Below the pieces are notes generated by a model. It worked only from the letters and a program-made list of their open reading frames with translations. It was not told the origin of the DNA and ran no database searches. The position numbers were made by a program, and so were the translations under genes. A stretch of 64,000 nt of DNA from an uncultured virus (IMG/VR IMGVR_UViG_3300045020_000075) (lineage: Duplodnaviria; Heunggongvirae; Uroviricota; Caudoviricetes): the IMG/VR virus record IMGVR_UViG_3300045020_000075; one strand, given 5' to 3'. This document shows positions 1-64,000 of the stretch, piece by piece. Numbering within the stretch: position 1 is the first letter of the stretch; every line of letters begins with the position of its first letter.

Positions 1-23
1 ACGTGACAGGAGGCGCCGATCGA
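1..23. repeat. Terminal redundancy (copy 1), identical to 63978-64000; circular closure
   Basis: ACGTGACAGGAGGCGCCGATCGA at both ends; an ORF reads in frame through the join. Confidence 0.95.
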
Positions 24-1064
24 GCGATCTGTTACGCCCTCACCACGCTCCTGCAGGAGACCGACAATGAGTTTTTGGGCATCTGCGAGAACGACTGTCT
101 GCTTCATCCTGATTGGCTCGGTCCTACGCTCGCCCTCTTTGAGCGCGGACACGCCGATGGTCTGGACGTGGGAGCGGTCTCGGCTCGCTGTTATGCCGAT
201 CGAATCCTTTGCCAGCGGGACGGCTACGCCCTCATGCACAATCTCGGCGCCGGCCACCTCATCCTCACCCGACACGCCGCCCGGCTCATCCTCGACCACT
301 ACCGATCTCCCTGGTCCACCGAGAACCGGCGGGTCTTCCAAACTCTCAGTGGGATCGACATCGCTCGGTACTGGGCCTTTCGAGGATCGCAACAGTTCCT
401 CACCGTCGACTGGGGGTTCGACGCCGTGCTTGCTCGTTACGGGCTGGCCTCCTTGGGACTGTGTCCCTCTCCAGTTGAAATGATCGGACAGGATATCGCG
501 GCTCAGGGCCTCCGGCTCGCGACCGAGCCCGTCGAGGACCGCCGCGACGACGCGGCCTTCCGCAGGTTCGCCGACCGCACCCGTCGCATCCGCGACGGCG
601 ATCTCGTGCTCAACGGCAAGCTGTTTTGCCAGACCGACGCCGCTCAACTGATCTTCCCGCACCAGATTGGCGCGCTCGGTGGCTACCAAGATGGCGGATG
701 GCGCACGAAGTGGTCGCAGGCACTGGGTCCGTTCGCGTACGTTACGATCGAGGGTGATGAGCATGGTCCTCCACACTTCGAGATTCCGGTCGCCGGTCCG
801 TGCGAGTTCTGGGTCTCGGGCGACGGCACCGAGCGCGGCCGGTTCGAGGTGACCGACACACACTCCGGCTACAGCGTCTCGCCCGAGCTTCCGCCCGACC
901 CCAACCAGATCGTCCAGCTCAGCGTGCCGGGCTTCGGCTATCGCGATATCGTCTTGACGGCGCGCACGCCCGGCGTAGTCTTCTACGCGCTGGCGGTCCA
1001 CGAGCCGCAACCGACCGATCCGCGCTGGTCGTTCGACTACTCGGTGCTTCCACCTACGGTGTAA
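3..1064 (+). CDS. GT2/GT-A glycosyltransferase, C-terminal part (~413 aa in total)
   Basis: FLGICENDCLLHPDW carries a DxD-like (END) motif; beta-rich C-terminal extension. Confidence 0.75.
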   Translation: MTGGADRAICYALTTLLQETDNEFLGICENDCLLHPDWLGPTLALFERGHADGLDVGAVSARCYADRILCQRDGYALMHNLGAGHLILTRHAARLILDHYRSPWSTENRRVFQTLSGIDIARYWAFRGSQQFLTVDWGFDAVLARYGLASLGLCPSPVEMIGQDIAAQGLRLATEPVEDRRDDAAFRRFADRTRRIRDGDLVLNGKLFCQTDAAQLIFPHQIGALGGYQDGGWRTKWSQALGPFAYVTIEGDEHGPPHFEIPVAGPCEFWVSGDGTERGRFEVTDTHSGYSVSPELPPDPNQIVQLSVPGFGYRDIVLTARTPGVVFYALAVHEPQPTDPRWSFDYSVLPPTV

Positions 1065-1066
1065 CC

Positions 1067-1819
1067 ATGCAGGGATGGGAATGGCATCGTTCGACGAAGC
1101 TCTCCAAGATGCTGGAGTCGCACATCAAGGGCGAGCTTGATACGTGGACCGACAAGGAAGTGCGACGCACGTTGTTTCGTGTTCGCTTCCGACAGGCCGC
1201 GGAACCGTGGATCAACCTCATCAAACGTGCTAGTCGTTTTCTTTGGGAGCAAACTTATGGCCGATATCGGGAATCCCGTGCGAAAAGTGACGGTGGTGCC
1301 AACCCGACACCCAGTGTCGGTGCCGGGACAACCCTCTTTTACACCAGCCCCAACGCGCCGACGCAGTTCACCGGTTTTGCCACCGCCACAACCCCGCCAC
1401 CCCTCGGCCCCATCGAAGACGCCGGAATTAGAGCCGGCGAAATAGTGGGGTATCGCTGTTGGCAGATCGATTCTGCGGGACTGCTTCGCAGCGTGTTCCG
1501 CAGCGAGTCGGTGTGGTTACCTGGCGAAGTGATGGTTGGTTCACCCGACGTTTCAACAAGTGAAGGTGTCCATGCTTTCAAGGACCGCTTGGCTGCAGGT
1601 GCATACGGTTACAACTCGCTTGAAAGTGGACTTGTGATCGGCGGAACCGTTGACATGTGGGGTATGGTGATCGAGCACGAGCGCGGCTATCGCGCCCAAT
1701 ATGCCGCCATTGCGTCGATCGACGACTCGCCCTTTTACGACGCCAAGTCGATCCGAAAACGCTACGGCCTGACCAAGCGTCGCAAGAAGAAGGTTGACAA
1801 GCCTGCCAAACCCGAGTAG
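1067..1819 (+). CDS. Conserved-looking phage protein (GYRCW...GVHAF...VDMWGMVIEHERGYRA)
   Basis: ATG 1067 right after the upstream stop; alternative start GTG 1445. Confidence 0.6.
   Translation: MQGWEWHRSTKLSKMLESHIKGELDTWTDKEVRRTLFRVRFRQAAEPWINLIKRASRFLWEQTYGRYRESRAKSDGGANPTPSVGAGTTLFYTSPNAPTQFTGFATATTPPPLGPIEDAGIRAGEIVGYRCWQIDSAGLLRSVFRSESVWLPGEVMVGSPDVSTSEGVHAFKDRLAAGAYGYNSLESGLVIGGTVDMWGMVIEHERGYRAQYAAIASIDDSPFYDAKSIRKRYGLTKRRKKKVDKPAKPE
1257..1445 (+). CDS. Nested Pro-rich 62-aa peptide MADIGNPVRKVTVVP... in an alternate frame
   Basis: GGGAG SD 7 nt upstream of ATG; stop TAG overlaps GTG 1445. Confidence 0.45.
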   Translation: MADIGNPVRKVTVVPTRHPVSVPGQPSFTPAPTRRRSSPVLPPPQPRHPSAPSKTPELEPAK

Positions 1820-1822
1820 TCT
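1794..1822 (+). promoter_or_regulatory. Sigma70-type promoter for the recombinase
   Basis: TTGACA-17-TAGTCT. Confidence 0.6.
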
Positions 1823-1847
1823 AGAAAACTACACTGGGGGCCGATTT

Positions 1848-2591
1848 ATGTACCTCTCGTATTGCCGCGTCTCGACCGCCGAGCAGGCCGCCGAAGGCAC
1901 CACCAGCCTCGACGAGCAGGAGCGCAAGTGCCGCGCGGTCGCCAACCTGCGCGGCGCCGGTTCCTACGACTTCACGTGCTTCCGCGACGTGGGCGTCTCG
2001 GGCGCGACCCCGCTGTCGAACCGTCCCGGTGGTTCAGAGCTGATCAACACCGCTAACCGAGGAGACACTGTTTTAGCAGTCAAGATGGACCGCATGTTCC
2101 GCTCCGCGTCCGACGCGCTCAAGACCGCCGAGCACTTCAAGGCGGCCGGCGTCGACCTCATCCTCGTGGACCTTGGCGTCGAGCCCGTCACCCAGAACGG
2201 CGCCGCCAAGATGTTCTTCGGCATGCTGGCGCTGTTCGCCGAGTTCGAGCGCGAGCGGATTGCCGAGCGAATGGAGGACGGCCGTCGCGGCAAGCGCGCC
2301 CGGCACGCCGATCTCGGCCCCGGCACCGGCACGTGGGTCGGCGGCGCGCCCCCGCTCGGCTACGTCAAGGTCGGCGAGGGCAAGCTCTCCACCCTCGCGC
2401 CCAACCCCGACGAGCAGTTCGTGATCGCACGCGTGCTCGACCTCTCGCGCCGCCATTCGCCCGCCTCGGTGATCCGGCTGCTGGCGCACGAGGACGTGAC
2501 GCTGCGCGGTCATCCGGTGGGGCACATGCAGATTGCCAGGATTCTCGCGCGTCACAAAAAACCGGAGCAGAAACTTGCAGCCCGAGCCTGA
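1848..2591 (+). CDS. Serine recombinase (resolvase/invertase family)
   Basis: YCRVST catalytic Ser, DVGVSG, RPG, KMDRMFRS, FAEFERERIAERMEDG, GGAPPLGY. Confidence 0.92.
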   Translation: MYLSYCRVSTAEQAAEGTTSLDEQERKCRAVANLRGAGSYDFTCFRDVGVSGATPLSNRPGGSELINTANRGDTVLAVKMDRMFRSASDALKTAEHFKAAGVDLILVDLGVEPVTQNGAAKMFFGMLALFAEFERERIAERMEDGRRGKRARHADLGPGTGTWVGGAPPLGYVKVGEGKLSTLAPNPDEQFVIARVLDLSRRHSPASVIRLLAHEDVTLRGHPVGHMQIARILARHKKPEQKLAARA

Positions 2592-2763
2592 GATCAATCC
2601 CAACAGCGTCGGCTGTCCGTACTGCACGGCCGGCCACGCGCCATCGTGGCGACTTGATACGATGGAGTGGGTACACGTGATCCAGCGACCTGTCGATGCC
2701 AAAACCACGCGCGTCACGACGGTCGCATGCACGGCTGCTGATCCGAGGTCTGCGAATGGGTGA
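2575..2763 (+). CDS. Small Zn-finger-like protein
   Basis: GGAG then TTG; CPYC...H...C; overlaps both neighbours. Confidence 0.5.
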   Translation: MQPEPEINPNSVGCPYCTAGHAPSWRLDTMEWVHVIQRPVDAKTTRVTTVACTAADPRSANG

Positions 2764-4138
2764 CCGCGCCACCGCCAAGCAGTTCTACGACCAGGCCGTC
2801 CAGGCGGCGTCTGACAAGTCGAATGCCACCAACCTGACGACCGCGTACCAACTATTTGTCTCGTCCGGCTACGCGGACCCGACCTTCTGGCTCGCCCAGT
2901 ACCAGATCGCCAACAATAACTTCGATCTCAAGGCCGTCTACTCGGCGGTTGCGTCGTGGCGCCGCGCGCTCGAATATGCGGACACCGACGAGGCACGCGG
3001 CGTCGTGTGCACGAACCTCGCCCAAGGTTTGCACGCGATCGGCAGGGCCACCGAGGCGCTGGGTTACGCTCAGGAGGCCACCCGGCTGGTGCCCAAGAAC
3101 CCGACCGCGTGGGTCAACCTATCGATTTGCTACGGCACGCTGCGGGATACGAAGAAATCCCTTCACGCGGCCGAGACCGCAAACCAGCTCGCGCCTGACG
3201 ACCACGGCGTTCAACGCGCCTATTCGTTCGCGCTCCTGTTCGACGGCCAGCTTCAACGGGGTTTCGAGCAGTTCGAGACCCGCTACGGTTTCGCGCTGCA
3301 CGCCTTCACGCAGTACCCCTATCCGCGCTGGAAGGGCGAGCGGGACGCCACGCTCTATCTCGTGGCCGACCAGGGATTGGGCGACACGCTGGCGTTCGCG
3401 CGCTTCATCCCGGAAGTTGCGCGACGCTGCCGGTTCGTCCACGTTGCGTGTCACGGCGAGCTGACGCGCGCGTTCCAGTACGCCTTCACGCATCTCGACA
3501 ACATCGACGTGATCCCGATGGACCAGCACTTCCGGGCCGGCGACTACTGGTCGACGTTCGTGAGCCTGCCGTGGGCGCTGGGTCTCACGGACGACGAGAT
3601 CAGGAACACGCCGCAGATCGACCTGCCGGTCATCGGCATCAACAAGTCGTGGATCGTGCCGGACCGGAAACTTCACGTCGGCATCGCGTGGGCGGGCTCG
3701 GCGCTCAACCCCATCAATGACGTACGCAGCATTCCGATCGAGCACTTCTTCGATCTCTGTCGCGTGCCCGGCATCCAGCTCTATGGCCTGCAGATCGGTG
3801 AGCGGTCGAAGGACCTCTACGACAAGTTCGGGTCGGGCTCGATTCGCGACCTGTCATTCTACGTCCGCGACGTGGTCGATACGGTCGGCTTCCTGCAGCA
3901 CCTCGATCTTGTGATATGCTGCGAGTCGGCGCTCACCCACATCTGCGCGGCGGCCGGGAAGGAGTGCTGGGTCCCGTACAGCTATTTGGGTCGCGACTAC
4001 CGGGTTGGCCAAAGTGGCGAGCACCGGCTGTGGCAGCCGAAGGCGCGCATCTTCTGTCAGGGCGAGGGCGAGACCTGGGAGCCGGTGTTTGGTCGCGTCA
4101 TCGAGGCACTGCGGGAGAGACTCGATGGACCTGGTTGA
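2756..4138 (+). CDS. TPR-repeat protein fused to a GT-B (GT9-like) glycosyltransferase domain
   Basis: N-terminal TPR helices; ADQGLGDTLAFARF, VGIAWAGS, RSIP, LDLVICCESALTHICAAAGKECWV. Confidence 0.85.
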   Translation: MGDRATAKQFYDQAVQAASDKSNATNLTTAYQLFVSSGYADPTFWLAQYQIANNNFDLKAVYSAVASWRRALEYADTDEARGVVCTNLAQGLHAIGRATEALGYAQEATRLVPKNPTAWVNLSICYGTLRDTKKSLHAAETANQLAPDDHGVQRAYSFALLFDGQLQRGFEQFETRYGFALHAFTQYPYPRWKGERDATLYLVADQGLGDTLAFARFIPEVARRCRFVHVACHGELTRAFQYAFTHLDNIDVIPMDQHFRAGDYWSTFVSLPWALGLTDDEIRNTPQIDLPVIGINKSWIVPDRKLHVGIAWAGSALNPINDVRSIPIEHFFDLCRVPGIQLYGLQIGERSKDLYDKFGSGSIRDLSFYVRDVVDTVGFLQHLDLVICCESALTHICAAAGKECWVPYSYLGRDYRVGQSGEHRLWQPKARIFCQGEGETWEPVFGRVIEALRERLDGPG

Positions 4139-4313
4139 GAAGCTCGACAAGCTCGCGAAGGACTTATCCGTTTGGCCGGACGGTGCGTACGATCAGTTCA
4201 CGGCTGACGTACGCGACCTTCTCGAACAAGCCGCCAATCAAATCAGGAGTGACCGAGCATGGATCAGCCATCTGCAACAGCACTCTCGGACGACGAGTTC
4301 GCGGTCCTTCTGA
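4125..4313 (+). CDS. Hypothetical protein
   Basis: GGGAG SD; helical 62-aa ORF. Confidence 0.5.
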   Translation: MDLVEKLDKLAKDLSVWPDGAYDQFTADVRDLLEQAANQIRSDRAWISHLQQHSRTTSSRSF

Positions 4314-4666
4314 TCGCAGCCGAGGGTGAGTCGATGATACCGATCGGCCGCTGGCAGGCGCCGGTCGAGAACCTCGTGGCGCGCGGCTTCTTGCGCCAGC
4401 TCGATCGCTTCAACAACGTGATCACGACCGAGGGCAGGAAGGCGATCGACGCGCGCAATAAGGACGACGAGGGTGCGATCCGGCAAGCATCGCGCGCCGT
4501 GATGGTCGCGCAGGCCGCCGCCCGCACGCACGTCGAGGAAGCCGCGCAGTCGCTCGCGAGCGCCGCCCGTGCGAGCACGCAGGCGACCGGCGACCGGGCC
4601 GACACTGCGGTGCTCAACTGGAACGCCGAGGTGTTGCGGCGCGCGTTGGAGCTGGTTTGTGAGTGA
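4259..4666 (+). CDS. Hypothetical protein with winged-helix-like N-terminus
   Basis: VENLVARGFLRQ...ITTEGRKA. Confidence 0.6.
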   Translation: MDQPSATALSDDEFAVLLIAAEGESMIPIGRWQAPVENLVARGFLRQLDRFNNVITTEGRKAIDARNKDDEGAIRQASRAVMVAQAAARTHVEEAAQSLASAARASTQATGDRADTAVLNWNAEVLRRALELVCE

Positions 4667-5483
4667 CACCGAGACCTACGAGGTCACGCTACAGCAGGGC
4701 GACCGCCGGGTGTCGTTCCGCATGCACCACGATCCCGCCTCGATCTGCGACACCAACACGCGCAAGCTTGCCGGTATCGGCTGCGAGCCCGAGGTTGCGC
4801 AATTCATGATGCGGGTGCTGCGCGAAGGCGACACCGTGATCGATGCCGGCGCCAACGTCGGCTTCTTCACGGTGTTGATGGCGCGACTGGTAGGACCGAC
4901 CGGGCGCGTGATCGCGTTCGAGCCCAACACCGACACGTTCTGGCGTCTGTGCGGCAACGTGTTGCTCAACGGTTTCGTGGATAACAACGTCACGGCTCGC
5001 AACACGGCGCTGTGGGACAGCGTTCGTGACCTGCCGCTCTACACCAACCCGATCGACCCCGGCCTCACGACGTTGCGGGCATTCCGGGAAGTGAACGGCA
5101 GCCAGTACGTCAGGACCGCGGTGTTCGACCACGGTGTTGCCGGCAAGCCACGACTGATTAAGATCGACATCGAGGGCGCCGAGTGCCACGCCCTGGCGGG
5201 CGCCGAGCGGCTGCTGACCGTCGACCGCGTGCCGTTCATCCTGTCCGAACTCAACGAGCCGGCGCTGCGGCGGTTCGGCAAGTCGGCCCACGATTTGCGT
5301 GACTTCATGCTGCAACACGGTTACGATACGTTCGTGCCGCAGCCGGACGGCTCGATGCCGTTCCTGGTGCCGCCTCGCACCCGCTTGGTCGGCGGACCCG
5401 AGAACACCAACGTGCTGTTTGCCTCGATCGATGATGTCGCCCGCATCTACCCGGAGGTGAAAGTTGAGCAACGTCGATCCTGA
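4659..5483 (+). CDS. FkbM-family SAM-dependent methyltransferase
   Basis: VIDAGANVGFFT, VIAFEPN, LIKIDIEGAE. Confidence 0.92.
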   Translation: MSDTETYEVTLQQGDRRVSFRMHHDPASICDTNTRKLAGIGCEPEVAQFMMRVLREGDTVIDAGANVGFFTVLMARLVGPTGRVIAFEPNTDTFWRLCGNVLLNGFVDNNVTARNTALWDSVRDLPLYTNPIDPGLTTLRAFREVNGSQYVRTAVFDHGVAGKPRLIKIDIEGAECHALAGAERLLTVDRVPFILSELNEPALRRFGKSAHDLRDFMLQHGYDTFVPQPDGSMPFLVPPRTRLVGGPENTNVLFASIDDVARIYPEVKVEQRRS

Positions 5484-5814
5484 CGCCCAGTTCTTCGCCG
5501 ATCACCCGGACCGCAAGGCGCACATCCGTGTGCCGCGGCGCGAGATTTACATCGACCGGCAGCGCGCTACGCGCTTCATGGACGAGTGCGAGATGGAGTT
5601 CCGCTCGCTTGGGGATCACGACCGCGACCGGCGGCGGATTTTGCTTTGTCGGACCGACGCGAAGGGACTGCCGATGTCCTACCAAGGTAAGCAGGCGATA
5701 TTCAAACTTCCGATGTTGCTTTTTTCTGACGAGACGATCGAAGATCGAGACGACGTACTGCTTCCGATCATCTTCGAACTCGCCGCGAATCAAGTGGAGC
5801 ACGGGAGCGCCTGA
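5464..5814 (+). CDS. Hypothetical protein
   Basis: GGAGG SD with TTG start; coupled to the next gene. Confidence 0.6.
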   Translation: MSNVDPDAQFFADHPDRKAHIRVPRREIYIDRQRATRFMDECEMEFRSLGDHDRDRRRILLCRTDAKGLPMSYQGKQAIFKLPMLLFSDETIEDRDDVLLPIIFELAANQVEHGSA

Positions 5815-6029
5815 TGAGCTGGTCCAAGACGGTCTACTCCACGATGGTGCAGGAGATCAGTTGGGATAGCGATAACAGCGAACTCGTGATCACCTACAAT
5901 AACGGCTCGCGGTACGCGTACCAGGGGGTTGATGAAGGCACCGCGCTCGAAGGCTCGAAGGCGCCATCGGTGGGCCAGTGGGTGAACACCGAGATCAAGG
6001 GGAAGTACGACTACAGGAAGGTCGGATGA
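5814..6029 (+). CDS. KTSC domain protein
   Basis: ISWD..ELVITYNNGSRYAYQGV...APSVGQWVNTEIKGKY. Confidence 0.88.
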   Translation: MSWSKTVYSTMVQEISWDSDNSELVITYNNGSRYAYQGVDEGTALEGSKAPSVGQWVNTEIKGKYDYRKVG

Positions 6030-6307
6030 ACGACGGCCAGCCGCTGATCGAGAAGTACGAGACCAACGTCGCGGCGGCGCTTCGCGAGATGGCGGATCAC
6101 GTCGAGCGCAACCGGGACGCCAACAGCTTCGGCGGGCTCGCCGTCATCATCCCGCCCCCAAATGGCGGCGATCCGATCAAAATGCTGATCCTCGACCAGA
6201 AGGGCGACGTGACGCAGTTCTACGCCACCGTGTCGTCCCGCATCCAGATGGCCGTGACCGAGCTGGACGAGATGAAGCGCCAACAACAAGGATTTGGAAG
6301 GCGTTGA
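6026..6307 (+). CDS. Hypothetical protein
   Basis: ATGA overlap with the KTSC stop. Confidence 0.65.
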   Translation: MNDGQPLIEKYETNVAAALREMADHVERNRDANSFGGLAVIIPPPNGGDPIKMLILDQKGDVTQFYATVSSRIQMAVTELDEMKRQQQGFGRR

Positions 6308-6336
6308 CAAACTTTGTTTTTGTGATATATAGGAGG
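6304..6336 (+). promoter_or_regulatory. Promoter and SD of the HNH gene
   Basis: TTGACA followed by TGTGATATAT and AGGAGG; AT-rich. Confidence 0.55.
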
Positions 6337-6338
6337 GT

Positions 6339-7184
6339 ATGACCCGCCTAGTCGATATCACAGGCCAAGTTTTTGGCCGGCTCACTGTTCTTCGGATCGC
6401 TCCCAAAAGAGACCGTCGCACGCGTTGGTTATGTCGATGTACTTGCGGTAACGAGACTGAGGTTGTACGGGAGAACCTGATTACGGGTCACACTGCAAGC
6501 TGCGGATGCCAGTGGCGAGTACCTAAGTTTCCAAAGATCGATTTGGCTGGCAAGAAATTCGGTCGACTAAAAGTGATCGAGTTCGCCGGTCGTAAAAACG
6601 GCCGCGGCGATTCTTACTGGAAGTGCGTATGTTCTTGCGGCAACACGTCGATAGCAGCCGGCTATAATTTGAGGACTGGAGCGTCGCGGTCTTGCGGGTG
6701 TCAAATTCGTGTTGGGCTTTTGAAATCCAATATCACGCACGGTCGTACCGGGACGATCGAGTATCGACTGTGGGCTGGTATGCTGACCAGATGCTACAAC
6801 AAAAAGGAGAAAACGTACAAATTCTATGGCGCCCGCGGCATAACGGTAGATGCTCGCTGGCGAGGGGAAGGAGGATTCGAGAACTTCTTTGCCGACATGG
6901 GGAAGCGTCCCTCGAAGAAGCACACGATCGAGCGCGAGGATAACGATGGGCCGTATTCTGCTGACAATTGTCGCTGGGCGACGCGGATAGAGCAGGGTCG
7001 GAACACGCGTAGCACTCGGCGGACCATAGTCGATGGAATGTCCATGTCCCTGATGGAAGCCTGTCGAATCAAGGGCTTGAATTACGGAACGATTCGTAGC
7101 AGGATAGACAAGCAGGGGCTGACATTCGAGCAGGCGGTAGCCATTGGCCGGCGGTTGGACAAAACAAAAACGAAAGGCCGTTGA
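6339..7184 (+). CDS. Free-standing HNH homing endonuclease with two N-terminal 'FGRLTV..W.C.C.CGN..SCGC' repeats
   Basis: YGARGITV, FFADMGKRP, TIEREDNDGPYSADNCRWAT..EQ.RN; lower GC than flanks. Confidence 0.9.
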   Translation: MTRLVDITGQVFGRLTVLRIAPKRDRRTRWLCRCTCGNETEVVRENLITGHTASCGCQWRVPKFPKIDLAGKKFGRLKVIEFAGRKNGRGDSYWKCVCSCGNTSIAAGYNLRTGASRSCGCQIRVGLLKSNITHGRTGTIEYRLWAGMLTRCYNKKEKTYKFYGARGITVDARWRGEGGFENFFADMGKRPSKKHTIEREDNDGPYSADNCRWATRIEQGRNTRSTRRTIVDGMSMSLMEACRIKGLNYGTIRSRIDKQGLTFEQAVAIGRRLDKTKTKGR

Positions 7185-9066
7185 GAGCGCGTTTTACACG
7201 TTCCTCGGAAAATCGTTCGTTAATTCGAAAGATTTGGGGCGCGTCTGTTTGGGCGAGGTGCTGTACGATGGGCAGCACCGGTTCATCAAGACGGTTTTTG
7301 ACGCGCTCGAAGACGACATTCACAAAATTTATGTGATCAAGAGTCGGCAATTGGGCATCTCAACGATCGCCCGCGCGCTCGGGATTTTCATGTTGGGAAT
7401 TCACTCCGGGCTCAAGGGCGCGGTGGTATTTGACACAGATCAAAACAAGCAGGAGGCGCGGGCTGAGCTTGAGGTGATGATTAACGAACTACCTCGGACG
7501 TTGAAATTTCCCAATATCAAGGGCAACAATCGAGCTGGTCTCACACTAGCGAACGATTCGAAAGTCTTGTTCATGTCGGCAGGCGTTAGGCAGTCGAAAA
7601 CGAGCGGCACGCTAGGTCGTTCGGTTGGATTGTCCCTCGCAATGTGCAGCGAGCTTTGTAGCTGGGAGAATGACTCGGGCCTAGAAGCGTTCGAACAATC
7701 ACTGTCGGAAGTAAATCCTGATCGTTTGTATATTTACGAGTCAACGGCTCGCGGGTACAATAAGTGGTGGGAACTTGTTCAAGAGGCAAAGAAAGATGAA
7801 CTGCATTGTAAAGTGTTGTTCCTTGGGTGGTGGTCGAAGCCCGCGCAATCCATTACCCGCGACATGCCGGATTTTGCTCGCTATGGTGAGCAGCCGCCTA
7901 GTGACAAAGAGCTTCTAAAAATTAAAGAAGTAAAAGAATTATACGGTCACGAAATAACTCAAGAGCAGCTTGCGTGGGTTCGTCGAAAATACGATCCCGG
8001 TGCACAGAGCGAAGGCGACGCTCCCGCTGAATACGAAGCAAATCCGCTGCGACTCCAAGAACATCCTTGGACGGAGAGCGACGCGTGGCAGCAGACCGGC
8101 TCGGTCTTCTTCGCGCCGCAGAAGCTCACCGATCAGACAAACCAGTGGATCAGCAGTAAGTACCAGACCTACATGTATTCGGTTTCGGACGAGTTCCAGT
8201 ACACACAGGTGCTCAAGGCGCCGAATGCCAAGATGGTCGAGCTGAAGGTGTGGGAGCCCCCTGCCACGACCGGCGCCGTATACGTGATGGGTGTTGATCC
8301 CGCATTTGGAGAAAATCCGAACAACGATCGCTCGTCGATCCAAGTACTCCGGTGTTATGCGGACGGTGTCGACCAAGTTGCCGAATACGCGTGGCCAATG
8401 ATCACGACACAGCAGCTCGGCTGGGTGGTTGCGTCTCTGCTGGGTTGGTACGGCTCGAACGACAACCAGATCAGGTACATCCTAGAACTCAACGGCCCTG
8501 GCACGCCGGTATATAATGCCTTGAAGGGTTTGAAATTTCAGATCGAACATTCGAACAAGCCGCAGGAAATTAAAGATCGCGGTCTTCAGGACGTGTTTAA
8601 AAATGTGAAGACCTATATTTACAATCGACCCGACGCGATGGGGCCGGGGTTCAACTACCACTTTTTGACTAACGTTCGGCAGAAGACGGACATCATGAAC
8701 CGCCTACGCGACTTTTTGCAGAACGGCATGCTGCGCGTGCGCTCGATGTCGTTCATCGAGGAGGCTCGCACGGTCGCGCAGGATGGCGACTCGATCGAGG
8801 CGCCCGGCTCGATGAAAGACGATCGCGTCGTCGCGATGGCGCTTGCGGTGCACTGCTGGGAGACGCGCGCCCGAAAAGACATGCTGATGCAGCATCGCAC
8901 CCGCGACGCCGAGGCCGCCAAGCAGCGAATGAGCATCCAGGACCAGGTGTATCTTTTTCAGCAGAATCAACTCAGTCAGTTCTTCGCCCAGAAGCAGCAG
9001 GCGCGTCGGACCGACTGGCGCAATCAGCAGCGCGCGTCGTGGAGGTACAACAGTGGCCGTCGTTAA
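7144..9066 (+). CDS. terL: Terminase large subunit
   Basis: KSRQLGIST (Walker A variant), CSE, YESTARG coupling motif, GVDPA, KDDRVVAMALA nuclease motifs; TTG start. Confidence 0.9.
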   Translation: MAGGWTKQKRKAVESAFYTFLGKSFVNSKDLGRVCLGEVLYDGQHRFIKTVFDALEDDIHKIYVIKSRQLGISTIARALGIFMLGIHSGLKGAVVFDTDQNKQEARAELEVMINELPRTLKFPNIKGNNRAGLTLANDSKVLFMSAGVRQSKTSGTLGRSVGLSLAMCSELCSWENDSGLEAFEQSLSEVNPDRLYIYESTARGYNKWWELVQEAKKDELHCKVLFLGWWSKPAQSITRDMPDFARYGEQPPSDKELLKIKEVKELYGHEITQEQLAWVRRKYDPGAQSEGDAPAEYEANPLRLQEHPWTESDAWQQTGSVFFAPQKLTDQTNQWISSKYQTYMYSVSDEFQYTQVLKAPNAKMVELKVWEPPATTGAVYVMGVDPAFGENPNNDRSSIQVLRCYADGVDQVAEYAWPMITTQQLGWVVASLLGWYGSNDNQIRYILELNGPGTPVYNALKGLKFQIEHSNKPQEIKDRGLQDVFKNVKTYIYNRPDAMGPGFNYHFLTNVRQKTDIMNRLRDFLQNGMLRVRSMSFIEEARTVAQDGDSIEAPGSMKDDRVVAMALAVHCWETRARKDMLMQHRTRDAEAAKQRMSIQDQVYLFQQNQLSQFFAQKQQARRTDWRNQQRASWRYNSGRR

Positions 9067-9604
9067 GTGCACCGCCTGCGGCACCAAGTTCCGGTGGAGC
9101 TTCGCCGACAAGGGCAAGTGGCCCGACTACTGCGACAATCCGCAGTGCACCACCTTCATCGGCAACACGCGCGCCGACAACGACATCGTCATGCCGTCGT
9201 TGCGCTCGGCGACGACCCGGCACAACGATAACTTCTACCGGCAGATGGAGAAGGGCTCCGAGCACCGGGTGCATCTCGCCGCCGAGGCGTCCGGCGTGCC
9301 GGCGTCGGAACTGTCCGACCTCAAGATTACCAACCTCAACGACCGCCGCGACGCCGAGGTGGCCGCGATCCCGGTGCAGAACGATGTCACGCGCCTCATG
9401 GCTGCCAATCCGGGCATTGGGGGCTTCCAAGGCAGTGCCGGTCTGGGTTACAGTGGACACGTGCAGACCGGACCGGAGCCGAACGCTGGCGCGCGCATGA
9501 TGACGAAGCTCGGCGGGTATCATGCCGAGATATCGAAGGGGGCGGCCGTGTCGAACAATCCCGCGTTGGAGACGCAGCAGCCGGGCTACCGGCGGCGAGG
9601 GTAA
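9053..9604 (+). CDS. Zn-ribbon protein between terminase and portal
   Basis: CTAC...CDNPQC. Confidence 0.7.
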   Translation: MAVVKCTACGTKFRWSFADKGKWPDYCDNPQCTTFIGNTRADNDIVMPSLRSATTRHNDNFYRQMEKGSEHRVHLAAEASGVPASELSDLKITNLNDRRDAEVAAIPVQNDVTRLMAANPGIGGFQGSAGLGYSGHVQTGPEPNAGARMMTKLGGYHAEISKGAAVSNNPALETQQPGYRRRG

Positions 9605-9607
9605 GGC

Positions 9608-11329
9608 ATGATCAACGTCCCGACCGACAAGGTCGAGCTGCTCGATTTCACCAATCGGATGATCGAGACCTGTCGGGTCAGCGTCAACGTTCGCTCAGCC
9701 TACTGCCGGCTGATGAACGCCATCGCGGAGACTGGCCGATATGATGGTACCAAGTCGCTGATCAACCTGCTCTATCGGCATCTCACACGTACGGCCGCGC
9801 ATCTGTTCAGCCCGGTCGAACTCAAGTTCGCGGTCGACTTCGAGCGGCCCACCACCAAACGGTTCCTGGAGATGGGACAGGCGGTCGGCCGCACGCTCAC
9901 ACGCGCGTGGGAGCGCAACAACACCGACATCCTGTTCGGTCGTGGTGTCTACGAGTCGCTCAAGTATGGTGCCTGCATCCTCAAGCAGTGGCCGCAGGCC
10001 GAAGGACCCGACCTGCACCCCGTCTACTACGCACGTCTCGTCATGCCGTGGCAGTTCGGTGTGTACGACGAGTCCGAGAACGATATCTCGAAGCAGTCGG
10101 CGCTGTGCGAATCGATCCAGATGACGAAGCCCGAGGTGTGGCGGCGCATCTATCACTTGCCGAACGCCAAGAAGCTCTATGAGCGCATCTGCCAGCACGC
10201 CCAGAAGGGCAACGCGACCAACGACCCGCAGTCGTTCTTCCACCAAATCCTGTCGACCTCGCAGCTCAACACCGGCGTGCAACAGAACACACGTCCGCTG
10301 CCGGGCGGCATCGTGCAGCTCAACAATGATCCCAACTACGCCATCATGGGACCGTCGATCGCGGCCGACACCGTCCTGGCGCACGAGCTGTGGGTGCAGG
10401 ACGAGACCGGCGATTACACCACCATCCTGATGGTCGAGCCCGACATCATCGTGGCGCCGCTCTACAAGAAGGACAACCTGCTGATCCGCGGCTCGGGCCT
10501 GCAGCCCTATCGGTTGATCCAGGCCAACGAGGTGACGAACTGGTTCTGGGGTCGGTCCGAGCTGGTCGACTTGATCGAGCCGCAGTCGCTGCTGTCAATG
10601 TGGCTCGACGATCTCAAACGACTGTTTGGTTTGCAGGTGGACAAAATCCTCGGGTTCACGGGCGAGGCTGGTGTCACCGACGAAATCTATGCCCAGTTCC
10701 GCGGTGCCGGCTACCTCAATCTGCCACAAGGTGCCGACATTAAGGATGTGACGCCCAAAATCCCGCCCGAGACACTGTCGTTGATCAAGTTCCTGATCGA
10801 GACCATCAACACGCTCGGCGAATTTCCGAACATCATGCAGGGCCAGGGCGAGCAGGGCGTTCGCTCGATGGCGCACGCCTCAACGTTGCTCAAGACCGCG
10901 TCGCCGACACTGCGTGACCGCGCGCTTCTGGTTGAGCGGCAGTGCGCGGTCGCGGCCGACCTCATGCTGTCGATCATGGAGGCCAAGGACCCGGATTTCT
11001 ACTGGACCAAGGGCAACGACATCAAGGAGATCGAGGACAGCAAGTTCATCCTGGCCGATCTCACCGAGGATTGGCGCGTCACGGTCGACAGCCACTCGTC
11101 GTCGCCGATCTTTTCGGACGAGAACGCGCAGCTCATCATGTTGGCGTTCAAGTCCGGCATCGTCGACGCCGAATACGTCATCGACAACATGCCGTTCCCG
11201 AACAAGGAGTACGCCAAGGTGTCGGCGGTCGAGCGGCAGAAGCGTCAGCAAATGCTCATGATGGAGCTGCAGAAGACCAACCCGGAGGCGTTCGCGAAGC
11301 TGCTTTCACACGGTGGCGGCAAGCACTAG
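9608..11329 (+). CDS. Portal protein
   Basis: 573 aa directly after the terminase module; FWGRSEL..LIEPQ clip-like motif; QGQGEQGVRS. Confidence 0.85.
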   Translation: MINVPTDKVELLDFTNRMIETCRVSVNVRSAYCRLMNAIAETGRYDGTKSLINLLYRHLTRTAAHLFSPVELKFAVDFERPTTKRFLEMGQAVGRTLTRAWERNNTDILFGRGVYESLKYGACILKQWPQAEGPDLHPVYYARLVMPWQFGVYDESENDISKQSALCESIQMTKPEVWRRIYHLPNAKKLYERICQHAQKGNATNDPQSFFHQILSTSQLNTGVQQNTRPLPGGIVQLNNDPNYAIMGPSIAADTVLAHELWVQDETGDYTTILMVEPDIIVAPLYKKDNLLIRGSGLQPYRLIQANEVTNWFWGRSELVDLIEPQSLLSMWLDDLKRLFGLQVDKILGFTGEAGVTDEIYAQFRGAGYLNLPQGADIKDVTPKIPPETLSLIKFLIETINTLGEFPNIMQGQGEQGVRSMAHASTLLKTASPTLRDRALLVERQCAVAADLMLSIMEAKDPDFYWTKGNDIKEIEDSKFILADLTEDWRVTVDSHSSSPIFSDENAQLIMLAFKSGIVDAEYVIDNMPFPNKEYAKVSAVERQKRQQMLMMELQKTNPEAFAKLLSHGGGKH

Positions 11330-11670
11330 CCTTGGAAGCCGTTCCCCATCGGTGAGATCATCGCGGGTCCGCTCATCTGGGCGTGGCGCAGCACCGGGTC
11401 GGCTTTGGCGCGGGTCTGTAGGTTGGCGCGCAGGCGGCCTTCGTGGAGCGCGCGCTCGATGTGGGCGTTGCGCGATTGGTCCATATCTTCGAACATGACG
11501 GCGCCGATGTTCGACCGCTTGATGCGAACGATCTGACCGAAGTCGTCGGCGATGCCGATCATGTCCAGGGCGGCATTGTCAAGCAGCGCGAATGCGGCTT
11601 CGGCCTTCTCCTTGGTTTGAAACATCAACGGCCACGCGACCGGTGCCACCGCGATCGTGATCAGGTACAT
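11326..11670 (-). CDS. Hypothetical protein (antisense island)
   Basis: AAGGA SD; ATG overlaps the upstream stop. Confidence 0.7.
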   Translation of the reverse strand: MYLITIAVAPVAWPLMFQTKEKAEAAFALLDNAALDMIGIADDFGQIVRIKRSNIGAVMFEDMDQSRNAHIERALHEGRLRANLQTRAKADPVLRHAQMSGPAMISPMGNGFQG

Positions 11671-11873
11671 CAGCGTTTCCTTTTGGGTTTGCGGGCTTGT
11701 GCGTCGGCCCAGCGAAAGAACTCGGCGCGCGGCAAACGCAGGTGTCGGCCGATCTTGAGTACCTTCGGCGGATTGGTGCCGCGGCGGCCCGCCATGAGGT
11801 CGTAGAAAAAATCGACACTGATCCTCAAAATTCCCGCGGCTTCTTTGGGAGTTATGAAGATTTCTTCGTTCAT
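11670..11873 (-). CDS. AlpA/excisionase-like HTH DNA-binding protein
   Basis: FITPKEAAGILRISVDFFY...PPKVLKIGRHLRLPR.EF..W. Confidence 0.8.
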   Translation of the reverse strand: MNEEIFITPKEAAGILRISVDFFYDLMAGRRGTNPPKVLKIGRHLRLPRAEFFRWADAQARKPKRKR

Positions 11874-11998
11874 GCCGACCAGAACCTACAACAGCCGGTT
11901 CCGGCCTGTCAACGGGCCGTTGCGTTTGTGCCACATGTGCCTAGCCTCACGACGTTGGGCTGACTAGCTCGCCCATTTCTCAAGCAAGGAGCAAGCAC

Positions 11999-12043
11999 AT
12001 GCTGACGTACTCGCGTCGCGGCCGCAAGCACCGCCGGAAGTGA
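11999..12043 (+). CDS. 14-aa basic micro-peptide MLTYSRRGRKHRRK
   Basis: AAGGAG SD upstream of ATG 11999; first ORF of the head operon. Confidence 0.6.
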   Translation: MLTYSRRGRKHRRK

Positions 12044-12052
12044 TTCTCGACC

Positions 12053-12439
12053 ATGCCTGACGTAGCCCCGGCCGCCGGTACCCCGGCTCAGCCCCAAGCT
12101 CAGCAGCCCCCGATGGGCTCGTCCCCGGCAACGGGTCCGACGCCCAACAAGGGCTATGAGGCGGCTGGGCTTCAGCGGCTGGGGCTCGTCATCAAGCAAC
12201 TCGAAGCGCTTGTGCCGATGCTCGGCTCGGGCTCGGAGCCAGGCGCGGCCGTTCTCAAGGCACTCAACAGTCTCGCCAAGTTCGTGCCGTCCGGTTCGGT
12301 GACGCCGGGTGCGGAGCGCACCAACATCGACCGCATGGCGATGCAGAACGCGCAGAACAATCAGGCCATGGCGCAAATGCGCCAGGGTGGTGCGCAACCC
12401 GGTGGGGCGCCGCAGATGCAACCCCCGAAGGCCGCCTGA
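12053..12439 (+). CDS. Head-module protein (Pro/Gln-rich)
   Basis: Position in the head operon; tightly coupled. Confidence 0.7.
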   Translation: MPDVAPAAGTPAQPQAQQPPMGSSPATGPTPNKGYEAAGLQRLGLVIKQLEALVPMLGSGSEPGAAVLKALNSLAKFVPSGSVTPGAERTNIDRMAMQNAQNNQAMAQMRQGGAQPGGAPQMQPPKAA

Positions 12440-12627
12440 TGTCGAAGACCAACATCTTCAAGTGCGACGAGATGCCGATGACCAGCGACCATGAGCGCGG
12501 TCAGGCGAAGACGCACCAAACGCTCGCCGAAAGCCGCGACGCCCCGCTGCCCGGCACTCGTAATAACCCCGCCATGGCGGTCCAGAACATCCACAAAGCT
12601 GCACCCGCAACCGGCCGCAGGCCGTAA
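12439..12627 (+). CDS. Small head-module protein (paralogue of 13084..13269)
   Basis: TGATG coupling; shared motif. Confidence 0.65.
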   Translation: MSKTNIFKCDEMPMTSDHERGQAKTHQTLAESRDAPLPGTRNNPAMAVQNIHKAAPATGRRP

Positions 12628-12639
12628 GGGAGTTTCGTC

Positions 12640-13074
12640 ATGCCGACCGCCGATGGCAAGCCGATTTTTGAAGACCTCGTCGCGCTGCTTCAGTCGAAGC
12701 CCAGTCCGTTGGTGCTGTCGACGAACCTCGACACCATCACGGGCGCGCTGGTCGACCTCGGCAATCGGGTTCGCAATCTCGAACACGGCAGCCTCGTGAA
12801 TGCCGATGCGACGCGCGTCGCCACGACCGCAACGGTCGACCAGGAGAAGCGGATCGCGGCGCTCGAAACCGATCGGACCGACGCCAAAAAGCGCCTCGAC
12901 GCGGTCGAGAAGACGCCCGTCGATGTCACCGCGAAGCTCGACGCCATGGACAAGCGCATCCGCACCGTCGAGGGCGCGGTCGGTTCCACCAATTTCGCGG
13001 CCGCCAAGGCGGCGCCCGAGACGCCTGTCTTGTTCAAGGGTCCCGACCCGACCGCTCCGATCGCGAACCCGTAG
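12640..13074 (+). CDS. Coiled-coil protein
   Basis: GGGAG SD; heptads RVRNLE, RIAALE, RLDAVE, RIRTVE. Confidence 0.7.
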   Translation: MPTADGKPIFEDLVALLQSKPSPLVLSTNLDTITGALVDLGNRVRNLEHGSLVNADATRVATTATVDQEKRIAALETDRTDAKKRLDAVEKTPVDVTAKLDAMDKRIRTVEGAVGSTNFAAAKAAPETPVLFKGPDPTAPIANP

Positions 13075-13083
13075 GAGGCACAC

Positions 13084-13269
13084 ATGCCCGTCGACCTGTT
13101 TCACAACACCGCCAAGGCCATTCCGACCTCGGACGATCAGATCGTGCGCGTCGGCATGGAGGAGATCGAGATCGGCGGACGCAAGAGTCACCTGCCGGGT
13201 CAGCAGACCTCGCCGGCCCTGCCGCTCTCGCACGTGCCGAACGCCGGCTCCAACATCGGGACCAAGTAA
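13084..13269 (+). CDS. Small head-module protein
   Basis: AGGAGG SD. Confidence 0.7.
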   Translation: MPVDLFHNTAKAIPTSDDQIVRVGMEEIEIGGRKSHLPGQQTSPALPLSHVPNAGSNIGTK

Positions 13270-13859
13270 TGCCCAAGATGGTGGAAATCGACGAGGAGCA
13301 GCTCCTGCGCGATAAGAACTTGCGCGCGCAGGTCGAGCGCATCATGGGCAATCCCGACGCCCGCCTGTTGGTCGAGCAGGCCGCCAAGCTGGTCGATCCG
13401 AACGCGAAGACACCGACGCTCGATCAGAAGAAGATCGTCGAGGAGCCGGTGTCGAAACTCGAAGCCAAGATGGATGCGTTCATCGCGGCCCAGAACAAGG
13501 ATCGCGAGGAGCGCGAGGCCAAGGCCAAGCGCGAGGAGATTCACAATCAGGTCACATCCGGCCTCGCACGGTTGCGCGCTGCCGGCTGGACCGACGACGG
13601 CGTCAAGGGCGTCGAGAAGCTGATGGAGGAGAAGGGGCTGCTCGACGTGGATATCGCGGCCGCTTTCTTCGAGAAACAGCATCCGCCGCAGGCGCCAATC
13701 AAGTCCGGCGGGACCGGAGCATGGAATTTTCTCGACCAAGCGCCCGAGGGGGATGCGGACCTCAAGAAGCTGGTCGAGAATCGGGGGCAGTCAGAGGGTC
13801 TGATCGACAAGATGGCGATGGACGCTCTGGCGGAGATTCGCGGGCAATCGCGTCGCTGA
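13269..13859 (+). CDS. Probable scaffolding protein
   Basis: Charged helical protein immediately upstream of the capsid gene. Confidence 0.65.
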   Translation: MPKMVEIDEEQLLRDKNLRAQVERIMGNPDARLLVEQAAKLVDPNAKTPTLDQKKIVEEPVSKLEAKMDAFIAAQNKDREEREAKAKREEIHNQVTSGLARLRAAGWTDDGVKGVEKLMEEKGLLDVDIAAAFFEKQHPPQAPIKSGGTGAWNFLDQAPEGDADLKKLVENRGQSEGLIDKMAMDALAEIRGQSRR

Positions 13860-13893
13860 TGCGGATGTCTAGTTAAATATAGAGGAGGCTAAC

Positions 13894-14928
13894 ATTCCGC
13901 TCCCAGGTCTCGGTGTAGCACCGGCTGCCGGCTCGTTATACACGGAACTTACCGCGGTGACGAGACGTGCATTCGTGCCTAAATTATTTGTACTTTTGTA
14001 CTTCGGGTCGCCATGTCTGTTCTACATGACCGGCAACGCGCAGCGCGCGGCTGGCGGCCTTAACCAGATCACTGTGCCTATGCAAGGCGCGAGCATGGTC
14101 CAAGGTCAGTTCACCAACTACGGTGGTGGCTTCAACTCTCCCGTTATTACTCCCGGCATTCAGAACGGTCAGTGGAATCTCGCCTACTGGGTCGTGCCCG
14201 TCCCGCTTCCGTTCGGCGAGACCGTGATCCAGGCGACCGATCGCGAGATCAGCCTGCTCAAAGCCCGCATGAACGACGTGTACGCGGTGACGCGCCAGAA
14301 CATGGCGCGCCTGATGTTCACGAACAACAGCGCGAACCCGCAGCTTCCGAACTCGTTCCAGGACGCGTTCGATAATGGCACCAACTTCCCGACCTATGGC
14401 GGCATCAACCGCAACGCGGCCGGCAACTCGGCGTTCCAGGGTCAGTACATCAATCTCGGCTCGGGCACTTTCAGCATGGCGTCCGCGACACGCGCCGGGA
14501 TGGCGAACGTGCTGGCCTACATGACGGATCAGGCTGGCGGCGAGTCGCCCACTTTTGCGGTCATGAGTCCCGGCGACATGGCGACCCTGACGGCCAGCAT
14601 TACGGCGATCGAAAATCAGTACCTGCAGCCCGGCACGTCCTACTCGATGGACACCGCGGTGCGGTCGAGCTTCCCGAACGTGAACATCTCGGGTGTGCCG
14701 TTCTTCGCCGACCACTTCTGTCCGAAGGGGAACGTGTTCTTCGTCAACGTCAAGTATACGGCGATGTACATGTCCGAGGATGCGGCGTTCGACTTCTCGG
14801 GCTTCTACTCGCTCGTGCCTCTCGGACAGATCGGTCAGCAGGGCGTCGTGGTGGTCGGCTACGATATCGTCTCGGCGAAGTCGGTATCAGGTGCCTGGTG
14901 CTATAACCTGAGCGGCGCTGCTTTTTAG
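13894..14928 (+). CDS. Major capsid protein; predicted ATT start at 13894 (ORF track starts at GTG 13957)
   Basis: GGAGG 5 nt before ATT; ELTAVTRRAFVPKL; TYGGINR; ISGVPFFADHFCPKG..FFVN.KY; size and position. Confidence 0.85.
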   Translation: MPLPGLGVAPAAGSLYTELTAVTRRAFVPKLFVLLYFGSPCLFYMTGNAQRAAGGLNQITVPMQGASMVQGQFTNYGGGFNSPVITPGIQNGQWNLAYWVVPVPLPFGETVIQATDREISLLKARMNDVYAVTRQNMARLMFTNNSANPQLPNSFQDAFDNGTNFPTYGGINRNAAGNSAFQGQYINLGSGTFSMASATRAGMANVLAYMTDQAGGESPTFAVMSPGDMATLTASITAIENQYLQPGTSYSMDTAVRSSFPNVNISGVPFFADHFCPKGNVFFVNVKYTAMYMSEDAAFDFSGFYSLVPLGQIGQQGVVVVGYDIVSAKSVSGAWCYNLSGAAF

Positions 14929-14967
14929 CAGTTAAATCAATGAGTTACGAGGCAAGGAGCGAATAGC

Positions 14968-16134
14968 ATGCCTGGTCCCCTCGGCGGTCCCGGAATTCCG
15001 CTGCAGCTGCCGCAGAACTTGTATCCGTCCGAGCTGGCGAACGCGCCGATTGATAGCCCGACCAACAAGATCGCGCTCGCGCCTGGTCAGACGCTTCCGC
15101 TGCCAGCGGGTGATTGGTACGTGACGCTTGGCTCCTATCTGGTGCTGCAGTTCCTCGATCCGGTCACCAACGTGTGGACGCTCGGCGCCGCACCGGGCTG
15201 GACCGGCTCGGTCGCGTTCATCAAGTCGGACGGCTTCAACTGTCGCGTCGCGAACCTGACGGGCTGTCCGGTCTCGGCGTCGATCATCGCGTACGGCTCG
15301 GGCTACGTTCAAGCCTCGACGACCATCACGGCGGTCGGCTCGACCTCGACGTGGCTGCCGATCGTCGGTGGCCAGCTCGCCACTACGGGCACGTTCTCGC
15401 TCAACGTGCCGAACGCGGGCGCCGGCTACGGCGTGCCGCCGATTCTGCTGATTCCGCCGCCCCCGCCGGCCCAGAACAACTCGAACGGCGTCGGCGGCGT
15501 GCCGGCGAGCGGCTACCTGATCATCGCGAGCGGCACAATCGCGAGCGTCGTCATCACCAATCCGGGTGCCGGCTATCAGGTGGCGCCGACTTGCGTGGTC
15601 GTGACGGCGCCGAACGATCCGAACCTCTCGACCGGTATCACGCAGGGCGCGGTGGCGTTCAGTCTCACGGGCTCGGGCTCGATCTGCGCGGTGCTGTGCA
15701 CCAACAACGGCGCCGCGATTACGCCCGCCAACATCTCGCTCACGGTCGGCGGCGCCGGCACGGCCGCGTCGGTGGTCGCGAACGTGATGCAGACCATCAC
15801 GAAGGCGTCCGTGACGGGCGCCGGCACCGGCTATGGCACCGTGGCGGCACTGCTCACCACGACGGGCGGCGGACCGAGCACCGGTACGGTCACGAACAAC
15901 CCCGAGTTCCTGGGGCTCGCGTATCGGCCGCGCCCCGCGCAGGTCAACCTCACGGTCACCAACCTCGGCACGCTGTCGGCGCAGGCCGGCACCATCCTGG
16001 ATGGCGGCCTGTTTCTGTCGGCGCCGAACGCCGTCATCTCGACCGGCGGGTTGGGGGGCTCGCTCGGTGGCGCCACGATCGCGCTCACGATGGGCTCGAC
16101 AGCCGACATCGTCACGGTGCAGCCGGCGCCGTGA
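14968..16134 (+). CDS. Virion structural/decoration protein with G(S/A)GY beta-repeats
   Basis: AAGGAG SD; Gly/Ser/Thr-rich; follows the capsid gene. Confidence 0.7.
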   Translation: MPGPLGGPGIPLQLPQNLYPSELANAPIDSPTNKIALAPGQTLPLPAGDWYVTLGSYLVLQFLDPVTNVWTLGAAPGWTGSVAFIKSDGFNCRVANLTGCPVSASIIAYGSGYVQASTTITAVGSTSTWLPIVGGQLATTGTFSLNVPNAGAGYGVPPILLIPPPPPAQNNSNGVGGVPASGYLIIASGTIASVVITNPGAGYQVAPTCVVVTAPNDPNLSTGITQGAVAFSLTGSGSICAVLCTNNGAAITPANISLTVGGAGTAASVVANVMQTITKASVTGAGTGYGTVAALLTTTGGGPSTGTVTNNPEFLGLAYRPRPAQVNLTVTNLGTLSAQAGTILDGGLFLSAPNAVISTGGLGGSLGGATIALTMGSTADIVTVQPAP

Positions 16135-16361
16135 CGTACAGCCTCGCCATAACGGGGGTCAACGCGAACAACCTGTTGACTTCCAGCAAGCAGGGGCTGA
16201 CGCTGTCGGACACGAACGCGCAGCCGGGCGCACAGCTCAACGCGATGCAGACCGGCACGGCGTTCTTGTGCCAGGGGCCGGACGGGGCGCAACGTTACTA
16301 CGTGCTCGACGCTGCCCGATCGACGCCAGCCCTTCCGGTGTTGATCCCTGTCGGTCCCTGA
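16131..16361 (+). CDS. Small virion-module protein
   Basis: GTGA overlap. Confidence 0.6.
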   Translation: MTYSLAITGVNANNLLTSSKQGLTLSDTNAQPGAQLNAMQTGTAFLCQGPDGAQRYYVLDAARSTPALPVLIPVGP

Positions 16362-16398
16362 CCCGCCAGGAGCATTGTCCGGCAGGAGGTAGACTGCC

Positions 16399-17178
16399 GT
16401 GCTGACCGCGTACCAGACCGCTCTCCAGAATCTGCTGCAGAACCCCGGAGCGCCGTCACAGCTCTACTCGATCACCAGCCAAAACACTTGGATCAATACG
16501 GCGCGCGGTCAGCTTGCCGGTGAGGCCGAGTGCATCCGGCTGATCGGCACCATCTCGACCGTGGTGGGCCAGCGCGCCTACAACTTCTCAGCCATCAATA
16601 CGGGCGTCGCGGCCACCAACGGCATCGAGGGCGTGATTCACGTCCGTCGCATCTCCTACAACGTCGGCCAGAACCCGCAGGGGCTGTCGGGCCAGCAGCG
16701 CGTCGAGCCCGCCGCCTGGGAATGGTTCGACCTGTTCAACCTCAACAATCCGGTACCGACGCAAGGCCCGCCCCAAACATGGAGTCAGTACGGGCAGGGC
16801 AGTGCCGGAACCGGTACGGGGTCCGGCGCTACGGGTTCGTTCTACCTCGACCCGCCGCCGGACCTCACCTATGCGCTCAACCTCGATTGCGTGTGCTACC
16901 CGCAGGCACTGGCGGCGGATGGCGACGTGGAGGCGATCCCGTACCTGTGGACCGATGCGGTGCCGTTCTTTGCAGCCTATTACGCGTACCTGTCTGCACA
17001 GACCGGCGCCCGGCAGGCGGACGCGGAGCGGATGTTCGGCCACTATCAGACTTTCCTGCAGCGCGCCCGCCAGGCCTCGAACCCGTCCGTCAACCGGTTC
17101 CTCTACGAGCAGGCTGGTGATCCGGCGCAAGCCGCCAAGATGGGCATCAAACCGCCCGCGGCGGCCGGAGCTGCGTGA
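16399..17178 (+). CDS. Head-tail adaptor-like protein A
   Basis: AGGAGG SD; WINTARGQLA..ECIR; IPYLWTDAVPFFAA. Confidence 0.7.
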   Translation: MLTAYQTALQNLLQNPGAPSQLYSITSQNTWINTARGQLAGEAECIRLIGTISTVVGQRAYNFSAINTGVAATNGIEGVIHVRRISYNVGQNPQGLSGQQRVEPAAWEWFDLFNLNNPVPTQGPPQTWSQYGQGSAGTGTGSGATGSFYLDPPPDLTYALNLDCVCYPQALAADGDVEAIPYLWTDAVPFFAAYYAYLSAQTGARQADAERMFGHYQTFLQRARQASNPSVNRFLYEQAGDPAQAAKMGIKPPAAAGAA

Positions 17179-18110
17179 TGGCGACGCTCAACGATTATCT
17201 CAAGCAGGTCCAGCGCTTCATCCGTGAGGCGAAGCAGGACTTCATTCGCCCCGAGGACATGGTGTCGTACATCAACCGCGCCCGGCGAGAGGTCGCGATG
17301 CGGGCGCAGTGCGTGCGTCGGCTCACGCCGATCTCGGGCTCGGTGATCGGCGCGACCGTCACGGCGGGCGGGAGCGGGTACACGAGCCCGGTGGCGACGA
17401 TCTCGGCGCCTGATTGTCCGTCGAGCACCGCGCCTTACCCGAATGGAGATCAAGCGACGGCAGTTGCAACACAAGTCGGCGGGGTGGTCAACTCGGTGCA
17501 GATTTTGTACGGCGGGCACGGGTACTTCCAGCCGATCGTCACCATCACGGATGCGTCGGGACCGGGGACGGGTGCAACTGCGACGTTGCAGTTGTCGCCG
17601 ATTAATGTCGTCGTGCAAGGACAGGAAGTATATCCGTTTAGCGGAATTAACGTTAGTATGTTTCCAGGTGTAAGTTCGGTGTATATGATTAAGTCGGTTA
17701 GTGTTATATATTCAAATTATAGATATTCACTTCCTATGTATGCCTTTTCAGTTTATCAGGCAATGATCAGGCAGTATTTGTTTCAGTACCAGTATGTACC
17801 TACATTCAGCAGCCAATTCGGACAAGGCACCGATGGATCATTCTACCACTACCCCCTGCCGAGCCAGACCTATCAAATTGAGTACGACTGTTTTTGTCTG
17901 CCGCAAGATTTGAAGACAAACCAAGATGTTGATGTGATTCCGCAACCGTGGACCGACGCGGTGAGTTATTTCGCTGCGACGCTCTGCTACGAGGAAATTC
18001 AAAACCTTAACTACGCGAAATATTACCAAGACAAGTTCGATATGATGCTGTTGCGATACTCGCAATACGCTAGGCCCGGCCGCGTCACGAATCCGTATGG
18101 GAGATTTTAG
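17178..18110 (+). CDS. Head-tail adaptor-like protein B with inserted GSGY domain
   Basis: YINRARREVA..QCVR; IPQPWTDAVSYFAA. Confidence 0.7.
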   Translation: MATLNDYLKQVQRFIREAKQDFIRPEDMVSYINRARREVAMRAQCVRRLTPISGSVIGATVTAGGSGYTSPVATISAPDCPSSTAPYPNGDQATAVATQVGGVVNSVQILYGGHGYFQPIVTITDASGPGTGATATLQLSPINVVVQGQEVYPFSGINVSMFPGVSSVYMIKSVSVIYSNYRYSLPMYAFSVYQAMIRQYLFQYQYVPTFSSQFGQGTDGSFYHYPLPSQTYQIEYDCFCLPQDLKTNQDVDVIPQPWTDAVSYFAATLCYEEIQNLNYAKYYQDKFDMMLLRYSQYARPGRVTNPYGRF

Positions 18111-18756
18111 CGGCTATGACGAGCGCAATTGTATACATGTCCTTGTCGGTTCCGACTCCTTTTAGCGCATTTACGCCCCAGATGACGAACCGGCAATTAT
18201 CAGGGGTGTATCCCTTCCGATTGTTGATTCGATCGATGCTCGGTGAGAATGGCCATGGACCACGGGATTTATTTTGTCGAAATACGAGCCCTGTTACTTC
18301 GCAACGATTATCCCAACGTTCGGCAGCCCATTCATCCGTAAGCGTGAAAACGAGTCCGCGCTTTTCGGCGTCCAGCCGACGAGATTGGAGCAAGTACTTC
18401 CAAGGTTTTTTGGAGAGCGATTTTGCACGATAAGTTTTCGCATATTTCGGTTCATGTTCCCGAAACCATTCGGGATCGTCGGCGCGTTTTTTGCGTTGGC
18501 GAGCGTTGTGTAACTCGCGGTGCTCTACTTGCCAACCACCTTCATAGCAGCCGCGGGAACAGAACCTTTGGTGCCGCTTGGATTGAACGAATGGTGTACC
18601 GCACCGGATGCATGTGCGATTTCGATCCTCGGCACCTGTATCGTCAGGATGCCGGTAGTATTTTTTTTCGTAGCATTTGCGACTACAAAATTTTGGCGTC
18701 CGTCCTTCGGGCCGTTTGCGCTCAAACGGCTTCCCGCATTCAAGACATTCAGGCAT
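18085..18756 (-). CDS. HNH-type endonuclease with two Zn-finger (CxxC...FCSxxC) repeats
   Basis: RCEVTG, PSIDRINNRKGYTPDNCRFV; low GC; antisense to the tail genes. Confidence 0.85.
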   Translation of the reverse strand: MPECLECGKPFERKRPEGRTPKFCSRKCYEKKYYRHPDDTGAEDRNRTCIRCGTPFVQSKRHQRFCSRGCYEGGWQVEHRELHNARQRKKRADDPEWFREHEPKYAKTYRAKSLSKKPWKYLLQSRRLDAEKRGLVFTLTDEWAAERWDNRCEVTGLVFRQNKSRGPWPFSPSIDRINNRKGYTPDNCRFVIWGVNALKGVGTDKDMYTIALVIAAKISHTDS

Positions 18757-18877
18757 CGCGTTTTTCATCCACCATGCGCCGGATCAGTTCCGACACGCTG
18801 ATCCCCAGCTCCTTGGCGCGCTGCTTGAGCCACTTCAGGTGGGGATCGCCGAGGGTGATGCAGATGCGTATGACCAT
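18749..18877 (-). CDS. Ribbon-helix-helix (CopG-like) regulator, 42 aa
   Basis: Hand translation MVIRICITLGDPHLKWLKQRAKELGISVSELIRRMVDEKRDA; stop overlaps the HNH start. Confidence 0.8.
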   Translation of the reverse strand: MVIRICITLGDPHLKWLKQRAKELGISVSELIRRMVDEKRDA

Positions 18878-18883
18878 GTGCGC

Positions 18884-18913
18884 ATCGTATGCATACGACG
18901 GTGGGGCTGTCAA
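18884..18913 (-). promoter_or_regulatory. Promoter with palindromic operator
   Basis: TTGACA (18913-18908)-18-TACGAT; perfect palindrome TCGTATGCATACGA at 18885-18898. Confidence 0.65.
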
Positions 18914-20994
18914 TGCCGATTTCTAAGCCCCAACCCCCCTCCGAACAATCCGGCCCCTACCTTCCCCCCGGCCCCGAGCCCCTGATCTTCGAGGACTTCG
19001 AGTCGATCAACACGTCGAACACGCGCGCCGGCATCGACGACAAGCAGATGTGGTGGTGCTCGGGCTTCTACCCGTATGGCACGCGCGATTTGCGCACATT
19101 GCCCGGCATCGGCCCGATCCTCTACACCAGCCCGGGCCCCGCGATCGTCTTCTACAACTTCGCCAACATCGGATCGCTTCCGGTCGCGATCGTGTTCCTG
19201 GCCGATGGTTCGATCGTGCAGGTCGCCACCACGACCGGGGCTGCGACACAGATCGCCGGTCCCGGCACGATCCCTAACCCGAGCATCCTGACGGCCGGCA
19301 TGTCGCAGTGGGGCAGTCAGTACGTGCTGATCGTCACCAACCAGCGCGCCAACGGCTACTTCGTGTGGGACGGCTCGGTGCTTTACCAGGCGGGTTCGCT
19401 CGCGCCTGTGGTGACGCTCACCAATGTCGGCAGCGGTTACACGTCGGCCCCGACCGTTGCGGCTTCCGGGGGAAGTGGAACCGGTGCTACTTTCTCCGTG
19501 ACGCTGACCCAGAGTGACGGCGTTGCTTCTATTAATGTCGTGTATTCCGGGTCTTACGGGTCACCGGCCGGGATCAGCGTTAGTTTTTCCGGCGGTGGCG
19601 GTTCGGGTACAAGTGCTACTGCGAATATCATTTTTCTTGGCGGTGGCACATGGGGCGTTGCATCGGTGACGGTGAATGCTCCAGGTTCAGGATATACGTC
19701 GGCTCCAGGCGTTTACTTTTCGTCGCCAAATACTTTCGCCTCTGCTGCAGCCACTTCCACTATCGCAACAAGCGGCAGCGTCGCAAGTGTCACGATCACG
19801 AATGCGGGTTCGGGTTACGCATCCGGCGACACGCCCACGCTGGCGTTCTCGGGTGGCGGCGGATCGGGCGCCGCCGCGACCGTGACGATCATGCCGTTTG
19901 GGGTTTTGGGCACCGATATCGAAACCTACGCGGGTCGTGCCTGGATCATCAACGGTGCGCTTCTGCAATTCGCGGCGCCCGGCTCATTCACCAATTTCTC
20001 GACCGCATCCGGCGGCGGCTCGGTCACGTCGTCGGACAGCTTCCTGCGGGTCGGTTACGTTCGGTTGATTCAGACCAATGGCTTCCTCTATCTGATCGGC
20101 GACTCGTCGATCAATTACATCTCGGGTGTTCAGACCTCCGGGAGCCCGCCGACTACCACGTACACGAACCAGAACGCCGACCCCGAGGTCGGCACGCCCT
20201 ATCCACAGACCGCCGACGTGTTCGGCCGCAATATCGTGCTCGCCAACTCGGTCGGCGTGCACGTCATGTACGGCGCCGCAGCTACCAAGATCAGCGAGCC
20301 GCTCGATGGCGTCTACAACACGGTGCCGAACTTCAACGGCGCGCAACTCAGTGCCGCCAAGGCGACGATTTTCGGCAAGAAGACCTGGATCGTGCTGGTG
20401 CCGATCATCGATCCGGTCACCAACCAGCTTTCGAACGAACTGTTCATGTCGGTCGAACCGTTCAAGAAGTGGTTCTCGTCCAAGCAGGACGTGTCGTTGA
20501 CTTTCATCCAGTACCAGGAGATCAACTCAGTATTGACTGCGTGGGGCACGGACGGCGGACGCATCTTCCAACTGTTTGCGCAGCCCTCCGTGGGCTTCAC
20601 CAAGACGGTGCAGTCCAAGCTCTACACGAAGGCCGGCGGTTACCAGTTCCGCAAGTCCGCGGGCCGCCTGTGGGGCATCGCGCAGTACAACTCGACGCTC
20701 AGCCCCAACATCACGGTGACGATCGACAACGAGGTGTCGTCGGCCACCTACGTGATCGTGCCGCCCACGACCGGCATGACGTGGACCACGGCCAGTGGTA
20801 CGGTGATGAACTGGACGACGGCCGGCAGCGCCGCGATGACGTGGACGACCAGCCAGATTGGACTTCGAACGTTCGGCCCGCAGGCCGTGGGTCAGAACGG
20901 TACCATGCTGGGATTTACGGTTCAGACGGCCGCGGCCGATGCCGCCCTGGTGTCGCTCATGATGGACGATCAGATCACGCAGTACAGGGGCTGA
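18913..20994 (+). CDS. Tail nozzle / DNA-stabilisation protein with inserted GSGY repeats
   Basis: ~690 aa, beta-propeller-like; IETYAGRAWI; FLYLIGDSSINYIS; KISEPLD; follows the adaptors. Confidence 0.7.
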   Translation: MPISKPQPPSEQSGPYLPPGPEPLIFEDFESINTSNTRAGIDDKQMWWCSGFYPYGTRDLRTLPGIGPILYTSPGPAIVFYNFANIGSLPVAIVFLADGSIVQVATTTGAATQIAGPGTIPNPSILTAGMSQWGSQYVLIVTNQRANGYFVWDGSVLYQAGSLAPVVTLTNVGSGYTSAPTVAASGGSGTGATFSVTLTQSDGVASINVVYSGSYGSPAGISVSFSGGGGSGTSATANIIFLGGGTWGVASVTVNAPGSGYTSAPGVYFSSPNTFASAAATSTIATSGSVASVTITNAGSGYASGDTPTLAFSGGGGSGAAATVTIMPFGVLGTDIETYAGRAWIINGALLQFAAPGSFTNFSTASGGGSVTSSDSFLRVGYVRLIQTNGFLYLIGDSSINYISGVQTSGSPPTTTYTNQNADPEVGTPYPQTADVFGRNIVLANSVGVHVMYGAAATKISEPLDGVYNTVPNFNGAQLSAAKATIFGKKTWIVLVPIIDPVTNQLSNELFMSVEPFKKWFSSKQDVSLTFIQYQEINSVLTAWGTDGGRIFQLFAQPSVGFTKTVQSKLYTKAGGYQFRKSAGRLWGIAQYNSTLSPNITVTIDNEVSSATYVIVPPTTGMTWTTASGTVMNWTTAGSAAMTWTTSQIGLRTFGPQAVGQNGTMLGFTVQTAAADAALVSLMMDDQITQYRG

Positions 20995-20995
20995 C

Positions 20996-21742
20996 ATGGC
21001 GCTACCGGTCGCATTCGCAAATCTCGTCAATCCCACGGGTCCCAATCTCGACAGCGACTTGTCGGCGGTCGGCACGATCGGCACGATCCCGTGCACGGTG
21101 TCGGGCGCCGCCAACGCGATCGTGATGACGCCCAACACGAACACGCCGGTGCCGGCCGCCAACCCGTCCGTGCCGACCGTCGCGGCCTACGGCAATTACA
21201 TGCGGTTCTCGGGCGTCGCGACCGCCACCAACAGTGGCCCGACCACGATCGCGGTTGGCGCGCTGCCGGCACTCAGTGCTTACAAGGACACGGCCGCCGG
21301 CCCGGTCGCGATGGTCGGCACCGAGATCGTGCAGAACTGTTTGTTCGAAGCCGTCTACGACTCGACCCTCAACGCAGGCGCGGGTGGCTTCCACGTCCGG
21401 TTCGGTGCCGCCCTCAATGGTTCGGTCATCAACCCGGCGGGCGTCCAGCTCGGCACCAACGCGTCGACACTCACGCGCGTCGTGTCGGGTCTCTACACGG
21501 TCTCGTACACGGTGGTGCCGGCGCAGACCACTCAGGACGTGAACGCCGTGCTCACCAACGCGCAGGTCGGCGACGTAGTGACGTTCGGCCTACCCGCGGC
21601 CCTCACGGCCGGGTTGATGTTTGTCGGGCGAGTGCCGGCCGCCGGCACGATCGCGTTGCGTGCCGCCAACGTCACGGCGGCGTCGATCGCGGCGTTCTCG
21701 CTCGCACCGGTGCGCCTCACCGCGATGGGCTTCGTGCCATGA
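20996..21742 (+). CDS. Tail protein
   Basis: Ala/Thr/Gly-rich; position in the tail module. Confidence 0.65.
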   Translation: MALPVAFANLVNPTGPNLDSDLSAVGTIGTIPCTVSGAANAIVMTPNTNTPVPAANPSVPTVAAYGNYMRFSGVATATNSGPTTIAVGALPALSAYKDTAAGPVAMVGTEIVQNCLFEAVYDSTLNAGAGGFHVRFGAALNGSVINPAGVQLGTNASTLTRVVSGLYTVSYTVVPAQTTQDVNAVLTNAQVGDVVTFGLPAALTAGLMFVGRVPAAGTIALRAANVTAASIAAFSLAPVRLTAMGFVP

Positions 21743-22077
21743 GTCTCGCGGCCCTGTTCAACGTTCCGCAAACCCAGGATCAGCTCGCCCAGTGGTCCTT
21801 CGTCAACGCTGCCGCGCACGCCGACATCGTCAGGGTCGTGTTTCAGAACCGCAACACGGCGCTTGCGTCTTACGTGCTCGATCCCATCAATCCCGACGAC
21901 CTGGAGACGTGGCTTTACCAGCACCAGGTCATGCACCAGCAGATGGACGCCGTTTTGGGGATTGCGGGATTCGACCTTTTGGACGTAGACTGGACCGACC
22001 GGGGTCAGTTTGCGGCGTGGATACAGAGCCACGCATCGGAACATGTCCAAGCCGGCCAAATTCTCAACCTAGGATGA
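21739..22077 (+). CDS. Conserved tail-module protein
   Basis: ATGA overlap; WLYQHQVMHQQM...W...HASEH. Confidence 0.65.
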   Translation: MSLAALFNVPQTQDQLAQWSFVNAAAHADIVRVVFQNRNTALASYVLDPINPDDLETWLYQHQVMHQQMDAVLGIAGFDLLDVDWTDRGQFAAWIQSHASEHVQAGQILNLG

Positions 22078-22550
22078 CGCCGATGACCGCAGTTGCCGAA
22101 ACCCAGAAGGTCGAGCCGACCGCGGTGCGCCGGTTCGAGCTGGCCGACATCTCGCAGCACGGCGGCTGGCTGATCCCGCGGCTGATCCGGCAGTACCCTC
22201 ACCTCACGCAGCGCACCGCGATGGGGTTTCTCAACAACATCCTGTACAACGCCGAGTTTCACTTCTGCTACGCGCCGCACGCCGCCGGCTTGGCGCAACT
22301 CGAACGCGCCCACACGCTCAACGCCCGCGCGATCGTGCGCGAGAAGTTCGTGTGGGTGCAGGACAGCAAGAACCCGGACCATCTCGCCGAGGCGGTCGCG
22401 TTTTACGATGACTTCATCGAGTGGGGCCGCCGCTGCGACGCCGAGGCGATGATTGTGGAAGAGTCTTCAGACGTGCCGCACGAGATGGTGCGCCAGAAGT
22501 TCGACAAGCGCATCTTCGTGCGCGAGCAGAAGTTCGTGAGGCTGACTTGA
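22074..22550 (+). CDS. GNAT-like protein
   Basis: VRRFELAD...IVREKFVWV...IEWGRRCDAEAMIV. Confidence 0.5.
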   Translation: MTPMTAVAETQKVEPTAVRRFELADISQHGGWLIPRLIRQYPHLTQRTAMGFLNNILYNAEFHFCYAPHAAGLAQLERAHTLNARAIVREKFVWVQDSKNPDHLAEAVAFYDDFIEWGRRCDAEAMIVEESSDVPHEMVRQKFDKRIFVREQKFVRLT

Positions 22551-23029
22551 CGCAAAGCGCGATCCAGCAGGCCGACCTGGTGTTCGCGGTTGAGCCTTTT
22601 CGTCAGGCGTACGCGGATGCACCCGCGCTGCTGCGAACGCATTGGCGCGAGATCGCCAAGAACAAGGAGTTGCTCACGCTCAATCCCGATGAGGCATTCT
22701 ACGACAAGGCGGACCAGTCCGGCACCATCCTGATCGTGACGGCCCGGCACCAGGGCGCCTTGGTGGGCTATTTCCTGTGGTACATGATCCCGCGGCATCC
22801 CCATTACGCTCACGTCCGGGTCGCCGAGGCCGGCATCCACTTCCTGCTGCCCGAGTACCGGCGCGGCCTCAACGGCTATCGGTTGGTTCGGGAAGCCTGC
22901 CGGTTCGCGGTCGAAGCCGGGGCGCGCTTTCTCACAATTCGTTACAAGCTCGCGCATGATCACCCCGAGCTGATGCGACGTCTCGGCTTCGATCGTACCG
23001 ACGTGACGTACACGCGTGCGGAGACCTAG
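22547..23029 (+). CDS. GNAT acetyltransferase
   Basis: LVGYFLW, FLLPEYRRGLNGYRLV, LMRRLGF. Confidence 0.8.
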   Translation: MTQSAIQQADLVFAVEPFRQAYADAPALLRTHWREIAKNKELLTLNPDEAFYDKADQSGTILIVTARHQGALVGYFLWYMIPRHPHYAHVRVAEAGIHFLLPEYRRGLNGYRLVREACRFAVEAGARFLTIRYKLAHDHPELMRRLGFDRTDVTYTRAET

Positions 23030-23032
23030 CAC

Positions 23033-24232
23033 ATGCCGACCGGAGGCGCCGGACTGGTGGCGGGAATCACGGACTTGTTGGCGTCGGCCGGTGCGGGGGC
23101 CGGACTGGCGGGCGGCGGCACCGCGCTGGCAGGCGCCGGAGCCGACCTCGGCGTCGATGCGGGGCTCGCGGCGGCGGCCGGTGGCGACATCGCGGGTCTG
23201 GCGGGCGCGACCGACTTGTTGGGGGGTGGCGGTGGCGCAACGCTCGGCGGCGACGTGGCGGGCGCTGCGTTGCCGGCCACGACCGGAACGGCCGGTGGCG
23301 GGCTGGCGGGCGCCGCCGCGCCGCTGAGCACGGCTGCGGGCATAACTCCCGCGACCGCCGCGCCGATCGACCTCGCGAGCGCGGCCGCGGCGCCGCAGGG
23401 TGACGTGTCGGCGCTGTTCACGGGTAGCTCGCCGGCCGGGCCATGGTCGCCCTCGACGGCCGGTGCCGGCACGTGGAGCGACGCGTCCGAGGCGCTCAGT
23501 CAGGGGCTAAACCCCGCCAACGCGCCGATCAGCGGTACGGCGGCGGTGCCGGGCGGCGCCGGACCAGCCGCCACGGACTTGTCGGCCCTCACGGGCGCCA
23601 CCAATGCGCCGACCGCCGGGACCAGCCTGGCGGGCGCCGGGGGCGCGAGCGGCACCGCAACGCCCGGCACCGCCAGCACGGGCTTCTTCGACTCGCTCAC
23701 CAGTGGCGCCACCAACGCGGTCACCAAGAACCCGCTCGGCATCGCGCTGTCGGCCGGCGGGCTCGGGTACAGCATTCTGGAGGGCCAGAAGGTCAGCGCC
23801 AACGAGCAAGCCCTGCAGGCCGCGGCCGGCACCCAGGCCGGACAGGGGCAGCAGTTGTCGAACTATATCCAGACTGGCCAGCTCCCGCCGGGGCTCGCGG
23901 CTCAAGTCGCGAACGCGACCGCCGCCGCCAAGGCCGCCATCATCTCGGGCTACGCCAGCCGCGGTCAAAACGCCGATCCCAGCCAGAACAGTGCGCTCGC
24001 GCAGGAACTGTCCCAGGTCGACATGAACGCGCTCGCGATGCAGGGGCAGCTCGCGACCCAATTGCTAACGGCCGGGTTGCAGGAAAGCAACATGTCGGAC
24101 CAGCTCTACGCCCAGCTCATCGGCATCGACCAGACGCAGGCCAAGAACACGGGTGCGGCCATCTCGAATTTCGCCTCGGCGCTCGCGGGTGGGCCGAAGA
24201 CCATTCAGCTCGGCGGGACCACGGCGGCGTAA
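23033..24232 (+). CDS. Gly/Ala-rich internal virion (ejection) protein
   Basis: Composition and position before two large helical proteins. Confidence 0.6.
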   Translation: MPTGGAGLVAGITDLLASAGAGAGLAGGGTALAGAGADLGVDAGLAAAAGGDIAGLAGATDLLGGGGGATLGGDVAGAALPATTGTAGGGLAGAAAPLSTAAGITPATAAPIDLASAAAAPQGDVSALFTGSSPAGPWSPSTAGAGTWSDASEALSQGLNPANAPISGTAAVPGGAGPAATDLSALTGATNAPTAGTSLAGAGGASGTATPGTASTGFFDSLTSGATNAVTKNPLGIALSAGGLGYSILEGQKVSANEQALQAAAGTQAGQGQQLSNYIQTGQLPPGLAAQVANATAAAKAAIISGYASRGQNADPSQNSALAQELSQVDMNALAMQGQLATQLLTAGLQESNMSDQLYAQLIGIDQTQAKNTGAAISNFASALAGGPKTIQLGGTTAA

Positions 24233-24249
24233 AATAAGGATATCATGCG

Positions 24250-24438
24250 ATGAGAAGCGCTGACCGCCTGTATATGGAAATCGCGAAAGCGGGATATCCA
24301 GATAAAATGACTATCCCAGAATGGCGTTATAAAAAATGCAAGAGTCAGCTAATGGATGACGATAGTCCATATACGATTTTTGGTCCTGATTTTTTCGTGA
24401 TTCTCGACTGCATCGTCACACGGACAGTTTCGATCTAA
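24250..24438 (+). CDS. Low-GC small inserted gene (moron-like)
   Basis: AT-rich; TAAGGA SD. Confidence 0.5.
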   Translation: MRSADRLYMEIAKAGYPDKMTIPEWRYKKCKSQLMDDDSPYTIFGPDFFVILDCIVTRTVSI

Positions 24439-26289
24439 ATGGCGCAGGCAGCGACCGATAGCATCGCGAATACGGGCGGCTCCGACAACAAGACGCCGAT
24501 CGACTTTCTTGACGATACCGACAAGAGCGATTTGCTCGGTTTGCAGAAACAGCACATTGCCGAGGAAAAGAGCGCGACCGACGAGGCGTTGCAGTCGGCG
24601 CGCGCGGATCGCGACCGTGCGGCACATTACCTCGATCGCCAGGGCGTCGGCCCCGACGACATTCCAAAGTGGGATGCGGATCAGGAACGGCGCAAGTACG
24701 AAACCAATCCGATCGAGAGCTTCGGCTCGCTGGCGTCTGTGTTTGCCATCGCGGCGTCGGCGTTCACCAAGACGCCGATGGACAACGCGCTCAATGGCGC
24801 CGCTGCCGCCATGCACGCGGTTCGCGACAAGGACGACGAAGCGTACAAGCGTGCGTTCGACGCCTGGAAGGCCAACACTGACCTTACAATCAAACGTCAC
24901 CAGATGATGCACGAGGACTACCAGGATGCCGTGTCGCTGATGTCGACCGACATGCAGTTGGGTGAGGCCAAGCTCAAGGCCATGGCGGCGCGGTTCGGCG
25001 ACCAGAAGACGCTGTTCCTGATGGAGCACGGGATGTTTCCCGAGATGTTCCAAATGATGGACGCCCGCAACAAGTCGATCCAGGGGATGATCCAGACCCG
25101 GCAGATGACCGACGAGTACACGATGCGCAAACACGTGTTCGACGCCGACCCGCGCCGGTTTAGCAAGAATCCACAGGAGCAGATGCAGGCGTTCAACGAC
25201 GCGATGGGGATCAAGACTGACGAAGAACACGAATTCAACATGCGATACTGGGCGTCGCATCCGTCGACTGGCGATCCAAAAGCGGATTTCGACGGCTGGG
25301 TGGAGGCACACAAAAATTTCAAATATCCGTGGCGAGGTGTTGGAACGCCGGGATCAAAAAATGCGCTTGTGGTCGCAGAGACCAAAAAGGTGGCGCTCGA
25401 ACATCCCGAGTGGGATGACGCAATGGTCGGCGAGGAAGCCAACCGCCGCGCCGAAGCCGCGACTGCGAAACGCACGACCGCGGTCGCGGATCAGGAACAG
25501 ACCGACAAGATGGCCGCGAAGTTGCACGACCTCCATCCCGAGCGGCCGGACGAAGACAACTACCGCGATGCCAAGATTTATATCCGAGGCGGTTCGATTC
25601 TCGGTGATGACGCCGCTAAGTCGATGGCCGAACTGTGGTTGCGTGGCGATCACAGCGTTTTCTCCAACCTCGGTCGTGGCGCGCAGGGCGGCGCCAACGT
25701 CGCTAAGGTGTGGGAGCAAATTCACGCCCTGATGGCCGAGCGCAAGATCACACCCGATCAGGTCATCCAGAACGTCGCCGAAACCAAGGGGCTTACGACC
25801 GGGCAGCAAACCTTATTTCGACGGCAGGCCAACATCATCGTGGCGGCCGAGGCGTTCGAGAAGGTGGCGCCTACCGTCACGGCGATTTCGGACAAAATCG
25901 ATCGCACCAAGTATCCCGACATCAACAGCATCCTGGTGGCGGCGAAACGCAAGACCGGCGACGAGAGTGTGGTCCGCATGGCTGCGGCGATCAACGGCGC
26001 CATCAACACGTATAGTCGCGCCATCAACGCGGGCGCCGGAAATGCGTACATCAGCGACAAGGAACACGCGCGAGAAATTCTCGATATCGCGTACAGCAAA
26101 GGGCAGATGCGTGCCGCGATTGACCAGTTGACGATCGAGATCAATGCCGAGCTGACGGCGCCGGGGTCCGCCAAGGACAAACTCAACGAGGTGTTCGCGG
26201 GCGCGACACCGTTGCAACTGCCTACCAAAGACGGCGACGATGGATGGATCGAGGTTCAACCCGGCGTCCGAATCAGGGAGATCAAGTAG
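24439..26289 (+). CDS. Internal virion / DNA ejection protein
   Basis: 616 aa, helical; podovirus gene order. Confidence 0.6.
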   Translation: MAQAATDSIANTGGSDNKTPIDFLDDTDKSDLLGLQKQHIAEEKSATDEALQSARADRDRAAHYLDRQGVGPDDIPKWDADQERRKYETNPIESFGSLASVFAIAASAFTKTPMDNALNGAAAAMHAVRDKDDEAYKRAFDAWKANTDLTIKRHQMMHEDYQDAVSLMSTDMQLGEAKLKAMAARFGDQKTLFLMEHGMFPEMFQMMDARNKSIQGMIQTRQMTDEYTMRKHVFDADPRRFSKNPQEQMQAFNDAMGIKTDEEHEFNMRYWASHPSTGDPKADFDGWVEAHKNFKYPWRGVGTPGSKNALVVAETKKVALEHPEWDDAMVGEEANRRAEAATAKRTTAVADQEQTDKMAAKLHDLHPERPDEDNYRDAKIYIRGGSILGDDAAKSMAELWLRGDHSVFSNLGRGAQGGANVAKVWEQIHALMAERKITPDQVIQNVAETKGLTTGQQTLFRRQANIIVAAEAFEKVAPTVTAISDKIDRTKYPDINSILVAAKRKTGDESVVRMAAAINGAINTYSRAINAGAGNAYISDKEHAREILDIAYSKGQMRAAIDQLTIEINAELTAPGSAKDKLNEVFAGATPLQLPTKDGDDGWIEVQPGVRIREIK

Positions 26290-27912
26290 GTGGCCAAGTT
26301 CGTCGTCGAGCAGGATGGTCGAACGTACGAGGTCGAGGCTGTCGATTTTGGTACCGCCAAGCAGGCCGTCATAAGCAACATCAAGCCCAAAAACGAAAAG
26401 ATGGAAGAACAGATGGGTGTCGGTGGGCGCTTCATGGAAGGCGTCGTCGATCCCGTCTACGGCGCCCGACAACTTTACAATCACGTCGCCGGGTCCGACG
26501 AGGATGCCGCCAAGATAGATCAGGAAATCGATAAGCGCGAAGACACAATCAAGCGCAAGTCCGGCGTGACCGGAACTGACTATGTTCGAATGGGTGGTCG
26601 GATGGTGCCGGCGGTTGCGCTCAGCGCCGCCGGGGGGCCGATCGGCGAGGCAATTGCCGGTACCGGTGTGGCGGGAGGCGCTTTGGGTGGTGCGCTGACC
26701 GGAACGGTCGATAGCTTGCTCAGCCCCACGACGGGGGGCAACTACGCACAACAAAAATTCGAGCAGGCGCTGTTTGGCACAGCCTTTGGCGGTCTCGGCG
26801 CAGGCGGGACCAAAGCCATCGGCAGCACCATATCGCCAACCGTACGCGAAGCCGCCAAGGCGCTGATGGATCGGGGGATCGAGCTTACGCCGGGTCAGAT
26901 CGCCGGTGGAATATTGCGACGCGGCGAGGAAGCCGCCAAGAGCTTTCCGATTCTAGGCACGTTCATTCGCGGAGCCGAGACGCGCAGTGTCGAGAGCTTC
27001 AACCGGGCCGCCATAGATCAGGCGTTGGAACCACTGGGAATAAAATTGCCGACATCCGCCAAGCCTGGACACGAGTCGATCTCGTACGCCAAGTTGCGGC
27101 TCGACGATGCGTACGACAATCTGCTTCCCAAGATGCATCTCGGGATGGACAACGATCTGGCGTCCGACATCGCCAACACGCGTTTTTTGGCATCCGAGTT
27201 GCCGGGCGAGCAGGCCAAGCAATTCGACACCATCATGCAGAATCGAGTTGCCAAGTATTTTGCCGACTCGGGCGCGATCACGGGCGACAAGCTCAAGAGC
27301 ATGGAAAGCGAACTCAACTATATCGCGTCCACGTACCGGGCTTCGTCCGACGCGGGTCAACGTCAGTTGGGCCAGCGCCTCGACGATATGCGGTTTGCGT
27401 TGCGGGACGCACTGCAGCGACAAAATCCGCAAGCCGCCGAAGCTTTACAGAAGATCAACTCGTCGTACGCGATGTTCACGCGCCTGGAATCAGCCGCAAC
27501 CCGTCGCGCCGGTTCACAGGGGATTTTCACGCCAAGCGATCTGCTTCAAGCGATCAAAACGACCGACAAGTCGGTGCGTAAGGGAGCGTTCGCGCGCGGC
27601 GATTCGCTTATGCAGGATTTTGCCGAATATGCCGATATGGTAATCCCGTCGCGGCTATCGGACAGCGGCACGCCGGAACGACTGGCATTTAGGGACATGT
27701 TGGGTGTTGGCGCTGGAGTCGTCAGCCCAAAAATTCCGATCGGTTTAGGTGCGGCGTCGCTTCCGTATACCAAGACGGGATCGAAAGTTGTCAACTCCGT
27801 GATGGGCGAGCCTGGTCCGATCCGACAGGCGATCGGGCAAGGAGTCAAGCGAGTCGCAGCACCGGCCGGTGGTGTTGCGGCCGTTCCGGGCATTACGTTT
27901 ACGGGTGACTGA
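26290..27912 (+). CDS. Internal virion / DNA ejection protein
   Basis: Gly-rich TM-like segment; GIELTPGQ; SDSGTPER. Confidence 0.65.
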   Translation: MAKFVVEQDGRTYEVEAVDFGTAKQAVISNIKPKNEKMEEQMGVGGRFMEGVVDPVYGARQLYNHVAGSDEDAAKIDQEIDKREDTIKRKSGVTGTDYVRMGGRMVPAVALSAAGGPIGEAIAGTGVAGGALGGALTGTVDSLLSPTTGGNYAQQKFEQALFGTAFGGLGAGGTKAIGSTISPTVREAAKALMDRGIELTPGQIAGGILRRGEEAAKSFPILGTFIRGAETRSVESFNRAAIDQALEPLGIKLPTSAKPGHESISYAKLRLDDAYDNLLPKMHLGMDNDLASDIANTRFLASELPGEQAKQFDTIMQNRVAKYFADSGAITGDKLKSMESELNYIASTYRASSDAGQRQLGQRLDDMRFALRDALQRQNPQAAEALQKINSSYAMFTRLESAATRRAGSQGIFTPSDLLQAIKTTDKSVRKGAFARGDSLMQDFAEYADMVIPSRLSDSGTPERLAFRDMLGVGAGVVSPKIPIGLGAASLPYTKTGSKVVNSVMGEPGPIRQAIGQGVKRVAAPAGGVAAVPGITFTGD

Positions 27913-28136
27913 TGACCAAACAAACGCTCGAAAAAACGCTGAGCGACTTCGCGCTCGAACTCGCCACCAAGGCGCGGCTGCGGGACACGCCGCTCGACCA
28001 AGCGACCGACACCTTCAAGGCGCTCACGGCTTACCGCGCGCTCGAACTCAAAGGTCGCAAGGGCCAAGAAGACACCGAGGACGACCACGAGCCCACCATG
28101 AGCGACCTGCAACGACAGATCAACGGAGGGGGATAA
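27912..28136 (+). CDS. Hypothetical protein
   Basis: TGATG coupling. Confidence 0.65.
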   Translation: MTKQTLEKTLSDFALELATKARLRDTPLDQATDTFKALTAYRALELKGRKGQEDTEDDHEPTMSDLQRQINGGG

Positions 28137-28411
28137 TGGCCGACGTAAAGCCGCAATTCACCGTAGTTGAGGACGAGCCGGAAGCCGCCGCGCGACCGCC
28201 GCGTGACACCGCCATGCTGATGATGGCGCTCCGGGCGCTGTCTCAGCGGGCCGTGGCCGCCATCGCGGACCTGTTCATGCTCGCGACCGTGGGTCTGGTG
28301 TTCTGGATCGCCAACGCGATCTCGGCCGCGCCGTCGACCGCCCAGATCACCACACTTGGCGTGTTCGCGACCTTCGTGCTGCTGGCCAACTTCATCGTGC
28401 GAAAGTTCTAG
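28136..28411 (+). CDS. Small two-TM membrane protein
   Basis: GGAGG SD; two hydrophobic helices. Confidence 0.65.
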   Translation: MADVKPQFTVVEDEPEAAARPPRDTAMLMMALRALSQRAVAAIADLFMLATVGLVFWIANAISAAPSTAQITTLGVFATFVLLANFIVRKF

Positions 28412-28413
28412 CC

Positions 28414-29658
28414 ATGAAACGGTTCTTCATCGCGGTTCTGCTCCTGCTGGGCTCGATCTGTGGCGCCTCGGCGCAGCAGGCCGACATGTTCTGCTGGGTG
28501 CCGGGTGCGGTGTCACCCAATAACTGGGTGCCGTGCTCGTCGACCACGCCGCTGCAGGTCACCGGCACGTTCTCGGCTTCGATTGCCGGCTTCGCGCCAG
28601 GTGGCGCCTACGCCAACCTGACTTCGACCGCGTTATCTGCCGACGTAGCGTTGCCGACCGGAACGGTTGTCGTCGCTTTCAATACCGGGACAACGGCAGT
28701 TTCGTGCACGTTTACGATCGGTGCCGGGTCGTCGGTAGCAAATCATAATGTCATTCAGGCCAGTTCGTCGAGCGCCTTCACGGTTGGTTCCAACACGCAC
28801 GTGTCCTGCATCAACCAGGCGGGTGACGCTGCGAACAACGTCGTGGTGTTCAGTGGTGGCTCTGGTCTCGCGACTGGATGGGGCGGAGGTGGTGGCGGTT
28901 TTTCTACAGTTACGGCAAATCAGGGGACGGCGAACGCGACGCCGTGGAACCAGAACGTCAGCCAGTGGGGCGGCAGCGCGGTCGGCGCGATGGCGAACTA
29001 CGGGACCTCGCCGGGTGCCGTGCTGGTGCCGGGCGTCAATGCGTTCGTAACGAACGCGAACGCGAACGTTCCGAACAATACGGATGCCCAGGCTGCGAGC
29101 GCCACTGCTGGGTCCCCTGTCGTCAATTACGGTTATGGCTTCAACGGAGCGACGTGGGACCGCTTGCAGGTTGATGGCAGCAAGAACCTTAAGGTCACCT
29201 CGATCATCACCGGAACGCTGCCGGGCTTCGCTTCGACGCCGACCGTCAATGCGGCACAGTCGGGCACATGGTCGAATGTGGGCGTCAATGTTCAAGCCGT
29301 GGCGAGCGGCGGCTGGTCGTCGAAATGGTTCATCGCTGCCAATAGCGATAATGCGACCAACCTCAAGAACTCGGCCGGCATCGTTCATGCCGTGCAAATC
29401 TACGGCATCGGATCGACGCCGGCATGGCTAAAATTCTACGACACGTCATCGTCTCCGACGTGCAACAGCAGCACGATTGTCAAGCAGCTTCTCATCCCGG
29501 CTAACAGCACGGCGGCGAACGGTGCGGGTAACAACGCCCAGGTGATCGACAAGCAATTCACCACGGGAATATCATATTGTGTCGTGACCGGGATCGCGGC
29601 AAGCGATGATACGGCAGTCGCCGCTGCCACCTACGTCGTCAACATCGATTATCAGTGA
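28414..29658 (+). CDS. Signal-peptide-bearing Ser/Thr/Gly-rich fibre-like protein
   Basis: MKRFFIAVLLLLGSICGASA|QQ; FNGATWDRL; 6 mature Cys. Confidence 0.75.
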   Translation: MKRFFIAVLLLLGSICGASAQQADMFCWVPGAVSPNNWVPCSSTTPLQVTGTFSASIAGFAPGGAYANLTSTALSADVALPTGTVVVAFNTGTTAVSCTFTIGAGSSVANHNVIQASSSSAFTVGSNTHVSCINQAGDAANNVVVFSGGSGLATGWGGGGGGFSTVTANQGTANATPWNQNVSQWGGSAVGAMANYGTSPGAVLVPGVNAFVTNANANVPNNTDAQAASATAGSPVVNYGYGFNGATWDRLQVDGSKNLKVTSIITGTLPGFASTPTVNAAQSGTWSNVGVNVQAVASGGWSSKWFIAANSDNATNLKNSAGIVHAVQIYGIGSTPAWLKFYDTSSSPTCNSSTIVKQLLIPANSTAANGAGNNAQVIDKQFTTGISYCVVTGIAASDDTAVAAATYVVNIDYQ

Positions 29659-29666
29659 GCGCGACC

Positions 29667-30578
29667 ATGCTCCGATCCTTCCTCGCGGCCTGCGCCTTTC
29701 TCTTCCTCGCCACACTACCTGCTAATGCCGCGTGTCCTGGCAACGCCTGCTTTGCCATCGGCGGCGGCTTCACGATGGATTTTGCGACAGATTCAGCCCA
29801 CTGGTCTGGTTCGACCGGCGGAACGACGTGCTCGTGCGAGCCAGGAACAAACGACGCGCTTACGTTCGATAGCAGTTCTGGTGGCGGAACAGTAACCTTC
29901 AATGTCAGCGGCGGGGTTACTGTCGCCTCGATCACGACCAGCAGCTTTACCGGAACGCTGGATAACTCCATCAATAACAACGCCGTAAATGCACAATTTT
30001 TCTTGTGCAATGGGGCCGGCACGCAAACCCTTAAGATGGGCAGTGCGACGTGGTCGATGTCGCATGTCGGCGGATCGACTTGGTTCATCAGTTGTACCAA
30101 TATGACGCTGACAGCCGGCACGTCGACTATTGCTTTTACCGGCACGGCTACCTCGACACGCACTTTTGTCGGCGGTGGCAAGACGTATAATACGGTGACG
30201 TTCAATAGCAGCACCAATTTCGCTATACAAATCACTGGTGCAAACACGTTCGGCACCCTCACGGTAAATGCGCCCAATCGAGTGGATTTTACGGGTGGTT
30301 CGACCAACACCATAACGACTCTGACGAATATCACGGGAAGCTCAAGTGCGGAGACGTTGTTCGATTCAAGTGCCCAAGGTACGACGGCAACTATTTCCCT
30401 GACGAACAACTTCACCGGCTCGTGGATGGGATTCCGAGATATAACGCTATCGGGCGCCGGAACAATGACCGCGAGCAGCTCATTTAATTTTGGCAACAAC
30501 GCCGGAGCCGGGTTGACAATTTCCGCTCCGTCTTCGGGAGGCGGCGGTAGCGGCCCTTTGATTGGTGGCGGCCTGTGA
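29667..30578 (+). CDS. Signal-peptide-bearing beta-helix/adhesin-like protein
   Basis: MLRSFLAACAFLFLATLPANA|AC; HWSGSTGG..PGTND..FD; 6 mature Cys. Confidence 0.75.
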   Translation: MLRSFLAACAFLFLATLPANAACPGNACFAIGGGFTMDFATDSAHWSGSTGGTTCSCEPGTNDALTFDSSSGGGTVTFNVSGGVTVASITTSSFTGTLDNSINNNAVNAQFFLCNGAGTQTLKMGSATWSMSHVGGSTWFISCTNMTLTAGTSTIAFTGTATSTRTFVGGGKTYNTVTFNSSTNFAIQITGANTFGTLTVNAPNRVDFTGGSTNTITTLTNITGSSSAETLFDSSAQGTTATISLTNNFTGSWMGFRDITLSGAGTMTASSSFNFGNNAGAGLTISAPSSGGGGSGPLIGGGL

Positions 30579-30579
30579 T

Positions 30580-32748
30580 ATGGCAGGCTGGAACGTTGTG
30601 AGGTTAGTCGCGGCTCTCTTGTGCTGCTTTGTTTTATGCGAGCATGCCTTCGCTCAATTCAGTATAATACAGGTTAACGGAGCCAGCCTCGGGCCGCCGT
30701 GCTCCGTCACCAAGAACATCGTCGCGGATTTCGGTGCAACTGGCGTGGCCACTGATAATGCCACACCCGCGTTCTTGTCCTTTCAGAGTTTCGCGGCGAC
30801 CTATGTTGCCGCAAATCCAGGAAACACTATCTGCCTGACGGTCCCGCCCGGCGTCTTCACGTTCGGGACGTTTCTTGCCACTCCGATCGGGGACGGAATC
30901 CCGAGCCTTGTGGTCAACGGAGCGGGAGCGACAACCGCCAATGCTGTCGATCTTGTGACGACAGCACCCGCTACGTCTGGCACCAATGTCCTTACATTCG
31001 CGAGCGTGCCGAGTTGGTTGGCAAGTGTTGGCGGTGGAGCGGTTGATCTCAACAATGGTTCGGCGATCCCTGCCTCCGTCCATGTCTCGTCGACGACTGG
31101 CACGACGGTCACGCTTTCCGGGAACCTCACGGGGAATGTCTCCGCGGGAGACAAGATCAGTTTCGCAGCCGGCGGTTATTTCCTCGGAGCGCGGGGAATA
31201 AATGCTTCGCTCGGCGCAACAGTTCAGACCGTAGCGGCGGGTTCAACCTCTGTAACCCTGACCAATCCCGCACAGGCATCTTCATTCACTGCGAACACAT
31301 TCGCATATCTCTCCGGTGTTGACCTGGAGGGGTTCGGGTTTCCTCCGAATAACTACGTGTGGGAGTACGTCTTCATCACGAACGTGAACGCCGGCACCGG
31401 TGTCATCACGTTTCAGCAGCCAACGCAGTTTTCTTACGAATCGACTTGGCCGACCTATGCGACTGATACCGGAGGGCCGGCTACGATTTTCCCAATGCCC
31501 TCGACCTGGAACGTCGCGAATTGGTATAACGGTCTGAGCATTTATCAATGGACTGGCGGGTCCCTCATTAATATGAACGGCCGCCAGATCACCTGCAATT
31601 CGTGCACATTTACCAATTGGGGTCCGAATATTTCGCAGCAGCAGACGTTTATCTGCAATGGGTGCGATTTGACCAACATCGGTCGGCTAGAGACCGACAA
31701 GATGTGGCAGAATGTGACTTTCAACGGCGGGACTATCGAGGGCTTTTTTATCCAGTCTGGTAGCCTGACCGGAACGCTGACCCTTAACAACGTACACGTA
31801 ACCCATTCCATCGCTGGGACACCAGGATACTTCTATCTCAACAACTCGGCCGTCGATACCGGATTGCAGATCGGCCCCGGCTTCGGCCAAACGCAGATCG
31901 CATCATGCACCAACAGCCAGCTTCCCGGCGATGCGCAATATGGTGGCAACTTTTTAAGCTCATTCAACAATGCCGGCTCATCAATGAGCGGTGGCATCGT
32001 CACAATACCGCTATCGGTCCAACATCCGATTACTTCGTTCGGGCCGAATGTTCAGATGTTCTGGGCGGGGAATACGACCTTTGCGATTCCGTTCAGCTTC
32101 ATCGATCTCACCGCGGACGCTACGAATTCATATCTTCAAGTCACGACGCCTGGAGGGTTCCCGGCCCTTACGGGCGGCCACAGTGCCCGCTCAGTTGCGG
32201 CGCAAAGCCTGAACTTCTCGGGATGTACGGGGACACCCCAGGTCGTCGATCTCTCCCAGCCTGGCGCACGAAATAAGCCCTGGGGGCACTATTCCAATCG
32301 AATCTACACCTGCACGAACAATGTCGCGACAATCCAGGCCGCCAATCCTGGTGTGCCCGTGATCGACATGAACAGCGTGCCGACGACCGACCCGCTTATA
32401 AACGGCGCCATCGCGTCGATGTCCGTCAGTGTGTCACCTGCCGACACGGGCGCAAACCCGACCGTTAATTTTCATGCTATGGCGGCGTTCGACAATTATC
32501 CGACAATCTCGCCGACAACCGCCGCAACCACAACATGGGGCGCCATCATCAATCTCAAGGCTGCTGGAACGCGAACGTATAACGGAACGACTGCGGCGTG
32601 GTCGGGCAGCCAGTCAGGCGACACACTGCCGACGATCGAGGCTTCCAGTTACATGACCGGAGTTATGCAGCCCAACACCAGCGTGAACCTGAGTGGGGAG
32701 GCGGCGAATGCGTGCCCAGTCGTCACCGTGACGATCCAGACTCAGTAG
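30580..32748 (+). CDS. Signal-peptide-bearing tailspike-like beta-helix protein
   Basis: ...CFVLCEHAFA|QF; NIVADFGATG.ATDNATPAF (pectate-lyase-3-like start); 10 mature Cys. Confidence 0.75.
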   Translation: MAGWNVVRLVAALLCCFVLCEHAFAQFSIIQVNGASLGPPCSVTKNIVADFGATGVATDNATPAFLSFQSFAATYVAANPGNTICLTVPPGVFTFGTFLATPIGDGIPSLVVNGAGATTANAVDLVTTAPATSGTNVLTFASVPSWLASVGGGAVDLNNGSAIPASVHVSSTTGTTVTLSGNLTGNVSAGDKISFAAGGYFLGARGINASLGATVQTVAAGSTSVTLTNPAQASSFTANTFAYLSGVDLEGFGFPPNNYVWEYVFITNVNAGTGVITFQQPTQFSYESTWPTYATDTGGPATIFPMPSTWNVANWYNGLSIYQWTGGSLINMNGRQITCNSCTFTNWGPNISQQQTFICNGCDLTNIGRLETDKMWQNVTFNGGTIEGFFIQSGSLTGTLTLNNVHVTHSIAGTPGYFYLNNSAVDTGLQIGPGFGQTQIASCTNSQLPGDAQYGGNFLSSFNNAGSSMSGGIVTIPLSVQHPITSFGPNVQMFWAGNTTFAIPFSFIDLTADATNSYLQVTTPGGFPALTGGHSARSVAAQSLNFSGCTGTPQVVDLSQPGARNKPWGHYSNRIYTCTNNVATIQAANPGVPVIDMNSVPTTDPLINGAIASMSVSVSPADTGANPTVNFHAMAAFDNYPTISPTTAATTTWGAIINLKAAGTRTYNGTTAAWSGSQSGDTLPTIEASSYMTGVMQPNTSVNLSGEAANACPVVTVTIQTQ

Positions 32749-32869
32749 GGGGCGGAACGTAATAGGGGATGCGCTCCGTGTTGCACCGCGAACACCAAAA
32801 CGACGCGTCACGGTAGAGCCAACGGTGAAGTCCGAGCCGGCATAGAATCTGGCCGATGAAACTTCTCAT
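32723..32869 (-). CDS. 48-aa Zn-ribbon mini-protein (antisense)
   Basis: Hand translation MRSFIGQILCRLGLHRWLYRDASFWCSRCNTERIPYY... Confidence 0.55.
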   Translation of the reverse strand: MRSFIGQILCRLGLHRWLYRDASFWCSRCNTERIPYYVPPPTESGSSR

Positions 32870-32996
32870 GGAATGTCTCGCGAGAACGCGTGGGACATTA
32901 CAACCTACGGACTAGCCAAGGTCAAGGCCCCATCCGCTCATGGAACATCGTTGACACAGGTGTGATTTTTATGCAACACTCCCCGCGGAGGAACTG

Positions 32997-33479
32997 ATGG
33001 CCTCGCCGATTCAGCAATCAGGACAAGTCACGCCGGGTCATGTCGCGATCTTCACGACCGATGGCGTGATTCAAGATGGTGGCCCGCTGCTCGGACCCTC
33101 CGAGACCAAGCTGGCCCAGCTCCTCGGCGCCAACTTCAATACGACGAATGACCAGCAGATCGCGATACCGACTACGATCACCAAATTCCAGCTCACCCGC
33201 ATCGTGGTGACGAATGCCAGTCCGTCGCTCACCACCGCGGTCGGGGGGTTCTACCCGCAACCCGCCAAGGGCGGTACCGCGCTGGTCGCGAACAGCCAAG
33301 TTTACTCGTCGCTCACGACTGCGTCCGTGCTGCTCAACCCGACACTGACTTCGTATGCCAACACGACCGCGTTGACGGCCGCGATCCTCACGTCGTTCTC
33401 GATTTACTTCTCGCTTTCTACGCCGCAAGGCGCGGCAGCGGTCGGTGACATTTTCCTGTTCGGAGTGATCCTCCAGTGA
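32997..33479 (+). CDS. Cys-free structural protein sharing an N-terminal module with 33476..36502
   Basis: GGAGG SD; IQQSGQVTPGHVAIFTTDGVIQDGG. Confidence 0.7.
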   Translation: MASPIQQSGQVTPGHVAIFTTDGVIQDGGPLLGPSETKLAQLLGANFNTTNDQQIAIPTTITKFQLTRIVVTNASPSLTTAVGGFYPQPAKGGTALVANSQVYSSLTTASVLLNPTLTSYANTTALTAAILTSFSIYFSLSTPQGAAAVGDIFLFGVILQ

Positions 33480-36400
33480 CGTGGCTGAAGCGCCTCGCGG
33501 CGATCATCTTCTGGTTCGCGCTGGTTCACTCGGCGCACGCACAATCAGTGATTCAGTCGGGCAACGTGACGCCCACCCATTTGTCCTGTTGGACGAGTGG
33601 GGGCGTCATCCAGGATTGTGGCAGCGCCTTCAACCCATACGCCTCAGGAATTGGCGCGATCGGGCCGGTGTGCTCGCTCAGTGCCGGCATCACGGGACCG
33701 TACCAGCAGTTTTGCCTGCAGGCCGGTTCTGGTGGTGGCGTGCTGTCGATCCAGAACTTCGGCGGTGCCACAGCGGGCGGGATCAGTTTCACGATCAACG
33801 GAACGCCGGCTACTTTTCCGACCGTCGTGACGCCAACCGTTAGCGGCGATCTTGCATCATTCAACAACACGATCGGCACGCTTATTGACTCAGGTATCGC
33901 CAGCAGTAGCATCCTTCCAAACATCGACGTGTGGCTGCTGACCGGCAGCAGTAACACAGTCGGACAAGGTAGCTCAGCGTCAGCTCCGATTCCGCCAGCA
34001 AGCGCGCTGATGTTTTGTAATTCCGGCGCCACTAATCCAGGTGTTACGCATCTCGTCGATCCGGTTTGCAGTGCCGTCTCCGCTTCCGCAAATTGGAATG
34101 CTAATACTGGCAGTATGTGGCCAGAGTTTTCCCTCTCGTACAACCGCTCGGTCGGAATCGTACAGACGGCGGTCTCTGGCTCAACTCAATCGACCGCTTG
34201 TGATTTCGGTGTTGGCAACGGCAACTGGCAAGTGACTGGCGCCGGCACGAACTACACGAACGCCGTGGCAGCGATCAATACGGCACTGGTTGCCTATGCT
34301 GCCGCTGGGTACTTCCCGATCTTTCGTGGGATCATTCAAACTGATCTAGGCGTCAACGACGGTGCGCAGATCGATGCTTCCGTCAGCGGGTGTACGCAGG
34401 CGGCTTACACGACGGCGTTCAACGCTATGGCTGCGAACTTTCGAGCAGCCACGATCGGAGGCAGAACTTATCCGCGCCTGCCGATTTACATGACATTGGT
34501 TGGTACCAATTCGAACGCTTCGTTCCCGGACTCTCCCGGCTATTTGCAGGTCAGGCAAGCACAGTTGTCGATCGTCGCATCTGATCTCAACACGCAGATC
34601 GTGAACGTGGATGCACTAAGTTTTGGTGCACGAGGATTGCTCCAGACTAACAGCGTGCATCCGACGCAAGCCGGTTACAACGAATGGGGCGCTCAAATCG
34701 GCGCATCCGTGCTCCCGTTCATTCCGGCCGTAATTCCGTACGTGTCTTACAGCGCAAATGCGAGTGCACCAACGCTTCCAACCGCCGGCACTGTTCTCCA
34801 GATTACAGGAGTAGATAACGCCTCAACCACTGTTCAGACGGATTCGTATGGCAGCGCGGCATCGACATTTTTGCTACGAAGCGCGGCAGGCACCGGAGTT
34901 ACTCCAACTGCCATTCAAAATGGTTCCAATATCGGAATTTTCGCAGCGAGAGGTTATGGCGCGACGGGCTTCGGTACGCGTAACGTAGGAGCACTGTTGT
35001 TCGCGGCTACTCAGAACTGGACTGACACCGCGCAGGGCACCCAGGCGTGCATCTACACGACGGCGAACGGCGCCAACACGGCGACTTGCAATCTGACGAT
35101 CGGGCAGAACGGTCTGATTTCCGCAGGCGCGCTCACGCTGACCGGGACGCTCACGACGAACGTCACGGGCTCGACGCAATGCCTGCACGTCAATACGGCG
35201 GGCGCTATTTCGGGTACGGGGAGCGATTGCGGATCGGGCGGCGGCGGTAGCATCACGATCGGCTCGACTGACATCACGAGTGGAACTAACGGCCGCATTC
35301 TCTATGATAATTCAGGCGTTGTCGGTGAGGCGACAGTCACCGGCTCGCTCGGCTCGGTAGTGCTCAGCACCAGCCCATCCATCTCCGGCCTCACAGTCAC
35401 CAGCTCTTTCACCGCGACCGGGCTCGTGACGAACGCCGATCTTGCGAACTCCAGCGTGACCTACGGCACGACGGCGGTCGCGCTCGGCGCCTCGTCAACG
35501 TCGATCGCGGGGCTGACCGAGCTGAGCCTGACCTCGGCGGCCGGCGCAACGGTCGACTGGAACGCGGACACGTATTTCGGCCGCAGCGCGGCGGCGGCGT
35601 TGCGGCTCGGACAAGCGGACGCGGCTGCTCCGGTTGCGCAAAAGCTCGGCGTGCAGAATGTCGTCACTGGAACCAGCAACACCGCGGGCACTGACTGGAC
35701 GATCGCTGGATCGCAGGGCACCGGCACCGGAATTGGTGGCAACATCAAGTTTCAAGTCGCGCCAGCCGGCACGACCGGCACGAGCGTCAATGCGCTCACC
35801 GACGCGATGCAGATTTACAATACGAAGTTTGTCAACATTGGCGGCAACTTCGCTCCTGACGCGATGTTCGTCGTCAACGCCAATACCGGCGTAGTGTCCC
35901 CCGGCGCACAGCTGGGCACGCTGATACATTTGATCGCCGCTGACAGCACGGTCGGGGTTTTTGATTTCGATGCTTTTACTTCTCTCAGTATCTTCCAGGG
36001 TAGGTTGGCCGGAGGAACGCGAGCGGCGCCAACCGCGGCGACCGCGGCTTCTTATATCTTCAACATTCAAGGTCAGGTGTATGATGGCAGCACAGGTTAT
36101 GCTGGCGCGGCAGACATCGGCTTCAAGACCATCAGCCAAACCTCGACCTCCGATCACAGCGGCCAGATCATATTCCGCACCGTAGCGGTCGGAGCCACGT
36201 CACTGACACAGCGCATGCTGATCGACCAGGGCGTCATCATCGGCGCTGGCACGACCGATCCGGGTGCTGGCAGCGCGCTCGCCTCAGGCTTCCTCTCTAT
36301 CGGATCAAGCACGGTGCCGACTGCCTCGGCCGGCGAGTTAGTGCTTGCCAAGATCAGTGCAACAGGCACGGCGCCGACTGCCGGTTTCCTCAAGTTCGAG

Positions 36401-36502
36401 GCGGTCGCTGGTACCAACGCGGGATCGTGCAAGATTATAGCCTACGCCGGCACATCAACTACACCTGTCACCATCATTGATAACGTCGGGAGCGGCTGCT
36501 GA
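33476..36502 (+). CDS. Signal-peptide-bearing fibre protein with an SGNH/carbohydrate O-acetylesterase domain
   Basis: ...FALVHSAHA|QS; LLTGSSN (block I), VSGS, LGVND, NSVHPTQAGY; 14 mature Cys. Confidence 0.8.
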   Translation: MTWLKRLAAIIFWFALVHSAHAQSVIQSGNVTPTHLSCWTSGGVIQDCGSAFNPYASGIGAIGPVCSLSAGITGPYQQFCLQAGSGGGVLSIQNFGGATAGGISFTINGTPATFPTVVTPTVSGDLASFNNTIGTLIDSGIASSSILPNIDVWLLTGSSNTVGQGSSASAPIPPASALMFCNSGATNPGVTHLVDPVCSAVSASANWNANTGSMWPEFSLSYNRSVGIVQTAVSGSTQSTACDFGVGNGNWQVTGAGTNYTNAVAAINTALVAYAAAGYFPIFRGIIQTDLGVNDGAQIDASVSGCTQAAYTTAFNAMAANFRAATIGGRTYPRLPIYMTLVGTNSNASFPDSPGYLQVRQAQLSIVASDLNTQIVNVDALSFGARGLLQTNSVHPTQAGYNEWGAQIGASVLPFIPAVIPYVSYSANASAPTLPTAGTVLQITGVDNASTTVQTDSYGSAASTFLLRSAAGTGVTPTAIQNGSNIGIFAARGYGATGFGTRNVGALLFAATQNWTDTAQGTQACIYTTANGANTATCNLTIGQNGLISAGALTLTGTLTTNVTGSTQCLHVNTAGAISGTGSDCGSGGGGSITIGSTDITSGTNGRILYDNSGVVGEATVTGSLGSVVLSTSPSISGLTVTSSFTATGLVTNADLANSSVTYGTTAVALGASSTSIAGLTELSLTSAAGATVDWNADTYFGRSAAAALRLGQADAAAPVAQKLGVQNVVTGTSNTAGTDWTIAGSQGTGTGIGGNIKFQVAPAGTTGTSVNALTDAMQIYNTKFVNIGGNFAPDAMFVVNANTGVVSPGAQLGTLIHLIAADSTVGVFDFDAFTSLSIFQGRLAGGTRAAPTAATAASYIFNIQGQVYDGSTGYAGAADIGFKTISQTSTSDHSGQIIFRTVAVGATSLTQRMLIDQGVIIGAGTTDPGAGSALASGFLSIGSSTVPTASAGELVLAKISATGTAPTAGFLKFEAVAGTNAGSCKIIAYAGTSTTPVTIIDNVGSGC

Positions 36503-36819
36503 TGCGTGCAATTGCCTTGCTGTTGATCCTCGCCCCGCTCGCGGCCTTTGCGGCTGGCCTGTCGCCCGGCGTCAATGTCGATATGGGCTGCACTAGCACA
36601 GGCCAGGGTCTTACCTACAACGGCAGTTCGATCGTGTGTCAGGCGCCGCAGCGGCCGGTGACCACGGTAGGCTCGCTACCGACTTGCAACAGTGGTACGC
36701 AGGGGCAGATGATGTTCGTTACCGACGCGCTCGCGCCAGTCGCGTTGTCTGCCGTCGCAGGCAGCGGTGCCGTCAAGATCGGTGTGACGTGCAACGGTAC
36801 ATCGTGGATCGTACAGTAG
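36502..36819 (+). CDS. Small secreted protein with a fibre C-terminal module
   Basis: MRAIALLLILAPLAAFA|AG; TVGSLPTCN..QG..FVTDA..VTCNGTSW. Confidence 0.75.
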   Translation: MRAIALLLILAPLAAFAAGLSPGVNVDMGCTSTGQGLTYNGSSIVCQAPQRPVTTVGSLPTCNSGTQGQMMFVTDALAPVALSAVAGSGAVKIGVTCNGTSWIVQ

Positions 36820-36830
36820 AGAAAAGAACA

Positions 36831-37064
36831 ATGAAACGACTTGTTACCATCTTCTTTTTCTTCGCACTAGTCTACTCGTCGAACGCACAGACGCCCCCAA
36901 CGCCAGAGGCACAGGCGCTCGCGCAAAAGCTCATGTCCGAAATCAATGCCAATATTCAATGCGCGGCCGCCAACATCACGCTCAATCAGCAGCTCACTGC
37001 CGCGCAAGCGAAGATCAAGGCTCTTGAAGACAAATACGGGCCAAAGAAGGATGTGCCAAAATGA
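36831..37064 (+). CDS. Signal peptide plus coiled-coil protein (spanin-like or fibre chaperone)
   Basis: MKRLVTIFFFFALVYSSNA|QT; LTAAQAKIKALE. Confidence 0.65.
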   Translation: MKRLVTIFFFFALVYSSNAQTPPTPEAQALAQKLMSEINANIQCAAANITLNQQLTAAQAKIKALEDKYGPKKDVPK

Positions 37065-37699
37065 CCGACTTCCCGACCGCTCTCAAGAAGCTGTGGCCCC
37101 ACGGCGACCAGCACATCCCTGGTCTCGTCGAGGGCATAATTACATCAGCGTATATCGTCTTTCCGAAGTACGGCATCACGATTCCGCTCGTCATCGCGCA
37201 TATGTTCGCGCAGTTCAGCGAGGAATGCGGTGCCGGATTAGAGATGGTAGAGAATATGAATTACAGCGAATCCGGGCTGCTGAAGACCTTCCCAACGCAT
37301 TTCACCGGATCGATGGCCGAACGCTACGCCCACAGCCCGCGCATGATCGCCGACGTGGCTTATGGGGGCCGGATGGGCAACGCACCGCCGCCCTCCGACG
37401 ACGGCTGGAACTATCGCGGTCAGGGGTTGAGTCAGGTGACCGGGAAGGCCGGGGTCGAGATTTTGCAGAAGACGCTCGACGCCCACGGTGCCGGCTTTGA
37501 CGTGGTCGAGAACCCGTCGCTGATCACCGATCCAACCCACACGCTAGAATGCGGCGTGGCCGACTACATCGCGTGTGGGTGCCTGCCGCATGCTGAGCGC
37601 GACGATATCGTCGGCGAGACGCGCGCGCTCAACGGCGGCCTCAACGGGCTGGCGGTGCGCGAGCAATGGTTGCGGCAGTGGAAGGCTGAACTGCTATGA
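37061..37699 (+). CDS. Endolysin, glycoside hydrolase family 19
   Basis: AHMFAQFSEEC, ENMNYS, YGGRMGN..DGWNYRGQGLSQVTGK, TRALNGGLNGL..R. Confidence 0.9.
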   Translation: MTDFPTALKKLWPHGDQHIPGLVEGIITSAYIVFPKYGITIPLVIAHMFAQFSEECGAGLEMVENMNYSESGLLKTFPTHFTGSMAERYAHSPRMIADVAYGGRMGNAPPPSDDGWNYRGQGLSQVTGKAGVEILQKTLDAHGAGFDVVENPSLITDPTHTLECGVADYIACGCLPHAERDDIVGETRALNGGLNGLAVREQWLRQWKAELL

Positions 37700-37944
37700 G
37701 TTGGCTCTGGGTTTACTGGCCTCTGGCGCTCGCGTTCATCGCGCTCGTGTTGTTCGCGATTCCCGAGTGGGCCGCGATTCGGTACGGCGGCCCGACGTTC
37801 TCACGGTTCATGGCGACGGTCGCGAACGCAGGCGCGGCCGGCAAACTGTGGGTGCTGGCGTGGGGAATGCTGATCGGAGGACTTGCGGTGCATTTCCTAG
37901 GATGGTGTATGTATACGTGTGACGGCAAACTCACAGGAGGATAG
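37696..37944 (+). CDS. Two-TM membrane protein (lysis module)
   Basis: Hydrophobic segments; ATGA overlap. Confidence 0.65.
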   Translation: MSWLWVYWPLALAFIALVLFAIPEWAAIRYGGPTFSRFMATVANAGAAGKLWVLAWGMLIGGLAVHFLGWCMYTCDGKLTGG

Positions 37945-37947
37945 AAC

Positions 37948-38214
37948 ATGGACACCGTGACGGTCCCGGTCGCGTCGAGCTGGGTTTCGAAGATCAATTG
38001 GACACAGGTCGTGTCGGCCTTCGCGATGCTGTTGTCGTGGTACTCGGGCGGCAAGGTCGGCTTGACGGCCGACCAGCAGGTCGCGCTCGTCACGTCGATC
38101 GGCGTGCTGACGAACATCGTCACGTGGGTCATGCGGACGTGGTTCACCAAGACGGTAACACCGTCCTCGGTCCCGGCCACCACGCCGATCGTCCGGCAAG
38201 CTGGCACGCAATAA
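37948..38214 (+). CDS. Holin-like protein
   Basis: AGGAGG SD; SSWVSKINW; two TM; MRTWFTKTV. Confidence 0.7.
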   Translation: MDTVTVPVASSWVSKINWTQVVSAFAMLLSWYSGGKVGLTADQQVALVTSIGVLTNIVTWVMRTWFTKTVTPSSVPATTPIVRQAGTQ

Positions 38215-38291
38215 ACCCTGAGTGTGGCCGGGATGACACACCTCTTGGGTGTACGCTGTGGTCGCCCATTCCGGGCAACGGAGGAAGGGAC

Positions 38292-39005
38292 ATGAAGCGA
38301 CTCCTGATTGCGACCGTGCTGGCACTGGCGGCACTCCCCGCAGCGGCGGCCGACCTGCCCGTCAAGGCGAGGCCGCTCGCCACGCCGCAGTTCTCGAACG
38401 GCTACAGCGGCTCGGGCTGGTACTTCGGCGTGTGGGCCGATGGCGGCGCCGGGTCCGTCAACGGCACGGTACCGGGCGTCAACGCCAACGGGCTCACGTC
38501 GACCACCGGCTCGATCGGCGGCCTCGTCGGCTACAATTGGGCGCCGGCCGGCAGCCCCGTGACCTACTTCGGCGAGGTCAAGATCGGCTATCAGAACCTC
38601 AACGGCAACCAAGTTGGCCTGTCATTCAGCGGCCCCCTCACGGGCGACGTGGTGCTGGCGGTCGGCGCCCCGCTGGCGCAGATCATGGCGTTCTTCCCGA
38701 ACTTCAACCTGCCGGCACTGCCGACGTTCCAGCTCCCGGCTGGTGTGACGGCAGTCAACAGCCACGGCTATCTGGGCTTTGACGGCCACTTCTACGACGC
38801 CAGCCTGGGCTTCGGTCTCGCGCGCAATTCCGAGTGGATTTTCCAGCCAGGCGTGAAGATCGGCATGCTGACGCAGCTCAGCAACAACCTCGTCGTCGAC
38901 ACCGGCGTCGGCATCTTTGCGGGTGGCAACTCGGTCTGCATCGGTCCGGCGCTGTGCGCGGCACCCGGCACGACCGTCATCGCGTCCGTGGAGTTGAAGT
39001 TCTGA
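38292..39005 (+). CDS. Outer-membrane beta-barrel protein (Omp25/RopB-like)
   Basis: Signal peptide then ADLPVKA; SGWYFG; GGLVGYNW; C-terminal VELKF beta-signal. Confidence 0.85.
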   Translation: MKRLLIATVLALAALPAAAADLPVKARPLATPQFSNGYSGSGWYFGVWADGGAGSVNGTVPGVNANGLTSTTGSIGGLVGYNWAPAGSPVTYFGEVKIGYQNLNGNQVGLSFSGPLTGDVVLAVGAPLAQIMAFFPNFNLPALPTFQLPAGVTAVNSHGYLGFDGHFYDASLGFGLARNSEWIFQPGVKIGMLTQLSNNLVVDTGVGIFAGGNSVCIGPALCAAPGTTVIASVELKF

Positions 39006-39030
39006 ACGAACTGGCGCACTATACGAAACA

Positions 39031-39064
39031 AGGGGCGGCACCGGTTTGCCGCCCTGAGTTTTTG
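39031..39064 (+). terminator. Intrinsic terminator
   Basis: GGGCGGCA-loop-TGCCGCCC followed by a T-run. Confidence 0.7.
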
Positions 39065-39104
39065 TAGCAAACAACAGGATTTAGACGTTAAATAGGAACC
39101 CAAG

Positions 39105-39389
39105 ATGGTTGACTGGACTCAATCCGTCACGGTCGGTCTAACGAGCGCCGGAACTATCGTGGTGGCGGCTTGGCTCGGCGGCTGGAAAGTACGTGATTGG
39201 GTCAGTTCCAAGTTCGACGAGATTGGCGATCAGTTTTCCGAGACCCGCAAGTTGTTTTACGACAAGATCGACGCTCATGAGTCCGTGGATCAGCAGCGAC
39301 ACGAAGAAAACCTTGAACGATTCGCCGACATCCGGGTCGAGATAGCGCGCAAACTTAATGGGAGCGGGACTCACGCGACTAAAGACTAG
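39105..39389 (+). CDS. N-terminal TM plus coiled-coil protein (lysis-associated?)
   Basis: One TM; last rightward gene before the convergent arm. Confidence 0.6.
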   Translation: MVDWTQSVTVGLTSAGTIVVAAWLGGWKVRDWVSSKFDEIGDQFSETRKLFYDKIDAHESVDQQRHEENLERFADIRVEIARKLNGSGTHATKD

Positions 39390-39414
39390 CTACCTATTGC
39401 CCATCGTTGAACGG

Positions 39415-39684
39415 CTACGCTCCGTCGATCTCGCGCGCCAGATCACGGTTTCCCTTCGGGTCATTATCGCCCTCGGGTAGCCCTTCGCCGTCGTGGAATT
39501 TGTGCTCGCCGCACTCGTCATCCGGCCCGGTTCGTGGCCAATAGCCCCTCAGCGTGTCGCCGGGCTCGTAATTTTCGCCTCGCATCAGGACCGGGAACGG
39601 AGGCCAGCGGCGACACACGACCACATCGCCGCCCCGCTGCTGGATGTAGATTCCGAACCGGCAATTGGCGCAACACGGTTCCAT
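39415..39684 (-). CDS. Cys-rich small protein (CANC...CRRWPP...WP...CGEHK)
   Basis: Recurring phage Cys motif. Confidence 0.7.
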   Translation of the reverse strand: MEPCCANCRFGIYIQQRGGDVVVCRRWPPFPVLMRGENYEPGDTLRGYWPRTGPDDECGEHKFHDGEGLPEGDNDPKGNRDLAREIDGA

Positions 39685-41596
39685 TATGGTTTATCTTTCG
39701 CCTCAAAGTGTCCGTCGCTGCGTTCAATTAGGAGAATGCCGGGCCTCGCCATCGCCATAGCGATCTCTTCCGCGTTACCTGTCACGGACCAATATCCTCG
39801 CACGTAGTAGGCGGAAGCGTTTCCGAGTGCGTCGGCAACCTCCTGCGCGTTGTGCGCGGCGATGATCGCCCGATGCCGTCCCATGTAAGAGCCGCCGTAG
39901 ACCTTGAGGCGCTTAGTCATGCTTGTCGACTTTCTGCTCATCTTTGAGCACGTCGCGAACGTCGTGCATCCACGGGGCTCTTTCGTAGACGCTTCGGAGC
40001 ATGGTGCGCAGGCGCTCGATCTCGTAGCGTTGTCTCTGAATCTCACAGTTCGCCGTCTCGACCGCTCTAACAGCCGTGCGGTAGGAGACGTATTCCCCAT
40101 CTCCGACAATCAGGCGATCCAGTTGCGTCATGGCATATCCTCAGATCAGGTATCAGTTAGCCAAGCCACCACCACAAACCGAAAACGATGGCCGCAAACG
40201 CAAGAAGGACAAGCAACAACTTTTCAGCGTTGCCCATTCCTCTCTCTTGGCTTCCCAGTCCCGTTCCCGGCTCTCTATCCATTGCGATCCCCTGATGTGA
40301 TGTCAGTCCCACTCGCCCGGATGTGCCGAGCCGAGCTTTTCAAGTGCGCGGTCGTACCGACGCAAGCAACGCTGCTGCGCCGACTGGCACCGCTTAATGA
40401 CCGCGAAGTCGTCGGGATTGGCGTCAGCGCTCACGGTGCCGCCCTCCAAAAGGGCAACGACGGCGGCGAAGATATTGAGATCGGAGCGAGCTACAGCCGC
40501 TTCCTTCGCCCATTGCGCCGCGGTTTTCTTCGGCTTGCTCATTTGTCCTCCGTCCGCTGACCGGCGGTCATCGCTCGATCGATCTCCTTGCGGATCAGGA
40601 AGCGGTCGACCGCCGACTGCGCTCCGCACGCGCGCTGCACCTGGCCGACGAACCAGCCACGCAGGCTCGCCATGGTCCTACGATCCGTCGTCAGCGCAGC
40701 ATGACGGAGCGACCAATCGCTCGACATATGATTTCCTCAAGCCCGAACATTTCGGCTTGAGTGAGGTGAAGTAGCGCGCGGTTAAATCCGTTTGCCAGCC
40801 GCCGACGGCGATCAGCCACCTGTGCGTCCTCGTCCCGCTGCATGCGAGCTATGAGCTTGCGCGTTTTGCTTGCCTTCGCCATCTTTAAGTCCTTTCAGCA
40901 GTTGCGGTTCACGGCCGCGTTGCACGATCTCAACCTTCGTGTAAGCGCACCATCGCTGCCATGAGCGCAGATCGCATCCGGTCACCTTGGTCTTCGTGGG
41001 CGAGACCGCCATGTAGGTCACGTAGTCATCCCGGACGCCGGTGACGTGACGCATGCGGCCGTTCTTGTAGATCGTCGCGCGAACAATATCATCAACCTCG
41101 GGGCTGATGGTCGGGTCGCGCATCAGGTCGCTGTCTTCCGCGCGGAAGCGCTCAAGATCGGCTTGTTGCTCGCGGATGATCCCCAGCAGCCCTACTTCGG
41201 AATCCTTGAGCACGCAGCCCGCGTCCTCGAAAGAGCCGCCGCCGAAATGGATTGTGGCTGCGCTAACCGAGCGGAACACTTCGTCACAGTGGAAGCATCG
41301 CCATTGCTTTCGCATCGGAATCCCCTGATTTACAAACACAGAACTGGCCCGCAGCGCGCCCGTCATGGAATTTTACCTCGCGCGGCAGACCCTTTGCCTA
41401 GTTGCGAAAAATCTGCCGCCTGGGCTGCGGATTGGCCGTGCCAGGGGGCCTCTATGCGCGCGATAAGCTCCGGCAACTTCCTTTCGATGAAGTCCTCCCG
41501 ATCGTGCCACGAATGCGTGTGTTGCTGGCGGTCATCGAAACGCCACCACTTCCGCAATTCCTCGGCGAATAGGCGAACGGTTTGGTTATCTGCCAT
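39684..41596 (-). CDS. Run of small coupled hypothetical genes (39684-39920, 39913-40131, 40303-40542, 40691-40882, 40812-41315, 41363-41596)
   Basis: Overlapping start/stop codons; 41315 ORF has WRCFHCDEVF...HFG. Confidence 0.55.
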
Positions 41597-41607
41597 GGCG
41601 CTGATCC

Positions 41608-41871
41608 CTATCGTTGGCCAAGACGCCCGAGCTGCTCGGCTCGTTGCCGCATCGACAGCTCGCGCAGCGACCGGTCCCGCACGACCTGTTCCAATGCGTC
41701 CAGCCGGCTCTTGGCGCGTCGCACCGTGACGGGACCACCGGACGGCTCGCGCCCCGCCGCCAGCCAGGACCGCACCGTCGCGTACGGGCGGTCGAACCAG
41801 CGACAGAGGTCGGCCACCGTCAGATTACCGCGCTCGACGCATCGCCTCAACCGCTGCTGGAACGTGCTCAC
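41608..41871 (-). CDS. XRE-like HTH protein
   Basis: LTVADLCRWFDRPYATVRSWL..REP. Confidence 0.7.
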   Translation of the reverse strand: MSTFQQRLRRCVERGNLTVADLCRWFDRPYATVRSWLAAGREPSGGPVTVRRAKSRLDALEQVVRDRSLRELSMRQRAEQLGRLGQR

Positions 41872-42956
41872 GAGCCAAAGACCCCCTTGAGCGCCTGCTC
41901 GATCTCGGCCGAGGGGCCGGGCGGGTTGGGGTTGATGCCGAATGGGGCACCGCTGTTCTGTTGCGGTGCCGCGAACGGCGCCTGTTGCGGCTCGGCCGGG
42001 CGGAACGGTGCCATGGCGGGCTGGCCGGGGTTCTGGGCGGCGTTGTCGGCCGCGATCTCGGCTTGGGTGCGACGCTTGCGACGCTGATGTTGAGGCTCAG
42101 AAGGGGATGCAGCCTGCGCAGGCTGGACGTTCTGTTGTGGCGGTGCCGTAATCGTCGACTGGAAGGCCGCATTCGGGGCAGGCGGCTGGCCAGCTGGAGG
42201 CGGTAAAGGGCTTGTTGGTGCCTCGATCGCCTGCCGCGGCACATCGTTGCGCCCCACGAACGAGTCGGTGGTCCGGGTCGCTAGCGCCTTCTTGCGTGCC
42301 TCGTACAGCGCCTGCGGTGCCCATTCGCCGGTCGGCTCGAACCGCAGGACGCCGTTGACGCCGGGCTCGAACGTGACGCGGGTCATGATCTGTCCGAGGT
42401 CGGCTCGCGTCTTCACTAGCTCGCAGTAGGCTCGCCAGGCTTGGAACGAGCCTGGCGTGATCTTGAGCTGGAAGATCATGCCGACGTACTGCGGCAGGAT
42501 GAGCGCGGTCCAGACCTCGTCCCGGCACGCCTTGATGGCGGCGCCGGACATCTTGGAGACGCGCGAGCCGCGGACATTCTGCTTGCATTCGGCGCACGTG
42601 CGGGCCTGCGGGTTGACGGCGTCGCGCGATGGCGCCACGCCATTGGCGGACCAGCAGTCGGGCGGGTCGTTGCTGTCTGGTGTCCAATCCGGGTTGGCGT
42701 AGAACTGCTTGCACACATGGTCCGAGATGTCGGCCACGAGGGCTTCGAGCGGCGCCGCCTGCTGCTGGCGTTGGCCGTTGGGCAGCGTCACCTCCATGGT
42801 GTGCGCGCGCGTGTTGCCGGCCGCGTCGACCAGCGTAAATTGGTTGCCGCGGATGCTGATGTGCGGCGGCAGCAAGGCGCCGAGCCCCTGGGTGGCGCGC
42901 TCGTTGAGGGTCGGCAGGTTGTCGTCGAGGTAGGCGGGTCGGTTGATGTTGGTCAC
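41868..42956 (-). CDS. Probable ssDNA-binding/recombination protein
   Basis: PHISIRGNQF, PPDCWSANGVAP, CAECKQNVRGS, KAC; low-complexity tail. Confidence 0.6.
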   Translation of the reverse strand: MTNINRPAYLDDNLPTLNERATQGLGALLPPHISIRGNQFTLVDAAGNTRAHTMEVTLPNGQRQQQAAPLEALVADISDHVCKQFYANPDWTPDSNDPPDCWSANGVAPSRDAVNPQARTCAECKQNVRGSRVSKMSGAAIKACRDEVWTALILPQYVGMIFQLKITPGSFQAWRAYCELVKTRADLGQIMTRVTFEPGVNGVLRFEPTGEWAPQALYEARKKALATRTTDSFVGRNDVPRQAIEAPTSPLPPPAGQPPAPNAAFQSTITAPPQQNVQPAQAASPSEPQHQRRKRRTQAEIAADNAAQNPGQPAMAPFRPAEPQQAPFAAPQQNSGAPFGINPNPPGPSAEIEQALKGVFGS

Positions 42957-43183
42957 TTTCGTGGTTCTCCTGGTTGTGGTGCGCAGATCACGCGACCGGA
43001 TTCGTCAGTTTGAATTTCGTGCATGTTGCCTTTTTGGTCGATGCCGGCTGCGAGCACAGACATGCGGGTGTTCACCGAAACCGCTGGCCTCGCGTGATCT
43101 TCCGCATGGATTGCTCCCGCGATAACCATGCCGAAGCCAACGCCGAACCCGAAGCCTAGAATTACACCGCGAATCTCCATCAC
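42953..43183 (-). CDS. Small membrane-anchored protein
   Basis: N-terminal hydrophobic helix. Confidence 0.5.
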   Translation of the reverse strand: MMEIRGVILGFGFGVGFGMVIAGAIHAEDHARPAVSVNTRMSVLAAGIDQKGNMHEIQTDESGRVICAPQPGEPRK

Positions 43184-43587
43184 GATCTCCGAATATTCAA
43201 CTGCTGGTACGTGCTGATCTTCACACCGGGCGGCAGCACACCCTCGTGCGTATCCATGTACTCCTTGACGCTGGTCACCTGGGGTTTGCCGAGCTGCAGC
43301 ATCTCGTTGCCGACCGTCTCCCAGTTGTCCATGCAGAAGTCGATGAAGGCGTCGCGGTTCTCGATTCCTGGGGTCGTGATCACGGACACGTACGCGGTGC
43401 CGTTGGCGGTTTTTATCGCCTCGGCCTTCTCGCCCATGGCGAGCAGCATCTCGCGCAGCTTGGCTTCGATCTGGTCCATCTCGTCACGGTGCGGCTTGCA
43501 GAAGTCGTTGAACGCCTTCTGCTGGCTCGCGAGATGGTCCTTGAGCGCGAGGTAGCGCTCGATCAAAGTGTCGGCTTGGTCGGTCAC
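43180..43587 (-). CDS. Conserved replication-arm protein (Gam/Gp157-like)
   Basis: Coiled coil; IKTANGTAY; LPPGVKI...LNIRRS. Confidence 0.65.
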   Translation of the reverse strand: MTDQADTLIERYLALKDHLASQQKAFNDFCKPHRDEMDQIEAKLREMLLAMGEKAEAIKTANGTAYVSVITTPGIENRDAFIDFCMDNWETVGNEMLQLGKPQVTSVKEYMDTHEGVLPPGVKISTYQQLNIRRS

Positions 43588-43790
43588 AGCGCGATCCTCT
43601 CGCGAGCAGCGTGCGGCGCGCCGCAGTACGCCAGTGCATCCCACTTACACGTTGCCGGCCACTCGGCGAGCTGCGCGAACGTCAGGCGCTTGTGGAACTG
43701 AACCGGGATGATGAGCGCGTGCGCGGGCAGGTCGCGAAACGTTGCGCGATAGTAGCCTCGGGCGATGCGGCGGATCGGGATAGCGGTCAC
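43584..43790 (-). CDS. Hypothetical protein
   Basis: GTGA overlaps at both ends. Confidence 0.5.
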   Translation of the reverse strand: MTAIPIRRIARGYYRATFRDLPAHALIIPVQFHKRLTFAQLAEWPATCKWDALAYCGAPHAARERIAL

Positions 43791-45385
43791 AGTTCACCTT
43801 TACGGATCGTTTCGAGGAGCGCACCCTGGAGTGTTTCGTTGCGCTCCAAACGGTGGAAAATTTCCTGTTCGAGCTTGTTAGAAACGATTTGCACCACAGT
43901 CATCGGATATTTTTGCCCAGGGCGACAGATGCGCTTGATGCCTTGAAGGTAGAGTTCGGTCTTGTCCGTTGGCGTGAACCACACACAAGTATCGGCGGTA
44001 ACGAACTCGTTGATTCCGTGGGCAGTCGCCTGCGGGTCGCAGATCACGATCCGCAGGCGGTCTTCGTCTACTCCAAAGCGCCGTATGACATCCGCTCTCT
44101 CCTTTGCCGAGACATCGCCATTGAGAATGGCGCATTCCCATTTCTTCGACAGCCTCTTGTATAACAAGTTCACAATGCTTGTCAACCCAACAAAGATCAC
44201 AATTTTACGAGTTGTCTCGTTGATCACAGTCTCAATTTCGGAAAAACGCGGTTCGGCATCAACTACGTGTGCCGTGTGGGCCTCGTCATACACTGCCCCG
44301 GCTGAGATTTGCATGAATTTAGAACGGGCCGACGCCTCATTGATTGCCGAAATGGGTTGACCGGTCTTGATCGTGACCTGGAGGTCGCGCTTGAGATCGG
44401 CCATCAACTTGGTCTGTTGCGTCGTCAGCGGCACCTCGCGAACTTGCGTTGTCAATTCAGGTGCGTCCCAAACCTCACTTATGTCGAACCGAATCGCGGG
44501 CTGGAGCAGCTTGCGTGCGAGATCATAGCCATGCTTGAGCGGCATCCACTTGAATTGTGTCGCCTTGTACATGGTCTCGGCCTGGAAGGTCGTGAACGAT
44601 TTGCCGTAGGCGTTGTTGACCATCTTGGCGAGGCCGTAGGCGTCGGTCGGCGCGTTCGGCGTCGGCGTGCCGGTTGCCATCCACAGATAATCGCGGCAGC
44701 CGATCACCAGGCGGGCGATGCGATGTCGCTTGGTGCGAGAGTCCTTGTAGGCAGACGCTTCGTCGACAATCGCCAGACGTATGTCCTTTCGTTCAGCGAG
44801 GGCTCGGGAAAACCCATCCAGCTCAAATCGTTTGCGAGTATGGGCACCCACTCCCACTCCGTCGAAGTTGACCAAGAAATAGTCGACGTTCTGGTCGAGA
44901 GCCCGCAGACGCTGCTCGGCAGTGCCGTAGAGGATCGCAAACGTTCGGCGACCAAGGAAGTTCTTGAAGATCGCATCGGCCCACACCCTTTCCATGATCG
45001 AGAGAGGACACACAATCAAAGCGCGGAACGTGCTGGGCGAGTGCTGGCGCATCAGCCAGTCACTACCCCATAAGATTGCATTTGTTTTTCCTACACCCAT
45101 ATCGCTTAAATTGAAGCAACGAGGATGTGCAACCATAAAGTTAGCAGCTATTTTTTGTGATTCATAGGGCGTAATGCCGGGCGGGCGTGGCCAATCGTAA
45201 TTTTCGTCAGTAATCAGCGGCGCAATGGCGTATCCCATCCACCGCAACGTCTGCGCGTTCTGGAGCGTCGCCGGCACCGCCACCATGGTGCCGTTGATCT
45301 CACGGCTCTCCGGGATTCGCTGGCGGATTGCGTCCGAGCGCGGGTATATCAGGAGGCCGCGGGTCTTGTCGTGGTAAAAGTCCAT
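43787..45385 (-). CDS. SNF2-like superfamily 2 helicase
   Basis: SDMGVGKT, LIVCP, IVDEAS, ATGTP, AHGIN, QGIKRICRPGQ. Confidence 0.9.
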   Translation of the reverse strand: MDFYHDKTRGLLIYPRSDAIRQRIPESREINGTMVAVPATLQNAQTLRWMGYAIAPLITDENYDWPRPPGITPYESQKIAANFMVAHPRCFNLSDMGVGKTNAILWGSDWLMRQHSPSTFRALIVCPLSIMERVWADAIFKNFLGRRTFAILYGTAEQRLRALDQNVDYFLVNFDGVGVGAHTRKRFELDGFSRALAERKDIRLAIVDEASAYKDSRTKRHRIARLVIGCRDYLWMATGTPTPNAPTDAYGLAKMVNNAYGKSFTTFQAETMYKATQFKWMPLKHGYDLARKLLQPAIRFDISEVWDAPELTTQVREVPLTTQQTKLMADLKRDLQVTIKTGQPISAINEASARSKFMQISAGAVYDEAHTAHVVDAEPRFSEIETVINETTRKIVIFVGLTSIVNLLYKRLSKKWECAILNGDVSAKERADVIRRFGVDEDRLRIVICDPQATAHGINEFVTADTCVWFTPTDKTELYLQGIKRICRPGQKYPMTVVQIVSNKLEQEIFHRLERNETLQGALLETIRKGEL

Positions 45386-45449
45386 GGAACTTCCGACCTA
45401 GCTCTGCGTTCCCGTCATGCCCACACACCCGTGGGCGGGGACTTGCCGC

Positions 45450-45710
45450 ATGTGCTTCCCGCTCGAAACCATCAAAATGCTGCTGATCCTGTTCGTCGTG
45501 ATCGCCGCGACCATCGCGATTCTGGGGATTCTGGTCCCGTTCGTCGTGTCAAAGCTCGGAATCGCGCTCGGCGAGGGATGGGCCGTGCTAGTGCGATGTT
45601 TCCGCATCCTCATGTGGGCACTCATCATCATCTTCGTAATCATCCTGTGTTTCGAGATGCTCACCTGCCTGTGGAGCTTCGTGGGAGGCGGTCTTCACCT
45701 CGGGCGATAG
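45450..45710 (+). CDS. Two-TM membrane protein antisense to the replication arm
   Basis: Very hydrophobic 86 aa filling the gap between helicase and VRR-NUC. Confidence 0.6.
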   Translation: MCFPLETIKMLLILFVVIAATIAILGILVPFVVSKLGIALGEGWAVLVRCFRILMWALIIIFVIILCFEMLTCLWSFVGGGLHLGR

Positions 45711-45770
45711 CCAGGTCGAGCGCCTGCAACCCTACCCGCCCGGACCACCGGACATCTGCCGACAACCGTG

Positions 45771-46097
45771 CTAACCTGAGCGCACCGACCGCGACGCCCG
45801 GTAGGTCAGCCAGACCTTGATCTCGGCGATGATCTTGGTGGCGGTGCCCCACGATATGCAGGCTCCCGACTTCTCCCATTCGCGCAACGTCCGCCACTGC
45901 CGCGGTGTCGGTTCCTCGCCGGACCGCTTAGTTTCAATTGCCCAAAAGACGCCGAGGATCGAAGCGTGGCAGTCGATGTCGTCGCGACCATAGCCGCTCG
46001 GCACGGGCCAGCGGTGACAGGCGCCGATTGAATCCAAGAACTTTTTCAGCGCCGCTTTTTCGATGCCTTCGGGGGTCTGCATTTTTCTTTCAGCCAT
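45771..46097 (-). CDS. VRR-NUC nuclease (Holliday junction resolvase-like)
   Basis: TPEG.EK, GYG..DID, FWAIETKR, PTPRQ. Confidence 0.85.
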   Translation of the reverse strand: MAERKMQTPEGIEKAALKKFLDSIGACHRWPVPSGYGRDDIDCHASILGVFWAIETKRSGEEPTPRQWRTLREWEKSGACISWGTATKIIAEIKVWLTYRASRSVRSG

Positions 46098-46230
46098 CCC
46101 AATTCTTGTTGACGTTTTCGAGAACGAAGCCTGTCGGCGAGCCCCGGCACTTCATTCGGGTCCCAGTAAGTCCTGTTGGTGACCGGGTCCCAGTGAAAAA
46201 TTGGCACAAACGCCCGACGAATCACATTTT

Positions 46231-46944
46231 TCATGGCGGCTTCCTGTTGTGTTCGCACGAACGCACGTCGCAGTGACCGCAAAGACCGCTCTTGCGTTTC
46301 ACGAACTCGTTCGCTCGGCAGTCATGCTCGATATTGGCGACGATCTCGTTGACCCGCTTCCACGTTCCGGTGAAGTCCGAGAGGTTATGCGGCGGCCCGA
46401 GCCGGTCCTCGGCGAGCCAGATGTAGTAACCCTTGACGGTTTGCAGTGCCGGAAATCTCGCCTTGAGCAACAGCGCGTTGGTCTCCAGTTCGAACGCACG
46501 CTCGTATTTCGACGATCCGGTCTTGTGGTCGAAGATCGCGGCGCTCGTGCCGTTGACGACCGGCACGTCGATCTTGCCCCGGAACCAGACCTCGGGAGCG
46601 AAGAAGTCGCACGCCTTGCCGTCGTGCGTCATGCCAAGCTTCATCTCGGTCTCGATCTTGTAGCCGTCGAATGGCGCCGCGAACTTCTCCCACTTGTTCA
46701 TCTCGGGCGGGAGAGGCTTGCGGCCACCGATGCGCAGCTCCATCGCTTCGTGCACTTTGGTGCCCCACCGCATCGCGTCGGTCTCGACGAACGGCAGCGT
46801 CTTCCAGACGTAACGATGCGCCATCTGGTGCGGACAAATCTCCGCGTAGGTGTTGAGCATCGTGAACGAGTAGACGGTCGGCTTCTCGGTTTTCGGTCGC
46901 CGGTCGAGGAACGGTGGGATGCCTTCAGTAACAATTTGTGTCAT
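46231..46944 (-). CDS. PD-(D/E)XK (Cas4/RecB-like) exonuclease
   Basis: YSFT..CP, WGTKVH, FRGKIDV, IFDHKTG, SGLCGHCDVRSCEHN. Confidence 0.88.
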   Translation of the reverse strand: MTQIVTEGIPPFLDRRPKTEKPTVYSFTMLNTYAEICPHQMAHRYVWKTLPFVETDAMRWGTKVHEAMELRIGGRKPLPPEMNKWEKFAAPFDGYKIETEMKLGMTHDGKACDFFAPEVWFRGKIDVPVVNGTSAAIFDHKTGSSKYERAFELETNALLLKARFPALQTVKGYYIWLAEDRLGPPHNLSDFTGTWKRVNEIVANIEHDCRANEFVKRKSGLCGHCDVRSCEHNRKPP

Positions 46945-46947
46945 TGT

Positions 46948-47664
46948 TTACATCCTACAAACGCGACATTGCATTCCCGCGAGCGGGTCGCGTCGCGTGT
47001 CCTTCGGTATCCATCCACTCTCGAATTTGAGGCGCAGATCGCGAAGCGAGACCGGCTGCGTATCGCGCCCTGGTGAGCGGAACGTATGTCCTGTCGCTTC
47101 CTCCATAGCCTCGCCCTCAAGGTATGCCGAAAGATTGTCGCGCCAAAGTTCGTACCATTCGATCAGTCGCTGCCAAAAGCACCACATGCAGTCAGAACGA
47201 ATCGGAATGTCGACACCTCGTCTTGCATTGTAGGAGATCACGTCCGCAATGCCCCATCCCCAACGCCGCATCGGAAAGTCCGAATCAACGTTCGGCACGT
47301 CCGCGTAATCGCCACCCTCTCGATCTTCCTCGTCGGCCCGAAGCCCAACATAGGAGATCGCGGGACTGTTGTTCATGAGCCACGCCGCATAGGGCTCGAT
47401 CTTGAGTTTCCGCGTGCACCAACGTTGCCGCCAATTCGGAAGCGCATTCTGCGCCTTGATGAGCCCGACGAGCGTCCCGCCGATGACGGGAATGATGGGC
47501 TTCCCGAGCAACTCGCCCAGCTTGCGCCAATGCGCGAACATGGCGGGCGGCTCGTTCCCGGTCGGCGTGCAGACGTAGACGTAATCACGCGGCTCGATCT
47601 CAGCCAGCCGCAAGGCCATTGCCGTGCTGTCCTTGCCTCCGCTAAGCGCGACGACGTGTTTCAT
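46948..47664 (-). CDS. PAPS-reductase-like PP-loop protein
   Basis: LSGGKDSTAM, TGNE, RWCTRKLKIEP, GLRADE..R, CMWCFWQ. Confidence 0.85.
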   Translation of the reverse strand: MKHVVALSGGKDSTAMALRLAEIEPRDYVYVCTPTGNEPPAMFAHWRKLGELLGKPIIPVIGGTLVGLIKAQNALPNWRQRWCTRKLKIEPYAAWLMNNSPAISYVGLRADEEDREGGDYADVPNVDSDFPMRRWGWGIADVISYNARRGVDIPIRSDCMWCFWQRLIEWYELWRDNLSAYLEGEAMEEATGHTFRSPGRDTQPVSLRDLRLKFESGWIPKDTRRDPLAGMQCRVCRM

Positions 47665-47667
47665 TGT

Positions 47668-47796
47668 TCACTCGTCTGTATCTGGCTCGTCATCGACATA
47701 TCCGCTCCCTTCGCATTCGCGGCACTCGACCCACATCCCGTCGATATCGTTCCAGCCGCCACGGCCGTCGCACTCGGGGCAATCGATGAGGGGCAT
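47668..47796 (-). CDS. 42-aa DnaJ-type Zn finger (CxxCxGxG x2)
   Basis: Hand translation MPLIDCPECDGRGG...CRECEGSGYV. Confidence 0.7.
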   Translation of the reverse strand: MPLIDCPECDGRGGWNDIDGMWVECRECEGSGYVDDEPDTDE

Positions 47797-47821
47797 GGTT
47801 GATATCCTATGACTGATCGGC

Positions 47822-48088
47822 TCAGCAGTTAATGAGCCAGTGAACGCGATTGCAATCGTCCGGACAATCGACGTGGTTGATGCCGTCGAAAGCGTCCTTC
47901 CTCTCGCGCGGCTCCGAAACCTCCCACCTGTTCGCCGTCGTTCCGGGCGGGTCCATGCGGGTCGCTTCCTCTCCGACCTCCTCGGGCGCCCATGACTTCG
48001 GAGCGCAAACGACGCGATAGATCAGGCCCCACCCACAAGGGAAAAGGCGATCTTCGGTCAGGTCGACCTTCTTCACAGGCTCGTTCAT
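47822..48088 (-). CDS. Hypothetical protein
   Basis: GGAGG SD; PPGTTANRW...CPDD..RVHWLINC. Confidence 0.7.
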   Translation of the reverse strand: MNEPVKKVDLTEDRLFPCGWGLIYRVVCAPKSWAPEEVGEEATRMDPPGTTANRWEVSEPRERKDAFDGINHVDCPDDCNRVHWLINC

Positions 48089-48097
48089 CCATTCCTC

Positions 48098-48568
48098 CTA
48101 TCCGAACAACTTCCCCAGCGCCGCCACGATCCTGGTGCGCGAGCGCTTGTTAGTGGTTTGCAGGTTGCCGATCAGACTCATCAGCAGCGAGGCATCCTCT
48201 GTTTTCATCCCACCCAGCTCGGGCAAGAGGCCGATCGGGACCATCAGGGGGCGCGGCTGCTTGGCCTTGCGACCGCGCCGCCTTTGTTCGCCACGTTCAA
48301 CCACGGCGGCGACTTGCGCGACTGGTCCGGGCTGCAACACGGTCGCCGGCATTGTCCGCCGGGCGCCGCGGGGCTTGCCGCGCCGGCTAGTCTTCGCCGG
48401 GCTCGGGGAGGCGGGGGCGCGGCGGGTGTACTTCCGTTTTGGCTTCCCGGTCTCGCCATTTGTCGGGATCGTCGGGGTGGCCGGCGGAGATTGTGTCTCG
48501 GTCGTACCCTCGAACATCGGTGATTGTGGCTTGAACTCCGGGAACGTCTGTTTGGTCGCGTCGTCCAT
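48098..48568 (-). CDS. Basic low-complexity DNA-binding-like protein
   Basis: AAGGAG SD; KPKRKYTRR. Confidence 0.6.
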   Translation of the reverse strand: MDDATKQTFPEFKPQSPMFEGTTETQSPPATPTIPTNGETGKPKRKYTRRAPASPSPAKTSRRGKPRGARRTMPATVLQPGPVAQVAAVVERGEQRRRGRKAKQPRPLMVPIGLLPELGGMKTEDASLLMSLIGNLQTTNKRSRTRIVAALGKLFG

Positions 48569-48700
48569 GAGGTTCTCCTTTGCGGGCACGGCGGATGAGT
48601 TCTTCGAGCAGAAGCAGGTTGGGATTACTGAACCAGATGGCGCCCTGCTGGTGCACGAGGGTGCAGAGTTCGTCGAGCGGCATGTTCTCGTGGGGGTAGA

Positions 48701-50575
48701 TCACGCGTACCTCTCGGACAGCTCACCTTCACAGTCGAGTGGAATCTCAGGAAGCCACACCGGCGGTCGTCGCATCTCGGTTTTGCACTTTTCCAGATGC
48801 TCGTGCTCGTGACCATCCTTCGGGATCAGCAGCAGTAGCTCATCGTACGGCACGTTAAGAGTACGGTAGCCCATCCGGGCGAGCCGCACCATTACGTCGG
48901 ACACGAAATTCCAGGCGAGGGACTGGATCAAATGCTCGACAAATTTCGCGCCATACATCTTTTCCCAACCTTTTCGCGTTTTCACACGCCAGTACGACTC
49001 GCCTTTCTCATTATCCTTGTAATGCTCAAGAGTGTCGTACACAAGCGGGCATCCGTTGGGAAGCCACAGGCGTCGATCTTTGATCAGCGCCGGCCCCCAC
49101 GCGAGCGGGTCGCCGCCCGCCAGACGCGCGAGCATGCGCCCGCCCTGCTTCCACAGGTCGACCACGGCCGGATGCGTGTCGCGGTAGGCGTCGCGCGCGC
49201 GCAAACCTTCCTCGGGTCCAATGATGATGCCGGCCTTGGTGCGCAGCGTGGCGCGTATCTTCTCGCCTCCCGAGCCATACCCGCACTGCAATTCTACGGT
49301 TTTTCCGAGTTGATATTCGGTTGGATGAGTGCTCTTGGTGATCGGGTATCCATAGAATTGTTCGGCGACCCGGATGTAAGGACTCTTTTTGTTGCGAAAC
49401 AAGTCGATCACATCGTGCTGGCCGGCGATCATGTTGAGAAACCGGCATTCGAGCTGGCTGCAGTCGATTGGTGCCAGCAGATAGCCAGGCGGCGCGCAGA
49501 TCGCTTCCTTGACGGTGGTGCCGCCTTTCTCGGGAGGCATGTCGGGATCAGCCTTCTTAAAGTTGAGGAAGTTCGAACGATCACCGCCGCTCGGGCGTGT
49601 CGTTTTGGCGCCATAGGCGCGCAGGTAAACGCACAGCGGTCCGCGCCGCGTCATCCACCCGAGCGTCTCGGCGCGCGTCTGCAGGATCGTGCTCTTGACG
49701 CCAAGCCGCGCCTCCGCGAGCGCTCGCACCACCTCGTCCTCGTCTTCCAAAAGGTCTTCCATGAACGGATCGGTCTTGGCGAACGCGTAGATGTCGCCAT
49801 TCTTGCCGTCCTTCGTCGCCGGCTCGACACCTTGCTCGCGCAAAAGCGCCGCGAAACGGTCGGCAGACTGGAGGTCGGACGCCGTGATGCCGAGCTGCTG
49901 CAGCAGGTCGTGCTTGCGCGTCGCCTCGTTGTTCCAGATGGACACGAACTTGTCGAGGTCGCCGACCAGACGTGGCTCGACAAACATGCGCAGCATTTGA
50001 TCAACCACCTCGTACTGCGACGACGGAAAGCCAATCTCGCGCAGCCTACCGAAGATGGTCCAGACACTTTCGACTTCATCGGCGCAACCATCGGCCAACA
50101 GTTCTTGCTCGTGTGACGTGAGGTCTTGCCATCTTTTATTTTTAAAAAGTTCATATGGCGTGCGTTTTTTCGGCATACCGAAATGTTCGCGCACGGCTTC
50201 AAGACCGACACCCAGATGATTACCTAAGAGAAGGCGCGAGCACGCGAGCGTGCAGCCGAGCATGCGCGGATGCACATCATAGTGGTGCGACAGCACGAGA
50301 CCGTCGAAGTGCATGTGATGAGCGATCAACCACACATCCGACCAGTCTTCGTTTTTGAGAACGTAACGCAGTTCGGCTTCGGGATACCAACGCGCGGGAA
50401 TATTCGCCTGCCATTTAATCGCAGCACCGTGTGCTTGGAACCACGGATGACGGACATAGTCTTCAGTGTTGCAGCCTGGGCCTCCACGCTGCGCGAATCG
50501 GTACGGAATCCCGCGCTCGTCCTTTTGATCAGTGAACAGCGACTCGAAGTCAATAACTACTGGACGGAGTGTCAC
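48701..50575 (-). CDS. Family A DNA polymerase with 3'-5' exonuclease
   Basis: IDFES (Exo I), HFDG (Exo II), DCSQLECR (motif A), GKTVELQCGYG (motif B), PYDE (motif C). Confidence 0.9.
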   Translation of the reverse strand: MTLRPVVIDFESLFTDQKDERGIPYRFAQRGGPGCNTEDYVRHPWFQAHGAAIKWQANIPARWYPEAELRYVLKNEDWSDVWLIAHHMHFDGLVLSHHYDVHPRMLGCTLACSRLLLGNHLGVGLEAVREHFGMPKKRTPYELFKNKRWQDLTSHEQELLADGCADEVESVWTIFGRLREIGFPSSQYEVVDQMLRMFVEPRLVGDLDKFVSIWNNEATRKHDLLQQLGITASDLQSADRFAALLREQGVEPATKDGKNGDIYAFAKTDPFMEDLLEDEDEVVRALAEARLGVKSTILQTRAETLGWMTRRGPLCVYLRAYGAKTTRPSGGDRSNFLNFKKADPDMPPEKGGTTVKEAICAPPGYLLAPIDCSQLECRFLNMIAGQHDVIDLFRNKKSPYIRVAEQFYGYPITKSTHPTEYQLGKTVELQCGYGSGGEKIRATLRTKAGIIIGPEEGLRARDAYRDTHPAVVDLWKQGGRMLARLAGGDPLAWGPALIKDRRLWLPNGCPLVYDTLEHYKDNEKGESYWRVKTRKGWEKMYGAKFVEHLIQSLAWNFVSDVMVRLARMGYRTLNVPYDELLLLIPKDGHEHEHLEKCKTEMRRPPVWLPEIPLDCEGELSERYA

Positions 50576-50940
50576 GACCGCACCTTCGCGTACACGTACT
50601 CACCGGTCGAGTAATCTCCGTCCGACAAGCGGCCCCAGTTGCGCGCCTTGATCTCGTAGCCGGCCGGGCGCAGCTTCTTGTTGATGTTGTACACGTGCAC
50701 GTGGATGCACTTGTGGGCGGTCTGCGGTCCGCCGTCCGGGTGGTCGGCGTAGAGCATGTCGGCAATGTCTGCCGTCGTGATGCCGTTGTCGCCGGCCCGC
50801 TGCACGATCTCGAACAGGCGCGTGCGCAGCGGCGAGAGCCGCAGTCCGTGCGGGCGGGGACGCGGCAGCGTCTGCCCGCAGGTCGGACAGGTCTTGTCGT
50901 GGCCGTTGGCGACGCGGCGGACGCGCAGGCGGGGGGTCAT
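50572..50940 (-). CDS. Zn-finger plus winged-helix regulator
   Basis: CPTCGQ; IADMLYADHPDGGP..IHVHVYNINKKL. Confidence 0.75.
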   Translation of the reverse strand: MTPRLRVRRVANGHDKTCPTCGQTLPRPRPHGLRLSPLRTRLFEIVQRAGDNGITTADIADMLYADHPDGGPQTAHKCIHVHVYNINKKLRPAGYEIKARNWGRLSDGDYSTGEYVYAKVRS

Positions 50941-51122
50941 GAGCTGCGTCGCTTGAGTTGTCGAAGCTCGGCCGCACATTTCTTTTCTAGCCCGACTTGT
51001 TTAACATACAAATCGTGAGCGCAAACCTGCCACGCGCGATATGCGCACGCCTCGACGGCCTCGTTCCATCCGCGCCAATAGATTTCCAACTCGTGTTGCG
51101 ATCCGATCTCAGAACTGGTCAT
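50937..51122 (-). CDS. Hypothetical protein
   Basis: ATGA overlap with the next gene. Confidence 0.5.
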   Translation of the reverse strand: MTSSEIGSQHELEIYWRGWNEAVEACAYRAWQVCAHDLYVKQVGLEKKCAAELRQLKRRSS

Positions 51123-51125
51123 GCG

Positions 51126-51383
51126 TCACCAATCAAATGTCTTGCCGGTGCGAAGCTGCTGGTCGATTGCAGCACAAGCGAGCCGATAGCGTAGCATAAC
51201 CCATGCTTTGTGCTTGCGATCTTTTGCACGACCACCCTTGGCGTTGCGGTTGGGCGGCGTCAGACCCTTCTCGAACCAAAAAATGGCCTCGACCGAGTAG
51301 CCGGTCAACTCGGCCAGCTCGCGGGTCGAGAGGCCGTGCCGGTCGCGCCACTGTCGGGCGCGGTGGTGCTCATTGGATTGCAT
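51126..51383 (-). CDS. XRE/Cro HTH protein
   Basis: RQWRDRHGLSTRELAELTGYSVEAIFWFEKG. Confidence 0.85.
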   Translation of the reverse strand: MQSNEHHRARQWRDRHGLSTRELAELTGYSVEAIFWFEKGLTPPNRNAKGGRAKDRKHKAWVMLRYRLACAAIDQQLRTGKTFDW

Positions 51384-51579
51384 CACCAGCGATCCATCTG
51401 CGACACGAACTCTTTAGGCTGTGGAATCGACAGCCAGTCGCGGATTTCGCACACACATTCGACGAACTCGACATTCCAGCCACGACGACCCTCCCACTCG
51501 GCTATCGCGGCATCGAGATAGGCGAGCGCGACAGACTGGTTGGGGGATTGGCGGAAGGCTGCTTGCGCGTCGGATAGGG

Positions 51580-51583
<4 letters not shown>
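51383..51583 (-). CDS. Hypothetical protein
   Basis: Coupled overlaps. Confidence 0.55.
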
Positions 51584-52422
<839 letters not shown>

Positions 52423-52712
52423 TGTCCATCTCCCGTTTGCCTGACACACTACACATGGCACGCCCGCGATGGCTTGTAAAGAGTAATCTTAGGTCAGGAG
52501 CGTTGACCCAAAGTAGGGAAGGAGTGCTGTCCGTAAAAAAGCGGAATGCGACAATGGCTTGACGTGAGGGGGTCGGCGGAGTGAGACTGGAAGCACAAAA
52601 CCCGCCACGGGGGCGGGTTCTGGCTGCACGGTGAGAGCGCACAAAGGTGGTGTCCGGGCTGGACCCAGACCTTGTGCCATACCTCGCAGCCGAGCGCAAG
52701 AGGCTGCGAGAA
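52423..52712. promoter_or_regulatory. Divergent control region between the leftward arm and the primase
   Basis: TGTAAAGAGTAATCTT box at 52475-52490; hairpin AACCCGCC/GGCGGGTT at 52599-52619. Confidence 0.55.
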
Positions 52713-54995
52713 GTGCCTGATAACTCAAGTATTCTGGAACATGCCAGGCATTACGCGGCGCGTGGATGGCCGATTTTCAGGCTCAACGGTTACAAGACAC
52801 CACTCCGGGACACCCGCGGCCATCTCGACGCCACCACGGACCCAGCCGTGATCGAACAGTGGTGGGGCGGCTGGAAGGGGCGGCGCCTCAACATCGGCCT
52901 TGTGTGCGGCGTGCCGGTGCCGGTCGCGCCCGGCGGGCTTGTTGTGCTCGACTGCGATGGCGCTGGCGGGCTCGTCCAGCTCCGCGCGATGGCCGAGGCG
53001 CATGGCGCGATCGAGCGGACGCTGCCTCTCACGCTCACGGCCAAATCCGCTCGCGGCTGGCACCTCTACTATGCGCGTCCGCTCGACGCCCCGCCGCTCG
53101 CGGTCCTGAACGGCAAGCGCGGCCGCAAAGGCGACGACGGCCTCGACATTAAAGCGGCAGGTTCCTACGTGGTCCTGCCGCCATCCATCAACGCCAAAAA
53201 CGGGTTCCAATACGCCTGGATCAACCCGGTCGAGACGATCGCGACGTTGCCGGCGTGGCTGGTCGAGCACATCGCGACACGCGGCGGGCGAGAAGCTCCA
53301 CGCACGAGCCTAGACCATGCCCCGCAGGCAGCGGCCACGTCTGCAGACCTCGGGTTATCAGACCGTCCCGCGTGGATGGCGGACGGGCCGGCGCTCAACG
53401 ATGGCGCCATGCGGCTCGCACGCGCGATCGAGCTGCCATCCTTCCTCGCCGCGCTCAAGAAGCTCGATGCCGGCATGCCGGAAGAACAGTGGTGGGAGAT
53501 CGGCGCCGGCATCCACGATTTCGATCCAGGTGCAGACGGGCTCGTTATTTTCAAGCGGTGGTCGCGAGAGTCGCCACGGCACCAAGCGGACGAGCATCAG
53601 GCGACGTGCGAGAAGGAGTGGTACAATTATAAAAAGAATAAGCCGGGCAAGAGGTTGATAACAAAAGCTACAATCTATCATCGGGCGAAGCAAATTCCCG
53701 ATCCTGTACCAGAGGAACCTGCGCCAAGTGTCGGATTATTCAACGGAACCGCTAATGGCGCGCACGTACTACCGCACGCCATCTCGGCAGCGCCGATCAA
53801 GACCCAAATCCGGTGGATCGACACCGACGAGGAAGGGAACCCGCGACCGACCTGCGCTAACGCCTCTTTAGCCGTTAGCGGTTTGAATGTATGGTGTTGC
53901 AAGGATTTGTTCCACGAAAAACTATTCGTTGGCGGCCATGCCATTGACAAGTGGGCGGGCGACCTCGGCGACGACGCGGTGCTGATGCTGCGGCGCTTGA
54001 TCAAACGCCACTACTGGTTTGATCCAGGCGAGAAAAACACGCGCGATGCCGCGGTGCAGCTCTGTCTCGAAAACTCGTTCAATCCGGTAGTCGACTATCT
54101 GGCGCGCCTCACGTGGGACGGACGCGAGCGTATTGGGCGGTGGGTCGTCACCTACCTTGGGGTCCCAGAGACGCCGCTGGCGCGCGCGATCGGACGCCTC
54201 ATGCTGGTGGCGGCCGTGCGCCGCGCGCGCCGGCCGGGCGTGAAATTCGACCAGATCATCGTCCTTGAAGGGCCGGAAGGCACCGGCAAGTCGTCGGCGC
54301 TGCGCATCCTCGCGGGCGACGACAATTTTAGCGACCAGGCGGTGCTCGGCGTCTCGGACAAAGAGCAGCAAGAGGCCATCATGGGGGTGTGGATACACGA
54401 GATCGCGGAACTGGCCGGCATGCGTCGCACCGAGGTCGAGCGCATCAAGGCGTTCGCGTCGCGCACCGAGGATCGCGCCAGGCCCGCATACGGGCGTTTC
54501 CGGGTTGACGTGCGGCGCCGCGGCATCTTCGTCGCCACCACCAATGCGGATGCGTACCTGAAATCCGACACGGGCGATCGTCGGTTCTGGCCGCTCGCAA
54601 CCACCACCATTGACTTGGAAGGAATCGAGCGCGACCGGGATCAGCTCTGGGCGGAAGCGGCTACGTGTGAGGCGCGAGGCGACTCGCTGGTGCTCGATCG
54701 CAAGCTATGGAGCGAGGCGCGCGAGGCGCAACGCGCAAGGCAAGAAGTTGACCCGTGGTATGATACGATCCGCGCGCACATTGAGACAAAGAAAGTAGAG
54801 GATACATCGATTTCCGAGGTTCTTGAAGGTATCCTGCGGATGGAGCCGCGCGAATATGGGCAAACCGAACAGAATAGAGCCGCGCGGGTCCTGCTACATC
54901 TTGGTTTTACGCGTTATAGGAAACGCGATGGCGATGGCTTGAGTTGGCGCTATAAGCCCCGCGATGCGGGAACACAAGGAACAGTGGGAACGTAA
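52713..54995 (+). CDS. Bifunctional primase-polymerase + PriCT-2 + VapE-type helicase
   Basis: GWPIF, ATTD..W, NIG, VLDCD, GWHLYY, GSYVVLPPS; EGPEGTGKS, IHEIAEL, RPAYGR, TGDRRFWP. Confidence 0.9.
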   Translation: MPDNSSILEHARHYAARGWPIFRLNGYKTPLRDTRGHLDATTDPAVIEQWWGGWKGRRLNIGLVCGVPVPVAPGGLVVLDCDGAGGLVQLRAMAEAHGAIERTLPLTLTAKSARGWHLYYARPLDAPPLAVLNGKRGRKGDDGLDIKAAGSYVVLPPSINAKNGFQYAWINPVETIATLPAWLVEHIATRGGREAPRTSLDHAPQAAATSADLGLSDRPAWMADGPALNDGAMRLARAIELPSFLAALKKLDAGMPEEQWWEIGAGIHDFDPGADGLVIFKRWSRESPRHQADEHQATCEKEWYNYKKNKPGKRLITKATIYHRAKQIPDPVPEEPAPSVGLFNGTANGAHVLPHAISAAPIKTQIRWIDTDEEGNPRPTCANASLAVSGLNVWCCKDLFHEKLFVGGHAIDKWAGDLGDDAVLMLRRLIKRHYWFDPGEKNTRDAAVQLCLENSFNPVVDYLARLTWDGRERIGRWVVTYLGVPETPLARAIGRLMLVAAVRRARRPGVKFDQIIVLEGPEGTGKSSALRILAGDDNFSDQAVLGVSDKEQQEAIMGVWIHEIAELAGMRRTEVERIKAFASRTEDRARPAYGRFRVDVRRRGIFVATTNADAYLKSDTGDRRFWPLATTTIDLEGIERDRDQLWAEAATCEARGDSLVLDRKLWSEAREAQRARQEVDPWYDTIRAHIETKKVEDTSISEVLEGILRMEPREYGQTEQNRAARVLLHLGFTRYRKRDGDGLSWRYKPRDAGTQGTVGT

Positions 54996-55150
54996 TTCAC
55001 CAATGTTACCATGGTGGTGCCTACTGTTCCCACTGTTCCTAGAGCTTCCATAGCTTGTGGTAGACATGGTGTGACATTTAGTCACACCTACTCTGGGAGA
55101 GTCATAGGAATCCGGTGGAACAACGAGGAACAAGGAACAACTGGGAACGG
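54968..55150. repeat. GGAAC(A) iteron-like cluster with 15-bp inverted repeat; candidate replication origin
   Basis: AGGAACAGTGGGAAC (54977-54991) / GTTCCCACTGTTCCT (55026-55040); further GGAAC copies at 55117-55148. Confidence 0.6.
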
Positions 55151-55170
55151 TGCCATCCGCGCGATAGGGC

Positions 55171-55245
55171 TTGACAACCCCATCCTGTAAAGAGTAATCT
55201 TCCAACCGTGTCGCGCGTCGCGACCGCAACAGAGGGGTAAAGGAC
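55171..55245 (+). promoter_or_regulatory. Early promoter 1 and leader
   Basis: TTGACA-18-TAATCT; GTAAAGAGTA box; AGGGGTAA before ATG. Confidence 0.75.
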
Positions 55246-57659
55246 ATGACGCGAGATCGGGAGACCGTGCAGGACGTGTTTCGGAATAATGTGCTTCGCG
55301 CGTTGGATCAATCCGTCGATGAGTGTTTTGGTTCTGTCGGTCGGAACGATCGTGGTGCGGCGGATGTCGACTTGCCGCGACTTTTCGAGGCTTTGGATAC
55401 ACAAATCGATGTCGTGTGCAAACGTTTCAACATCACACTGGTAGATTAGCCATGATCGAGTACCGCGTGCGACGCGCCAAGCCCGTCAACGGTCTTCCGA
55501 GCTGGCATGGCCTCTATCGCCTAGATGCGCGCGGCGCTTGGATCACGGCCAAGAGCCAGTACGGCGCGATCGAGTATATGAGCGCCGACCACGCGCTGGC
55601 GGGCGCGATGTTCTGTGCGCTCGTGGCGCGATCGGGCTTGACACGCTAACCAGTAGAGAGTACAAACAATCCGACCCGCCCACAACGGGCGTGGCGAACC
55701 GAAGGGGTAAGGACGATGACAAAGCGCAGGCTGACGTGTTGCGTGTGTGTCGCCGATGCGGGTCGCTGGCAACAACACTGGAATCGCGACACGGGTTATG
55801 GCGTGTGTGCGAAATGCGTCGAGTGGGTTCGGTCGCGCGGCGAGACCGAGCAAGAGATTGCGAGCAACTACGGCAAAGAGGGCGTGAATTGGGGGGCGCA
55901 GTCATGATCGCGTACAGCAACCCGCGCCTCAACGCGATAATCGACAACTGGCCGCATGGCGCACAGCGCGTAACGGCTATTTTTTCGATCGAACGCGATC
56001 CCCGGCGCGGCGAGCGCGCGACGCGCACTACGACGGGCGCAACCAAGAAACTCACGTTCGCGCGCAAAATGCGGATTGTCGACGGCGACGACGGGCGCAC
56101 GTACATCGCGGCGTTGACCGGCTACGGACATATCACGATCCACCGTGGCGATATGAAATTCCATCACGAGACGGTTTTCGAGCGCGAAGCGCGTTACCCT
56201 GAATTGCTCGCGCTTTTCGAGCTGGTGGAGGGTTGAGTCATGCGCAGCCATCCGGTTTTCGTTCTTGAGGTCTATTTTTCGGAGATGAAGAAAATTCCGA
56301 AAGATAAGCTGATGGACATGGTGTGGGACATGGCGAAACAGCTCACGCCACCCGATGACGACGGACATGCGGCGCCCGATTCGGATGTGATCGGTATCGT
56401 GCGCCACACGTTGACGGTCGTGAAGGTGTACCGCCAAGAGTGATTTACCCCCAACTAGACCCGTCGCAAATGGCGGGTCACTTTTTCGGGAGAGGGAAAT
56501 GCAGGACCAACTTTCGGCGCGCGATCTGGCGAAGTACGGCTTGCGGCGTGGCGCCTACGATGGCGCGAATAAACGTCGGTTCGTGTTGTTTTGTGCAAGC
56601 CGGTTCGGAACCGGGATCGAGGAACGGCGCGAGTATGACACAAAGCGCGAGCGTGACGCGGCGGCAATTGCCGAGCTCGAAAGTCGGAAGCGATTTTCGA
56701 TGCGCCTTGCCGACACGTCCGCCACCTAGGCGCTTGACAACCCGCTCCGTAGGGAGTACATAGGACACAACGGCAATCGGGCTGGGTCAGAAGGGGTAAG
56801 CAAATGACAAACCTTGAAGGCATGACGCAAGCGAGGTGGGATAAACTCACGCTTGCCGAGAAAGTGCTCGCGCGCGACAATTCCGACCTCTCACCACAAC
56901 TTATCGGCTTGGAAGGATGGCGCGTGGAAGTGTGCGACGAGGCTGGCAATTTCCGGCGCTTCATTGTCGGCAAGTCGACCGGCTGGCGTCCGTGTCACCT
57001 GGAAGTGAAGACAAAGCGCAGTCTAGGTGGTGACTGTGCCTGCAAGTCCTATCGGTCCGTGTATCGTATCGAACGGGTGCGTTGAAATTTCGTTGTGGAT
57101 AACTCTAACCGGAAGGGGGAAGACCGTGGGCGAATTGAAAATCACACGCGGGCTTGCGGAAACGCGGTGTCGCAAGCGATGGAAAGAGCAAGCGGATCAG
57201 TATCCGATAATGGCAAACGAATTGTCGTGTGCCAAGTATGTCGCGGCGAATTGGCGCCACGTCGCGGAAAACGACTTGCTGGCGAGCTATGATCGATTGC
57301 CGAATTATCATCCTGCCGAGTGATTCGCGCCGTGCGCTATGCGGAAGGCCGGCTTAGTTGCCGGCCTCTTTTTGTTGTTGACACGGGTAGTGGTAGGGAG
57401 TACAAAGAGGGAGGTGGAACGCAAACATAGGGGTAAGGCGATGTTCGACGCAGATATTCGACGTAATTGGGGATGGTATGCTGGGACGCGAGCGCGTGCT
57501 ACGGCGCGCCATGAACCATGGGTGAAGTGCAACCAATCGTCCGGCCATCCGTGCGATAAGCCTTACGGCGAAGGCTACTGGGCCGCCTACTGGGGTTCGG
57601 AGTCGCCGTCCAAATACGATCCACATACCGGTTTGCGGGTGAAGCGCGCTGGCAAGTGA
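55246..57659 (+). CDS. Nine small early genes (55246-55449, 55452-55649, 55716-55907, 55904-56236, 56240-56443, 56499-56729, 56804-57085, 57126-57323, 57441-57659)
   Basis: Each has an SD or a coupled start; organised behind four similar promoters. Confidence 0.65.
55638..55715 (+). promoter_or_regulatory. Early promoter 2 and leader
   Basis: TTGACA-17-TACAAA; GTAGAGAGTA; AGGGGTAAG. Confidence 0.75.
56734..56803 (+). promoter_or_regulatory. Early promoter 3 and leader
   Basis: TTGACA-17-TACATA; GTAGGGAGTA; AGGGGTAAG. Confidence 0.75.
57319..57373 (+). terminator. ~55-bp repeat copy 1 containing an intrinsic terminator
   Basis: AGTGATTCGCGCCGTGCGCTATG...AGGCCGGC-TTAGTT-GCCGGCCT-CTTTTT. Confidence 0.85.
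57378..57440 (+). promoter_or_regulatory. Early promoter 4 and leader
   Basis: TTGACA-17-TACAAA; GTAGGGAGTA; AGGGGTAAG. Confidence 0.75.
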
Positions 57660-57711
57660 TTCGCGCCGTGCGCTATGTGTGAGGCCGGCTTAGTCGCCGG
57701 CCTCTTTTTTT
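57655..57711 (+). terminator. ~55-bp repeat copy 2 containing an intrinsic terminator
   Basis: AGTGATTCGCGCCGTGCGCTATG...AGGCCGGC-TTAGTC-GCCGGCCT-CTTTTTTT. Confidence 0.85.
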
Positions 57712-58055
57712 ATGAGTGCAAGCGCGTGCTGCAGCTCGGCAATGCGGCGTTCGATCGCGGAGGCCAAGAGCTGCCATGCCCATTGGGGGACGCGCCTGCG
57801 ACCGCGGCACCAATCTTTGAGGGTGTGAACGCTGGCGCGGTTGCCTATCAGCTCGGCAAGGCCGCGCACCGCGCCTGGATAGCCGTAGACCGTCCATGGA
57901 AAGAGCGCGTCGCGTGCTCGACCGTATGGACTCTGCCGCTTTGGGATTTGCCGAGGTGCCGCTCGCCGGTTGGCAGTCCAAAGGTGCTTCCCACGTCCGT
58001 CTGCTCGCTTGCGTGCGGGTTCGGGCTGTGTGGCGGTCTGCATCGGGATGCGCAC
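57690..58055 (-). CDS. HTH DNA-binding protein (start uncertain)
   Basis: GLAELIGNRASVHTLKDWCRGRRRVPQWA. Confidence 0.6.
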   Translation of the reverse strand: MRIPMQTATQPEPARKRADGRGKHLWTANRRAAPRQIPKRQSPYGRARDALFPWTVYGYPGAVRGLAELIGNRASVHTLKDWCRGRRRVPQWAWQLLASAIERRIAELQHALALIKKEAGD

Positions 58056-58442
58056 CTACGGCCTCCGCAGGCCCGGCGCGAGGCCATCAGCGCGACGAGC
58101 TCGGCACCAGGCGCCAACCGTCAGCGGCCTCGCTCCGAACACTGTTGCCCAAATGTCGCTATCGGCGTTGTAATGCTGTGAGCGTATCGAGTAATTTCAA
58201 TTACTTAGCTAGGACGCGACACCCGAATACCAGCACGCGGGGTCGGCCGGGCGCCGAGCACGTAGGTATTATCAAATGTGTGTGATTAACGACCTATGAT
58301 GTCATCGCCGTTACTTACCTCTACATAACTACCTATATGCACGCACAATTGAATTGTGTGCAATACGAATGGGTCCTAGGATAGATGATTTTCGGGCACC
58401 CCAACCTATACGCCCCCCGGAAAAATTCTAGAAAAAGTTGTG

Positions 58443-58470
58443 TTGACAACGTAGTTATAAACACTACAAT
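58443..58470 (+). promoter_or_regulatory. Sigma70-type promoter
   Basis: TTGACA-16-TACAAT at the end of an AT-rich ~300-bp intergenic region. Confidence 0.65.
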
Positions 58471-58494
58471 GCTCGGCGCACGGAGCCACCCGCC

Positions 58495-59701
58495 ATGCCC
58501 ACGACCATCCTCGACATCGCCCGCCGCATCGCGTACTTCTTCGCCGAGCGCGGCGTCACCGCCACCCCGCCTCGCGTCACGCTGACGTTCGCCGATGACC
58601 GGATCGCGTACCACGCCTTGTTCGCGATCAAGCAAGAGTTCGAGACCTTGCAGATGTATCCGGCCGAGGGTCTTACGCTTCAAGAGGGCGAGTTCAAAAT
58701 TCATGGCGTTGTGTTCAAGATTGAACCGCTGGAGGGAGACTATAAATGACCAAAAACGAGCCGCTGCTGCCGGTTATCACTGAGATGAAATATGGTTCGC
58801 CGGTCATCCAAATGGTCTTCACGTATCCAGGAAGCTGGAAGAAGAACGCTAAGCTCATCAGCGATTGGCTCGCGCTTGGTTGGACCCTGATTGCTTGCAA
58901 CGAAGACAAATTGTATTTTCAAGACAAGCGAGACCCCAAATGACCCGAGATGAAGCCAAGGCGCTGCGCGCCGAGCGCGATGCGCTTAAGATTGCCCTGG
59001 AAAGGGTTCAAGCCTTGGTGGCACGTCGCACCAAACTGCCAAAGCACGGCCGGTCCATCATCGCGCGGATTTGCAGAGAGCAACTGGGAGACCCCCGATG
59101 ACCCGAGATGAAGCCATCGAGAAAGCGCGTCGCGCACAGCAGCGCCGTATGAATAGTGTAAGGGTTTCGGCGATCGATTGTTTGACGACCGCATACATTC
59201 CGGTCAGTAACCGCGCGTATATTGGCGGCAAGGTGCTTGTTGGGTCAGATGGCGCCGCCGAGATCATCGACATTCTGACCAAGAGCGGCTTCCGCATCAC
59301 GAGGGACCGATGACCCGCCCCCAGCTCACACAGGCGCTCGACGACGCGTTCCGGGCTCGCGTCGGCCTCTTGTTCGCGACCCTGTGCGACAACCTCGGCA
59401 TGACCGGCACGCCGCCCGACGCCGCGCATGCCCGTTTCCTCAACGGCCTCAACGTCGCGATCCGCGCCCACGCGTTCGCGACTGCCAGTTTGCCGGACCC
59501 GTCGTGACTCGCCCGCCGCACCCCTCCTGGGCGTCCCGCCCCATGAACGACACCGAGCGGCGCTGCTACGCCACGATCGAGGCCTACCTCAACCGCCTCG
59601 CGATCCGGGCTCACGCACGCTGGAAGGACGAGACCACCCAGGCTCAGCAGTGGGAAGACGACGGTGGAGCGCCCCGTGGACCCCCTTCGCCCGCACGGTG
59701 A
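58495..59701 (+). CDS. Run of small coupled genes (58495-58749, 58746-58943, 58940-59101, 59098-59313, 59310-59507, ~59504-59701)
   Basis: Consecutive ATGA/GTGA overlaps. Confidence 0.6.
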
Positions 59702-59810
59702 CGTGGCGCTCGCCGCGATCTTCCTCGCCCTCGTGGCCTACGCGATCTGGCGCTTGTGGCGTGCCCCGCCGCCGTGATAGCCTCGTGTCCCGTGAGGGGC
59801 TCGGGGCCGC

Positions 59811-60455
59811 ATGGCAAGCCGAAACGCTGAGGAAACCGATACCGCAGAACCGGCGGGCTCGCCCGGCATCGGCGTCGATGCCCGCGGCGGCGGCGTCATT
59901 GATCCGACCAAGAACGTCCTCGATCTCGTGCGGGCCGAGAGCAAGTACCAGGACTTCGCGCGTGACTCGCTCAAGGAGTTGATGATCGCGACCGTCTCGG
60001 GCTTGCGCGAGCAGCTCAAGACTCTGGCGGACGGGATCGTGCAGTACCAGGACGGTCAGCGCGACAGCGAGACGCGGCGCATCGATCAGCTCGCGCAGAC
60101 CCGGCAGGAGTTCCAGAACACGATCCGCGACATGCTCGCCGAGTCGGTGCGGACCACTTCGACCCTGGTGTCGACGCAACTCGTGCAGATTCAAGCGACC
60201 TTCGATACTCGCGTGTCCAAGCTCGAAGCTGGCGCTTTCACGCAGGCCGGCAAGCAGAGCGTCGCGGACCCGGCGTTGTCGGACGCGCTAGCCCGCATGG
60301 CCGCCACGCTCGCGGCCCTGCAGGCGAGCGGCAGCCGCATGGGCGGTCACGAGGAAGGCAAGCAGGACACGACGGCGCGGCTTTGGGCGGTCATTCTGGG
60401 GTTGGCCGCCATCGCGTCGCCGGTCATTGCGGTGCTGGCGCTTCGGGGGCACTGA
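59811..60455 (+). CDS. Coiled-coil protein with a C-terminal TM anchor
   Basis: IDPTKNVLDLV; helical; hydrophobic C-terminus. Confidence 0.7.
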   Translation: MASRNAEETDTAEPAGSPGIGVDARGGGVIDPTKNVLDLVRAESKYQDFARDSLKELMIATVSGLREQLKTLADGIVQYQDGQRDSETRRIDQLAQTRQEFQNTIRDMLAESVRTTSTLVSTQLVQIQATFDTRVSKLEAGAFTQAGKQSVADPALSDALARMAATLAALQASGSRMGGHEEGKQDTTARLWAVILGLAAIASPVIAVLALRGH

Positions 60456-60457
60456 CG

Positions 60458-60661
60458 ATGTACGTCGAGCTGAAGCTCACCTGCGAGATGGCCGACAATC
60501 GGGTCGGCGCCGTCTCGCGCGTCCTGCTGGTTTCGAACGGCGTCTATCATCCGGTCGACCGCGTGCTGCTCGAAGTCGACCTGCGTGGCGCCGAGAACCA
60601 CTTCGTCAAGGGACGCTCTTACGGCGCGGCGTTCTGGCCGATCTCCAAGGAGACGCCATGA
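60458..60661 (+). CDS. Hypothetical protein
   Basis: ATG 2 nt after the upstream stop. Confidence 0.5.
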   Translation: MYVELKLTCEMADNRVGAVSRVLLVSNGVYHPVDRVLLEVDLRGAENHFVKGRSYGAAFWPISKETP

Positions 60662-60831
60662 CGGACCAATAGACTGGGCGCGCCCGGTGCCCGGCACCGT
60701 GACTTGACATCCAGTCCTGAGTAGTCCATAACACTACACGTCGGCGATCTTCCTCCCTGAGCCGCCGGCAGGCCGGGCGCTTGTCAAGCACCCCCGAGTG
60801 CCCGGCCTTTTCCCCTCTCAAGGAGACCCTC

Positions 60832-61149
60832 ATGCCGCTCCCACCACTGGAACCCGATCTCACGCTCGACCAGGCCAAGGCCGTGGTCGCCACCAAGACG
60901 GCGCCGCGCGTCACCGAGGAGTCGATCAAGGCCAAGATCGCGCACACGGCGTTCATCAGGAACGAGCAACTCACGATCGCGATCATCACGATGAAGAATG
61001 GCTTCATGGTGCATGGCGTCTCGGCACCGGCCTCGCTGCAGAATTACGACCCGCAGGTCGGCGAGCGCTACGCTTACGACAACGCGTTCAAGCAGTTGTG
61101 GCAGCTCGAAGGCTATCTGCTGCGCGAGAAGCTCTCGCAGGCTGAGTGA
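60832..61149 (+). CDS. N4 gp49/Sf6 gp66 family protein (Acb4-like nucleotide sponge candidate)
   Basis: APRVT..I..KI, LTIAIITMKNGFMVHGVSAPAS..NYD..VGERYAYDNA..QLWQLEGYLLREKL. Confidence 0.85.
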   Translation: MPLPPLEPDLTLDQAKAVVATKTAPRVTEESIKAKIAHTAFIRNEQLTIAIITMKNGFMVHGVSAPASLQNYDPQVGERYAYDNAFKQLWQLEGYLLREKLSQAE

Positions 61150-61487
61150 TGCAAGGCGACCCCACCTCATACGCGCCACCCCACGCCCGCCAGCAACTCG
61201 CCACCACCGAGCAGGTCCGCGACGACGCCGCCTACATCCGGCAGGCCGCCGCCTGGGTGACGGACCAGGTCGAGCTGATCAAGGAGAAGCGCACCGAGAT
61301 CGACACGACGGAGCGCCCGGCCGTCGACCCGGTCGTTCGTGGCCTGCTCGACCACATGCCGCGCACCGGGGCGGTGTGGCCCGAGGCCGAGCGCAAGCAG
61401 TGGCTCGCGCTGCTCGAAGGGAGCTTCCGGCTGATCTACAAGGACGCGGCCGACAGCCGGATGGCCGCCGCGAGTACCACACCATGA
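61149..61487 (+). CDS. Hypothetical protein
   Basis: DPVVRGLLDHMP..G.VWP..ERKQWL. Confidence 0.6.
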   Translation: MQGDPTSYAPPHARQQLATTEQVRDDAAYIRQAAAWVTDQVELIKEKRTEIDTTERPAVDPVVRGLLDHMPRTGAVWPEAERKQWLALLEGSFRLIYKDAADSRMAAASTTP

Positions 61488-61774
61488 TCTCGTCCCGCCG
61501 CGGTTTCCTGGCTGGTCTTGTCGCCTCGGCATTCGCGGCGCCCGCGATCGTGCGTGCCGCGAGCCTGATGCCCGTCAAGGCGATGCCGCCCGTCGAGACG
61601 CTGGAGGAATTGCTGCGCGCTCGGATGGATGACGCGTATCGCGTGGTGGCGCGCAATATCGCTGCGATCATGTTCGGTTTTCCGGTCGATCATCCGGCAA
61701 TTATGAGCATCGAGTTCGATGCTCCTTCCGACTACGGGATTTGCACGGTGGGATCGGCGATCTACATCCAATGA
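61484..61774 (+). CDS. Protein with a twin-arginine (Tat) signal
   Basis: MISSRRGFLAGLVASAFAAPAIVRA. Confidence 0.7.
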   Translation: MISSRRGFLAGLVASAFAAPAIVRAASLMPVKAMPPVETLEELLRARMDDAYRVVARNIAAIMFGFPVDHPAIMSIEFDAPSDYGICTVGSAIYIQ

Positions 61775-61926
61775 CCCAACCCACCTCCATTCGCCTCGCC
61801 GAGAAGCTCAAGGCCCGCCTCAAGCGTCACGCCCGAGCCGAGTCCCGCCCGCTCTCGGTACAAATCGTGTGGATACTCGAAAAGTGGTGCGAGTGGCGCG
61901 AAGCTCAACAGGAGAAGAAACCATGA
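61771..61926 (+). CDS. Arc-like ribbon-helix-helix protein
   Basis: TSIRL...LKARLKRHARAESRPLSVQIVWIL. Confidence 0.75.
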   Translation: MTQPTSIRLAEKLKARLKRHARAESRPLSVQIVWILEKWCEWREAQQEKKP

Positions 61927-62402
61927 CCAACGTCTACGAAGGCAGGCCCGGCGGTGATGTGGATCGTGAAGGAGTTGACTTCGTGACGAGCAAGCCGATA
62001 CTTTGCCTCGACTTCGACGGTGTGATTCACTCCTACACGAGCGGGTGGATCGAGCACGACTTCATTCCCGATTCGCCGGTGCCGGGCGCCATGCAATTCC
62101 TCGCCGACGCTATTAAGCGGTTCGACGTGAAAATCTACTCGTCCCGTTCAGCCAAGAAGTACGACGGTGGCAAGCGCGCCATGATGACGTGGATTTCTTA
62201 TTGGGCGACGAAGCAGTTGCCGAACGAGGAGCCGGACTACACGCGCAACGCCGTGATCAACGCGCTTTGCCACAACGCCGACGCGTGGCCGGACGAGAAG
62301 CCGCCGGCCTTCATCACGATCGACGACCGCGCGCTGACGTTCACGGGCGAGTGGCCGATGATCGAGGACCTGCTCGCGTTCAAGCCCTGGAACAAGAAAT
62401 GA
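61923..62402 (+). CDS. HAD-superfamily phosphatase
   Basis: CLDFDGVIHSY, PVPGA, IYSSR, KPPA..TIDDRA. Confidence 0.85.
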   Translation: MTNVYEGRPGGDVDREGVDFVTSKPILCLDFDGVIHSYTSGWIEHDFIPDSPVPGAMQFLADAIKRFDVKIYSSRSAKKYDGGKRAMMTWISYWATKQLPNEEPDYTRNAVINALCHNADAWPDEKPPAFITIDDRALTFTGEWPMIEDLLAFKPWNKK

Positions 62403-62593
62403 TCGAGCGTCAAGGCGGCAGCATTCACTTCGTTTGCGACGAGTGTCCCGATGTGTTCGAGACCGACACGGAGGACTTCTCGCCCGCGTGGGCGTCCGCC
62501 AAGCAGGCCGGCTGGCGCTCGTTCAAGATCGGGACCGAGTGGTGTCACGCTTGCCCGGCCTGTGTCGAGAAGTTCTCGGAGCGGCAGAAGTGA
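62399..62593 (+). CDS. Zn-ribbon protein
   Basis: CDEC...AGW...HACPAC. Confidence 0.7.
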   Translation: MIERQGGSIHFVCDECPDVFETDTEDFSPAWASAKQAGWRSFKIGTEWCHACPACVEKFSERQK

Positions 62594-63660
62594 AGCAATA
62601 CGCTCTTGTGACAACAACGATCCGAGTCCCAGAAGCGTTGCGGTTCTTCCGCAAGCTGCGTGGCTACGCGAAGTTCTACATCATTGGCGACGAGAAGAGT
62701 CCGCACGCCGAGATCGAGAAGTTCGTCGCCGACCTGCGCGATTGCCACTATTACTCGCCGGAAGCACAGAAGGCGCTCGATTTCGAGTGCTCCGATTTGA
62801 TTGGTTGGAACACGATTTCACGACGCTCGATCGGCCTGCTGCTCGCTTTGCGCGACTGTGGCAACGAGGTTATCATCTACTGGGACGACGATAATTTGAG
62901 CGTGGATACCGAGTACTTTCACAACTTCATGCGGTTGCTCGATTACGATGCTGCCGGGATGCTTCCTATGCCGGGCGTACCTCCGTGGTACGGCCTCGAA
63001 GCACGTGCCTTGGGCTGGTTCGACCCTGGCGAATGGATGTTTCCGCGCGACGGTATCGATCCAGTGGTTCAGCGCGGCATACCGCAGCATCTCGTGCGTG
63101 GCGGTGAGATACGACAGGTAGTTGATGCGCGCATCGGTGTGGCGCAGGGCTTGATCCTCGGAGACCCAGACACAAGCGCGGTTGATCGGCTCTCGCGTTC
63201 TCCGATTGTGCACCAGATCAGCGAACTATATCAAGCCGGCATCGTCGTCGACCCAAAGCACACTCGGACCGTGATGAACTCGCAAAACACGGCGTTCATC
63301 CGCGAGCTTGCACCCGCCATGTTCATGCTGCCGGGAATCGGAAGATATGATGATATTTTTGCAAGTCTAATTGCGCAACGTGTCATGCGTGAGCGCGGTT
63401 ACGTCACCCACTTCGGCAAACCGTTCTGTTGGCAACAGCGCAACGCCCACAACCTGATCGCCGATCTCAAGGCCGAGATATTCGGCATGGAGCACATCGT
63501 CGAGTTCGCCGAATGGCTCGACGGTCTCGATCTCTCGACCACCAGTGTGCTCGACGCCGTGCGCGGCATCTACACGCTGATGTCCGCGCTCGACTGGATG
63601 CCACAGCAGGCTCGCGAGGCGGGACTTGCGTGGTGCGAGGATGTGGAGCGCGTGCTGTGA
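62590..63660 (+). CDS. STELLO/RGP (GT75-like) glycosyltransferase-fold protein
   Basis: LVTTTI, IIGDEKSP, WN..SRRSIGLL.A, YWDDDN, RGIP, QGL..GDPD.SA..RL, NSQNT, GRYDDI. Confidence 0.8.
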   Translation: MKQYALVTTTIRVPEALRFFRKLRGYAKFYIIGDEKSPHAEIEKFVADLRDCHYYSPEAQKALDFECSDLIGWNTISRRSIGLLLALRDCGNEVIIYWDDDNLSVDTEYFHNFMRLLDYDAAGMLPMPGVPPWYGLEARALGWFDPGEWMFPRDGIDPVVQRGIPQHLVRGGEIRQVVDARIGVAQGLILGDPDTSAVDRLSRSPIVHQISELYQAGIVVDPKHTRTVMNSQNTAFIRELAPAMFMLPGIGRYDDIFASLIAQRVMRERGYVTHFGKPFCWQQRNAHNLIADLKAEIFGMEHIVEFAEWLDGLDLSTTSVLDAVRGIYTLMSALDWMPQQAREAGLAWCEDVERVL

Positions 63661-63803
63661 TCGACTACATCGACCTCCGATCCGCCGTCGACCTCGCTGT
63701 CGCGCGCGGCTACGGCCCGCTCACCCGCTGGTGGTGGGCGTGGCGCTACGCGACCAAGCGGCGCGTGCGGTGGCATCCTCGGGTGTGGCAGAGGTGGATA
63801 TGA
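63657..63803 (+). CDS. Small Trp/Arg-rich protein
   Basis: GTGA/ATGA overlaps on both sides. Confidence 0.5.
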   Translation: MIDYIDLRSAVDLAVARGYGPLTRWWWAWRYATKRRVRWHPRVWQRWI

Positions 63804-64000
63804 CCAAGCGCCTCTCCCTCGCGTTCACGACCCGCGACCGCGTCGAGTTGTCTGAGCGCTCGATCGAGCCGCTGATCCACGACGACATTGACCTGTGGAT
63901 CATGGACGGGTCGAAGACAGAGAAAGGATCAGATTTTCTCGGCGAATGGACCGATGAAAATGTTCACATTCGTGCTAACGTGACAGGAGGCGCCGATCGA
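63800..64000 (+). CDS. GT2/GT-A glycosyltransferase, N-terminal part (continues at position 3)
   Basis: ATG 63800 after GAGG; MTKRLSLAFTTRDRVELSERSIEPL...LWIMDGSKT is a GT2-like N-terminus; 63980 corresponds to position 3 and is in frame. Confidence 0.8.
   Translation, partial: MTKRLSLAFTTRDRVELSERSIEPLIHDDIDLWIMDGSKTEKGSDFLGEWTDENVHIRANVTGGADR
63978..64000. repeat. Terminal redundancy (copy 2)
   Basis: Exact 23-nt match to bases 1-23. Confidence 0.95.

Follow-up and report, generated by a model that had tools for sequence, protein, structure and literature searches.

Fibre-like proteins of a P22-like phage clade are very probably exported and disulfide-folded, and may join the virion at lysis

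Introduction

Tailed-phage particles are, as a rule, finished in the cytoplasm, and a signal peptide is thus read as "not structural" during annotation. This rule underlies both annotation and fibre engineering. To our knowledge, the fibres and tailspikes of podoviruses described so far are leaderless and cytoplasmic. The receptor-binding protein pIII of the Ff phages is Sec-exported and disulfide-bonded, and Eib and Lom are prophage-encoded surface adhesins; assembly of filamentous phages takes place at the membrane and involves no lysis, and Eib and Lom have beta-barrel anchors and lysogenic expression. The P22 tailspike has been described as lacking a signal peptide (available text of 10.64898/2026.09.13.751334) and as the last part added, able to bind heads in vitro (available text of 10.1101/2021.09.20.461090).

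A similar architecture has been described outside phages. In Bdellovibrio bacteriovorus, the MAT fibres combine a signal peptide, a ~130-aa beta-rich domain that is conserved, a mosaic shaft, S74 or other tips and some disulfides, and the ~130-aa domain is reported to be without a solved homologue (available text of PMC10769870). Disulfide cross-links have also been found in tailed-phage particles, namely in Agrobacterium phage Milano (PMC10811340) and in a siphovirus tail tube (PMC13576161). In the accessible portions of these two reports no export is invoked, the word "periplasm" does not occur, and the causes proposed are spontaneous oxidation or the action of host enzymes.

Two cultured phages share the design discussed below. 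In Cellulophaga phage phi10:1, the tail-module proteins gp091-094 were annotated as structural from virion MS/MS; three of the four pass our leader cut-off, the fourth scores 4.3, and each holds 0-2 Cys. In Tunturi 2, the tail-module fibres gp12, 13, 14 and 17 have signal-peptide-like leaders and 20, 10, 20 and 34 mature Cys, and the term "signal peptide" occurs nowhere in the Tunturi paper. We describe here a late operon in which six of the seven genes of a fibre-like block encode signal-peptide-like leaders, five of them with even numbers of mature Cys.

Genome and Late Operon

The window, a stretch of 64,000 nucleotides (IMG/VR IMGVR_UViG_3300045020_000075), is the complete ~64-kb genome of a P22-like, short-tailed podophage from soil. 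Matches to terminase, major head, tail and endolysin PHROGs identify a short-tailed phage virion module. Genes are named here by their start positions (Table 1). Between 24439 and 37944 they abut or overlap, except for one 248-nt and one 11-nt gap. The 248-nt gap contains a TTGACA hexamer at 32951 that might act as an internal promoter. The strongest site of the terminator scan ends the rightward late transcript, and the totals of promoter and terminator sites in the window are not above those of shuffled sequence. The genome encodes a serine recombinase. Invertase-driven fibre switching was considered and set aside, the 25 longest of 102 inverted-repeat pairs including no convincing ones around the block.

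Table 1. Features of the late region. A slash marks the predicted cleavage site; Cys counts refer to mature chains.
Feature	Coordinates	Strand	Leader	Cys	Remarks
Adaptor-like genes 16399 and 17175, nozzle-like gene 18889	16399..20994	+			leaderless virion parts; PHROG tail/structural matches; adaptor and nozzle labels inferred from gene order and weak matches
Two-helix membrane protein, 91 aa	28136..28411	+			immediately upstream of block in the clade
Exported protein (predicted), 414 aa	28414..29658	+	28414-28473; ASA/Q, 20 aa	6	C-terminal ~120 aa form a conserved domain holding the pair Cys350/Cys389
Exported Thr/Gly/Ser-rich beta-type protein (predicted), 303 aa	29667..30578	+	ANA/A, 21 aa	6	alternative start GTG 29655, overlapping upstream stop, gives same cleavage
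Exported protein (predicted), 722 aa	30580..32748	+	AFA/Q, 25 aa	10	tailspike/beta-helix-like as a lead (ESM Atlas)
Leaderless protein, 160 aa	32997..33479	+		0	N-terminal hairpin and jelly-roll (BLASTP, AF2)
Exported mosaic fibre (predicted), 1008 aa	33476..36502	+	33476-33541; AHA/Q, 22 aa	14	
Exported protein (predicted), 105 aa	36502..36819	+	AFA/A, 17 aa	4	mostly fibre-tip module with Cys pair, shared with fibres
Exported coiled-coil-like protein (predicted), 77 aa	36831..37064	+	SNA/Q, 19 aa	1	leader by heuristic
GH19-type endolysin	37061..37699	+			phrog_181, E 5e-39; overlaps stop codon of last block gene
Outer-membrane beta-barrel-like exported protein (predicted), 237 aa	38292..39005	+	present		C-terminal Phe; ESM Atlas
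Intrinsic terminator-like hairpin, 9 pairs	39032..39055	+			

The 28136 family is present in 20 of 41 loci by gene-family map and alignment, and also in genomes G002, G005, G006 and G010. It was rejected as an export-specific partner because in G010 (= L026) it accompanies a leaderless block.

Leaders and Cysteines of the Block Proteins

The initial annotation had proposed that six of the seven block genes begin with a signal peptide. With our own hand-written signal-peptide heuristic, supported by conservation, every one of these leaders was recovered with exact coordinates and cleavage motif; 32997 has no leader by the heuristic. None of 727 internal windows taken from the six proteins passes the heuristic, nor does any of 148 core virion and late proteins from the window and related loci, so the leaders are not due to chance. 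Together with a leader-free homologue query (see below), these counts rule out artefact.

The even mature Cys numbers of five chains were reproduced on recounting. The Cys had also been called mostly closely spaced; this fits the two CxxC pairs of 30580, but the other Cys lie 10-135 residues apart.

The same leaders could instead remain uncleaved, or act as signal-arrest-release anchors, so that the fibres stay tethered to the inner membrane until the cell lyses. SAR endolysins work by signal-arrest-release, and such anchors would likewise time release to lysis. All six leaders, however, end in canonical (A/S)xA sites, and the mature start after cleavage sits like the Met of leaderless forms, with Gln as the commonest predicted first residue (25/61), which makes retention in the membrane highly improbable.

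Leader and Cysteine Pairs Across Related Phages

A survey of related genomes for conserved signal peptides, proposed at the outset as a check, found the trait to be clade-wide, many relatives having leader-bearing block proteins. No cultured relative was found among 50,697 records, and the clade is known from sequence alone. Across the related viral loci, even Cys counts occur in 55 of 60 leader-bearing, Cys-containing block proteins vs 25 of 67 core proteins. When residues 295-414 of 28414 were used as a leader-free query, 28 homologues were retrieved; the heuristic accepts 23 of them, and each of these 23 has an even number of mature Cys. For 33476, even Cys were counted in 21/21 complete leader-bearing homologues (one row re-sorted by hand).

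Individual Cys pairs follow the leader as well. In the N-terminal domain of 33476, Cys66/Cys80 is found in 19 of 20 leader-bearing but 0 of 6 leaderless sequences, and Cys38 and Cys48 are both present or both absent in 26/26. The Cys pair of the tip module is kept in 9/9 leader-bearing copies vs 0/3 leaderless ones, as sorted by eye. The sequences thus indicate that leader and Cys pairs are gained and lost together in two separate modules. High and even Cys counts are also seen in some long proteins that have no leader (18 in L026, 14 in L037, 8 in L021 and 14 in gene 5313 of L012).

Gene position adds to this picture. Where it lies between adaptor 2 and nozzle, the 33476-type N-terminal domain bears a leader in L015 and L017 and none in L018, L021 and L029. 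Between the ejection and lysis genes of L026 and L037 stands a block that is almost wholly leaderless. G002 encodes leaderless fibres in its virion module and a separate leader-bearing block. On the tree of the N-terminal domain, leader state changes at least three times, but well-supported branches force only one change; the rows are therefore not independent events, and the tree does not establish repeated leader switching.

Predicted cleavage places the mature start four residues before the N-terminal motif, and leaderless forms have their Met 3-10 residues before it. Another reading is a dual start, in which an internal GTG after the leader would yield the virion fibre in the cytoplasm and the exported form would be secondary. 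There is a GTG at codon 25 of 33476, and a start codon lies 1-2 codons before the motif in 13 of 29 leader-bearing rows (hand count, near-duplicates included). The other 16 rows are without one, the Val in question is conserved as a residue with no Shine-Dalgarno-like sequence upstream, and codons 15-45 of 30580 include no start codon. A dual start is thus very unlikely.

Identity of the Block Proteins

The sequence homology and gene position of 33476 and 36502 support their identity as fibres. 33476 consists of a conserved N-terminal domain of ~120 aa (containing Cys38/48 and Cys66/80), an SGNH-like region at ~150-410 and a beta-rich shaft. Its domain family comprises 677 sequence clusters at E<=1e-3, with the N-terminal domain constant and the C-terminal modules varying. 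The S74 fibre chaperone ends 8 of 65 homologues, and 33476 itself is without S74. A profile of the family hits the distal subunit of a long tail fibre (E 9.5e-6), and residues 750-934 match the Bdellovibrio MAT fibre Bd1334 (E 1.1e-4). Both matches are to trimeric fibres and, like S74 in the homologues, hint indirectly at a homotrimer.

The N-terminal domain is modelled confidently (pLDDT 89.3) and has no fold match (best Z 3.3, no Foldseek hit at E<=0.001), although a match may be masked where an intertwined chain is modelled as a monomer. Neither by sequence nor by fold does it match known P22-like or T7-like fibres. Its motif recurs as a shaft repeat, with a second copy at residue 124 and 36 stretches in protein P0016, so its role as an anchor is unproven. 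In the SGNH-like region, Ser158 lies in TGSSN, GVND spans 292-295 and His395 follows, with Asn replacing the usual acid before His. The Pfam SASA match (PF03629) has E 0.0081 and 16.2 bits vs a cut-off of 24.8, and no PDB match was found for ~150-410; the esterase call from these motifs is a lead.

The 36502 tip module ends both leader-bearing fibres, where its Cys are kept, and leaderless fibres, where they are lost. For 28414, 29667 and 30580 the case for a fibre is weaker. No Pfam or PHROG match was found for 28414, and family searches including Pfam and PHROG returned none for 29667. The top ESM Atlas matches of 30580 are beta-helix/pectin-lyase-like at 0.88, below the 0.9 mark, and Pfam, PHROG and PDB sequence searches gave no match; its predicted beta-helix is likewise a lead. 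Small leader-bearing proteins resembling 36831 were seen by eye within or next to the block of L005, L022, L023, L030, L032-34 and L035, and 36831 could, speculatively, be a periplasmic trimerisation helper.

The leaderless 32997 shares its N-terminal hairpin with mature 33476 (BLASTP E 4e-7). Its AF2 model (pLDDT 84.6) is closest to trimeric capsid cement proteins, with middling scores (KHP40, Z 8.8, rmsd 3.2 over 105; Pam1, Z 8.3, rmsd 3.6 over 112) that are tied with those of generic jelly-rolls (Z 7.8). Its matches in the viral library are uncharacterised phage proteins (best E 4e-11). We regard 32997 as a candidate virion knob or decoration protein made in the cytoplasm.

The enzyme-like domains (SGNH motifs and the beta-helix lead) would also suit proteins stocked in the periplasm and set free by lysis to clear capsule and debris for progeny, be it as soluble depolymerases or as decoys, with only leaderless proteins on the virion. 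Surplus free tailspike is indeed common in lysates. Such a role does not account for a conserved N-terminal domain that is not an enzyme and that leaderless proteins of the virion module also have, and it would leave 20996 (248 aa) and 32997 as the sole leaderless candidates between nozzle and lysis genes, with no long fibre. Soluble release is therefore unlikely.

Proposed Assembly in Two Compartments

From the comparative evidence, the block proteins are very probably exported and disulfide-folded. The covariation of leader and Cys and the 21/21 even counts lend strong support to this part of the initial interpretation; of its two end points, joining to the virion is, more tentatively, favoured over a complex on the cell surface.

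The block genes are coupled to the late genes and would be translated with them. The proteins would then pass the Sec translocon and be cut by signal peptidase I, and the predicted N-terminus matches that of leaderless orthologues. In the periplasm, the chains would fold with intrachain disulfides, for which the pairing pattern argues strongly, presumably with the help of DsbA, and the fibres would trimerise. The cytoplasmic building of heads and tail hub is established for P22-like phages. DNA-filled heads, tail hub and leaderless 32997 would be built there. Once lysis breaches the inner membrane, the stocked fibres would bind the particle, 33476 via its N-terminal domain; this step is the least secure. 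The small exported proteins may serve as tips, linkers or folding helpers.

Attachment of the exported fibres to the virion at lysis is, on balance, probable. The leader-bearing virion-MS proteins of phi10:1 would support it, though their detection could reflect co-purification. We give a similar, somewhat better than even chance to the chain as a whole, from export through periplasmic folding to joining at lysis. The broader proposal is also reasonably likely: a tailed-phage family with heads and hub in the cytoplasm and disulfide-bonded, Sec-exported fibres in the periplasm, meeting at lysis only, in which individual fibre genes can change route when leader and Cys are acquired or lost together.

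Like the fibres of P22-like and T7-like phages, the proposed ones are encoded in the late operon, keep a conserved N-terminal domain while the C-terminus varies as enzyme or adhesin, and have homologues with S74; they would also be added last, a step that for P22 works outside cells. They are virion-module genes with conserved N-terminal and variable C-terminal domains, but their predicted cleavable leaders and paired Cys set them apart from leaderless, cytoplasmic production. Like Milano and the siphovirus they would place disulfides in a tailed-phage particle, with the difference that here Cys pairing tracks the leader. Like Ff pIII, Eib and Lom they would be Sec-exported phage proteins, but no anchor of the Eib/Lom type was found by Pfam in the six. 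Neither phi10:1 nor Tunturi 2 shows homology to the block by tblastn of 33476; phi10:1 is an unrelated phage with Cys-poor proteins.

The block also resembles the MAT fibres, which share the architecture and a mosaic shaft tipped by S74 or another module; the two N-terminal domains are likened by architecture alone. MAT fibres are chromosomal, lie on the predator surface and have no leaderless virion-module orthologues, whereas the block lies in a phage late operon. The exported proteins might nonetheless work at the surface of the infected or lysogenic cell, as adhesins of the MAT type, as receptor masks or as enzymes that modify that surface, perhaps held by 38292 and never on the virion. 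The layout is the same as that of MAT fibres in the available text of PMC10769870, 33476 matches Bd1334, the genome encodes a serine recombinase and the exported beta-barrel 38292, and a promoter within the block may lie at the 32951 hexamer. Since G002 keeps leaderless fibres beside its exported block, the exported set could have another job. The block is, however, coupled to ejection and endolysin genes, unlike separate morons, and leaderless, non-exportable orthologues occupy the same slots. Pfam found no anchor domain, including a C-terminal outer-membrane beta-barrel, in the six proteins (last residues Q, L, Q, C, Q and K), and the barrel family occurs in only 7 of 41 loci, many of them too short to tell. 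A role confined to the cell surface is accordingly unlikely, and joining to the virion is retained as the favoured reading.

Significance, Host and Relatives

If assembly proceeds as proposed, the infectivity of a large uncultured group (677 clusters for one domain) hinges on the host's Sec machinery and signal peptidase, and probably on its Dsb enzymes. One would then expect new limits on host range, new targets for defence, and lysates in which particles can exchange fibres. Even if the proteins stay on the cell surface, phages would encode a secreted MAT-type mosaic-fibre system, linking virion fibres to bacterial adhesins. The proteins are of known kinds; the novelty lies in the export route, of which no description was found for tailed phages in a search of the openly accessible literature. 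The accessible portions of PMC3426561, PMC8951688, PMC12014285 and PMC9658991 hold nothing bearing on it.

Searches by tblastn with 33476, major head, 32997, adaptor 2 and the 28414 domain returned Manatee Spring metagenomic records or no match, and a single-protein scan of viral contigs gave no match. No prophage copy was confirmed in GTDB by two short-pattern scans, which are insensitive. The host may be alphaproteobacterial, a guess from a porin-start motif.

A further leader-bearing gene, 38292, lies beyond the block of the initial annotation and is the last before the terminator. A plasmid search returned no match for it, and its ESM Atlas matches are outer-membrane beta-barrel clusters at 0.93.

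Probable export signals and cysteines in the late gene block

The initial annotation read six of the seven rightward genes at 28414..37064 as starting with a signal peptide (here, a leader). Its coordinates, cleavage motifs and Cys counts for this block were all correct on re-check. All six genes pass a hand-written heuristic of a basic N-region, a hydrophobic core and small residues at -3/-1, as does 38292. The heuristic passed 0/727 internal windows of the six proteins and 0/148 core proteins (virion or late proteins) of the window and related loci. That the leaders stay uncleaved and act as anchors is hardly probable. Gln is the most frequent predicted first mature residue (25/61, block and homologues), likewise in phage phi10:1. 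Pyroglutamate capping of N-terminal Gln is possible.

The predicted signal peptides recur in related genomes. Patterns from mature 33476 only (33476 encodes a 1008-aa mosaic fibre candidate) found 40 viral loci, mostly 60-67-kb contigs; with 7 near-duplicates and truncated ORFs excluded, 34 remain, the window among them. At least one leader-bearing block protein (at least 100 aa) was found in 25 of these 34. Mature Cys counts are even in 55/60 Cys-containing leader-bearing block proteins (50/55 without the window's five) versus 25/67 core proteins, at densities of 1.73 and 0.32 Cys per 100 residues, respectively. Database homologues have a leader-like start in 141/155 cases, with even Cys in 134 of the 141, a set biased by a query that contained its own leader. 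This bias was avoided by searching with the leader-free C-terminal domain of 28414, where 23/28 homologues pass the heuristic and 23/23 have even Cys. Twin arginines open the leaders of L007:10570 and L030:7364, block proteins of related loci that may use Tat instead of Sec.

Leader and cysteine pairs vary together

The N-terminal domain of 33476 also exists in leaderless copies, with a Met 3-10 residues ahead of the common motif. A dual start in the block genes is very unlikely. Excluding five divergent rows and duplicates, Cys66/Cys80 is retained in 19/20 leader-bearing versus 0/6 leaderless copies, the partner Cys being displaced in the twentieth, while Cys38 and Cys48 occur together or not at all in 26/26. 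Scripted sorting gave even Cys in 20/20 complete leader-bearing 33476 copies and in 4/8 leaderless long Cys-containing ones (21/21 and 3/7 after two L030 rows were re-sorted by hand). In the tip module, which forms most of the 36502 protein, and with copies sorted by eye, a Cys pair occurs in 9/9 leader-bearing and 0/3 leaderless copies; it is displaced in L039. These counts are inflated by kinship among rows: the domain tree requires three leader-state changes, of which one alone is forced by supported branches. Oxidative folding after export predicts such covariation, as found in two modules, and export with disulfide folding of the block proteins is highly probable.

Are the block proteins virion fibres?

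The block had been assigned to tail fibres. This is supported for 33476 and 36502, on the S74 chaperone, profile match, gene slots and tip module; 28414, 29667 and 30580 have much weaker support, and the block may be of mixed function. An S74 chaperone closes 8/65 scanned 33476 homologues (65 out of 155), and a profile built from the family hits the distal subunit of a long tail fibre (E 9.5e-6). In the slot between the adaptor 2 and nozzle genes (17175 and 18889 in the window), relatives carry a 33476 orthologue, with a leader in L015 as in L017, without one in L018, L021 and L029. Leaderless genes make up almost the whole pre-lysis slot of L026 and L037, and most of that slot in L007 and L011. 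The first 40 mature residues of 33476 have a counterpart in the leaderless 32997, where a jelly-roll is added; for the predicted jelly-roll structure, capsid cement trimers are the top fold matches, with middling scores.

Counting against the virion reading, phage genome G002 carries leaderless fibres in its virion module besides a distinct exported block, a number of proteins without a leader are also rich in Cys and hold it in even numbers, and the common N-terminal motif of 33476 is a shaft repeat too. The 33476 hairpin motif is matched 36 times in P0016, a 7287-aa protein. Sugar-nucleotide and radical-SAM-like genes (by eye) lie within the leaderless fibre block of L037 (L037:4780-8400).

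Two tandem adaptor-like paralogues occupy 16399-18110, and L017 has three (L017:5841-8208). The second of the two carries an insert resembling those in 14968 and 18889. This organisation points to tail rings stacked on one another, with several sites for docking.

Proposed assembly route and known systems

Block proteins would leave the cytoplasm via Sec late in infection and acquire disulfides while folding in the periplasm; lysis would then mix the compartments, letting exported fibres attach to the cytoplasm-built particle. This whole route is the most likely explanation, with a modest balance of probability in its favour. The P22 tailspike is the last part added and binds heads in vitro (10.1101/2021.09.20.461090), so joining after lysis is feasible. 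Export might yield fibres more stable in soil, and spare the cytoplasm sugar-cutting enzymes.

Surface display of the exported proteins is unlikely; it draws on the closest described system, the mosaic adhesive trimer (MAT) fibres of Bdellovibrio bacteriovorus, which have the same architecture and lie on the cell surface (PMC10769870), and on a genome that also encodes the beta-barrel-like 38292 and a serine recombinase. Residues 750-934 of 33476 match the MAT protein Bd1334. Free release of the exported proteins is unlikely too.

The block proteins would work like podovirus fibres but lack their cytoplasmic synthesis, and they lack the chromosomal gene and probably the cell-surface location of MAT fibres; they are therefore placed in neither family. 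The virion reading has a precedent in culture: four adjacent phi10:1 proteins that are annotated as structural from virion MS/MS carry leaders, three of them above the heuristic's cut-off. In the tail module of Tunturi 2, a cultured podovirus, four genes likewise combine a leader with an even Cys number. Both phages resemble the block in design, and a tblastn of 33476 matched neither. No description of Sec-exported fibres of tailed phages was found in the literature searched, which left out most subscription journals. What appears new is the route, and its novelty hinges on the proposed attachment step.

Genome setting

The final 23 bases of the window copy the opening 23, so the genome is very likely complete at ~64 kb. 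PHROGs matches identify terminase (7144), major head (13957), tail or structural proteins (16399, 17175, 18889), an acetyltransferase and a GH19 endolysin (37061). Other genes were putatively assigned as portal, scaffold, adaptor, nozzle or ejection genes by their P22-like order, with the absence of Cys as a further basis for the ejection genes; the adaptor and nozzle names apply to the tail or structural genes above. A tblastn search of window proteins (50,697 records) found no cultured relative. Neighbouring genes overlap or abut throughout 24439-37944, except for 248 nt ahead of 32997 and 11 nt ahead of 36831. The putative promoter in the longer gap is absent from the sites listed by the promoter/terminator scan, whose top-scoring terminator-like site lies 3' of 38292.

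Features of the window outside the leader-bearing block genes, with candidate roles
Position	Strand	Feature	Context	Candidate role
14968-16134		388-aa gene; weak tail-fibre/baseplate PHROG matches	directly 3' of major head gene; in 9 loci	possible capsid vertex or turret protein
32749-32996		248-nt gap; TTGACA at 32951-32956; strong GGAGGA 5' of 32997	within block	possible internal promoter
38292-39005		exported outer-membrane beta-barrel-like gene	end of late transcript; family in 7/41 loci	could serve superinfection exclusion, lysis or anchoring
51580-52461	-	ORF with long Ala/Asp/Tyr low-complexity tract		
57313-57373, 57649-57709		61-nt direct repeat, 90% identity; hairpin and T run close each copy	early region	candidate duplicated terminator or small RNA
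1-5483, 62434-63660		glycosyltransferase-like and TPR-glycosyltransferase-like (both by eye), methyltransferase genes	around genome ends	may modify virion or host sugars

The serine recombinase gene lies among those around the genome ends. The low-complexity ORF contains an exact 48-nt tandem duplication (51929-52024).
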